Shown here: positions 1 to 32,000 of the stretch, piece after piece
Layout of the letters: the number at the start of each line of letters is the position of its first letter
How positions within the stretch are numbered: the stretch's first letter is position 1
From: Candidatus Iainarchaeum sp.
GTDB taxonomy: Archaea; Iainarchaeota; Iainarchaeia; Iainarchaeales; GCA-2688035
Length of the DNA stretch: 32,000 bases
Assembly (NCBI GenBank): GCA_028713935.1
Contig: JAQTNI010000005.1
Coordinates: 1 to 32,000 of the forward strand
Reading direction: 5' to 3'
The notes under the pieces: model-generated
The model's database searches: none
What the model was told of the DNA's origin: nothing
The model's input: the letters and a program-made list of their open reading frames with translations, nothing else
Translations under genes and position numbers: made by a program

Positions 1-200
1 GCGCAGACCAAATCGCTGCAATAAAATACATTGAAAACCAACCAAGCCATCACAACATCAAAGTAGTGCAAGACGCCCCCGCAATCTGATACTCCGTGGC
101 GCGAAGCGCCCGGAGAGATTCACAGGGCCATAGGGGCGGAGCCCCTATTGTCATAGAAATAATTGCCCTTTAAAGCTTTGCCAGCATACTTTTTTAGTGT

Positions 201-270
201 GCGGATTTGATGACCTGACGATGACACAGATCCTTCGGGAAATGATGATAGATGGGCGAACTGATCCGCA
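201..270 (+). ncRNA. Candidate box C/D-like small RNA (copy R1 of the repeated intergenic element)
   Basis: Layout read directly: GCGGAT (201-206), T, TGATGA (208-213, C box), a 12-nt spacer, a degenerate D' (ACAG), the small hairpin CCTTCGGG, ATGATGA (242-248, C'), exactly 12 nt (TAGATGGGCGAA), CTGA (261-264, D box), then ATCCGC (264-269), which pairs with 201-206. A T-rich run follows. No expression or target evidence. Confidence 0.35.
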
Positions 271-298
271 CACAATTATTTTTATTTTGGTTTTCTGA

Positions 299-1951
299 AT
301 GGCTGGAAAAATGAAGCTTAAAGATATAACAGAAGATGACATAACTGATTTTGCTGATTCGGCAGTAATCGCAGGAAGAGGTTTCGACTACTATGAAAGC
401 GGGATGGTAAAATCTTTCCAGGTGGAAGGTGACAGGATTATTGCCAAGGTTTTGGGAAGTTCCGGAAAATACGACCCTGAAGTTTGGATAAAGGATGGAG
501 AACTGGATGCAAGTTGCAATTGCCCTTATGAGGGATATTGCTGCAAACATATAGCGGCAGTGCTGTACAAATGGGTGAACGAAAAAGGAAAGCAATCAAA
601 TAAAAAAACTGAAAATACAAAAATGCCTGATTTGAAAAAAGTGCTTTCTACAGTTGAAAAGCCAAAACTAGAAGAAATACTGAATCAACTTGCTGAAAAA
701 AATGAGGGCACAAAGGCAGACATATTGGCATCAATCGCAAAGCCAGAATCAAATGAAAGCCGTGCCGCAAAAAGCATAATGCAGAAACAAATAATCGAAA
801 CACTTTCCGAAAGAGGCCTTGGCTATTACGAAGTTCACGGAGTAGTAAAGGAACTGGATGCGCTAAAAGAATGCATTCTAAAATTTCCGGCAAAAACAAG
901 AACTGGGCTTTTGCAGGAAATCATAGAAAAAACAATAAAAGTCGGTCAAAATTCTGATGATTCTGACGGGGACATTGGAACATTTATCCAGATGTGCATT
1001 GAAGACCTGGCAAAAGCACTTGAAGAACAAAATTTACCCTTTGAAGAAAAAAAGAAAATATTCTTAGAGAATCTTGATCAATATGAAAAAGACGATTATG
1101 GTTTTGAAGAAGGCCGCCTTGAGTTGGTGTTGCACCTATCAAAATCCAAGGAAGAATTTGAGTTTCTGATTGATGAATTAAAACGCAGAAGCTCGAAAAA
1201 GAAAGAAAAATACGAACGAGGGGCATACGACGAAGCCCTTACCGAAATTTACCGGAAAAGTGGAATGGAAAAGGAATACCTTGAAATGCTTGAAAAAAAC
1301 TGCAAGGAAAATGGAGAATACTTGCCTCTTGCAAAATTCTGGAAAGAAAAAGGCCAAGTAAGCAAGGCAATAAAGATAGCTGAAGAAGGTATAAAGAAAG
1401 ACCGTGCCGATTGGAGTGATAATGCAGGATATGATTTTCTTGAGGCAGTTTACGCATCACAAAAAAATAAAAACGACTTGCTCCGGATAATGATACTTCA
1501 TTTTGAGCAAAGTCCGTCACTCACAAAATACAAAGAAATTCTCGCGCTTTCAAAACACAGCAACATCGATAAAATCAAGGCAGATCTTATTGCCAAAGCA
1601 TCAGACAACGAATTGATTGATATCCTGTTATACGAAGACATGCTTGAAAAAGCGTTTGACGAGGCAATGAAACTTGACGGCGCCTATTCAGACAGGACTA
1701 AGGACAAAGTGGCAAAAGTGCTGATAAAAAAATATCCTGAAAAATCCCTCAAACTATACAAATCAATAGTCAGTGAGTTCATTGGTATGGCCGAAAGAGA
1801 TTCTTACAGAACCGCAGCTATTTACGCAAAAAAGCTCAAAGAATTGTTGCGCAATGAAAACAAAATAAATGAATGGGAAAAATATATTGCGGGAGTACGC
1901 GATGCAAACAGAAGGCGGCCTGCACTAATGCAAGAATTCCAAAGACTTTGA
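299..1951 (+). CDS. SWIM zinc-finger domain protein with a long helical C-terminal region
   Basis: 550-aa ORF with an ATG start. It carries the CxCx6CxH SWIM signature 'CNCPYEGYCCKH' near residue 75. The rest is Lys/Glu-rich and looks alpha-helical. Confidence 0.75.
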   Translation: MAGKMKLKDITEDDITDFADSAVIAGRGFDYYESGMVKSFQVEGDRIIAKVLGSSGKYDPEVWIKDGELDASCNCPYEGYCCKHIAAVLYKWVNEKGKQSNKKTENTKMPDLKKVLSTVEKPKLEEILNQLAEKNEGTKADILASIAKPESNESRAAKSIMQKQIIETLSERGLGYYEVHGVVKELDALKECILKFPAKTRTGLLQEIIEKTIKVGQNSDDSDGDIGTFIQMCIEDLAKALEEQNLPFEEKKKIFLENLDQYEKDDYGFEEGRLELVLHLSKSKEEFEFLIDELKRRSSKKKEKYERGAYDEALTEIYRKSGMEKEYLEMLEKNCKENGEYLPLAKFWKEKGQVSKAIKIAEEGIKKDRADWSDNAGYDFLEAVYASQKNKNDLLRIMILHFEQSPSLTKYKEILALSKHSNIDKIKADLIAKASDNELIDILLYEDMLEKAFDEAMKLDGAYSDRTKDKVAKVLIKKYPEKSLKLYKSIVSEFIGMAERDSYRTAAIYAKKLKELLRNENKINEWEKYIAGVRDANRRRPALMQEFQRL

Positions 1952-1969
1952 AAAATAACTGGTGAGAAA

Positions 1970-2530
1970 ATGAAACAACTGTTTCCCTCATACGCAAATC
2001 CCAATACTTGGAGAACAATTGCCGCAGATTACACTGGCAAAGATGAATGGAAACAAATCCGCCTGAAAATCCTTGAACGCGATAACTATTCCTGCCAGTA
2101 CTGTGGTTTCAAATGCGACAAGTGGCAAATCGTCCACCACATTGACGGGAACCCAAACAACAATCAGCAGTCAAATCTAATGGTTGTCTGCCAAATGTGT
2201 AACCTCATCGAACATGCGGGAATGGGCTGCGTCTTGCAGGGTATTGTTGACCTTTACAAAAAAGCAAAATATGGCCAGAATGAAATTGTTGCAAAGACGA
2301 GGGAACTGCGAGCTGCTGGAAAGATCGATGCTGAAATAATCCGGGAACTCGGCCTTGAGGAAAAAGTCGAATTCAAGCAGGATTGGAATTATCTCAGGCC
2401 ACTTTTTGGCTTTGTGACCTCACGAAAGGCAACCGATGAAAAGACAAATATTGCATTGGCATATCAATGCCGAACAATAAAAAATCAGGCAGGACAAGGC
2501 CAGCAGCAGCGGAATCTCGCCGACTTTTAG
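1970..2530 (+). CDS. HNH endonuclease
   Basis: 186-aa ORF with a GGTGA Shine-Dalgarno-like motif 5 nt upstream. The HNH/zinc motif is 'CQYCGF...HHIDGNPNNN...NLMVVCQMCNLIEH'. It starts 18 nt after the SWIM gene stop. Confidence 0.85.
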   Translation: MKQLFPSYANPNTWRTIAADYTGKDEWKQIRLKILERDNYSCQYCGFKCDKWQIVHHIDGNPNNNQQSNLMVVCQMCNLIEHAGMGCVLQGIVDLYKKAKYGQNEIVAKTRELRAAGKIDAEIIRELGLEEKVEFKQDWNYLRPLFGFVTSRKATDEKTNIALAYQCRTIKNQAGQGQQQRNLADF

Positions 2531-2539
2531 GTTTTCCCA

Positions 2540-2582
2540 TTGTTACATCAAAGTTAACGTTTTGCTTATTTTGATGTAACAA
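2540..2582. repeat. Perfect 13-bp inverted repeat (TTGTTACATCAAA / TTTGATGTAACAA) with a 17-nt spacer
   Basis: Read directly at 2540-2552 and 2570-2582, immediately after the HNH stop codon. Function unknown; it could be a hairpin terminator or a protein-binding site. Confidence 0.6.
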
Positions 2583-2589
2583 CAGGATA

Positions 2590-2626
2590 TATTCGTTATA
2601 TTTATATACTATTCGTTAAACGAATA
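2590..2626. promoter_or_regulatory. Putative operator: three TATTCGTT half-sites overlapping a TATA-like box upstream of the AbiEi-like gene
   Basis: TATTCGTT occurs at 2590-2597 and 2610-2617, with its reverse complement AACGAATA at 2619-2626. The last two form the perfect palindrome TATTCGTT-A-AACGAATA. TTTATATA lies between the sites, and the ATG of the next gene is at 2632. Confidence 0.45.
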
Positions 2627-2631
2627 TAGTC

Positions 2632-3339
2632 ATGGTTGAGTTGACTGAGAAGCGTTTGGTTTCGCTTTTGTGGGTGCTCAAAAACAAAGGGAAAAAGTGG
2701 AGCATTTACGAACTGCGAAGAGGCGCGGCTGCAATGCTCGGAAAAGACGATGCGGTTTACAAGAAAAACACGCGGTTTCCGATAGTGGATTTGGCTCTTA
2801 CTTATGGCCCCACATTTACCTTTGTGAAAGAACTCGAGAAAAATGGTATTTTGGTTAAAGATCCAAAAACCGCGGAGTATACTGTTGCAAAGGCAGGGGA
2901 TGTTGTAAAACTCATTTCCCTTGCAAGGCCGTTTTCAAGCCTTAAAACAATTAACTTTCATTCGCCACTCGATTTCTCGGCAACACTGAAAATGATTAAA
3001 GATTCAAAGCTTGCTTTTGCCTTCACGATGTTTGCTGGAAGCGAGCTTTACAGGCCTTATGTGAAAACTGACCAAGTGCACGTTTACATTGTGGAAGGTG
3101 AAGAGGAAAAATGGGGCAAGTATTTGCTTTCCAAAAATTGCCTTAAGGCACATAAGAGCCAGGCAAATCTTTTCTTGATTCCAACCAGACAGAAAGCTTT
3201 TTTCAGCGAAGCAGCCAAAATAAAAAGATTCTCGATTGTTCCTGCGCCGATTCTTTTGAGCGACCTTTTTAGCTTTGGTGGTTTGGCTGAAGAACAAGCA
3301 AATTTTCTAATGGAAGAATGGCTGAACGGCAGGTTGTGA
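2632..3339 (+). CDS. Putative AbiEi-like wHTH antitoxin / transcriptional partner of the downstream nucleotidyltransferase
   Basis: 235-aa ORF directly upstream (7-nt gap) of an AbiEii-type NTase gene. The N-terminal region looks like a winged helix. The assignment rests mostly on gene order. Confidence 0.45.
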   Translation: MVELTEKRLVSLLWVLKNKGKKWSIYELRRGAAAMLGKDDAVYKKNTRFPIVDLALTYGPTFTFVKELEKNGILVKDPKTAEYTVAKAGDVVKLISLARPFSSLKTINFHSPLDFSATLKMIKDSKLAFAFTMFAGSELYRPYVKTDQVHVYIVEGEEEKWGKYLLSKNCLKAHKSQANLFLIPTRQKAFFSEAAKIKRFSIVPAPILLSDLFSFGGLAEEQANFLMEEWLNGRL

Positions 3340-3346
3340 TTTTCAA

Positions 3347-4090
3347 ATGGAAAAGTTGATGATTGAAAAGTCTGATGAACTCCTTTACGAGTTCTTCCGC
3401 AGGCTTGGGAAAAATGAACTTGAAGAAATCGGTTTGATGGGTGGCTGGGCAGTGCACTACCTTCTCAAAAACAAGGACGTGGTACATATTGGTTCAAGGG
3501 ACATTGACATTTTCTTTGACCCTGCAAAAATAAAGCCGAAAGTTATCGAGGAAAAACTCAAGGGCATGGGTTTTCACCCGCATTCGACTTTCCGCTGGGT
3601 AAGAATCTTCCACAGCGAAACAGAAAAAGAGCTAGGCTTGGAAGAAAGCAAAAAGCACCCGATTTACAATCTTTCATACATTTACTTTGACATTGCAACG
3701 CCGGTAAAAATTGGGCATTCGATGCCGGAGCCATTGCTCAAAAAAGTTTTCAAGAAAGAAAAAGAGCATGTGAAAATCAAGGACATTCAGATACTGGTTC
3801 CTTCTCCCAAAATTATGATTGAAATGAAACTGAAATCCATTCCCGGAAGAAGCGATGCCTTCAAAAGAACAAAAGACATCGCAGACCTCTACGCACTGCT
3901 CAACAGCCATCACGAACTATGGCTGACAAAAAAAGGCGAATTGGCGAAAACAAAAGGATTGAATAAAAAACTTGTAAAGAATTTCAAGGAAGGGCTTGAA
4001 AGATTCAAAATTGACGGAACAATTGCTGCGTCAGCAACAATGTTGAGGATTGGGCAGGACAAGCTCACGGGCCTGCTGGAAAAGATTTGA
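3347..4090 (+). CDS. AbiEii/AbiGii-family nucleotidyltransferase (type IV toxin-antitoxin / abortive-infection toxin-like)
   Basis: 247-aa ORF. The NTase motif is 'GGWAVHYLL...GSRDIDIFF', and the C-terminal motif 'RTKDIADLYALL' is typical of this family. Confidence 0.65.
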   Translation: MEKLMIEKSDELLYEFFRRLGKNELEEIGLMGGWAVHYLLKNKDVVHIGSRDIDIFFDPAKIKPKVIEEKLKGMGFHPHSTFRWVRIFHSETEKELGLEESKKHPIYNLSYIYFDIATPVKIGHSMPEPLLKKVFKKEKEHVKIKDIQILVPSPKIMIEMKLKSIPGRSDAFKRTKDIADLYALLNSHHELWLTKKGELAKTKGLNKKLVKNFKEGLERFKIDGTIAASATMLRIGQDKLTGLLEKI

Positions 4091-4253
4091 CGGGCATATG
4101 CCTAACTCAAGCCATTTATAAACAACAGGCACATACTCCAAACAGCCAATTCAACAGGCTTTTCACGACCAAATTTTAACCACTTCGCCGCATAATGACT
4201 TTTGTATTGTGAGTTTTGCCCAAGAAAGTGAGTAACACCAATAACCAATATCG

Positions 4254-4316
4254 ATGTTCACCTGACGATGACGCCGACCTTCGGGAATGAAGAGAGATGG
4301 GCGAACTGAACCGGAC
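4254..4316 (+). repeat. Copy R2 of the repeated intergenic element (diverged paralog of R1)
   Basis: It shares CCTGACGATGAC, CCTTCGGG and GATGGGCGAACTGA with 214-264. The C-box position reads ATGTTCA (degenerate) and C' reads ATGAAGA. It ends 24 nt before the ATG at 4338. Confidence 0.6.
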
Positions 4317-4337
4317 ACTTAATTTTAAGGGGATTTA

Positions 4338-4880
4338 ATGCTTGATTACTGGCGCACGGAAGATAAACTCGCATTAGGACTAATTATTTTTATTGTTGTA
4401 ATGTTTGTTTTGGCAATAGTAGTGCCTATAATTAACCCAACTGATTTGTCTCCAGGCCAAAACTGCAGTTCAAACGAGCAATGCGTATCCAAAAGATGCA
4501 TAGAAATAAATAAGCAAAAAATCTGCGATAAAAGTAAGATGGGCGAGAAGTGTAAATCTGGCTTGGACTGCTTAGAAGGCTATTGTATTGAGTCAACCTG
4601 TGCACCTGCACCCCAGATTGGGCAAAAATGCGCTGCAGGAGTTCCATTACCAGAGAATACCAAATGCGTTGGCAACACAGTTATAAGTAAAGAATGGTAT
4701 TGCCCAACTTTGGGGCCTTTGTTTTATTTTATAATTGGCATTTTTATTTTTTCAATAATCGGCCTATTGTGTGGGTTAGGTGGATACACTGTTGGTGGTA
4801 AAGAACAGTATTGGCTTACTGTGGCAGGAGCATTTATTTTATCTGGAGCCGCGATATTTGCCATTATTATAGGCTGTTAA
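4338..4880 (+). CDS. Membrane protein with an extracellular Cys-rich domain
   Basis: 180-aa ORF with an AAGGGGA SD-like motif upstream. It has an N-terminal TM helix, a Cys-rich segment (12 Cys in about 80 aa) and hydrophobic C-terminal helices. Confidence 0.6.
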   Translation: MLDYWRTEDKLALGLIIFIVVMFVLAIVVPIINPTDLSPGQNCSSNEQCVSKRCIEINKQKICDKSKMGEKCKSGLDCLEGYCIESTCAPAPQIGQKCAAGVPLPENTKCVGNTVISKEWYCPTLGPLFYFIIGIFIFSIIGLLCGLGGYTVGGKEQYWLTVAGAFILSGAAIFAIIIGC

Positions 4881-4898
4881 AATTAGGGATTTGACAAT

Positions 4899-5204
4899 AT
4901 GCAAGAGGCAGAAATTCTAAAGGAAGCAAAAAGCATTGTTTTTGGCAGACGGGGATTGCTTGATTTATTGCTACCAAGCAAATACAAAACAATCAACAGG
5001 CTTCTTGATGATATCCAAAAATATGATTGGCTAATCATGCAGACTTACGAATTGATTGAAACTCTTAACGTAGAGGAGTGGCAAAGTGGGGACATTCTTG
5101 ACTTAAAAATTTTCAAAAAAAGAATGTTGCGTCTTGCAAAGAGGCTTGAGCAATTCAAAAAACAAAAAATTAGCCTGTTAGAAATAATAGCAAAATCCGA
5201 GTAA
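4899..5204 (+). CDS. Hypothetical protein (helical)
   Basis: 101-aa ORF tightly spaced after the previous gene. No recognisable motif. Confidence 0.4.
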   Translation: MQEAEILKEAKSIVFGRRGLLDLLLPSKYKTINRLLDDIQKYDWLIMQTYELIETLNVEEWQSGDILDLKIFKKRMLRLAKRLEQFKKQKISLLEIIAKSE

Positions 5205-5214
5205 TACTTGAGCA

Positions 5215-5784
5215 TTATGCAAACTTGTTTTTTCTGAACCAGTCAGCGTAACAACGTTCTTCAACAAATTGCCTATGTTCCACATCTGATTTTCGCACTT
5301 TAAATTTCCTTTTGCAATTCTCACAAAACCAACTCTTTGACAGAAGGCTTTTGTTAAATTTTAATTCAACGAAACACTGTGGGCAAAAAGGGCCTGTCAG
5401 TCGCACATATTCCTCTCGAGGAAATAAGTTATCAAAATTTATTGGAACATATGCAATCCATTTCATCCCATCAAATTCAAAAGAATGTTCATTTTCCCTA
5501 GCTATGCCCCCATGTAAAGGAACACCCGCAATATAAAAATTGCCTTTTCTTTGTCTATTCCTGATAAAAACAATCAATAGAACAACAAAGACAGTGAAAA
5601 ACAAAACTAATAATGCCTGCCCAAGCGGAATTGTTGTGTTCCCAATAATTGCAATAGCCAAGCCTAAAGAATCCTTAAAAACGTAAGCTGCACCGGATAG
5701 AACCAAAAAAGCAATAATTAGCTGTACCAAGATACTTTCTGTTATTCCACGAATAACACTTAAAATAAATTTTGAGCCAAACAT
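5215..5784 (-). CDS. Membrane protein with a C-terminal zinc-ribbon
   Basis: The track ORF 5215..5787 starts at TTG, and the ATG one codon downstream (5784) is preferred. It has three predicted TM helices followed by 'CPQC...CENC'. Confidence 0.55.
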   Translation of the reverse strand: MFGSKFILSVIRGITESILVQLIIAFLVLSGAAYVFKDSLGLAIAIIGNTTIPLGQALLVLFFTVFVVLLIVFIRNRQRKGNFYIAGVPLHGGIARENEHSFEFDGMKWIAYVPINFDNLFPREEYVRLTGPFCPQCFVELKFNKSLLSKSWFCENCKRKFKVRKSDVEHRQFVEERCYADWFRKNKFA

Positions 5785-5952
5785 CAAAAAATATCTTTTG
5801 CAACCTTGTTTAAAAATTAACTGAGCAGAAAATAAAGCATTTATATGACCTCGAGTTGTTCAGGGTAATTGTCAGGTCTTCATCCCGGCAAATATTCTTT
5901 GAAAGAATCATTTTTTATGGGTTTTTTATGCCTTTTGCATTCTTGTTTTTTT

Positions 5953-7422
5953 ATGGCTTTTGAGAATCAGGATAAGATTAATTTGCAGTTTAATGTCAGG
6001 AGAAGATTATCTTGGTTAGTTGAATATTTTCAAATAATTGGAACAAACCGCGATGTTTTCAACAAGGTCTTGGGAATAAATTTTGCTTTTTCCAACCTGA
6101 AAAAAGATTCAGATTACAATGAGTACATAGACCGCGCAGAGCAGGATTATTCCTTGGCAATGGTTAAAGAAAAAACAACACAAAATTTTGATTTCCTGAG
6201 AGAGATTGCAAAAAAAAGCTATGAAAAAAGCCAAGTGCTCGTTTCAACAGCAAAAAAAATTTCAATCACAAATTACAAAGACTTTTCCAATCCTGAATTG
6301 AAAATTCTTTTTGACAAAATGGCTTTGGAACTGACAGAATACCAGCCAATAATGTTTCTCATTTTTCCGATAGAGAACTATTTGGAAGAAAGCCTGCGAG
6401 AAAGGATAACTGGCATTTTAAACAAAAAAAATCTGCAAAACAAAATAACAGAGTATCTTCTGGTTTTTTCAATACCAAAAGAAGAACTTGTCGCCATAAG
6501 AGAAGAAAAATCTTTGCTTAAAATTGCGGTTGCAAAAAAACAAGGCAAAAAAATTGAATCCGGATTAGAAGAACACATCAAAAATTTTTCTTGGATTCCC
6601 ACTGATGACCCAACAGGAAAGCCCTGGGCCAAGAAAGATTTGGTTGGCAGGATAAGCTTGTTCTTGCAGTCCAATCCGGAAGAAAAGCTGAAAAAAATAG
6701 AAGCCGGCGAAGCGGAGAGAGAAGAAAAATTTGCTGAATACGCAAAAGAACTTGAATTGGATGACAAAACAATTGAGTTAATTGGGCTTGTCAGGGAATT
6801 TGTTCATTTAAGGAATTACAGAGTAGAATGCTGGGTGCAATCCCAATTCTTAATCAGACAGTTTTTGGAATTTGTGGCAAGCAAGGCAAGGCTTTCCTTT
6901 GATGAATTAATGGCATTAAGCTCTGAAGAAATAAGTGCATTCCTGGAAAGCGGGAAAATAGTTTCAAAACAGGAAATAAAAAAAAGATTGCAGGCTTACG
7001 CGTACGTAAAAATCAAAGAAAAATATACTGCTTTTTTTGGCGAAGATACAAAAAAAATTGCTTCGGAGAAAAAAGAAGAACAAAATCAAACCGAACATGC
7101 GCAGGAAATAAAGGGCAGCATTGCAAACAGAGGAAAAGCAATCGGAATTGTAAGAATAGTGAAAGAACTTTCTGACCTGCCGAAAGTCAAAAAAGGAGAC
7201 ATTCTTGTTGCATCAATGACTCTCCCGCAGTACATCCCTGCAATGGAAAAAGCAGCAGCCTTTATAACAGACGAAGGTGGAATAACTTCACACGCCGCAA
7301 TTATTTCAAGAGAACTTGGCGTTCCCTGCATTGTAGGAACAAAAATTGCAACCAAAACATTCAAAGACGGAGACAAAGTAGAAGTAAACGCGGACAAAGG
7401 AACTGTAACAAAAATAGTGTGA
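5953..7422 (+). CDS. PEP-utilising enzyme mobile (swivel phosphohistidine) domain protein
   Basis: The C-terminus 'GDILVASMTLPQYIPAMEKAAAFITDEGGITSHAAIISRELGVPCIVGT' is the PEP-utilising mobile-domain signature with its catalytic His. The start is uncertain: TTG at 5869, ATG at 5917 or ATG at 5953. Confidence 0.75.
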   Translation: MAFENQDKINLQFNVRRRLSWLVEYFQIIGTNRDVFNKVLGINFAFSNLKKDSDYNEYIDRAEQDYSLAMVKEKTTQNFDFLREIAKKSYEKSQVLVSTAKKISITNYKDFSNPELKILFDKMALELTEYQPIMFLIFPIENYLEESLRERITGILNKKNLQNKITEYLLVFSIPKEELVAIREEKSLLKIAVAKKQGKKIESGLEEHIKNFSWIPTDDPTGKPWAKKDLVGRISLFLQSNPEEKLKKIEAGEAEREEKFAEYAKELELDDKTIELIGLVREFVHLRNYRVECWVQSQFLIRQFLEFVASKARLSFDELMALSSEEISAFLESGKIVSKQEIKKRLQAYAYVKIKEKYTAFFGEDTKKIASEKKEEQNQTEHAQEIKGSIANRGKAIGIVRIVKELSDLPKVKKGDILVASMTLPQYIPAMEKAAAFITDEGGITSHAAIISRELGVPCIVGTKIATKTFKDGDKVEVNADKGTVTKIV

Positions 7423-7431
7423 ATTTTGTAT

Positions 7432-7470
7432 CATCTTTCGGAGCAGTTGGGCGAACTGAGCCATTTTTTG
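7432..7470 (+). repeat. Copy R3 of the repeated intergenic element
   Basis: The sequence is ATCTTTCGGAGCAGTTGGGCGAACTGAGCC followed by TTTTTT. It begins 10 nt after the stop at 7422. Confidence 0.6.
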
Positions 7471-7488
7471 ATTAATTTTTTTGCATGC

Positions 7489-7530
7489 AAATAATCCTTT
7501 GCCTTTCGTAGCAGTTGCTGAACTGATGGG
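7489..7530 (+). repeat. Copy R3' (degenerate) of the repeated intergenic element
   Basis: The sequence is AAATAATCCTTTGCCTTTCGTAGCAGTTGCTGAACTGATGG followed by a T-run. It keeps the CAGTT/AACTG inverted repeat. Confidence 0.5.
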
Positions 7531-7591
7531 TTTGTCGTTTCTTTTTTTGCCAATAAAAATGGTTAAATTAGGTTTGTGGCAGCATTAAATT

Positions 7592-8191
7592 ATGGAACTT
7601 GAGTTTAAAAAGAACAGGATTTTTCTTGAAAGGGAGCTTTCAAATCTTGACAAATTAGTTGTCAGGTTCACAAAAATTTTGCACAGGCTTGGAATTGATT
7701 ATGTTATTATTTCTGGTTACATTGCAATTTTGTTTGGCAGAAGCAGGCATACTGAAGATGTTGACCTGTTCATTGAAGAAATGCCATTTGAAAAATTCAG
7801 GCAATTCTGGCAAGAGCTTGACAAAGAAGGCTTTGAGTGCATGAACACTTCGAATGTTGAAGAAGCTTACACGGATTATTTGAAAGAAATGCTTGCATTG
7901 CGTTTTTCTGAAAAAGGAATGATTCAGCCAAATTTTGAATTAAAATTCCCAAAAACAGATTTGAACCAATACTCCCTGAAAAACAAGATAATTGTCGAAA
8001 TAGGAAAAGAAAAGCTTAACACTTCAAAAATTGAATTGCAAATTGCCTTCAAGTTGTATCTTGGTTCTGACAAGGATATTGAGGATGCTGTTCACTTGTG
8101 GGAAATGTTTAAAGGCAGTTTGAATATGGAATTATTTAATGGGTTTACAAAGAGATTGAAAGTAGAAGGTAAAATAAGATTGTTAAAGTGA
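7592..8191 (+). CDS. Nucleotidyltransferase-fold protein (AbiEii/MNT-like)
   Basis: 199-aa ORF. The motif 'GYIAILFGRSRHTEDVDLFIEE' fits the G-x-n-DxD NTase pattern, and the C-terminal 'DKDIEDAVHL' resembles the AbiEii C-terminal motif. Confidence 0.5.
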   Translation: MELEFKKNRIFLERELSNLDKLVVRFTKILHRLGIDYVIISGYIAILFGRSRHTEDVDLFIEEMPFEKFRQFWQELDKEGFECMNTSNVEEAYTDYLKEMLALRFSEKGMIQPNFELKFPKTDLNQYSLKNKIIVEIGKEKLNTSKIELQIAFKLYLGSDKDIEDAVHLWEMFKGSLNMELFNGFTKRLKVEGKIRLLK

Positions 8192-8197
8192 TTTTTT

Positions 8198-8356
8198 ATG
8201 GAAAAATTCCCAAAAATTGATTTGTCTGAATTGAAAAAAGAAATGGAATTAAACAGGCAGCAAAGGCTGGAGTTTGTAAGGGTGTATGCGGAATGGCTCA
8301 AAAAAACTCCAAACAAAGTCTGGAGCAAACAACAGGCAAAATACATGGATAAATAA
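8198..8356 (+). CDS. Small hypothetical protein (52 aa), not in the ORF track
   Basis: An ATG at 8198, 7 nt after the NTase stop, opens MEKFPKIDLSELKKEMELNRQQRLEFVRVYAEWLKKTPNKVWSKQQAKYMDK. The stop is at 8354-8356. Confidence 0.3.
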   Translation: MEKFPKIDLSELKKEMELNRQQRLEFVRVYAEWLKKTPNKVWSKQQAKYMDK

Positions 8357-8386
8357 GCTAGTTTTTCTACTTTTTTGGTTTTGTTT

Positions 8387-9118
8387 ATGGCTGATGTGAA
8401 AAAAATTGTGAAAGAAAGTTATTCCAAAATAGCAAAAACAGGCCGCGGTTGTTCCTGCAATGCAAGCAAAGAAGATATTTCAAAGCAGATTGGTTACAGT
8501 GATTCTGAATTGGCCAATGTGCCTGAAGCCAATATGGGCCTTGGCTGTGGCAATCCGACTGCTCTTGGGGAAATAAAACAAGGGGACACTGTTCTTGACC
8601 TTGGAAGCGGTGCCGGAATCGATTGTTTTTTGGCTTCAAAAAAAGTCGGAGAAAAAGGGAAAGTAATTGGAGTTGACATGACTGAAGCAATGGTTGAAAA
8701 GGCAAGAAAAAACGCCGAAAAGTATAGCTACAAAAACGTTGAATTCCGCCTTGGAGAAATTGAAGCCTTGCCAATTGAAGAAAAATCAATTGATGTTATC
8801 ATCAGCAACTGTGTGATTAATCTTTCCCCTGACAAGGAAAAAGTCTTCAAAGAGGCGAGGCGCGTTTTAAAAGAAAACGGCAGAATGTATGTTTCCGACA
8901 TTGTTCTTTTGAAAGAGCTTTCGAAAGAGCAGAGAAAGGACAAAAAATTAATTGCAGGCTGTGTTGGCGGTGCGCTTTTGAAAGAGGATTACCTTGCAAT
9001 AATAAAAAAAGCAGGCTTGAAAGCAAAAATCCTGCACGAAGACAAGCAAATAAGCAAGACACAATACAATGGCATCGCGCTTGAAAGCCTAAAACTGGAA
9101 ATTACGCTTCAGAAATAA
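8387..9118 (+). CDS. arsM: Arsenite S-adenosylmethionine methyltransferase (ArsM-type class I methyltransferase)
   Basis: The SAM motif is '[11 protein letters not shown]'. The three Cys motifs characteristic of ArsM are present: 'GLGCGNP', 'SNCVINL' and 'AGCVGGA'. The ATG at 8387 is preferred over the TTG at 8375. Confidence 0.8.
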
Positions 9119-9150
9119 TCCTTCGCCTTTCGACGCCAGTTTTGGATGTT
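9113..9150 (+). repeat. Copy R5 (degenerate) of the repeated intergenic element
   Basis: AAATAATCCTTCGCCTTTCGACGCCAGTT closely matches 7489-7516 apart from a few differences. The 3' box has decayed. It overlaps the arsM stop. Confidence 0.45.
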
Positions 9151-9479
9151 CATGCAAGCGCTGTTGCTTTTTCCGGCTCGATTTTTTCCATGGCATTTTT
9201 CATCAGCTTGTTGTCCAATTCAATTAGCTGTTTAACAACTGGGTTTTTTTTGTTGATTTTGTACATTTGTGCCTTGCCAACCTTGCGCGTGAAAGTAACC
9301 ACGCCTGTTTCTTCTAAGTTGTTCCAAAAGCCTTCCAAAGTATTCCAGGAAACATTGGCGTTCTTGCCAATGTCCTTTTTTGAATAGTCAAAAATGTCAT
9401 TCTCTACTAAAAAGTCAAGCACCCTGATTATTGGATAGTCCCCAAAAAATTCCACAAACAAAGATTTATCTTCACTCAT
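9150..9479 (-). CDS. Winged-helix transcriptional regulator
   Basis: 109-aa ORF. 'IIRVLDFLVENDIFDYSKKDIGKNANVSWNTLEGFWNNLEETGVVTFTRKVGKAQMYKIN' is a typical small archaeal wHTH. Confidence 0.65.
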   Translation of the reverse strand: MSEDKSLFVEFFGDYPIIRVLDFLVENDIFDYSKKDIGKNANVSWNTLEGFWNNLEETGVVTFTRKVGKAQMYKINKKNPVVKQLIELDNKLMKNAMEKIEPEKATALA

Positions 9480-9591
9480 AAATTACCAACAATTATCAAT
9501 TTTATATTTGTTTATAACTTTGTTTATAATCTAGTATAACACAATTACAATATAAATAAGTTTAAATATTTTACTCTTAATATTTCAATAA

Positions 9592-9867
9592 ATGAAACTT
9601 TCTTCTTTTGAGATTAGGCGGAGAATTTTGCATAAAATGGTTAGGCATAATTTGTGGGGCAGCAAGCACACTGCCTTTGATAATATTCCAAAAGGCCTTC
9701 CAAAAGAGCTCTGGAAGGATGTCAAAAACGAGCTGGAACAGCTTATAAGAGAAGGTTTTGTTGTAAAAAAGCCCACTGGCTATGGTTTGCATGTTTCACT
9801 TAATGTTGGCATGAAGGCAGAGATTGAGAAAATAATTTTTGATAATCATTCAAGTTTGGAGGCGTAA
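9592..9867 (+). CDS. Hypothetical small protein (possible wHTH)
   Basis: 91-aa ORF with an ATG start, transcribed divergently from the wHTH regulator. 'ELEQLIREGFVVKKPTGYGLHVSLN' resembles a wing. Confidence 0.4.
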   Translation: MKLSSFEIRRRILHKMVRHNLWGSKHTAFDNIPKGLPKELWKDVKNELEQLIREGFVVKKPTGYGLHVSLNVGMKAEIEKIIFDNHSSLEA

Positions 9868-9869
9868 GA

Positions 9870-10160
9870 ATGTGTGGGTGGACACACATAATTTTGGAAG
9901 CTTACTGTAGCAGAAAGTGGAGCACAAAAAAGGACAAGCATCTTTACAAATTGGTTGATTCAAAGAGCCTTAAAATGGAGAAAGAGCCTAATCCCAATTA
10001 TGACCCGAATTATAAGACTCCGAAAAAGCCAAGCTATTGCCCAAATCTTCCGCGCTACATTTGCCTTGAAAAGAATTGCCATCACTTGGCATACACTGAT
10101 GCTTTGGAGGGAGACTATCACTTTCTGGACAAAAAATATAACAAAAGCAAGCGTAAATAA
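9870..10160 (+). CDS. Hypothetical Cys/His-containing small protein
   Basis: 96-aa ORF with a GGAGG SD-like motif upstream. It starts 3 nt after the previous stop. Confidence 0.4.
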   Translation: MCGWTHIILEAYCSRKWSTKKDKHLYKLVDSKSLKMEKEPNPNYDPNYKTPKKPSYCPNLPRYICLEKNCHHLAYTDALEGDYHFLDKKYNKSKRK

Positions 10161-10165
10161 TTTTT

Positions 10166-10200
10166 TGCCCTCGGGGGCAGTTGGGCGAACTGAGCCACTT
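10166..10200 (+). repeat. Copy R4 of the repeated intergenic element
   Basis: The hairpin TGCCC-TCGG-GGGCA is followed by GTTGGGCGAACTGAGCC, then a T-rich tract. It starts 6 nt after the stop at 10160. Confidence 0.6.
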
Positions 10201-10270
10201 GTATTTTTAATTATTTTTTGGCGTTTTTTCCTTCGATAGCTTTTTATTTGGCAAATTCCTTTTTGTTGGC

Positions 10271-12400
10271 ATGCAGAAAAAGGTTTTTTTTGCTTTTTTT
10301 CTCTGCTTGGCTGTCCTTTTCAGCGGCTGTGCAGAGCAGCCACAGGGAGACCCAAACAGCAATCCATTTGGCGGAAATCCCGCTGGGCCTGGGCAGTATG
10401 ATCCGCAGGGAGAACATTCTTCCTGCACTGATGATTCCCAGTGCATTATTGACAATTGTTACGGCTGCATTTTCAAAGGAGAAAAATTAACTGACCAGTG
10501 CGCCCAGATTGTTCCTCCTGATTGCAAATGCATTCAGGGTTATTGCAATCCAGGGCCTCCGGGAAATCAAAAACCAGGAGAACAGCCAAATACAGGGCCT
10601 GGCCAGCCTCAAATAAATCCAAATGCGCCTCTGCCTGGCCTGCCAGAAAATTTTCCTGAAAGCAAATTTGTTTCAAAAAAATTGGATGCTGTTGAAATAA
10701 CTTATTTTTCAAGCGCAATTGCAAGGGGCCTGACTGAAAATGGGGCTGATTTTTTCATTGGTCTCAAAAACACTGGAACTTCAAAGGCAAGCCTTTGCTT
10801 TGATTCGATGAATGGGGAATTCAAAAAGCCAATTCCAGAATGGAACCTGCATTTTTTTTCAATGCAGGACCCGCCAGTTGAAATCGCTCCAGGCGAAGAA
10901 AAAAGATTATGGTATTTTTCTTCTGTTGATGCTGAAGGGACTTTTGCTTTGACTTTCAAAATCTGGAACTGCGGAGATAGTGCTGATTCAATTGAAATTC
11001 CAGTCACTTTCGGTTCAACAGGCGAGAGCTTTTTTGGAAAAGAAACAAGTTATATTTCAGGAACCGTAAAGGATGAGCAGGGAAGCCCTGTTGCAAATGC
11101 GCGTGTAAGCGCAATAATGAACTGTGGCCGATTAAATTTTTACGGCAGTGCAGATGATTCCGGCAATTATTCAATTCCCCTTCTTGGAATGGAGGACATT
11201 GATGCAATTTATCTCGGAAAGCAGCTTGCCTGCGATTCAACTGATTATTTTGTTTCAGTGGAGCAGGAAGGTTATGAATATTATTTCAAGGGCAATATTG
11301 CCCCAACCAGAAAAGATCCGAAAAATCTTGACATTGTTTTGAAAAAGAAAATTTCTTCGGCAAATTATTCCCTTGAATGGGAAAAGCAAGTTCAGGACAA
11401 CTTCGGTTTTTTTTGGGTAAAACCCTCTTCTGATTGGAGTGTTTTTGCTGCAGCTCAATCAAAGCACCCCCCTGAACTGAACAAGCCTGCAAATTTTTAC
11501 CTGTTTAATTCCCAAGGGGGGATTTTGTGGAAACAGCCAACCGGCAATGAATGCTGGGGAATTGCAATTGCAAAAGACGGAAGTGAGATTGTTGCGGGCT
11601 GCCATGATGGAAAAGTTTATGCTGTTGACAAAAGTGGAAAGCTCCTCTGGACTTCTGATTTTTCTTCAATGGTGAGGAGCGCATGCATTTCCAATGATGG
11701 AAGCAAGGTTCTTTCAGGAGCAATGCCTGCACTGCTTGATGCAAAAACAGGTGCAAAGCAGGAGATTTCCTGGCAGGGAGACTGGCTTAGGAACTGCGCC
11801 TTTTATCAGGATGATTCCGGCTTTGTCGCAGGCGCAAGAGAATTAACTGGGTTTGATTTTTCAGGCAAGCAGGAATGGCGCCAGATAATTGGAGAATTCC
11901 CCATGTTCTTGGCTGTTGATTCCCAGAACAATGTTTTTGCATCGGGAAAAAGCAGGACTTTTTTCTCATTTGATTCACAGGGAAACCTGCGCTGGAAACA
12001 CAGGATTCCGGATCATACTGCAGGAGCAGGGGCTGCAACTCCTGATGGAAGCAGGATTGCATTAGGCACTGTAGGCGGAATGGTTTATCTTTTTGACCTG
12101 CAGGGAAATCTGCTCTGGAAAAGGGGTACAATGGCTTTTCCAAAATGGGGCGCAACAGGGCATAATGCTGTTGCAATTTCAGAGGATGGAAAAATAATTG
12201 TTGTTGGGACAGCGCCGCAAAACTGCATTACTGCTTTCAATGATAATGGCACAATAATCTGGGAAAAATGCTTTGAACCCGATGCCAGCAACAAAGACCT
12301 TTTGCTTGGAGTAACAAACATTCAAATTTCAAAAGACAAAAAACAGATAATTGCGGCTTACGGAGACAATTACATCAGGAAATTCACTTTGCAGGAATAA
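10271..12400 (+). CDS. Secreted lipoprotein with a Cys-rich module, a carboxypeptidase-regulatory-like domain and a PQQ/BamB-like beta-propeller
   Basis: The signal/lipobox is 'FFLCLAVLFSGC'. 'SGTVKDEQGSPVANARVSA' suggests the carboxypeptidase-regulatory-like domain. Propeller-type motifs repeat: 'GKVYAVDKSGKLLW', 'FSFDSQGNLRWKH', 'GMVYLFDLQGNLLWK' and 'ITAFNDNGTIIWEK'. Confidence 0.75.
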   Translation: MQKKVFFAFFLCLAVLFSGCAEQPQGDPNSNPFGGNPAGPGQYDPQGEHSSCTDDSQCIIDNCYGCIFKGEKLTDQCAQIVPPDCKCIQGYCNPGPPGNQKPGEQPNTGPGQPQINPNAPLPGLPENFPESKFVSKKLDAVEITYFSSAIARGLTENGADFFIGLKNTGTSKASLCFDSMNGEFKKPIPEWNLHFFSMQDPPVEIAPGEEKRLWYFSSVDAEGTFALTFKIWNCGDSADSIEIPVTFGSTGESFFGKETSYISGTVKDEQGSPVANARVSAIMNCGRLNFYGSADDSGNYSIPLLGMEDIDAIYLGKQLACDSTDYFVSVEQEGYEYYFKGNIAPTRKDPKNLDIVLKKKISSANYSLEWEKQVQDNFGFFWVKPSSDWSVFAAAQSKHPPELNKPANFYLFNSQGGILWKQPTGNECWGIAIAKDGSEIVAGCHDGKVYAVDKSGKLLWTSDFSSMVRSACISNDGSKVLSGAMPALLDAKTGAKQEISWQGDWLRNCAFYQDDSGFVAGARELTGFDFSGKQEWRQIIGEFPMFLAVDSQNNVFASGKSRTFFSFDSQGNLRWKHRIPDHTAGAGAATPDGSRIALGTVGGMVYLFDLQGNLLWKRGTMAFPKWGATGHNAVAISEDGKIIVVGTAPQNCITAFNDNGTIIWEKCFEPDASNKDLLLGVTNIQISKDKKQIIAAYGDNYIRKFTLQE

Positions 12401-12452
12401 AAAAAAGAAAAAATTCCAGCCCCATAAGAGCTGGTTGGTTTGCTGTTTTATT

Positions 12453-13328
12453 TTACTGTATTTCGAACTGGACTGTTACTGTTGTTGTCAGTTCTATGTC
12501 TCCTGCAATTATTGGCGTTGTGACCTTTGACGATTCAGCTGCGCCTGCATCCATGGCTGACCTGTAATAGTAAGGCAGGTTGATTGCAGAATTTTCGCTT
12601 GCACTGTAGACTTTGCCGATTGCAATTCCAAGGCCTTCTGCAATGCTCTGGGCTTTTTCTTTTGCGTTTGCAGATGCTTCTTTCAGTGCTGAAACCCTTG
12701 CTTCTGATTCTTTCGCATTGGACAGGCTGAAGTAAACAGAGTCAATGCTGTTTGCCCCTGCTTCTGAAGCAGCGTCAATTATTTTTCCTGTCTGGGCAAG
12801 GTCTTTCACTGTCACCTGTATGCTGTTTCTTGTCCTGTAACCAACTGACTCTGATTTTTTTGTCATGTCGTTCCATTGGAATTCTTCGTTGAGGGAATAG
12901 CCGCTTGTTTTAATGTCACTCTCGGCAATTCCGGAATCTTTGATTGCTTGTACAACTTTTGCAGCTGTTTCCGCATTGTCACCCTGGCTTTTTGAAGCGC
13001 TTTTGTCAAGAGTTTCAACGCTCAATGCAATTACTGCCTTGTCTGGAGAAATTGTTTTTGTTACAGAACCACTCACTGTAACCAGGCGTGGTGTTTCAGC
13101 GCTGCCAGTGCTTGCCAGCAAAACTGTGCTGTCAGCAGGGGCTGTTTGCTCTGTGTAACTTGCAAAATCAAGTTTTCCAGTTGCAGTTGCTATTGGTGCA
13201 GTGCTTCCAAGGCTGTTCTGGCTTTCATTGCTCATTCCAATCCAGAATGCCATTCCTGAAACAAACAGAATTGACAATGCAATTATTGCTGCAGGCAATA
13301 CCAGGTTATTTCCAGATTTTTTTTCCAT
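12453..13328 (-). CDS. SIMPL (DUF541) domain protein with an N-terminal membrane anchor
   Basis: The track ORF extends to 13454, but 'MEKKSGNNLVLPAAIIALSILFVSG' (ATG at 13328) is the plausible start. The SIMPL-like pattern is 'VTVSGSVTKTISPDKAVIALSVE...GYRTRNSIQVTVKD...'. Confidence 0.75.
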   Translation of the reverse strand: MEKKSGNNLVLPAAIIALSILFVSGMAFWIGMSNESQNSLGSTAPIATATGKLDFASYTEQTAPADSTVLLASTGSAETPRLVTVSGSVTKTISPDKAVIALSVETLDKSASKSQGDNAETAAKVVQAIKDSGIAESDIKTSGYSLNEEFQWNDMTKKSESVGYRTRNSIQVTVKDLAQTGKIIDAASEAGANSIDSVYFSLSNAKESEARVSALKEASANAKEKAQSIAEGLGIAIGKVYSASENSAINLPYYYRSAMDAGAAESSKVTTPIIAGDIELTTTVTVQFEIQ

Positions 13329-13541
13329 TATTATCACCCCCTTTACACTATAAAAAAGATAGTAGGCTCTTGTTTTAAAAGGCTTTTTTTTGTTAGCAAA
13401 AAAGCTAAAAACATTTTTTTCCAAAAAAACTTGTTTTATTTTTATGGCGAGCATGGCTTTAAATTCTTATTGCAGCACTATTTTTTTATCAATTTTTAAT
13501 GCTAATAATGCGAAATTTTGTGCTATTTGGGGGTTTTTTTG

Positions 13542-13979
13542 ATGGCTAAAGACAAGAATGCTGTAACAGCCCAGCAGACCGAGGCAGCAGTTGAAGAGGC
13601 AAAAGAAGAAAATATTGAACAAAAAATTGAGGAAATGGAAGAATCAGGCGAAGAAATTCCAGAGGACAAATTGCCTTTTCCAAGGGCAACAATTGTCAAT
13701 ATGCTCAGAAAGCACTTAAGCAGGGGAAAGCAGATTAAAGGCCAGGTAAAAGACGAATTGAATGTCTGGCTTGGAAAAATGGTCGAAAGGCTTGCAAAAA
13801 AAATGGACACTCATCCTTACACTTATGTTGACGGTGGAATGTTCCGCGAAGCAATAGAGCCTTACGAAACAGTCCAGGACATTGAAAAGGAAAAAGAAAG
13901 AATAATCAAGCAGCTTGAAAGCATAAAAGCAGCCTGCGATGTGCTAATAAACGAAGTTGACCGCAAGTTCGTGAAATAA
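13542..13979 (+). CDS. Histone-fold-like protein with an acidic N-terminal extension
   Basis: 'LPFPRATIVNMLRKHL...QIKGQVKDELNVWLGKMVERLAKKMDTHPYTYVDGGMFREAI' aligns by eye to the helix-loop-helix-loop-helix pattern of archaeal histones such as HMfB. The N-terminal ~45 aa are Glu-rich. The canonical RKT element is absent. Confidence 0.4.
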   Translation: MAKDKNAVTAQQTEAAVEEAKEENIEQKIEEMEESGEEIPEDKLPFPRATIVNMLRKHLSRGKQIKGQVKDELNVWLGKMVERLAKKMDTHPYTYVDGGMFREAIEPYETVQDIEKEKERIIKQLESIKAACDVLINEVDRKFVK

Positions 13980-14033
13980 AAAAATTCTTTTTTTTTAGTT
14001 TTTAATCAGGGAGAATTTTCTCTCTCGCTGGAT

Positions 14034-14993
14034 TCAGGCTTGCGGCGCATAATACACTTTTTCTATTTTGAATATTGTTATCCAGCTGAATTCTTTTATT
14101 ATTTCCGGGAATTTTTGGCGGATTTCCCTCATAAGCTCGTGGAACTCTTTCGGGGTTTGCAGCATTGCTTCAAACTCGAGGTCTGAAACCCCAATTGCTT
14201 CTGTTACAAACATTACATTTGTTTTTGATTTTAAATAAGAAATCAGCCTTGAATATTTTTCTTCGGAAAGATTCTGCAGGCGCAGAAAAACCTTGTGCCA
14301 GGTATAGCCGATTTTTGAATAATCAAGCATGATCATATACCCAAGAATGAATTTATTTTTTTCAAGATTTTTTATCCTGTATCTGGCTGCCTTGTCTGAA
14401 ATGCCAAGCTGCTTTGCCATTTCAACAAGGGAAGTGCGGCTGTTCTTTGCAAGAACCTGCAGAATTTTTTCATCAACAGCATCTATTTCAGAGCGCGAAA
14501 ATTTTTGCTCCATCACAAGTTCATGCAGTGTTTTTTCTTTTGTAAGATACCTGTGCGAAATGTGGTGTGCCCTGACAATAAAAGAAATATCCACTTCTTT
14601 AAGGAAAGCCCCAAAATTAAAATTGAGCTCTTTCAATGCATTGTCAAAATCTTTCAAATCCTTTGACCAGAAAACCATTGCCATGTCATATGCGCCGTCA
14701 GTTTTCAGGACCCAGCCTGCATCGGGCATTTTCAGGCAGAATTTTATGATTTCATCTTCATTGTAACTGCCCTGCAGCTTAATCCAGAGCCTTGCACTCA
14801 GCCTCTGCAGCCTGAAAATATCAATCACTGCATAATAACCAAGAATTATTTTTTCATGCTCAAGCTTCTCAAGGCGCTTCTTGACAGCCTGCTTTGAAAG
14901 CCTGACTTTTTTCGCAAGCGCAGAAACAGGCTGCCTTGAATCAATATCCAGCTCAACGAGAAGGCGCCTGTCTATTAAGTCCAAACCAAGCAT
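14034..14993 (-). CDS. Tandem (duplicated) Lrp/AsnC-family transcriptional regulator
   Basis: 319 aa with two HTH_AsnC-like modules: 'LIDRRLLVELDIDSRQPVSALAKKVRLSKQAVKKRLEKLEHEKIILGY' and 'VDEKILQVLAKNSRTSLVEMAKQLGISDKAARYRIKNLEKNKFILGY'. Each is followed by a ligand-domain-sized segment. Confidence 0.8.
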   Translation of the reverse strand: MLGLDLIDRRLLVELDIDSRQPVSALAKKVRLSKQAVKKRLEKLEHEKIILGYYAVIDIFRLQRLSARLWIKLQGSYNEDEIIKFCLKMPDAGWVLKTDGAYDMAMVFWSKDLKDFDNALKELNFNFGAFLKEVDISFIVRAHHISHRYLTKEKTLHELVMEQKFSRSEIDAVDEKILQVLAKNSRTSLVEMAKQLGISDKAARYRIKNLEKNKFILGYMIMLDYSKIGYTWHKVFLRLQNLSEEKYSRLISYLKSKTNVMFVTEAIGVSDLEFEAMLQTPKEFHELMREIRQKFPEIIKEFSWITIFKIEKVYYAPQA

Positions 14994-15098
14994 AAATTAA
15001 CAATTGTAAAAATCTATTAATAAATTTTTCCTTTTATTCTTAAAATTCTTAAAAATTATTATTAATGTGGCAAGCAGCTATTAGTAGGTGGTGGTAAT

Positions 15099-15179
15099 AT
15101 GCAGAAGTGGATAACTGGCACTGTGGCAAAAAGGCACTGTAAAAATAAAACCAGTGGAGGCTGTTGTTCAAATCTTTAA
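15099..15179 (+). CDS. Small peptide P1 (26 aa) MQKWITGTVAKRHCKNKTSGGCCSNL; candidate precursor peptide
   Basis: ATG at 15099 preceded by AGGTGGTGG (SD-like), TAA at 15177. It is paralogous to P2-P4. Not in the ORF track because it is shorter than 60 aa. Confidence 0.45.
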   Translation: MQKWITGTVAKRHCKNKTSGGCCSNL

Positions 15180-15201
15180 ACGCAAAACTTGGGGTGAAAA
15201 A

Positions 15202-15285
15202 ATGGAAAAGAACTGGATTAAGAATACTTCAAAGAAAAGAGTATCTGCTTGCAAAACTCACGGCGGCATGGCTCCTCTTGTTTAG
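15202..15285 (+). CDS. Small peptide P2 (27 aa) MEKNWIKNTSKKRVSACKTHGGMAPLV; candidate precursor peptide
   Basis: ATG at 15202 preceded by GGGGTGA (SD-like), TAG at 15283. It shares the N-terminal W-[IV] motif and the K-T-x-G-G motif with P1 and P3. Confidence 0.45.
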   Translation: MEKNWIKNTSKKRVSACKTHGGMAPLV

Positions 15286-15293
15286 GCGATTGT

Positions 15294-15371
15294 ATGGAAT
15301 GGATTGAATTCAAGAAATGCGAGAGAAACCTCAAGCAAAAGAGTGGCGGCGGGTTCTGTTCAAATTGTTAA
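15294..15371 (+). CDS. Small peptide P3 (25 aa) MEWIEFKKCERNLKQKSGGGFCSNC; candidate precursor peptide
   Basis: ATG at 15294, TAA at 15369. Its C-terminus SGGGFCSNC parallels SGGCCSNL in P1, and the DNA shares TGTTCAAAT. The SD-like motif is weak. Confidence 0.4.
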   Translation: MEWIEFKKCERNLKQKSGGGFCSNC

Positions 15372-15380
15372 GTGGAACTT

Positions 15381-15470
15381 ATGAAAAAATGGGTTAAAGG
15401 CTTGCTTGCTGAAAGGCAGAAGAAATCTGATAATAAAAGGTATGCGTCTGCATCAGATATCAGGTTATAG
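15381..15470 (+). CDS. Small peptide P4 (29 aa) MKKWVKGLLAERQKKSDNKRYASASDIRL; candidate precursor peptide
   Basis: ATG at 15381, TAG at 15468. It shares the N-terminal MxKW[IV] motif but lacks the GG motif. It ends 54 nt before the radical SAM ATG. Confidence 0.35.
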   Translation: MKKWVKGLLAERQKKSDNKRYASASDIRL

Positions 15471-15524
15471 CAGCACAGAAATCTGAAAATAGTGCCGGCT
15501 TTTTTTTTCAATCAAGGATTTTCA

Positions 15525-17102
15525 ATGAAATGCATTTTGGTCCGTTTAAAGGACAATCGCAGCAGTGACGTTCTCTATTTTCCAAAAGTGGAAAGCCTTG
15601 CAATTGGATATCTTGCAGGTTACCTGCGCGCTAATTCTTTTGAAGCTGCAATTGTTGATGAAGAGCTTTCAGGCTCTTCAAGAGAGCAAACAATAAGACA
15701 ATTGCGGGATTCTGATTTGATTGGTTTTACTGCAATAGCAAAAACACAGATTTTTCAGGTAATCGAAACAACCAAAGAGCTGAAAAAGAGCAGGTGCAAT
15801 GCCCATATTTCAATTGGCGGGCATTATCCGAGTTTCTTGCATAAAGAACTTCTTTCCTTGAAAAATACTTTTGATTCTGTTGTAAGGTTTGAAGGCGAAG
15901 AAACTTTTTCAGAGCTTGCAGAGGCAATCGAAGAAAAAAAAGCCTTTTCTGGAATCAAAGGGCTTGCCTTCAAGCAAAATGGAAAGATAATTGAAAATGG
16001 ATTGAGACCGCTTATTGAAGACCTTGATTCTGTTCCTTTTCCTGCAAGGGACACTTTGCCAATGGTTTTGGAACAGGGAGGGTTGCCTGTAATTTCTTCC
16101 AGCAGAGGCTGTTATAACAGCTGCAGTTATTGCTCTATCAGCAGTTTTTACTCTGCTCCTGGCGGAAAACAATTCAGGACAAGAAGTGCGGAAAACGTTT
16201 TGGCAGAGCTTAGCGAATTAAAACAAAATTTTCCCGCAATGAATGAAATCTGGTTTGTAGATGATAATTTTGTAATGCCTGGAAGCAAAGGATTAGAGAG
16301 AACAGTCAAACTCTGCAAAGGCATAAAAAATCTTGGCCTGGAATTCCAGATTTACTTGCGCGCCAACCACATCAACAAAAAATTGCTGTGCCTGCTTAAG
16401 GCAAGCGGCCTGCAAAATATTTTTATTGGCGCCGAGGCAGCAAATGATTTTACTTTGCAGGCTCTTTTCAACAAAAATATTTCTGTGGAGCAAACCCGCA
16501 AAGCAATAAAACTGTGCAATCAAATGAAAATCAGCATTGACCCCGGCTTTATAATGTTTCATCCCTGGAGCACAATGAAAGAAATAGAAGAAAACATAAA
16601 ATTCTTGGAAGAAACAAAACAATTCACTCTTTATGGCATTGCAAGCTTTCTCACGCCTTATTCCTTTACCCCAATTGGCAAAAAAATGCTCAGCAAAGAA
16701 TTGGCCTACAAAAAGCCGGCTGTTCTGCCTGCACAGAAACTCAATGATTTTGTGCCTTATGAAATAATGAACGAAAAAGCAGAATTGTTGCTTTGCCTTA
16801 CTCTGGATGCTTTCGAAGAATTCAGCCGACTGCCAAAAATTTTTTCAAAACTAAAGCAAAAAATAAGGAAGCTAAAATCTGAAAAAAATCAAGATGCGAT
16901 TGTGCTTGAAAAAAAATGGCTTTTTGAAATCAAAAAAATGAACCAGTCAGGAATGCGCTTTTTCAAGGAATTGTTTTTTTTCATCAAGGCAGCAGAGTTA
17001 AGCGACAATGAAATAAAGCCTTTTTTTGAAAAATTCAGGGCAAGAATCAAGGCAGAAATTGAAGAAACAGCAAAAGGGCTGGAAGAACTGGTTAACAACT
17101 AA
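15525..17102 (+). CDS. B12-binding-domain radical SAM enzyme (class B rSAM)
   Basis: The N-terminal ~150 aa have a Rossmann-like B12-binding domain pattern. The radical SAM cluster motif is 'SSSRGCYNSCSYCS' (CxxxCxxC). The ATG at 15525 (MKCILV) is preferred over the GTG at 15492. Confidence 0.85.
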   Translation: MKCILVRLKDNRSSDVLYFPKVESLAIGYLAGYLRANSFEAAIVDEELSGSSREQTIRQLRDSDLIGFTAIAKTQIFQVIETTKELKKSRCNAHISIGGHYPSFLHKELLSLKNTFDSVVRFEGEETFSELAEAIEEKKAFSGIKGLAFKQNGKIIENGLRPLIEDLDSVPFPARDTLPMVLEQGGLPVISSSRGCYNSCSYCSISSFYSAPGGKQFRTRSAENVLAELSELKQNFPAMNEIWFVDDNFVMPGSKGLERTVKLCKGIKNLGLEFQIYLRANHINKKLLCLLKASGLQNIFIGAEAANDFTLQALFNKNISVEQTRKAIKLCNQMKISIDPGFIMFHPWSTMKEIEENIKFLEETKQFTLYGIASFLTPYSFTPIGKKMLSKELAYKKPAVLPAQKLNDFVPYEIMNEKAELLLCLTLDAFEEFSRLPKIFSKLKQKIRKLKSEKNQDAIVLEKKWLFEIKKMNQSGMRFFKELFFFIKAAELSDNEIKPFFEKFRARIKAEIEETAKGLEELVNN

Positions 17103-17187
17103 GTTTGTTCCAGAATTTTTGCAACGTGCCATTTTTATTTTTTTGGTATCTTCTTTGCTTTATCTTCTCATTGATAGGGGCAATTAA

Positions 17188-17649
17188 ATGAAGCTGACTT
17201 TCGTTGAGTTTCAAGGGGAAATTCCAGATATTGCGGCAGCTACTCTTGCTGCAATATCATACGACTCCAGAAATATTTCTCAGCCTCCTGAAGGAGCATT
17301 TAAACTTATTTCAAAAAGCATACAAGACAGGCTTGGAGCGGACAGTCATCTGAGAATAGCATTAGCAATGGATACTGATGTTCCAAAGCCGAATCCGGTT
17401 GGTTATATCGAGTATTCCGTGATTGACGGCAAAGTTTTTGCGCATGCGCGATATGTGCGTGGTGAAGGCAAGTCTTTTGGGATTGTAAAAAAAAGACTGT
17501 TAGAACACATACGAAGACAGGGCGAGTTTCACTGTTGGACTCAAACCATAACTGGCAGGCGTGCTTTTCGTGCTGCTGAATTAAGATTAGAACGAAAGCA
17601 AAAACGGGAACAAAGGAAAAGGTTCCCCCTGGGAAGGCGCCCCATATAG
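17188..17649 (+). CDS. Hypothetical protein, possibly a GNAT-like fold with a basic C-terminal tail
   Basis: 153-aa ORF with a TAGGGG SD-like motif. 'VGYIEYSVIDGKVFAHARYVRGEGKSFGIVKKRLLEHI' weakly resembles GNAT motif A. The C-terminus is Arg/Lys-rich. Confidence 0.35.
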   Translation: MKLTFVEFQGEIPDIAAATLAAISYDSRNISQPPEGAFKLISKSIQDRLGADSHLRIALAMDTDVPKPNPVGYIEYSVIDGKVFAHARYVRGEGKSFGIVKKRLLEHIRRQGEFHCWTQTITGRRAFRAAELRLERKQKREQRKRFPLGRRPI

Positions 17650-17675
17650 AGACAAAAAACCTAGAAAGGAAATTG

Positions 17676-18251
17676 TTAATTTTCCAGAATTTCCCTTATT
17701 TTTTTTGCAACGCTTCCTTTTGGATTTCTGAAAAGGAAGGCCTGCAATTGGTTGAAGTTTTTGCTTTTCCTTGCCTGAGAGGCTTTTTCAAAATCAATTA
17801 TTATTGGCAGGAAATTTTTTTTCACCAAAATGTTTGCGCCCCTGCCTGCAAGCTGGCCATGGCTTAATCCGATTTCATCAAGTTTTTTTGCCTGTTCAAG
17901 AAGTGAATCAAGGCATTTCTGCAGATGTTTTTTTTGGGGATTTTGAAAAAGCCATTTTGAAAAAGGGATTCCTTCAATAAATTCCATCAGCACAATTCTT
18001 TTTTCACAATCAAAGCAGATTAATTTCGGGCCAATTCCAATTCTGTTTGCGGCTTTCAAATTTGCAGCTTCTTTTTCAACCATTCTTTTGCGCTGGCTTT
18101 TTTGCTTTTCAACTTTTGCGGCAAATTTTTTTCCTTTCCTGTTTTTCACCAAAAAAATTTCGCTGCTCCAGCCCTTTGAAATTTTTTCAGCAAGCTCCAA
18201 GTTTTTTTCATTCAAAAATCCAGCCAATCGCAAAGCAGAATCAGGAATCAT
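17676..18251 (-). CDS. Small Bud32/RIO-like kinase-fold protein
   Basis: 'GWSSEIFLVKNRKGKKFAAKVEK' looks like a glycine loop plus VAIK-like Lys. 'LMEFIEG' looks like the hinge. 'HGQLAGRGANILV' is the catalytic-loop position, and 'IIIDFEKAS' is DFG-like. The ATG at 18251 is preferred over the TTG at 18266. Confidence 0.5.
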   Translation of the reverse strand: MIPDSALRLAGFLNEKNLELAEKISKGWSSEIFLVKNRKGKKFAAKVEKQKSQRKRMVEKEAANLKAANRIGIGPKLICFDCEKRIVLMEFIEGIPFSKWLFQNPQKKHLQKCLDSLLEQAKKLDEIGLSHGQLAGRGANILVKKNFLPIIIDFEKASQARKSKNFNQLQAFLFRNPKGSVAKKIREILEN

Positions 18252-18262
18252 AAAAACCAGTG

Positions 18263-18850
18263 TCAAGCGCCTGGCAAAATTACATCAACAAGAATCCCTT
18301 TTGTCTTGCCCTGGTCAAGAAGCTCTTCAAGAGGCTGAAACACAGGGCCTTTCATATTATGCATTACCCAGTGAGTGCCATTGCGTTTTCCAAGATACAA
18401 TACTGTGTGGGTATAAAGCCTTCTTGGATGGCTTATTTGCTCTGGGCTCCAGGGCAGATAAATCCCCAACAGGCAGCCAGGCACAAGATGATTTTCAATT
18501 TTTTCCAATGGAACAACAGGCCTTTCAATTCTGCTTGAACCCCAACCAGTTTTTGTTGCAAGCCTTAAGGACAAATGATTCCATTTCGCCAGGTCCCATG
18601 CATGGCCTTTTTCATAATCCAGCCCGAAAATAATTTTTGCAACCCTTACAGCATAGCCAGCACAATTACCATCTTTGTTAAAATCCTTGGTTCTGCCTTT
18701 CCTGTCAGTTTCAATTGGAACACGAATTGCATTGCCGGTTCCAATTGCAGTTAATCCTGCCTGTGCAAGCCCCGGAATCCTTTCACTCCCTACTAAGTGG
18801 GAAACCCTTGGCTTAGAAAAAATCCTTTTCAGCCTGCGCATTCCCCTCAT
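18263..18850 (-). CDS. Putative papain-like / NlpC-P60-like cysteine hydrolase
   Basis: 195-aa ORF. 'DGNCAGYAVRV' is a candidate nucleophile Cys, and 'YTHTVLYLGK' and 'HWVMHN' are candidate His residues. The order and spacing resemble NlpC/P60. The stop abuts the kinase-fold gene. Confidence 0.4.
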   Translation of the reverse strand: MRGMRRLKRIFSKPRVSHLVGSERIPGLAQAGLTAIGTGNAIRVPIETDRKGRTKDFNKDGNCAGYAVRVAKIIFGLDYEKGHAWDLAKWNHLSLRLATKTGWGSSRIERPVVPLEKIENHLVPGCLLGIYLPWSPEQISHPRRLYTHTVLYLGKRNGTHWVMHNMKGPVFQPLEELLDQGKTKGILVDVILPGA

Positions 18851-18925
18851 ACAGCCACTTTCCCAATATCAATTATAATCGGAAGAGTTTTAAAAAAGAA
18901 AGCCCCTTACTTTAGCGTGGTTTAA

Positions 18926-19153
18926 ATGGAATGTTATTCTCCCACAAAACTCGGCGCACTGGCTTATGCAGTTGTTTTGACAGTTGCTGCAGTAATTGTC
19001 CTTGCAGTTGCAAGATACTTGCTTGCAAAGCCAATTCTCACAATAGACCTTGCAGCCACAGCCGCAATTGTGTTCATAATAGGCTTCGCAGTGCAATGGT
19101 ATATGCAGGCACGCTGCTGCAAAAGCCCTTCAAAAACAAAGGCAAAAGAATAA
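18926..19153 (+). CDS. Small two-TM membrane protein
   Basis: 75-aa ORF with two hydrophobic helices and a basic C-terminus. An overlapping 125-aa ORF in another frame is less protein-like. Confidence 0.4.
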   Translation: MECYSPTKLGALAYAVVLTVAAVIVLAVARYLLAKPILTIDLAATAAIVFIIGFAVQWYMQARCCKSPSKTKAKE

Positions 19154-19180
19154 TTGTTGCCTCAAAAAGCCGAGTTTTTT

Positions 19181-19402
19181 TCAAATTAATTTCAGGAATT
19201 CTTCTTTTGAGAGCCCTGCTTGTTTTATTATTGCCAACAGGGTTCCCGGTGCAATTGTTTTGTGGTTTGGAACAGTTACTCTTCGGAAAGGCATTTTGTT
19301 TTCCCTGAGAATGAAATGGCTGCCTGTTTGATGATCAACTTCAAAACAAACTTTGCCTAGTGCTTTTACAATTTTTAATCCCGGTAAAACAGGCAATTTC
19401 AT
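19181..19402 (-). CDS. hicA: HicA-family toxin (mRNA interferase)
   Basis: 73 aa. 'LKIVKALGKVCFEVDHQTGSHFILRE...VTVPNHKTIAPGTLLAIIKQAGLSKEEFLKL' is the YcfA/HicA pattern with the conserved His. Confidence 0.85.
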   Translation of the reverse strand: MKLPVLPGLKIVKALGKVCFEVDHQTGSHFILRENKMPFRRVTVPNHKTIAPGTLLAIIKQAGLSKEEFLKLI

Positions 19403-19436
19403 GCAAAAAACTTCCTGAGAATTTGAAAAAAATTAT

Positions 19437-19652
19437 TTAAACAGAAATTGCTTCAATTTGCACAAATCGTTCAAAAACTTTTTCTTCCGGGTGTTTTTTC
19501 AGGCTTTCGAGATAACCCAAAACAGCATCCTTGATATTCAAAAGCGCCTGTGCTTTTGTTTTTCCCTGGGAAATGCAGCCAGGCAGGTTTGGTACTTCTG
19601 CAACAAACCAGCCGGTTTCAGAATCCTTAGTCAAAACAACCTTGAAATCCAT
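19437..19652 (-). CDS. hicB: HicB-family antitoxin
   Basis: 'MDFKVVLTKDSETGWFVAEVPNLPGCISQGKTKAQALLNIKDAV' is the HicB/UPF0150 pattern. The ATG at 19652 is preferred over the GTG at 19661. Confidence 0.85.
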   Translation of the reverse strand: MDFKVVLTKDSETGWFVAEVPNLPGCISQGKTKAQALLNIKDAVLGYLESLKKHPEEKVFERFVQIEAISV

Positions 19653-19694
19653 ATTTATCACTATAAATATAATTCCCTAAGCGGCTATAAAAAC

Positions 19695-19814
19695 ATATCC
19701 TGGAATCCGACAATTGCAATTCCCAAAGAAAACTGGGAAGCATTGTCAAAACTCGGCAGCAAGAATGAAACTTTCGACGAGATAATAACAAGGCTGCTGA
19801 AGGAAAAAAAATAA
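19695..19814 (+). pseudogene. Start-less relic of a small VapB/COG1753-like antitoxin
   Basis: The in-frame sequence 'TIAIPKENWEALSKLGSKNETFDEIITRLLKEKK*' matches the short archaeal antitoxin pattern (TI.I..E.YE.L..L....ESFSDVI.RLL). No ATG, GTG or TTG lies between the hicB start and this segment, and no partner toxin is adjacent. Confidence 0.3.
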
Positions 19815-19829
19815 GTAGGCACTTTGCTT

Positions 19830-20174
19830 TCATTGCTTCTTCTTTTTAGCTACGGATTTTTTGTTTTCAGATAGCTGGGAATTTATTGTGTTTATCTTCT
19901 GGCTCAGATTATCGGTTATATCCAATAGCAATTTTTCTGTGCAAAACATTCGGACAAGCAAGTAAGTATTTATTGTATTCTCAACTCTTTGCCAAGCAAA
20001 TTCATCTTCTTTGCCAAAAACCTCAAACGCTGTTTCTGTCAACTTGTCATATACATCCATATATTGGTTGTAACGCATTTCCGTGCCAACATTGTCAAGA
20101 ATTTGCATCATGCGATACTCAAATTCAACTAACTTTTTCCCTTGTTCTTCTTTATTCAAACGGCTCTTTTCCAT
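19830..20174 (-). CDS. Hypothetical protein
   Basis: 114-aa ORF with an ATG start. It looks helical and has no recognisable motif. Confidence 0.45.
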   Translation of the reverse strand: MEKSRLNKEEQGKKLVEFEYRMMQILDNVGTEMRYNQYMDVYDKLTETAFEVFGKEDEFAWQRVENTINTYLLVRMFCTEKLLLDITDNLSQKINTINSQLSENKKSVAKKKKQ

Positions 20175-20228
20175 ACATAAACATATTTTGGAAAAGCGTA
20201 AAAAACGATGCCGACTTGCACTAGGTTA

Positions 20229-20690
20229 TCATTGAGATAAGGCGTTTCGAAATAGTAAAATAAGTTCTTTTAGTTCTCTCTTAATTTCTCTGGTTCTGTC
20301 TGGGCCAACATAATACTCTGCGTCTTTTTCCTGAAGTTGGATAGAGTAAAAGGTGATAGCCCTGCCATTTGCCTGTATTATTTTTGGCGGCGGTATTTTT
20401 TTAGGGGCGCGATAGTTTTTGCCTAATTTTTTAGGTTCTTTGTGGACATCAAGCCCACGTATTGTGTTTCCTTTTTTTTTGCTAATCCAATGGGTTATTT
20501 TTGGGTCATTTTTGTATTTGTCATAGAATTGCACGTTTAGGCACTTTATATAATTCCAAGAAGTATAAAGTGTGTTTAAGCAAGCCCAAAAGTAATAGTT
20601 TTGATACTCTCTTTTTTTGGCTGTTTTCATTTTCTTAAAAAAGAAATCAGCTGCATTTACCCTTTCTAAAGCATCTTCTTTTGTGGGCAT
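20229..20690 (-). CDS. Hypothetical protein
   Basis: 153-aa ORF with an ATG start. It is basic and has no recognisable motif. Confidence 0.45.
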   Translation of the reverse strand: MPTKEDALERVNAADFFFKKMKTAKKREYQNYYFWACLNTLYTSWNYIKCLNVQFYDKYKNDPKITHWISKKKGNTIRGLDVHKEPKKLGKNYRAPKKIPPPKIIQANGRAITFYSIQLQEKDAEYYVGPDRTREIKRELKELILLFRNALSQ

Positions 20691-20878
20691 GTAATTTCCA
20701 CTGCCCTCTAAGCAGGTTATAAATCTTATAATGAGTATAGGTTTTTAAACATTCATATCCATCAATATTTTAGTCTTTTTTCTATTCAAATAATCAAATT
20801 AATTCAATTGTGAGCTTTGCTTTAATTTGATTGTAAATTTTGAAGAAATTGAATTGTGAATTTTGGAGGGTGAGTTTT

Positions 20879-22525
20879 ATGGCGGACAATAATAATCAGC
20901 AGGTTGTTTTTCTTCCTGAGGGAAGCAAGAGGACAAGAGGAAGGGATGCGCAAAGAATAAATATTCTGATTGCAAAGGCTGTTGCGAATGCAGTCAAATC
21001 CACTTTGGGGCCGAAAGGAATGGACAAAATGATTGTGGATGAGCTTGGCGACATTACTATTTCGAATGATGGCGCAACAATTCTCGGAGAAATGAGCATT
21101 GAGCATCCTGCGGGCAAAATGATGGTTGAAATTGCAAAAACCCAGGACCAGGAAGTTGGCGATGGAACAACCACTGCAGTTGTAATCGGCGGCACTCTTT
21201 TGAAAAATGCGGAAGAACTGCTTGACGATGAGATTCACCCGAGCATAATTATCAAGGGTTATAGGTTGGCTGCAAAAAAAGCAAAGGAAATTGTTGCTGA
21301 AATTGCAGAGCCGATTTCTTTCAAGGACACAAAAATTTTGAGGAACATTGCCCTGACTTCAATGACTGGAAAAGCCGCTGAATCAGCTGAAGAACTCACT
21401 GACCTTGTTGTAAAGGCAATTACGCAGATTGCGGATGAAGAGGATGGAAAAATAAAAATTGACATTGACAATGTCAAGGTTGAGAAAAAGCATGGAGCTT
21501 CCCTTGCCGAAAGCCAATTGGTGCAGGGAATAATTGTTGACAAGGAAATAGTTCATAATGGCATGCCAAAAAAAATCAAGTCGGCAAGAATTGCCCTGGT
21601 TGATGCCGCTTTGGAAATAAAAGGGCCTGAAACAGACACAAAAGTGGAAATCAATTCTCCTGAACAATTGCAGTCTTTTTTGGACAAGGAAGAGGAAATG
21701 CTCAGGAAAATGGTTGACACAGTAAAAAAATCAGGTGCAAATGTCTTGGTTTGCCAGAAGGGAATTGACGATGTTGCACAGCACTTTCTTGCAAAAGAAG
21801 GAATTGCTGCTATCCGCAGAGTAAAGCAATCAGACATGGAGGCGCTTGCAAGGGCAACTGGCGCAAAAATTGTTTCTAGGATACAGGACTTAACTGAAAA
21901 AGATTTGGGAAAAGCAGACCTTGTGCAGGAAAAGAAAATCGGCGGCGACTCAATGGTTTTCATTGAAGGCTGCAAAAACCCGAAAAGCGTTTCACTGCTG
22001 TTAAGGGGAGGCTCAGAGCATGTGGTTGAAGAAGCAGAAAGGGCAATCCACGATGCATTGATGGCAACAGCCACAGCAGTAAGAGACGGCAAAATTGTTT
22101 ATGGCGGGGGAAGCCCTGAAATGGAAATGGCTGTAAGATTAAGGGAATTTGCCACTACAATCGGCGGAAAAGAGCAATTGGCAATAGAAGCCTTTGCCTC
22201 TACTTTGGAAGAAATCCCAAGGACTCTTGCAGAAACAGCGGGAATGGACCCATTGGAAACCCTTGTCAACTTAAGGTCAAAGCACAAGGCAAAAACAGGC
22301 AGGACAATTGGCGTTGATGTTTTCAATTCCACAATTGGGGACATGAAGCCATTGAATGTAGTTGAGCCTCTTTCAGTTAAAATACAGGCAATCACTTCAG
22401 GAATAGAAGTAGCGGAAATGCTGCTGAGAATTGACGACATAATTGCCGGAAACAGCAAAAGGCCATCAATGCCCCCAGGCGGAATGGGCGGAGGCATGGG
22501 CGGAATGGGAGACATGGAAATGTAA
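20879..22525 (+). CDS. ths: Thermosome subunit (group II chaperonin)
   Basis: 'GPKGMDKM', '[11 protein letters not shown]', '[14 protein letters not shown]', '[12 protein letters not shown]' and the C-terminal GGM tail are all present. The ATG at 20879 is preceded by GGAGGGTGA. Confidence 0.95.
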
Positions 22526-22600
22526 CTGCCCTTTTCTTTTTTTGAAAAAAGAAAAGTGCAAGGTGCCCAAAAGAAAAAACCATGCACTTTTGCTAAACAG
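22526..22600 (+). repeat. ~75-nt intergenic repeat, copy A (T/A-rich hairpin plus a GTGCCCAAAAGAAAA box)
   Basis: It starts immediately after the thermosome stop and is highly similar by eye (mostly identical) to 24475-24550. The hairpin is at 22531-22556. A partial extra sub-repeat lies at 22601-22635. Confidence 0.7.
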
Positions 22601-22691
22601 AAAAGAAAATGTAGGTTGCCAAAAGAAAAGAAATCATAAAAGAAAAAGAAATTCTGAATTTTTGAATCGGGAATTCTTTTTCTTTCTTTTT

Positions 22692-23237
22692 TTAATTTTT
22701 TATTTTTTTTAAAACCAGTTCCAATTGCAATTCAAATTCTTTTTTTGTCCCCTCGTTGATTATTGTATAATCTGCCATTGCAATCGGGCCGCCTTTTTCA
22801 AGGTTTTCAATTTCCGCCTTGTCTCTTGCAATGCACTCTTCTTCCGGCAACGGCCTTTCTTTCCTGTTTAACATGCGGGCATGCCTTGTTTTCGGGGAAG
22901 CAAAAACCGCAATTGTGGAAATTTGCGGAAATTTTTGCTTCAAAAAAACAAGCTCGCTCCAGCCCATCAAGTCCTCTATTATAATATCCTTTTTTTTTGC
23001 AATAAGCAAATTTATTTTTTGCTCAGAAAGCACTGCAATTGCAGCCATTCCAAGCTTTTTTCTCAGGTCTTCGCGCACAGTTTTTTCATTCTGCTCATTG
23101 ATTTCCAGGCCGCGCTTCCGAGTTTCTTCAAGCACAACCCCTCCAAAATAAACCTTTTCAAAGCCCTTTGAAACAAAAAAATTTGTTGCAAAACTCTTTC
23201 CAGCTCCTGTCATTCCCACAATTACTGCAAATTTCAT
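22692..23237 (-). CDS. P-loop nucleotide kinase (UPF0200 / dephospho-CoA-kinase-like family)
   Basis: 'MKFAVIVGMTGAGKSFATNFFVSKGFEKVYFGGVVLEETRKRGLE' carries a Walker A motif. The track ORF 22692..24017 is trimmed to the internal ATG at 23237, because its upstream part is antisense to the membrane-protein gene. Confidence 0.7.
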   Translation of the reverse strand: MKFAVIVGMTGAGKSFATNFFVSKGFEKVYFGGVVLEETRKRGLEINEQNEKTVREDLRKKLGMAAIAVLSEQKINLLIAKKKDIIIEDLMGWSELVFLKQKFPQISTIAVFASPKTRHARMLNRKERPLPEEECIARDKAEIENLEKGGPIAMADYTIINEGTKKEFELQLELVLKKIKN

Positions 23238-23301
23238 AAAATAACTTAAAATAGAAACATTTAAAAACAAGAAAACCTTTTCTATTATCGGTGATTTTAC
23301 A

Positions 23302-24012
23302 ATGGCTTCTGATTTAATCGGCATGCTCCGGGAACAACTTGTCTTTCCAATGGCAAGCGTGCTTCTCTGGCTAGTGCTGGCTTTGGTAATAATGGTTGTC
23401 TTTTGGCTGATTTCAAAAGCAGTCAAAAGAATAGTTGTGCAAATACTGCAGAGCTTCGGGGTTGACGCCTGGATTGAAGAGCACAAAATAGGCAGTGCAA
23501 TCGGAAACAAAAAAGTTTCAGAAGTCCTCGGAAGCCTTGCAAAATGGTACTTCATAGTTTTCGGATTGGCAATCGTGGTTGAAACACCAGCCTTTTTTGG
23601 AAAATTCCTTGGCTTTGACATAATTCCAATGCCGGGCCTAAGCGATTTCCTATGGACACTCGCAAAATACCTTCCAATGGCATTAGGCGGAGTACTATTC
23701 TTTGTGCTAGCACTCTTGTTTGCCAAATACATCGGCAACCAGGTCCTTTCAATACAGCACAAACTAAAGCACCTCGCAGCGGCAATACTTGAAGGATTAA
23801 TAGTATTGTTTGCCGCAGTAGTGGCACTCCAAATGATTCTTGGAAACGCAATTGCCCAGACAATACTCCAATTGTTGCAAATATTCATACAGCCATTCAT
23901 TATTGCATTGGCAATAGTATTTGGAATAGTGGCAGGATTGGCAGCAGGGCTTGGATTCAAGGACGAACTGCAAAAATTCGCCAAAGAAGTCAAAAAAGAA
24001 TACTGGCCATAA
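23302..24012 (+). CDS. Integral membrane protein (multi-TM)
   Basis: 236-aa ORF with about 5-6 hydrophobic helices. A hairpin plus T-run follows at about 24045-24078. Confidence 0.65.
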   Translation: MASDLIGMLREQLVFPMASVLLWLVLALVIMVVFWLISKAVKRIVVQILQSFGVDAWIEEHKIGSAIGNKKVSEVLGSLAKWYFIVFGLAIVVETPAFFGKFLGFDIIPMPGLSDFLWTLAKYLPMALGGVLFFVLALLFAKYIGNQVLSIQHKLKHLAAAILEGLIVLFAAVVALQMILGNAIAQTILQLLQIFIQPFIIALAIVFGIVAGLAAGLGFKDELQKFAKEVKKEYWP

Positions 24013-24307
24013 ATCAAACTTGGCGCAATTGTAAAAAGGGCTTTACAGCCCCTTTCTTCTTTTTTTTAATTTTCTCCAAAAAGGCGAATCCATACTTTTT
24101 TAAACAATTCACAGGCAAAATTGTGTTATGAGAAGGGATTTACAAATACTGCGAAGGGATTTACAAATCTTGGGCACTTAAGCCAGAAACTGTTTCTTTT
24201 GCCCGCACAAAACAAATAAATACAAAAAAATTCATTTTCAATGCATTCAATTCTTATTTAAATAATTGCAATTTAAAATTAACAAGGCAACAAGGAGGAA
24301 ACAAAAA

Positions 24308-24474
24308 GGGCGTGTAGCTCAGCCTGGTTGGAGCAATGGTCTTATAGAGCCTTTTCTTGCAAGCAAGAAAAGCCTCGGGAAAAGAAGCTTTTGCAATGCA
24401 AAAGCAGTATTGTCCCAAAAGAGCAAGAGGTTGAAGCAAGCCATAGGTCGAGGGTTCAAATCCCTCCATGCCCA
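24308..24474 (+). tRNA. tRNA-Ile (anticodon TAT/UAU) with a 92-nt intron at the canonical 37/38 position (intron 24347-24438)
   Basis: - Hand-folded cloverleaf: acceptor GGGCGTG/CATGCCC with discriminator A; D arm GCTC-AGCCTGGTTG-GAGC; anticodon stem ATGGT/GCCAT; loop CT-TAT-A|A; variable loop AGGTC; T arm GAGGG-TTCAAAT-CCCTC.
- Around the splice sites: 3' bulge CAA, central helix C-G, T-A, T-A and A.G, 5' bulge TAG, outer helix of 8 bp (24348-24355 with 24425-24432). This is a near-canonical BHB.
- No CCA is encoded. Confidence 0.8.
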
Positions 24475-24550
24475 CTGCCCTTTTCTCTTTTGAAAAAAGA
24501 GAAAAGTGTAAGTTGCCCAAAAGAGAAAAACATGGACTTTGGATAAACAG
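24475..24550 (+). repeat. ~75-nt intergenic repeat, copy B
   Basis: It starts immediately after the tRNA 3' end. The hairpin at 24480-24506 carries a compensatory T-A to C-G change relative to copy A. Confidence 0.7.
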
Positions 24551-24579
24551 ATTCCAAAACAAAAAAGAGCGTGGAAAAA

Positions 24580-27459
24580 ATGGGGAAACAATTGGAACAG
24601 TTTTCAAGGCAAAAGGAAGAGGAAATAAGGGAATTCTGGAAAAAACAGAAAATTTCAGAAAAGGCGCGCAGGCAGAATGCAAAATCCAAAAAAAAATTTT
24701 ATTTTATGGATGGCCCGCCATATGCAACAGGCCATATTCACATGGGAACAGCCCTGAACAAGATTCTCAAGGATGTTGCAATGAGAAGCAGGCGCATGCA
24801 GGGCTTTGATGTTTTTGACAGGCCAGGCTATGACACACACGGAATGCCAATTGAATACAAGGTAGAGCAGAAATTCGGCTTCCGCACCAAGGAGGAAATT
24901 GAAAAATTCGGCATTGAAAAATTTGTCCAGGAATGCAGGAAATTTGCAACAGAATTCATTGGAGTAATGAACAGTGAGTTTGATGATTTAGGCGTATGGA
25001 TGGACTGGGAAAATCCTTACAAGACACTTGAAAATTCTTATATTGAATCAATCTGGTGGACATTCAAAAAAGCAGAGCAAAAAGGCTATTTGTACAAGGG
25101 TCTTTATCCTGTTCATGTCTGCCCGCAATGTGAAACAGTGGTTGCCTTCAATGAAATAGAATATTCAAAGCAGACAGACACTTCTGTTTATGAAAAATTA
25201 AAGGTAAAAGGGACTGAAAACAAATATTTTGTGGTATGGACAACAACTCCCTGGACAATTCCTGCAAACACCGGAATAATGGTTCACCCGAATTTTGATT
25301 ATGTCGAGGCACAGGTAGGCGGAGAAATCTGGATTATTGCAAAAGAAAGATTGCAGGGCTTAATGACTGCAATAGAAGCGGGCTATACAATTTTGCGCGA
25401 ATTTAAGGGAAAAGAACTGGAAAACATGCAATATGAAAATCCCCTTGAAAAATATCTTGCGCTTCCCGAATTAAAAAATGCTTTCAGAGTGATACTTTCA
25501 GAGAGGTATGTGCATCTTGATGCAGGAACAGGCCTGGTTCACACTGCTCCAGGTCATGGAAAAGAAGATTTTGACGCCGGAAGAAAATCCGGCTTGCCAG
25601 CGATCTGCCCAGTTGGCTTGGATGGCTTAATGACAAAAGAAGCGGGAAAATATGCTGGCAAAAAAGCCAGGATTGTTGATGCGGAAATAATTGAAGACCT
25701 TAAAACAGAAAATGCTTTTGTTTATTCGCATCCAGAAACGCATGATTATCCAATCTGCTGGCGCTGCAAAAGCCCTTTGCTCATGCTTTCAGTTGACCAG
25801 TGGTTTTTAAGCATAAAAGAAATCCAGAAAAAAGCAATTGAACTGAATAAAGAAGTGAACTGGGTTCCTTCCTGGATGAAAGACAGGATGAATGACTGGC
25901 TTGAAAACATTTATGATTGGCCAGTGACAAGGGCAAGATATTGGGGAGCTCCCTGCCCTGTATGGGAATGCAAATGCGGAGAAAGGTTAGTAATCGGCTC
26001 TTTGAAAGAGCTTGAAAAAGCCTCTGGTCAGGAACTGAAAAGCCTTGAATTGCACAAGCCATACATTGATGAACAGGTGAAAATAAAATGCAGAAAGTGC
26101 GGCAATGAAATGAAAAGAGTTCCAGATATTCTTGATGTTTGGTTTGATGCAGGGGTTAGCAGCTGGGCAGCGCTTGGTTTTCCCCAGAGCAGCAAATTGT
26201 TTGATGCTTTCTGGCCAGCAGATTTGAACATTGAAGGCACAGATCAGGTAAGGGGCTGGTGGAATGCGCAATTGCTTTGCTCAATAATTTCTTTTGAAAA
26301 AAAGCCATTCAAGGCAATCGGCACTCACGGAATGGTTCTCGATTTGGGAAAGAAAAAAATGTCAAAATCATTCGGGAATGCTGTGCAGCCAAAAGAAGTT
26401 GTTGAAAAATATTCAAGGGATTACCTGCGATGCATGTTTGCAAAAAAAAGCACTGGCATTGACATGGCTTTTGACTGGGAAAGCCTCGAAGAAATCCACA
26501 GGTTTTTCAATGTTTTTTTCAACACATATAATTTTGCTGGAATGTATCTTTCAATTGATTTTTCAAAAATCCTAAAAACAAAAAAATTCTCTTCCAAAGG
26601 GCTTAACCCTGAAGACAAATGGATTTTAAGCAAATTCAATTCCCTTGCAAAAGAATGCATTGATTCATACAATAATTACGAATTTTTCAGGGCAGCGAAT
26701 GCAATAGAACAATTTGTAATGGAAGAACTAAGCAGGACTTACATAAAAATAATCCGCGACAGGACAGGCGGGAAAACACAAAAAGCGCTTGAAACTTCGC
26801 TTGGAACAGTATTGCTCGGCCTGCTAAGGCTTTCAGCGCCAATAATTCCGCATTCCTCTGAATTTGTTTACCGGGCACTGCGCTCAAAAACAATGCCTGA
26901 ATCAGTGCACTTGCTGCAATTGCCAATGCCAGACAAAAAACTGGTTGATTCAAAGCTGGAAACAGAATTTGAAAAAACAAAGCAATTATTGCAGGCAGCG
27001 CTTGCACTGAGGGAAGAGCAAAAGCTCAGGCTCAGATGGCCTTTAAGGGGGCTTGTGATTGTTTCAAAAACAGGAAAAGAATTCTCAGAAACAAAAAGCA
27101 TAATTGCAACAATTGCAAACGTAAAAAAAGTTTCCGAATCAAAAGTTTCCCCTGAAGGAAATTTTGCAAAAAAAGAAATTGCAGGAATTTCATTGTTCCT
27201 GGACATTGCTGCTGATGCCGCTTTGAAAGAAGAATGGGAATTCCAGGAGCTCAGGAGAAAAATACAGGAACTGCGGAAAAAAGCAAACCTTGCACCAGGC
27301 CAAAAGGCAATTCTCCTGCTTGACTGCAGCGACCCGGCCTTTACAAAAAAATTTTCAAGGCAGATTGAAGAAGAAACAAGCACAAAAATCAGGCCAGCAA
27401 AAGGGCAAATGGAAAAGCTCCTTGAAAGGGAATTTTTTGTGCAACTTGAAACCAAGTGA
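24580..27459 (+). CDS. ileS: Isoleucyl-tRNA synthetase
   Basis: 'DGPPYATGHIHMGTALNKILKD' is the HIGH region. 'WTTTPWTIPAN' and 'KMSKS' ('KKKMSKSFGN') are present, as are zinc-binding CxxC pairs. The ATG at 24580 is preferred over the GTG at 24571. Confidence 0.93.
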   Translation: MGKQLEQFSRQKEEEIREFWKKQKISEKARRQNAKSKKKFYFMDGPPYATGHIHMGTALNKILKDVAMRSRRMQGFDVFDRPGYDTHGMPIEYKVEQKFGFRTKEEIEKFGIEKFVQECRKFATEFIGVMNSEFDDLGVWMDWENPYKTLENSYIESIWWTFKKAEQKGYLYKGLYPVHVCPQCETVVAFNEIEYSKQTDTSVYEKLKVKGTENKYFVVWTTTPWTIPANTGIMVHPNFDYVEAQVGGEIWIIAKERLQGLMTAIEAGYTILREFKGKELENMQYENPLEKYLALPELKNAFRVILSERYVHLDAGTGLVHTAPGHGKEDFDAGRKSGLPAICPVGLDGLMTKEAGKYAGKKARIVDAEIIEDLKTENAFVYSHPETHDYPICWRCKSPLLMLSVDQWFLSIKEIQKKAIELNKEVNWVPSWMKDRMNDWLENIYDWPVTRARYWGAPCPVWECKCGERLVIGSLKELEKASGQELKSLELHKPYIDEQVKIKCRKCGNEMKRVPDILDVWFDAGVSSWAALGFPQSSKLFDAFWPADLNIEGTDQVRGWWNAQLLCSIISFEKKPFKAIGTHGMVLDLGKKKMSKSFGNAVQPKEVVEKYSRDYLRCMFAKKSTGIDMAFDWESLEEIHRFFNVFFNTYNFAGMYLSIDFSKILKTKKFSSKGLNPEDKWILSKFNSLAKECIDSYNNYEFFRAANAIEQFVMEELSRTYIKIIRDRTGGKTQKALETSLGTVLLGLLRLSAPIIPHSSEFVYRALRSKTMPESVHLLQLPMPDKKLVDSKLETEFEKTKQLLQAALALREEQKLRLRWPLRGLVIVSKTGKEFSETKSIIATIANVKKVSESKVSPEGNFAKKEIAGISLFLDIAADAALKEEWEFQELRRKIQELRKKANLAPGQKAILLLDCSDPAFTKKFSRQIEEETSTKIRPAKGQMEKLLEREFFVQLETK

Positions 27460-27465
27460 TAACAA

Positions 27466-28392
27466 ATGGAGAAACCGGATGAAATAATTGATTTTTCCCT
27501 TGAAGGAAAAAAAACTGCGAATGATTTTGTGCAGGGCCTTGCAGGGGTTGGGTTTCAGGCAGGGCATCTTGCAGAAGCAGTTGAATTGATTGAAAAAATG
27601 AAAAAGGAAAAGGCAACAATTTTTTTCGGCTTTACTGCAAATCTTGTTGCATCTGGCCTGCGAGGGATAATCGCTGAAATGTGCAAAAAAAAATTTGTCA
27701 ATGTTGTTGTAACAACAGCGGGCGCGATTGACCATGACATAATAAAAACTTTCAAGCCTTACCTTAAAGGAAGCTTTAACCTTGATGACATTGGATTGCA
27801 CAAAAAAGGGATTAACAGGCTTGGAAACATTCTTGTGCCTAATAAGCGCTTTGAATTGCTGGAAGAAAAAACACAGGCCTGGTTCAAAGAAATTTTTGCA
27901 AAGCAAAAAGCAATTTCTCCCAGCGCACTTGCAAAATTCTTCGGTGAAAAGCTTGATGAAACAAGCTTTTTGTATTGGTGCAATAAAAACAACATTCCTG
28001 TTTTCTGCCCCGGAATAACAGACGGGGCAATTGGCCTGCAAATGTATTTTTTCAAGCAGGACCACAAGGATTTTGTTGTTGATGTAACAGGGGACATGAA
28101 ACAGCTTGCAGACATTGTGCTTAATGCGGAAAAAACAGGTGCAATTGTTTTGGGAGGGGGAATCTCAAAGCACCACATTATTGGAAGCAACATTGTCAGG
28201 GAAGGCCTGGATTTTGCTGTTTATGTCTGCACTGCCCAGGAATTTGACGGAAGCTTAAGCGGTGCCCAGACAAGGGAGGCAAAAAGCTGGGGAAAAATAA
28301 AAGAAGAAGCCAATTCAATAAATGTCAATTGCGATGCAACAATTGCCTTTTCCCTTATGGCGGCTGCATTGAAAGACAAGAAATTGCTGTAA
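27466..28392 (+). CDS. dys: Deoxyhypusine synthase
   Basis: 'GFTANLVASGLRGIIAEM...VVTTAGAIDHDIIK', 'IPVFCPGITDGAIG', 'GGGISKHHI' and 'EAKSWGKI' are present. It starts 6 nt after the ileS stop. Confidence 0.9.
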   Translation: MEKPDEIIDFSLEGKKTANDFVQGLAGVGFQAGHLAEAVELIEKMKKEKATIFFGFTANLVASGLRGIIAEMCKKKFVNVVVTTAGAIDHDIIKTFKPYLKGSFNLDDIGLHKKGINRLGNILVPNKRFELLEEKTQAWFKEIFAKQKAISPSALAKFFGEKLDETSFLYWCNKNNIPVFCPGITDGAIGLQMYFFKQDHKDFVVDVTGDMKQLADIVLNAEKTGAIVLGGGISKHHIIGSNIVREGLDFAVYVCTAQEFDGSLSGAQTREAKSWGKIKEEANSINVNCDATIAFSLMAAALKDKKLL

Positions 28393-28466
28393 ATTTTTAT
28401 TGCGGATTTTTGAATCAGTACTGGCAAGAAAACGTTTTTTAACCCTTATTGGCTATTCTTTTAGCA

Positions 28467-31400
28467 ATGTCACGGAATATAATTCTTTTTGGATTGTTCT
28501 TAGTTTTTTTTTGCGCAGAAGTTTTAGCAACCCAAAGTATTGCTGTTATAGCGCCTAATGGCGCTCAGGATCTAAACGGAATAATTGATGTTCAGTTGAG
28601 CATTCAGAATGCAGATGATACCTTTAATCTTGATTTGAATATTTCCAGTTCCAATGACCAGAATGGATTGGTGGTTTTTAATGACGTGAACTGGTCCTAT
28701 TTGTCATGTTCTGCAAATACTTTTATTGCCTCTCCTGCAACCTGCCATTTTGCCTTACAAACCAGGAAATATCCCGACGGGAACTATTTTGTTCGAGCGG
28801 CTTTGGATGACGGCGGAACAGTTGCAGCAGATGCCAGCGATTCCTCTTTTTACATTGATAATCATGCACCAAAGATAAGCTTTGGCACGGTTGGAACAGA
28901 CAAAACGGTTTCTTTCCAGGTAAATGACAATAGTTATTTGGACAATAACATAATGGCGGTATATGAAGACACAAACACTATTCGGGTTTATATGGACCGC
29001 GGCCTTCCAAATGCCTTGCAGTGGGGAATGCACAGGATTGATTCCAACAATGTTTGGGGCATGACTCATGCAACCATTGGAACAATGTTTGGCCAACAAG
29101 AATTTTTTGATAATTTGGATACAGCACACGTTTCAACCACTGGCAGTTGGTCTACAATAACTAATTCGAGCGCATATGGCGGTTCTTATATCTATTCCTC
29201 ACAGGTCGGGGCAACTGCGACAATTACTTTTACAGGAAATAAAATAACACTATTGACCGCGAGGAATACTCTCGGGGGGCAAGCCAATGTAAAAATTGAT
29301 GGCCGTTCTGACTTGGCAAACCTTCTTCCAGTTGATGTCAATGGAAACGCGTTCATCACGTTTTATTGGGGAAGTGGTTTGGACCGTAATGCACAGATTC
29401 CCATTGCAGACGATTTGAATAGTGGAACACACCAATTAGTAATAACCCACAGGTATAATTCTGCTTATCCAAGTGGTGTAACATATGTAAGCGGAGCAGT
29501 AGACCAAAATTACCTGTATTCCTTTTCTAATCCATCTTCCTTTGTCAGCAAACAAAAAATTGTAGACGGCACCTATGCCGGAACAGCCAACGAATACGTT
29601 TTTTATTATACTGGCGGCGGCTTCATGGGAAATGGCCACGCGAACGATAAAATACAGTGGGATGCGGACGGACAGGAAATTGAACTATTGTTGGATGGAA
29701 TACCAACAACCATGAATGTGGGGGATGTAAACATTGTTCATTCTTTTGAATTTGACGAAAATTCTTTTTTAAGCCGGCCAACAGGAGCACTGGACCAAAA
29801 CATTGGAGACGTTCAGCGAAAAGAAATCTTCACAAGCGCGGGGTTAGATGTTAATTATTCCGTTAGATGGTTCAATACTGACACGCCCTATTCTCTGGGG
29901 AACAATGCATCATGCTATATCGCCATGCTGCCAATTGTTGGGGATTATAACACAAGCCAATTCGGAACAATAAACGGAACAAGATACCTTTTCCTCAAAA
30001 ACGGAACCTATGTTGGAAACGTAATAGCAACCAGTGCGCTGTTCACCACTTCCTACAGCAACCTGTATTCCGCTCTTGAAATAATGAATCCTGAAAACAG
30101 TTACACCCCGTTTTCTGGGAGAGGCACGCTTATCCTGTCATATGCAAACAACACTATAGACAAAGCCTACTTTGATATATGCCAAGGAGCCGCCATAACA
30201 CCAACAGAAAACCAAACATTTACTGTACAAAGCCGCTACACAGTCGATTACAACACTGCTTCAACCGGAACCCCAATAACAATAACCGCAACCCTTTCAC
30301 CCGGAACAGGCACTTTCAATCAGGAAACTGATTGCACTGGTTCATCGCAAGCCAGTTGTTCCTATACCGAAAATGGCATTGTTAGCGGGAACAACACTCT
30401 TTCGGTAACGGCTGCTGACAATTTGGGTTCTTCTTCAACAGCCCTGTCGAGTTTTTACTTTCCTTTTCCGCCGGATGGGAACATTGCCAAAATTGATGGT
30501 TATCCTGACAATCAGGCACTGCCTGTTTTTTCGTATGTTCGCGATGGAAATCTTACTATTGATTTTAATGTCCAAAATATTGATGTGAATAATTTGTTGG
30601 TTGACTTGAATTATTCTTCTCAGAAAACCCAAGGAACAGGGACTGTGATTGTTGCTGATTTGAATCTGAACACGTTGGGCACAACAGGGGCGTATCATTG
30701 TGAAGACACTAATTTTTTGAATGCTACGGATTGTGGAATTGACTGGAACATTGCAACTGTCCCTGACGGAAATTATTATTTGTTGCTTTTGGTGAAAGAC
30801 GGCGTTAATACGGATTTTAATTCTTCTGACAACAATTTTATGGTTGACAATACTGCTCCAACTGTCAGTATTTCTTCGCCAACTGATGGTTCTACAAGTA
30901 CTTCTTCAACAGTGACACTTCAGTATTCGGGAAGCGATTCCAATTCCGGCATTGCGCGTTATTGGGTTGCAGTGGACAGCAATGCAGCTGGCTCGTTCAT
31001 AGATAATAATCTTAATGCCAGTTATTCTTTTACTGGCCAGGTTAATGGAATCCATGTTTATTATGTGAAAGCAACTGACAATGCAGACAACAACAGTTCT
31101 GATGCAAATGTAACTGTTACTGTTTCTGTTTCAGGTGAAAACAATAATGGCAGCGGGGAAATCTGTGGCAATGGCTATTGCCATTATGCGTTTGAAACCT
31201 GTTCTTCCTGCCCAGCTGATTGCGGGGCCTGCCAAACAGCAGGCGACAATGGCAATGGGCAAGAATCTGGGCAGGGGGCTTTGACTGTAAAGCAGGAGGA
31301 AAGCGCTTTCTTAGAAAAAGAATATTTTTCTTTTGTGGATGGCAGCATTGGAATAATCGAAGAAGGCAATGAAAATCTTGGGCTGAATTTAAAAAGAATT

Positions 31401-32000
31401 GTTACGGAAAAAGAAATAAAAATTTCCAGGAGCATGAAAATGTTTTCTCTCCTGAATTCCAAGGCAGAGCAAAAAGGCTTTTTCAACAAAATAACTCTTT
31501 TTATTGAAAACATTTCCGGCAAAAATTTGGACAACTTGGAAATACTGGAAAGCATTCCAAAAGAGTTTGCGGAAAAAGCCTCACAAATAAAAAGCAATTA
31601 TCCATTTGAAACAATAAAAGAAGACCCGCTGATAAAATTCAATTTGCCAACGCTTTCTGCTGGAAAAAAAGTGGAAATAACTTATGACTTCAACAATACA
31701 AGCCAAACAAAGCAAAAAATAGAGGAAGCATTCAACAAATTGGAAGCGCCGGCAGTACTCATTGCAATGACTGAAAAAGACAATTGTTTGGGAGTTTTAT
31801 GCAATGATTCTAACTCCTGCACAGTTGATATCTGCATCGAAGGCGGATGCGCTTACAAGCCAAAATGTGTAAACGGGGCAATTTGTGACAATGGCAAGTG
31901 CATCAGGGCAACAGAAACACAACAGCCAATCCAGGAACAAGAAAAAACAATGCAAACAGACTCAATAATTATTGTAATAGTAACAGTGATTGGGATTATT
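28467..32000 (+). CDS. Giant secreted surface protein (partial, continues beyond the window) with Ig-like repeats, Cys-rich modules and a probable C-terminal TM anchor
   Basis: - Absent from the ORF track because it has no stop in the window.
- I checked every codon from the ATG at 28467 to 32000 (1178 codons) and found no in-frame stop.
- Signal-like N-terminus 'MSRNIILFGLFLVFFCAEVLA', with many N-x-S/T sequons.
- Internal repeats ('PDGNYF...FYIDNHAPKISF' and 'PDGNYY...FMVDNTAPTVSI').
- Cys motif 'CGNGYCHYAFETCSSCPADCGAC', and a hydrophobic stretch 'SIIIVIVTVIGII' at the window edge. Confidence 0.8.
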   Translation, partial: MSRNIILFGLFLVFFCAEVLATQSIAVIAPNGAQDLNGIIDVQLSIQNADDTFNLDLNISSSNDQNGLVVFNDVNWSYLSCSANTFIASPATCHFALQTRKYPDGNYFVRAALDDGGTVAADASDSSFYIDNHAPKISFGTVGTDKTVSFQVNDNSYLDNNIMAVYEDTNTIRVYMDRGLPNALQWGMHRIDSNNVWGMTHATIGTMFGQQEFFDNLDTAHVSTTGSWSTITNSSAYGGSYIYSSQVGATATITFTGNKITLLTARNTLGGQANVKIDGRSDLANLLPVDVNGNAFITFYWGSGLDRNAQIPIADDLNSGTHQLVITHRYNSAYPSGVTYVSGAVDQNYLYSFSNPSSFVSKQKIVDGTYAGTANEYVFYYTGGGFMGNGHANDKIQWDADGQEIELLLDGIPTTMNVGDVNIVHSFEFDENSFLSRPTGALDQNIGDVQRKEIFTSAGLDVNYSVRWFNTDTPYSLGNNASCYIAMLPIVGDYNTSQFGTINGTRYLFLKNGTYVGNVIATSALFTTSYSNLYSALEIMNPENSYTPFSGRGTLILSYANNTIDKAYFDICQGAAITPTENQTFTVQSRYTVDYNTASTGTPITITATLSPGTGTFNQETDCTGSSQASCSYTENGIVSGNNTLSVTAADNLGSSSTALSSFYFPFPPDGNIAKIDGYPDNQALPVFSYVRDGNLTIDFNVQNIDVNNLLVDLNYSSQKTQGTGTVIVADLNLNTLGTTGAYHCEDTNFLNATDCGIDWNIATVPDGNYYLLLLVKDGVNTDFNSSDNNFMVDNTAPTVSISSPTDGSTSTSSTVTLQYSGSDSNSGIARYWVAVDSNAAGSFIDNNLNASYSFTGQVNGIHVYYVKATDNADNNSSDANVTVTVSVSGENNNGSGEICGNGYCHYAFETCSSCPADCGACQTAGDNGNGQESGQGALTVKQEESAFLEKEYFSFVDGSIGIIEEGNENLGLNLKRIVTEKEIKISRSMKMFSLLNSKAEQKGFFNKITLFIENISGKNLDNLEILESIPKEFAEKASQIKSNYPFETIKEDPLIKFNLPTLSAGKKVEITYDFNNTSQTKQKIEEAFNKLEAPAVLIAMTEKDNCLGVLCNDSNSCTVDICIEGGCAYKPKCVNGAICDNGKCIRATETQQPIQEQEKTMQTDSIIIVIVTVIGII

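Follow-up and report, generated by a model that had tools for sequence, protein, structure and literature searches.

Duplicated, pseudogenised and MITE-like copies of C/D-box sRNA genes have been described in Pyrobaculum (Lui et al. 2018, PMC6009581), and archaeal integrated elements are often tandemly stacked and have often lost their integrase (PMC8371274). Here we analyzed a 32,000-nucleotide stretch of a Candidatus Iainarchaeum contig (the window) together with loci of relatives (L numbers). An initial annotation had described six copies of a strand-specific intergenic repeat (R1–R5 and R3′) punctuating blocks of accessory genes; its interpretation is partly supported by our results. R1 is a conserved, covarying C/D-box sRNA gene, and R2–R4 derive from such a gene and are without the features needed for sRNA function.

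A conserved C/D-box sRNA gene

The repeat had not been recognised as a known element, but R1 is a textbook archaeal C/D-box sRNA, with boxes C, D′, C′ and D, guides of 12–13 nt and a k-turn-closing stem:

155..196, plus strand: promoter region of the sRNA gene, with TATA-like TTTAAAG at 169-175, ~22 nt upstream of the stem start
197..273, plus strand: R1, intact C/D-box sRNA gene (fold, homologs, covariation)
197-205, plus strand: 5′ stem, whose 3′ partner is 265-273
207-213, plus strand: box C, UUGAUGA
214-226, plus strand: D′ guide
227-230, plus strand: box D′, CAGA
231-241, plus strand: hairpin
242-248, plus strand: box C′, AUGAUGA
249-260, plus strand: D guide, UAGAUGGGCGAA
261-264, plus strand: box D, CUGA

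The left edge of the window lies 154 nt upstream of the conserved promoter–sRNA unit, which starts at 155. Positions 155–284 are the sole stretch conserved with the nearest relatives (identity 91.5% in L152/L155, 81% in L142 and 78% in L058), the flanks on both sides being different. Conserved counterparts of R1 occur in 4 Iainarchaeal MAGs and at about 26 loci from metagenomes; 21 intact homologs have its box layout, terminal stem and 12/13-nt guides. Most loci were ascertained by patterns requiring intact guide sequences; the sRNA was also found without using its own sequence, beside a conserved neighbour gene in L166–L173. R1 as a whole folded better than shuffled sequence (z = −3.7), the only copy to do so. 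Within the terminal stem, 6/6 pairs carried compensatory changes, and pairing stood at 81.7% as against 53.9% in shuffles, none of 500 of which reached the observed value. Covariation, proposed earlier as a test of all six copies, was borne out for the R1 stem, although the six do not form one element. The Rfam search suggested at the same time returned no family at threshold for R1, only weaker matches to sR18, sR2 and sR1 (best 23.5 bits versus 45). R1 belongs to an sRNA family specific to Iainarchaeia (DPANN).

The D guide found its best match in a haloarchaeal rRNA operon at the segment flanking the A-loop (11/12 paired), and is complementary to UUCGCCCAU of bacterial-type 23S. This match falls within 23S helices 90–93, a known methylation hot spot (PMC7994747). 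R1 may direct 2′-O-methylation of 23S rRNA beside the A-loop, as predicted on non-cognate rRNA. The D′ guide CUGACGAUGAC, itself box-like, gave no target in the haloarchaeal rRNA operon.

Copies derived from the sRNA gene

The 12-mer TGGGCGAACTGA had exactly four matches in the window, at 253, 4298, 7448 and 10182, all on the plus strand and all (4/4) intergenic on the ORF map; the chance expectation was 0.01 (mean over shuffles), and 0/100 shuffles reached four. The copies and a further fragment are:

4168..4321, plus strand: R2 module, full-length but decayed copy of the sRNA gene with its promoter region (alignment with L155b, L139 and L133b)
5857..5926, minus strand: lone 5′ portion of an sRNA gene of L075 type (13.6 bits, E = 0.006; aligns with L075 2289-2358 and the flank upstream of it)
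7420..7464, plus strand: R3, short relic, a foreign arm ATCTTTCGGAGC fused to the 21 nt at the sRNA's 3′ end, AGTTGGGCGAACTGAGCCA
7488..7527, plus strand: R3′, tandem neighbour of R3, AAATAATCCTTTGCCTTTCGTAGCAGTTGCTGAACTGA, probably a decayed relic, its 5′ arm common to R4 and R5
9112..9136, plus strand: R5, possible relic, 5′ arm AAATAATCCTTCGCCTTTCG only, overlapping the ArsM stop codon
10152..10199, plus strand: R4, short relic closing the island on its far side (29.0 bits), overlapping the stop (10158-10160) of ORF 9870-10160

The repeat as first described was confirmed in part: four strong plus-strand, intergenic copies stand. In a leave-one-out profile, R3 and R4 scored 27–29 bits (26.6 and 29.0), whereas R3′ is marginal because its 7.1 bits compare with 7.0 for the best shuffle, and R5 (4.2 bits) was at chance level. 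The membership of R3′ and R5 rests mainly on the common stretch AAATAATCCTTyGCCTTTCG; R5 has no support beyond the arm it has in common with R3′ and, in L075, a decayed R3-type stretch 3′ of the ArsM homolog. Nor do the copies share one architecture, as had been claimed, since the inverted repeat CAGTT-N5-AACTG (N4/5) occurs only in R3, R4 and R3′ and is replaced by AGAT...AACTG in R1 and R2. In R1 and R2, the structure read earlier as a UUCG hairpin is part of a C/D sRNA, in which it forms the apical hairpin separating box D′ from box C′. No short hairpin in the copies proved more stable than shuffled sequence (fold z = −0.7 to +1.1). As the initial annotation had noted, T-rich tracts follow R1, R2, R3 and R4. 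R1 and R2 end 26 and 20 nt before the ATGs at 299 and 4338, respectively. Copies are confined to the 10 kb adjoining the sRNA gene; none was found in the remaining 22 kb, where many genes end.

The similarity of R1 and R2 spans ~60 nt rather than 12, which had been overlooked. R2 scored 52.7 bits in the sRNA profile search and, over 4254–4321, is 97% identical to the intact L075 gene. Its TATA-like box has become AAGAAAG and its C box AUGUUCA (4254–4260), and the 5′ stem strand is missing. Both guides and boxes D′, C′ and D (4261–4309) are intact, although guide conservation in relics is partly built in because the search patterns demanded intact guides. The module is 80–82% identical to modules 3′ of unrelated genes in relatives. 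The minus-strand fragment, also overlooked and situated ~70 nt upstream of ORF 5215-5787 on the same strand, holds a promoter, the stem strand GCCGGG, box C GAUGAAGA and a degenerate D′ guide; its stem strand is complementary to the R2 3′ flank ACCGGAC.

R3 and R4 match sRNA model positions 53–73 only (the last ~21 nt, identical between the two), joined to another conserved arm. R3 starts on the stop codon (7420–7422) of ORF 5869-7422 and is 95% identical to L162 1926-1962 and 91% to L137 6258-6290, each preceded by a different gene. R4 ends 72 nt before a conserved beta-propeller gene (10271). Decay of the core is seen in L137, L155 and L075, which have the variant GGGCGGACTGA.

The accessory island and its counterparts

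Between the sRNA gene and the beta-propeller gene lies a ~10-kb island whose cargo consists of defence, toxin and resistance genes, in multi-gene blocks with their own promoters and genes on both strands:

274..290, plus strand: T-rich tract following the sRNA and marking the island's left edge
274..10270, no strand given: accessory island, from the sRNA gene to the conserved beta-propeller gene, in three blocks
299-4090: block 1, SWIM/PDC-S62, HNH and an AbiE-like pair
4338-7422: block 2, a small membrane protein, two unknowns and a PEP-utiliser-domain protein
7592-10160: block 3, a DUF2204 nucleotidyltransferase pair, ArsM, an HTH protein and two small ORFs

The left edge is placed at 274–290 because homology with relatives stops there; the window and L155 diverge directly after ...CACAATTATTTTTA. 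A Logan contig from the same sample begins at window 10270, and contigs often break off at copies (assembly breaks).

Copies had been suspected to coincide with synteny breakpoints, and comparison with relatives' loci bore this out. The site directly 3′ of the sRNA gene is polymorphic by lineage, being empty in some and filled with 1–10 kb of accessory genes in others. The island is missing from L058, where the sRNA lies about 0.18 kb from the homolog of window 13518–13979; measured likewise from the sRNA 3′ end, the distance rises to ~1 kb in L138 and L147, to 3.9 kb in L137 and to 13.3 kb in the window. In L172 and L173 the sRNA is abutted on its 3′ side by housekeeping genes; L166 has a TA pair and ArsM at this place. 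The neighbouring beta-propeller and SIMPL genes are conserved across L166–L171. The same relic types bound different cargo: L133 is collinear with the window over the AbiE pair and R2 module, other genes precede the R2 module in L155 and L139 and the R3 unit in L162 and L137, and ArsM recurs in L075, L155 and L166. Extra copies are almost always directly oriented, 14/15 lying on the sRNA strand in a tally over 10 loci. L148 carries a perfect 58-nt internal duplication.

Origin of the island and comparison with known systems

In our preferred reading, to which we give a probability of roughly 0.55, R1 is a working methylation-guide sRNA gene and the other copies are dead relics of that gene, left when foreign DNA recombined into the chromosome at it, mainly through a putative, unproven tyrosine-type recombinase. 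An element carrying a copy of the gene's 3′ part would integrate at that gene, one junction rebuilding it and the other keeping a partial direct repeat. Repeated integrations would accrete blocks in tandem, each with a relic at its end, while selection would hold the resident gene and let the relics and any integrase genes decay. Site-specific integration would be the main route, and homologous recombination between copies could afterwards reshuffle the blocks. Related loci offer candidates for the enzyme: in L144 the sRNA is followed, ~50 nt beyond its 3′ end, by the start of a gene with a Phage_int_SAM_4 domain (39.3 bits, cut-off 27), L161 has a truncated homolog, and L133 a distant one beside a relic. 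All three show an N-terminal domain only, the available sequence ending before the catalytic halves. Searches of the window, island included, turned up no recombinase of any type, and no virus or plasmid searched carried an sRNA-like attP. These observations count against the preferred reading, as do the heterogeneity of relic types and the multi-gene, two-stranded blocks between them.

Related-strain DNA with its own copy of this highly conserved sRNA locus and adjacent cargo could also have entered by homologous or homology-facilitated illegitimate recombination, with no dedicated recombinase; a Campbell-type single crossover would duplicate the homologous segment, and one copy would decay afterwards. 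R2, full-length and carrying its promoter and ~90 nt of upstream sequence, fits such an insertion, or plain duplication, better than a 3′-end att site. It is also chimeric, its 3′ part 97% L075 and its 5′ part like other loci's modules, as a crossover in the conserved D′ guide would leave it; the split, inverted L075-type halves at 4261–4321(+) and 5857–5926(−) indicate recombination between copies, and the L148 duplication and integrase-free window agree. We nevertheless hold this account unlikely, since R3/R4-type relics keep only ~21 nt of the gene, fused to an arm conserved across genomes that resembles an att arm rather than residual homology; integrase-type genes adjoin sRNA copies at three loci, and the far-end relic sits exactly on the island border.

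Quite improbable, in our view, is an active integron-like platform in which the sRNA 3′ half is the primary attachment site and the copies are selected functional sites at which a trans-encoded recombinase inserts, excises and shuffles cassettes. The array does have a same-strand repeat after each accessory block, cassettes travel with their downstream site (AbiE with the R2 module, ArsM with an R5-type copy), CAGTT-N4/5-AACTG of R3, R4 and R3′ could be a recombinase core, and integron arrays such as CALINs commonly lack a nearby integrase (PMC9668308). However, no IntI-like protein was found in the window, the attC-type R″/L″...L′/R′ structure is absent, blocks are multi-gene with own promoters and minus-strand genes, and little is left of R5 and R3′; with relic cores decaying in relatives, no selection is evident. 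Least probable is that the short copies are functional RNA modules from the sRNA 3′ end, acting as terminators, 3′-end signals or 3′-UTR protein-binding elements, with their border position a by-product. R3, R4 and R5 do start at or ≤5 nt from plus-strand stop codons with T tracts after them, and the L137 copy begins 17 nt past one. Yet gene ends in the other 22 kb lack copies, hairpins are thermodynamically ordinary, cores decay, no ORF precedes R3′, the L162 copy lies ~500 nt from the nearest ORF end, and the short copies have no C box and hence no k-turn for L7Ae. Among the roles originally suggested, an independent small RNA suits R1 and cassette junction scars suit R2–R4, while a terminator or 3′-UTR module is unsupported.

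R1 and its homologs share the box order of archaeal C/D sRNAs (Rfam sR18, sR2 and sR1; Pyrococcus, Sulfolobus and Pyrobaculum families): RUGAUGA, 12–13 nt guide, CUGA, short loop or hairpin, UGAWGA, 12-nt guide, CUGA and short terminal helix; they differ in falling below every Rfam threshold, as a family specific to Iainarchaeia. Pyrobaculum likewise has degenerate sRNA-like copies and pseudogenes in unstable, non-syntenic regions, and rearrangement breakpoints within sRNA genes (PMC6009581). Its MITE-like copies are dispersed and retain both box types, C and D, as well as conserved terminal inverted repeats, whereas those here lose the C box and stem, are 3′-biased and directly oriented, and cluster beside the parent gene, bounding cargo genes. 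As in integron arrays and CALINs, including archaeal integrons (Ghaly et al. 2022, PMC9668308), a one-strand repeat, often overlapping a stop codon, punctuates accessory cassettes in an array without a nearby integrase; unlike them, the locus has neither an attC secondary-structure signature nor IntI, its blocks are multi-gene and of mixed orientation, and its repeats visibly derive from the neighbouring RNA gene. With tRNA/tmRNA-gene islands it shares an intact RNA gene at one end, direct partial 3′ copies inside and at the far end, a site empty in some relatives, defence, TA and resistance cargo, and integrase-type genes beside the site in some genomes. It departs from them in its target, a C/D-box sRNA gene, for which our literature search found no report as an island target. 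Further differences are that the window's island lacks an integrase, that one relic, R2, copies the entire gene and its promoter, and that the search for a free element with attP found none. If the preferred reading is true, the locus is organised like a tRNA-gene island, at a target of a new class.

A box C/D sRNA gene and the repeat derived from it

The window contains exactly four copies of the 12-mer TGGGCGAACTGA (positions 253, 4298, 7448, and 10182), each of them on the plus strand and where the initial annotation had placed the four strong copies of an intergenic repeat, R1 to R4. By chance, 0.01 matches are expected on average, and not one of 100 dinucleotide shuffles reached four. The ORF map confirmed that all four copies are intergenic, and a T-rich tract follows 3′ of each, as had been described. 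The uniform architecture proposed for them, a hairpin plus a CAGTT...AACTG box, did not hold: R1 and R2, which have ~60 nt in common, read AGAT...AACTG; R3 and R4 have 21 nt in common, both with a small inverted repeat; and none of the small hairpins of the copies folded better than shuffled sequence. Scored with a leave-one-out profile, R3 and R4 reached 27–29 bits. R3′, annotated as a degenerate copy, was borderline, with 7.1 bits against 7.0 for the best shuffle, and the claim for R5 was not borne out, its 4.2 bits being at chance level.

Judged by its boxes, guides, and terminal stem, R1 (197–273) is a canonical archaeal dual-guide box C/D sRNA.

Elements of the R1 gene, in 5′ to 3′ order, as read from the sequence
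Plus strand, 5′ strand of the 9-bp terminal stem, GUGUGCGGA, read with its flanks
207–213, plus strand, box C, UUGAUGA
Plus strand, D′ spacer of 13 nt, CCUGACGAUGACA
227–230, plus strand, D′ box, CAGA (CUGA in most homologs)
Between D′ and C′, plus strand, UUCG hairpin
242–248, plus strand, C′ box, AUGAUGA
Plus strand, D guide of 12 nt, UAGAUGGGCGAA
261–264, plus strand, box D, CUGA
After box D, plus strand, 3′ strand of the terminal stem, UCCGCACAC

The fold of R1 lay far above those of shuffled sequences (z = −3.7). Rfam returned sub-threshold matches solely to archaeal C/D families (sR18, sR2, and sR1), none of the curated C/D families being reached at gathering score (sR18, 23.5 bits against a threshold of 45; sR2, 22.6 against 42). 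Assignment of the repeat to a known Rfam family was rejected on these below-threshold scores, and R1 is in the box C/D class but in no curated family. A tRNA-like or tRNA-fragment origin of GCAGTTGGGCGAACTGAGCCA was also rejected: the segment is without T-arm geometry, and neither ARAGORN nor Rfam finds anything there. The window holds no L7Ae, Nop5, or fibrillarin gene.

Among the matches listed in a pattern scan of GTDB genomes, R1-type RNAs were found in three “Candidatus Iainarchaeum” MAGs and one uncultured archaeon; the many matches in GC-rich bacteria were chance matches, and those in Natrinema were coding sequence. A metagenome scan gave 31 loci (numbered with an L, as are all related loci compared here), of which 26 hold a real R1-type sRNA. 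The other five (L140, L157, L158, L154, and L160) were dropped as coding-sequence coincidences, the first three lying in what we take, from our own reading of the translation, to be secY-like genes. Box-by-box alignment was possible for 21 distinct intact copies. Their box C is AUGAUGA in 8 and another [A/G/U]UGAUGA in 5, and in the remainder it carries one or two substitutions or is shifted by one position (L058). Box D is CUGA in 21/21, a count fixed by the patterns used for the search; the L166 lineage, found independently, has the D box CAGA, which guide-based patterns would miss. The sRNA was also found again without use of its own sequence, beside a conserved neighbour gene in other lineages. 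All six pairs of the terminal stem show compensatory changes across the 21 intact homologs, with 81.7% of cells paired versus 53.9% in shuffles (0/500) and 25–49% in slid registers. The internal hairpin is compensatory on inspection as well (GC-GCAA-GC, CC-UUCG-GG, CUC-GCAA-GAG). Among the nearest relatives, conservation is limited to window positions 155–284 (promoter, sRNA, and T-tract; 91.5%), and the flanks differ on both sides.

Within the left flank, the minus strand of 1–160 is GC-rich and folds into nested hairpins (AUAGGGGC-ucc-GCCCCUAU; CUCCG..GGCGC-uuc-GCGCC..CGGAG) with an MFE of −60.6 kcal/mol (z = −2.96), and the structure continues past the left end of the window. It has no Rfam match bar one spurious one and is absent from the nearest relatives, in which a small ORF forms the upstream flank; it may belong to a further RNA gene or element.

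Archaeal C/D guides select their target nucleotide by its distance from box D, 5 nt upstream. The R1 D guide can pair with UUCGCCCAU(U), which lies immediately 3′ of the A-loop of 23S rRNA; we confirmed this segment in bacterial-type 23S rRNA. In a haloarchaeal rRNA operon, the UUCGCCCAU segment is the single best D-guide site, with 11 of 12 positions paired. From this comparison with bacterial-type and haloarchaeal 23S rRNA, we infer that the D guide targets the A-loop region; for the D′ guide, no convincing target was identified. The predicted site of 2′-O-methylation is the C opposite the fifth guide nucleotide counted from box D (UUCGC*CCAU, about E. coli C2558). Helices 90–93 of 23S rRNA are a known hot spot of archaeal methylation (PMC7994747). 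A conserved dual-guide sRNA, probably directed at the 23S A-loop region, would mean that guide-directed rRNA methylation has been retained in reduced DPANN genomes, and the R1 family is an addition missing from Rfam.

Decayed and partial copies of the sRNA gene

The copies other than R1 differ in how much of the gene they keep.

Copies and fragment of the sRNA gene in the window
4168–4321, plus strand, R2, ~150-nt decayed copy of the whole sRNA gene
5857–5926, minus strand, isolated 5′ sRNA fragment
7420–7464, plus strand, R3, partial copy
7488–7527, plus strand, R3′, degenerate copy (borderline score)
9112–9136, plus strand, R5, annotated as a degenerate copy (chance-level score)
10152–10199, plus strand, R4, partial copy

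The resemblance of R2 to the sRNA gene extends well beyond the 12-nt motif. Its promoter region is still recognisable, with the TATA-like box changed from TTGCCCtttAAAG to TTGCCCaagAAAG, and both guides are preserved, as are boxes D′, C′, and D; box C has become AUGUUCA, and the 5′ stem strand is lost, leaving no complementary strand. From CCTGACG on, R2 matches the intact L075 MAG gene at 97% identity, and the R2 module recurs behind unrelated genes in L155, L139, and L133. R3 and R4 retain just the last ~21 nt of the sRNA gene (AGTTGGGCGAACTGAGCCA), joined to a different arm, and a ~37-nt unit of this type is found behind different genes in L162 and L137 at 91–95% identity. A 5′ arm that overlaps stop codons, AAATAATyyTTyGCC..TCG, is common to R4, R3′, and R5, and R3, R4, R3′, and R5 contain no C or C′ box. 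Since R2 to R5 all lack both a working C box and a terminal helix, they are unable to form a C/D RNP.

The fragment at 5857–5926 carries a promoter, a stem strand, box C, and a degenerate D′ guide. Because its stem strand is complementary to the 3′ flank of R2, the fragment and R2 look like separated halves of one L075-type gene, mutually inverted. In L138, a similar 5′ fragment lies on the far side of a Fic gene. The fragment in the window is ~70 nt upstream of, and in the same orientation as, the minus-strand ORF 5215–5787, and this displaced relic may now be its promoter or leader.

Relic cores have also decayed in relatives, where they read GGGCGGACTGA, GGGCAGGCTGA, and GGGCGGACCGA. We counted 15 extra copies in 10 loci, 14 of them directly oriented. 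A clean truncation of the copies at CTGACG was considered and rejected as partly an artefact of the search pattern, R2-type copies retaining a mutated C box. In L148 (1199–1386) and also in L143, L151, and L156, a second copy without C box or stem lies ~60 nt 3′ of the intact sRNA, an arrangement kept across these four contigs of one clade. The two L148 copies have a perfect 58-nt internal segment in common, running exactly from CTGACG to box D, and this tandem pair reflects recent duplication or gene conversion.

Many contigs end within ~200 nt of a copy, and Logan contigs of the source sample break at window positions ~126, 5869, and 10270. The sRNA and its relics explain assembly breaks at these sites. 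They also provide a short search handle for variable islands in fragmented DPANN MAGs; to our knowledge, the mobile elements and defence islands of DPANN archaea are barely charted.

[quoted passage not shown]

R1 stands at one border of a block of accessory genes and R4 at the other, right before a conserved beta-propeller gene, with R2 and R3 internal. This is the border layout of an RNA-gene-targeted island of the tRNA/tmRNA type: the intact RNA gene on one side, its 3′ part repeated in direct orientation on the other. The site is empty in L058, L172, and L173 and filled in the window, L166, L137, L155, and L075. In L172 and L173, housekeeping genes directly abut the sRNA 3′ end; in L166–L171, the same site holds a TA pair, ArsM, and small ORFs. 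The distance from the sRNA to the homolog of window 13518–13979 is ~0.18 kb in L058, ~1 kb in L138 and L147, 3.9 kb in L137, and 13.3 kb in the window. As the beta-propeller and SIMPL genes (10271–13454) are conserved neighbours when loci are sampled via the neighbour gene, the island proper spans ~274–10270. Archaeal core sequence, collinear with L058, makes up the right 18 kb of the window (thermosome, RIO kinase, class-I aminoacyl-tRNA synthetase, deoxyhypusine synthase, and a tRNA). Base composition was discarded as an island marker, a GC content of 0.35–0.37 in part versus ~0.40 in the core being too weak.

Cargo of the island
299–2530 with the HNH gene, plus strand, SWIM-domain protein of 550 aa, full-length match to the PADLOC candidate defence PDC-S62 (E = 3e-30)
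2587–4090, AbiE-like pair, below Pfam thresholds
Within the island, PEP-utiliser-domain protein, by annotation
Within the island, DUF2204 nucleotidyltransferase pair, by annotation
Within the island, arsenite methyltransferase (ArsM), above the NCBIfam cut-off

The blocks hold 4–6 genes each, minus-strand genes included. The AbiE-like pair and the R2 module (4168–4309) both match L133 with their order kept, so that cassette and downstream relic travel together. ArsM is also present in L075, L155, and L166, and the ORFs flanking sRNA loci in relatives include Fic toxins and PLD-family proteins, the Fic genes lying beside sRNA copies. The HNH endonuclease gene, which begins 18 nt after the SWIM gene, matches ZorE2 HNH models, and the two genes may together form a defence system. 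An inverted repeat, TTGTTACATCAAAG ... TTTTGATGTAACAA, occupies 2549–2586 (plus strand), immediately before 2587, where the AbiE-like homology to L133 starts; it may be an operator, a terminator, or the 5′ boundary of the cassette.

Elsewhere in the window, a second block missing from L058 lies at ~14000–17680, between a conserved small gene and the RIO kinase gene. It encodes a double HTH regulator of the AsnC type on its minus strand, along with a B12-binding radical SAM protein and an ORF of 153 aa, and has no flanking sRNA-derived copies. A tRNA gene at 24308–24474 (plus strand; Rfam, 52 bits; missed by ARAGORN) has a ~95-nt intron after the anticodon loop, and L058 has a tRNA at the syntenic position. 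A 73-nt direct repeat (22529–22601 and 24479–24551, plus strand; 79% identical), which starts CTGCCCTTTTCT and contains a palindrome, directly follows the thermosome stop codon with one copy and the tRNA 3′ end with the other. The two copies bracket the minus-strand ORF 22692–24017 (AAA_17 domain) and may mark a second repeat-bounded insertion, beside a tRNA gene. Positions 28400–32000 have no Rfam match and no listed ORF above 137 aa on either strand; this is probably one long gene running past the right end of the window, because such ORFs go unlisted.

Origin of the island and comparison with known systems

We consider the relics to be recombination scars of the sRNA gene, with a probability of roughly 0.8. 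The pattern is that of tRNA- and tmRNA-gene islands, since it combines an intact RNA gene at the border, direct partial 3′ copies, an empty or filled site, and accessory cargo. That the scars arose by site-specific integration at the 3′ part of the sRNA gene, followed by decay, has in our estimate somewhat better than an even chance. Repeated integration there would build the island, and the relics would decay afterwards.

The window itself contains no tyrosine recombinase by XerD jackhmmer, a three-recombinase profile, or box-II regular expressions. Genes with an integrase-type N-terminal (SAM-like) domain, of which the N-terminal part alone was read, lie directly beside sRNA copies in three loci. 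The gene in L144 (oriented 8757–9143) starts ~50 nt 3′ of the sRNA and scores 39.3 bits against a cut-off of 27. L161 (123–452) has a homolog, 63% identical and truncated at 109 aa, and L133 (original 2622–3114) a distant one that adjoins a relic. No usable relatives of the L144-type ORFs were found in the protein database, in PDB (profile search), or on free elements (IMG/VR proteins and tblastn of plasmid and phage records); judged by this N-terminal part, they may be a new family of recombinases from DPANN mobile elements. The search for a free element with a matching attP was likewise negative, IMG/VR pattern scans giving chance matches inside coding sequence only. In archaea, integrated elements that have shed their integrase and elements stacked in tandem are both known (PMC8371274); this, together with the integrase-type genes beside sRNA copies, favours site-specific integration.

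Homologous recombination between copies would be a second process at work on the island and also competes seriously with site-specific integration for the role of primary process, as R2 is a relic of the whole gene and the gene halves are chimeric and inverted. An RNA-level role of the copies as terminators or 3′ UTRs, to which their position behind genes and before T-rich tracts might point, is unlikely given that they are confined to the island, are not structurally special, and decay. An active integron-like system at the sRNA gene is an improbable alternative; no defining integron feature was found. An attC site is an imperfect palindrome, R″-L″...L′-R′, of ~55–140 nt that ends in GTTRRRY. 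We rejected this identity for R3 and R4, which contain GTTGGGC but have no upstream RYYYAAC partner or L boxes and do not fold above shuffles. Integrons rely on an IntI-type integrase and carry single-ORF, same-orientation, promoterless cassettes, whereas the window has no tyrosine recombinase, multi-gene blocks, and minus-strand genes. The Iainarchaeal lineage is not covered by the archaeal integron paper (PMC9668308). Improbable in our view is an Iainarchaeal form of cassette capture in which an uncharacterised tyrosine-type recombinase, the L144-type protein, would recognise TGGGCGAACTGA, spanning D guide and box D, and the relics would still be usable att sites. Defence, TA, and resistance cassettes could then be inserted, excised, and exchanged between genomes, a functional integron analogue on a guide-RNA gene.

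Recombination scarring of the sRNA gene, the reading that we prefer, can be set beside the dispersed MITE-like sRNA elements of Pyrobaculum calidifontis, which keep box C and box D in every copy, flanked by conserved terminal inverted repeats; degenerate sRNA copies in Pyrobaculum lie in unstable regions (PMC6009581). The relics in the window, by contrast, are without C box and inverted repeats, and they cluster on a single side of the parent gene, none of them more than 10 kb away.

In the literature that we searched, no C/D sRNA gene is described as an island anchor. The classic anchors of mobile DNA are RNA genes, namely those for tRNA, tmRNA, and a few bacterial sRNAs, and ffs. The sRNA anchor proposed here comes closest to tRNA and tmRNA genes and to RNA genes of bacteria, for example ffs, and a box C/D guide-RNA gene in this role would, if confirmed, be a new class of integration target, in DPANN archaea.

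Follow-up and report, generated by a model that had tools for sequence, protein, structure and literature searches.

Short peptide genes beside a class B radical SAM enzyme: a conserved candidate RiPP-like module in Iainarchaeota

INTRODUCTION

Four short genes directly upstream of a class B radical SAM enzyme (rSAM) gene in a DPANN archaeon (Iainarchaeota) encode peptides of 25-29 amino acids. These small ORFs are real genes, and the peptide family to which they belong is under protein-level purifying selection. We regard it as fairly probable that peptides and enzyme form a RiPP-like module, in which the B12-dependent rSAM would modify the C-terminal cores of the peptides, probably by C-methylation; the substrates, the reaction, the role of the regulator and the fate of the product we infer. 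An earlier note on this DNA (a stretch of 32,000 nt of JAQTNI010000005.1, hereafter the window) had proposed a RiPP-like candidate. Its central claim of precursor-like paralogues beside a class B rSAM stands; its double-glycine cleavage is unsupported, and P4, which it took as the outlier, is the universal member.

No biosynthetic gene clusters turned up when ten Iainarchaeota MAGs were surveyed (PMC9902471), and surveys of archaeal RiPPs have reported only the YcaO, ranthipeptide/sactipeptide, lanthipeptide and lasso classes (PMC12144867). The locus described here is a concrete, conserved and minimal peptide-enzyme pair in Iainarchaeota that standard gene callers and family libraries have missed, and it is a credible new system for modifying ribosomal peptides in a phylum from which none had been reported. 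With three components, and one enzyme facing up to three core classes per operon, it offers an uncommonly simple setting for working out how enzymes of a new class B rSAM clade act on peptides. The host archaea are genome-reduced and probably cobalamin-scavenging. The peptide motifs and the conserved operator can be used as handles for small-ORF-aware annotation.

LAYOUT OF THE LOCUS

The peptide genes all lie on the plus strand. P1 (15099-15179) encodes a 26-aa peptide of class B, MQKWITGTVAKRHCKNKTSGGCCSNL, with the leader MQKWITGTVAKR... and the core GGCCSNL. P2 (15202-15285) encodes a 27-aa class C peptide, MEKNWIKNTSKKRVSACKTHGGMAPLV, with core GGMAPLV; P3 (15294-15371) a 25-aa peptide, again of class B, MEWIEFKKCERNLKQKSGGGFCSNC, with core GGGFCSNC; and P4 (15381-15470) a 29-aa class A peptide, MKKWVKGLLAERQKKSDNKRYASASDIRL, in which the leader MKKWVKGLLAERQKK and the core KRYASASD can be told apart. 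The coordinates and translations that the earlier note gave for these four ATG ORFs match exactly, and the Shine-Dalgarno-like GGTGG/GGTGA motifs it described are seen in the sequence.

Upstream, where an Lrp gene on the minus strand had been claimed, lies the gene for a tandem (two-unit) Lrp/AsnC-family protein of 319 aa (14034-14993, minus strand), divergent from the peptide-rSAM operon. Between the two is a conserved stretch, presumably a bidirectional promoter/operator region (14994-15070, no strand assigned). Downstream, a T9 run (15500-15508, plus strand), a possible but lineage-specific archaeal oligo-T attenuator, separates P4 from the rSAM gene (15525-17102, plus strand; 525 aa). The rSAM start 54 nt after P4 is borne out by the orthologues, whose N-termini (MKxxLVRL) agree with ATG 15525.

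The description of the peptides as unannotated also holds: the sequences of P1-P4 are absent from ~15 billion called proteins, as are their longer GTG/TTG versions, and the rSAM and Lrp proteins of the same contig are both present there. The arrangement is more than chance, since four non-overlapping ATG ORFs of at least 25 aa on one strand of the 531-nt intergenic stretch arose in 1/5000 shuffles, and since every informative orthologous rSAM has members of the family upstream.

CONSERVATION AND SELECTION

Upstream sequence is intact in 17 distinct loci with an orthologous rSAM, and all of them have one to five homologous small ORFs in the same place, over 45-85% rSAM identity (loci with upstream peptides: L001/9, L003/12/72, L005/76, L007, L008, L010, L011, L013, L071, L073, L074, L078, L152, L153, L154 and L160). 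The pairing holds in the reverse direction too: P0204, found by peptide-profile search alone, has a tandem Lrp on one side and a B12-rSAM on the other. One further locus, L151 (81% rSAM identity), has no peptide within the 154 nt available upstream; it was left out as uninformative, because the loss of the first ~20 codons of its rSAM points to a contig junction. Between close relatives the peptides differ in number of copies and in their set of cores, and the rSAM stays single-copy. Long peptide forms of 62-67 aa exist, and in L154 a 266-aa methyltransferase gene intervenes between peptide and rSAM.

Such peptides are seldom seen in protein collections. An exhaustive profile search of 1.84 billion representative proteins returned only 11 relatives, all of 32-76 aa, and only 14 relatives were found among 5.8 billion protein clusters. 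Searched against Pfam and NCBIfam, the peptides gave no match even at E<=10, either to a known precursor family or to NHLP/Nif11 or another known leader. All occurrences of the module found here are in archaeal MAGs of Iainarchaeota type and in related metagenome contigs.

Variation in the peptide genes has the pattern of protein-coding sequence. Mean pairwise pS among class A peptides is 0.78 against a pN of 0.39, and column entropy in the 9-codon core is 5.1/1.6/10.9 at codon positions 1/2/3. Serine codons swap between TCN and AGY, as do AGR and CGC codons for arginine; a pattern of this kind is also seen in classes B and C. The small ORFs are thus conserved next to orthologous rSAMs and under purifying selection, two points on which the earlier note had made its reading depend.

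These patterns bear on the simplest alternative, that the ORFs are chance frames in AT-rich intergenic DNA, or a non-coding RNA or repeat. The ORFs are all very short, they went unrecorded by gene callers and they match no Pfam or NCBIfam family, all of which would fit. We nevertheless consider this reading effectively refuted: apart from the rarity of the arrangement in shuffles, conservation extends over ~17 loci with third-position-biased variation and serine codon-family switches. As RNA or repeat the stretch fares no better, as it has no Rfam match, its nucleotide repeats are weak, its variation is biased by codon position, and the peptide mRNA is less structured than shuffled controls (z +1.9).

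LEADER AND CORE CLASSES

At their N-termini the peptides have a segment in common, M-x-x-W-[IL]-x-x-[LV]-x-x-[KE]-R-Q-x-K, and they are bipartite, as expected of leader plus core: the W-[IL]-x-x-[LV]-x-x-[KE]RQ part is found with different core classes. An HMM built solely from class A leaders of other loci finds class B and C peptides elsewhere at E 1e-5 to 0.03. The leaders of P1-P3 in the window are divergent by the leave-out HMM (P1 at E 0.33, P2 at E 5.1, P3 not retrieved). In an AF2 model of a long peptide form, of low confidence, a helix precedes a disordered C-terminus.

The class A core is KR[HY]ASA[ST]D(H), in its wider pattern KR[HY]AS[AVS][STA][DN], and this C-terminal motif is the most conserved portion of the class A peptide. 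Every informative orthologous locus has a class A homologue, of P4 type, directly 5' of the rSAM; it is always the last ORF, 20-92 nt ahead of the rSAM start. The distance from Trp to [HY] is 17 residues in 14/14 short class A forms, and from Trp to the core 15-17 in class B and 18-22 in class C.

The class B core, that of P1 and P3, is GG[CF]C[SA]N[LCF], more broadly GG[CFY]C[SAP][NQ][LFC]. P1's core class recurs in L011 (two copies), L152 and L153 with synonymous codon differences, and in looser variants in L010 (GGCRSSRL) and L153 (GNCCRLGK). P3's core is nearly the same as GGGFCSNL of L011 and GGFCSNF of L153, with synonymous differences in Gly, Phe, Cys, Ser and Asn codons. Class C, to which P2 belongs, has the core [MC]APLV or PADMxFR. 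The nearest counterpart of P2, ...PACAPLV of L071, reads TGT GCC CCC CTT GTG where P2 reads ATG GCT CCT CTT GTT; related Met-containing cores, P[AS]DM[PLS][FE]R, occur in L010, L011, L071 and L152. The core regexes for classes A, B and C match 24, 6 and 7 small ORFs in orthologous loci against 0, 0 and 2 elsewhere in 886 kb; for class B, the search covered 7270 small ORFs.

The earlier note had set P4 apart and stressed the GG peptides. The P4 type is in fact the universal member, and the GG peptides P1-P3, with their K-[TS]-x-GG, represent two accessory core classes confined to some loci. Class A peptides lack GG, as do most of class C; it occurs only in class B and in P2 of the window. P1-P3 do resemble double-glycine leader peptides in carrying GG five residues from the C-terminus. 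In contrast to double-glycine/C39 systems, no C39 peptidase or ABC transporter was found in the scanned window ORFs or in the conserved neighbourhood. With GG not family-wide, and no protease or exporter conserved near the locus, double-glycine leader cleavage is unsupported.

The fixed position of class A raises the question of whether the ORFs act in cis, as regulatory uORFs whose translation would tune the downstream rSAM by ribosome arrest or attenuation. We think this quite improbable. It accounts for a class A ORF that is always last before the rSAM, for a C-terminal motif that is the best-conserved part, as in arrest peptides, and for the T9 run that follows P4 in the window. It sits badly with up to five tandem copies and three different C-terminal cores, which are unexpected for an attenuator, with the methyltransferase gene between peptide and rSAM in L154, with the 62-67-aa long forms and with the low structure of the mRNA. 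The T9 run itself was rejected as a conserved attenuator, as the spacers of orthologous loci mostly measure 20-40 nt and have T-runs of at most 5; it is therefore no defining part of the system.

THE RADICAL SAM ENZYME

The B12-binding-type domain and the CYNSCSYC motif that had been read in the rSAM are both there: PF02310 scores 57.7 bits (cut-off 32.1) and PF04055 60.7 bits (cut-off 29.5). In the protein a Rossmann B12-binding domain at the N-terminus precedes the rSAM TIM barrel with its CxxxCxxC motif, and a three-helix bundle (residues ~417-524) forms the C-terminal part. C196, C200 and C203 are the sole invariant cysteines among the orthologues, with no auxiliary-cluster cysteines. Foldseek places OxsB first (TMq 0.72) among matches to the AF2 model (pLDDT 89), followed by TsrM, CysS, TokK, AprD4 and MgmA. 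By predicted domains and modelled fold the enzyme is a class B rSAM, for which cobalamin binding is predicted. No RRE/PqqD-like domain was found in it by domain search, AF2 model or Foldseek.

The rSAM reaches no NCBIfam family cut-off. Its best profile similarities, all far short, are to two enzymes with non-peptide substrates, HpnJ (TIGR03471; 138.3 bits against a cut-off of 577.6) and BchE (TIGR02026; 126.4 against 481.35), and to ApyD (NF050148; 122.1 against 750). The ladderane-lipid rSAM (TIGR04072) gives 104.6 bits against 360, the MCR glutamine C-methyltransferase (TIGR04014) 69.9 against 360 and the RiPP maturation rSAM (TIGR03975, PoyB/C-like, rSAM_ocin_1) 59.7 against 281.85. In keeping with the earlier note, then, the enzyme falls outside the curated families with a known non-peptide substrate. 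Its closest bacterial clade (33-36% identity) has no such peptides nearby, and the genes around it encode methyltransferases, an M24 peptidase and an ABC amino-acid transporter; acting on peptides is therefore no trait of the clade at large. No relative of the rSAM was found on viral contigs.

These affinities matter for a reading that we rate as unlikely, in which the ORFs are genuine small proteins other than substrates: rSAM subunits or activators, or Lrp ligands or anti-repressors, with the rSAM acting on a lipid, a cofactor or a small molecule. HpnJ, BchE and the ladderane-lipid rSAM are among the nearest profiles, but those family scores are all 4-6 fold under cut-off. Further points in its favour are the best structural match, OxsB, which is a small-molecule enzyme; the nearest bacterial relatives, in a transporter/methyltransferase operon without peptides; the lack of RRE, protease and exporter; and rSAM lipid-enzyme homologues reported in DPANN genomes (PMC13159169). 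A shared N-terminus with class-specific cores at fixed spacing, in one to five copies, is on the other hand the pattern of a substrate family and not of a stoichiometric subunit, and among close relatives peptide copies and cores vary beside a single-copy enzyme.

REGULATOR AND OPERATOR

The Lrp protein has two HTH_AsnC-type stretches (78.7 bits), and its PDB matches are LrpA, FL11 and other Lrp regulators, covering residues 4-120 and 170-309. The HTH followed by a RAM-like domain that defines the Lrp/AsnC family is here duplicated in one chain. A divergent tandem Lrp is present in 13/13 orthologous loci with enough upstream sequence, and also in L160; its identity to orthologues, 28-79%, tracks that of the rSAM. 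It is presumed to be the dedicated transcriptional regulator of the peptide-rSAM operon.

The DNA between the divergent genes contains the palindrome TTAACAATTGTAA (14997-15009) and the TATA-like element TTATTATTAAT (15056-15066). Some 80 nt of it are nearly invariant in an 8-locus alignment, in which the rSAMs are just 61-70% identical to that of the window, and it is far more conserved than the synonymous sites of the peptide genes. The region 14994-15070 would serve as Lrp operator and archaeal promoter.

Two other roles for the Lrp protein were not supported. As a system-specific RRE-like partner it is disfavoured by its PDB matches to ordinary Lrp regulators and by remote homologues (33-37% identity) in unrelated contexts on two other contigs. 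For an AhbA/B- or NirDL-like enzyme the Pfam match is marginal (28.6 bits) and no stretch passes alone; among PDB matches there is none to siroheme decarboxylases.

PROPOSED MECHANISM AND PROCESSING

In the RiPP-like scheme that we favour, the tandem Lrp/AsnC protein would bind the conserved palindromic operator and control the divergent operon, made up of one to five short precursor peptides and then the class B rSAM. The shared N-terminal segment would be an amphipathic recognition element, that is, a leader, on which the rSAM would dock to modify a residue ~17-19 positions past the Trp. The likeliest reaction would be B12-dependent C-methylation of an unactivated carbon.

Like RiPP loci in general, the locus has small putative precursor genes next to a candidate modifying enzyme. 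It lacks the common, though not universal, extras, namely a leader peptidase and/or exporter, or an RRE. The scanned window ORFs contain no PqqD/RRE, peptidase or ABC domains, and no leader peptidase, other protease or exporter is conserved near orthologous loci, which leaves unexplained the processing and export that secreted RiPPs typically undergo. The conserved set consists only of the divergent tandem Lrp/AsnC gene, the ~80-nt promoter/operator and the peptide-rSAM operon; around the peptides, Lrp and rSAM are the only conserved proteins. A linked methyltransferase was considered and rejected, as the insert in L154 and the genes at 8375-9118 of the window and 8630-9346 of L003 are unrelated except for the SAM-binding motif.

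More tentatively, and with considerable doubt on our part, the class A peptide might be the source of an intracellular cofactor, metallophore or signal made through the B12-rSAM, rather than of a secreted antimicrobial, the class B and C paralogues being lineage-specific. This suggestion comes from the class A core KRHASASDH, invariant at rSAM identities down to 45%, from the lack of a conserved protease or exporter and from retention of the module in very small genomes. If true, it would be the first peptide-derived cofactor pathway with a class B rSAM and the first in DPANN archaea.

COMPARISON WITH KNOWN SYSTEMS

B12-rSAM C-methyltransferases of RiPPs include PoyB/PoyC, of the proteusins/polytheonamides, and BotRMT1-3, of bottromycin. 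ApyD, of aminopyruvatide, forms beta-methyl-Tyr in a C-terminal GYLYD motif (PMC11117315). The archaeal locus shares with these three systems a short ribosomal precursor encoded beside a class B rSAM, a B12 Rossmann domain ahead of the rSAM TIM barrel and a target motif, here putative, near the peptide C-terminus. It differs from them in its archaeal host, in having no further tailoring enzymes, protease or exporter, and in that its chemistry is inferred. ApyD is one of the three best NCBIfam matches of the rSAM, yet far under cut-off, and has an RRE domain, whereas none is seen in the archaeal enzyme.

PqqA/PqqE and MftA/MftC offer the nearest parallel to the cofactor suggestion: a very short precursor with a strictly conserved C-terminal motif directly upstream of an rSAM, no need of an exporter, and an invariant core, which class A here shows across its whole clade. 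However, PqqE and MftC are SPASM-type rSAMs with a PqqD/RRE partner and the enzyme here is class B, without auxiliary-cluster cysteines or RRE; variable-core paralogues such as classes B and C are atypical for cofactor precursors of the PqqA/MftA kind.

OxsB (oxetanocin; PDB 5ul2-4) is the best match in sequence (E 1.8e-18) as well as in structure. The match takes in the C-terminal helix-bundle domain, at an identity of only 17%; OxsB has a nucleotide substrate, an extra N-terminal domain and no associated peptides. MgmA (TIGR04014; PDB 9ccb), a significant fold match at rank 17 in Foldseek, is, like the enzyme here, an archaeal class B rSAM and acts on a ribosomally made polypeptide. Its target is a large enzyme subunit (MCR), whereas here dedicated small peptides are co-encoded.

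The locus

The earlier note had claimed four consecutive, unannotated small ORFs upstream of a radical SAM gene in this genome of the Iainarchaeota (formerly Diapherotrites), a DPANN phylum. We find these ORFs, P1 to P4 (15099-15179, 15202-15285, 15294-15371 and 15381-15470, plus strand), to be non-overlapping, to begin with ATG and to translate exactly as stated there. They have never been called as genes; the contig's proteins on either side are in public collections. On one side lies a divergent gene (14034-14993, minus strand) for a 319-aa tandem Lrp protein with two AsnC-type HTH units. On the other is the radical SAM gene (rSAM; plus strand, ATG at 15525, end at 17102), whose 525-aa product has the B12-binding (PF02310) and radical SAM (PF04055) domains and the CYNSCSYC motif ascribed to it. 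The sequence also contains the reported 54-nt gap between P4 and rSAM and the Shine-Dalgarno-like GGTGG and GGTGA motifs. A run of nine T after P4 (15500-15508, plus strand) is lineage-specific.

Conservation of the module

Orthologous loci were gathered from single-protein look-ups, GTDB genomes and JGI metagenomes, and all related sequences are metagenome-derived. The rSAM orthologue group (entries P0001-P0029) spans 45-100% identity; the tier below lies at ∼36%, its source-named matches mostly from Deltaproteobacteria. Clustering of all ORFs leaves only two recurrent protein families at these loci, rSAM and the divergent tandem Lrp, and the genes flanking the module vary by locus. In every locus with intact upstream sequence (L001/9, L003/12/72, L005/76, L007, L008, L010, L011, L013, L071, L073, L074, L078, L152, L153 and L154), rSAM is directly preceded by one to five members of the peptide family, each a small ORF with an ATG start. 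The sole exception, L151, was set aside as uninformative, its rSAM gene being 5′-truncated at a contig junction. The association holds in both directions, since P0204 (...KRYSSASDHLDYCCK), retrieved solely via the peptide profile, likewise has a tandem Lrp on one side and a B12-rSAM on the other.

The tandem Lrp gene is present in 13 of the 13 loci with enough upstream DNA, and also in L160, and its identity to orthologues tracks that of rSAM. Its PDB matches are ordinary Lrp/FL11 regulators, and homologues of 33–37% identity in two other contigs adjoin unrelated genes. The ∼80 nt from the Lrp start codon to the first peptide are almost invariant in eight loci whose rSAMs are just 61–70% identical to that of the window. 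In the window this stretch (14994-15070) holds a palindrome, TTAACAATTGTAA, and a TATA-like TTATTATTAAT, from which we infer a bidirectional promoter with a putative Lrp operator.

Some loci carry further genes. In L154, where rSAM is 55% identical, the class A peptide (below) and rSAM are separated by an inserted gene (2197-2997) for a class I SAM methyltransferase of 266 aa. This enzyme is not related to methyltransferases encoded at other places in the window or in L003, and may be an extra tailoring enzyme. L153 alone has a second, non-B12 radical SAM gene (5570-6598, plus strand; Fer4_12 and Radical_SAM, 342 aa) ∼1 kb 3′ of the B12-rSAM. A gene for a reverse transcriptase (RVT_1; 5922-7088, minus strand) lies ∼340 nt 3′ of rSAM in L005, the orthologous locus that has diverged most.

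The peptide family

An N-terminal segment, M-x-x-W-[IL]-x-x-[LV]-x-x-[KE]-R-Q-x-K, is common to all peptides, whereas their C-terminal cores differ. The universal member is of the P4 type (class A, core KR[HY]ASA[ST]D(H)): MKKWVKGLLAERQKKSDNKRYASASDIRL in the window, MNRWIKVLFAKRQKKADEKRYASASDHSNSAI in L007, MESNWINSLAAERQKKFDLKRHASASDHCRFAP in L001 and MRCRTIKELLKKSQEVRFNQRYASSADHSSC in L005. A long form of 62–67 aa ends ...GFLELVVAEAQEGRVEKRHASATDHADN..; its low-confidence AF2 model is a long helix that gives way to a disordered C-terminus. The classes of P1–P3 are accessory and recur in other loci, though few of their sequences are available. Class B, GG[CFY]C[SAP][NQ][LFC], comprises P1 and P3, two copies in L011, and members in L152 and L153; GGCRSSRL in L010 and GNCCRLGK in L153 are looser variants. 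Class C, [MC]APLV or P[AS]DM[PLS][FE]R, comprises P2 and members in L010, L011, L071 and L152.

A short leader HMM trained solely on class A leaders from non-window loci recovers peptides of classes B and C outside the window (E 1e-5 to 0.03) and, in the window, P4 (E 0.004); P1 scores E 0.33 and P2 E 5.1, and P3 was not retrieved. P1–P3 are therefore placed in the family mainly by where they lie, by the W-I motif and by the core classes they share. Trp and core are separated by a nearly fixed distance: 17 residues to [HY] in 14 of 14 class A peptides, 15–17 to GG in class B and 18–22 to Met/Cys in class C. Small ORFs that match the three core patterns number 24, 6 and 7 at orthologous loci, against 0, 0 and 2 in the remainder of the small ORFs from 886 kb of fetched DNA. 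The family is tiny and isolated, with 14 matches among 5.8 billion protein clusters, 11 (all 32–76 aa) when 1.84 billion representatives were searched exhaustively by profile, and none in Pfam or NCBIfam.

Several peptides have features of their own. Six of eight class B peptides (window 15156-15179 and 15348-15371; L011, L152, L153) have their last Cys at exactly the fourth position from the end (CSNL, CSNC, CSNL, CAQL, CPNF, CSNF), a CaaX-box-like layout. KR[HY]AS in the class A core looks like a target site of basophilic kinases, and a small RIO/Bud32-like kinase gene lies nearby (17676-18266, minus strand); the link is probably coincidental, because among orthologous loci that gene recurs only beside the closest relative, L007. 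L003 has an additional member outside classes A–C (3710-3856, plus strand; 48 aa, or 39 aa from an internal Met) with an atypically long, Cys/Pro-rich core, ...MNKWLKSLTKERIEKDVRGERCSSPLERQLRGGHDCPYP. The first small ORF past the conserved promoter in L008 (1206-1259, plus strand; MSACIKGLEGCELAQCP) resembles a shortened, Trp-less relative and may be a decaying copy.

Coding status

Fourteen class A genes align without gaps over a block of 27 codons, in which pS averages 0.78 across pairs (saturated) and pN 0.39. Column entropies of the nine core codons are 5.1, 1.6 and 10.9 at codon positions 1, 2 and 3; Ser codons vary among TCT, TCA, TCG, AGT and AGC and Arg codons among AGG, AGA and CGC, with the amino acids unchanged. 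Class B and C cores show similar synonymous variation. These patterns indicate protein-coding genes under purifying selection. When the intergenic DNA was shuffled 5000 times, four such ORFs arose only once; that they are chance or non-coding sequence is extremely improbable. A role as regulatory upstream ORFs we think unlikely. The peptide-gene stretch has no Rfam match, and its mRNA forms less structure than shuffled controls do (z +1.9).

The radical SAM enzyme

In the AF2 model of rSAM (mean pLDDT 89), a Rossmann domain and a TIM barrel are followed by a three-helix bundle at the C-terminus. Foldseek places OxsB first (TMq 0.72), also the top PDB match by sequence, then TsrM, CysS, TokK, AprD4 and the MCR glutamine methylase MgmA. 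The only invariant cysteines are those of CxxxCxxC, so there is no SPASM-type auxiliary cluster. The enzyme comes near no cut-off of the curated NCBIfam models, those of families with non-peptide substrates included: HpnJ, 138 versus 578; BchE, 126 versus 481; ApyD, 122 versus 750; ladderane rSAM, 105 versus 360; MgmA family, 70 versus 360; rSAM_ocin_1, 60 versus 282. It is a class B rSAM in an uncharacterised clade.

No such peptides were found with the nearest non-archaeal clade (34–36% identity). Its bacterial members on contigs L155-L157 (P0031/P0033, the latter named Deltaproteobacteria) lie in a conserved operon that runs from a branched-chain-type ABC amino-acid transporter through two or three class I methyltransferases and the B12-rSAM to an M24 peptidase and, last, a protein of ∼1360 aa that lacks any Pfam domain. 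The operon represents a separate system, itself uncharacterised.

A proposed minimal RiPP-like module

Of the models considered, a minimal RiPP-like module has the best support. The Lrp would control transcription of the precursor peptides and the class B rSAM, which would recognise their common N-terminal segment and modify a residue at a fixed distance within the C-terminal core. On balance we favour the peptides as rSAM substrates. That they are small proteins with a non-substrate role, the enzyme acting on a non-peptide, seems considerably less probable. No RRE/PqqD domain, peptidase or ABC exporter was found in rSAM, the conserved neighbourhood or the scanned window ORFs. With these parts missing, and with class A, the universal type, having no GG, the double-glycine leader cleavage suggested in the earlier note is not supported. 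Because the class A core is invariant and no gene for export or processing was found, class A might also, within the substrate model, be the source of an intracellular peptide-derived cofactor or signal, a reading we regard as rather unlikely.

If the peptides are substrates, C-methylation would be the leading candidate reaction, though short of an even chance, by analogy with characterised peptide-acting class B enzymes such as ApyD, which makes beta-methyl-Tyr within a C-terminal GYLYD motif (PMC11117315). Class B enzymes catalyse further reactions as well, and the evidence at this locus does not discriminate among them.

Precursors beside an rSAM are a known kind of architecture. New are the peptide family, the enzyme clade, the RRE absence, the dedicated tandem Lrp with its conserved putative operator, and the host phylum. 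A metagenomic survey reported zero biosynthetic clusters in ten Iainarchaeota MAGs (PMC9902471), and an archaeal RiPP survey has no class B rSAM type among its listed types (PMC12144867). We found no description of the peptide family in the open-access literature, a scope short of proof of absence.

Other features of the window

Rfam places a tRNA (24308-24474, plus strand; 52 bits across 167 nt) just 5′ of the gene for a class I aminoacyl-tRNA synthetase (24571-27459), whereas ARAGORN calls none anywhere in the window; the match is probably an intron-containing archaeal tRNA. An open frame of at least 1186 codons (∼28442-32000, plus strand), missing from the ORF list because it runs past the window end, has a hydrophobic segment at its start and probably encodes a very large surface protein.
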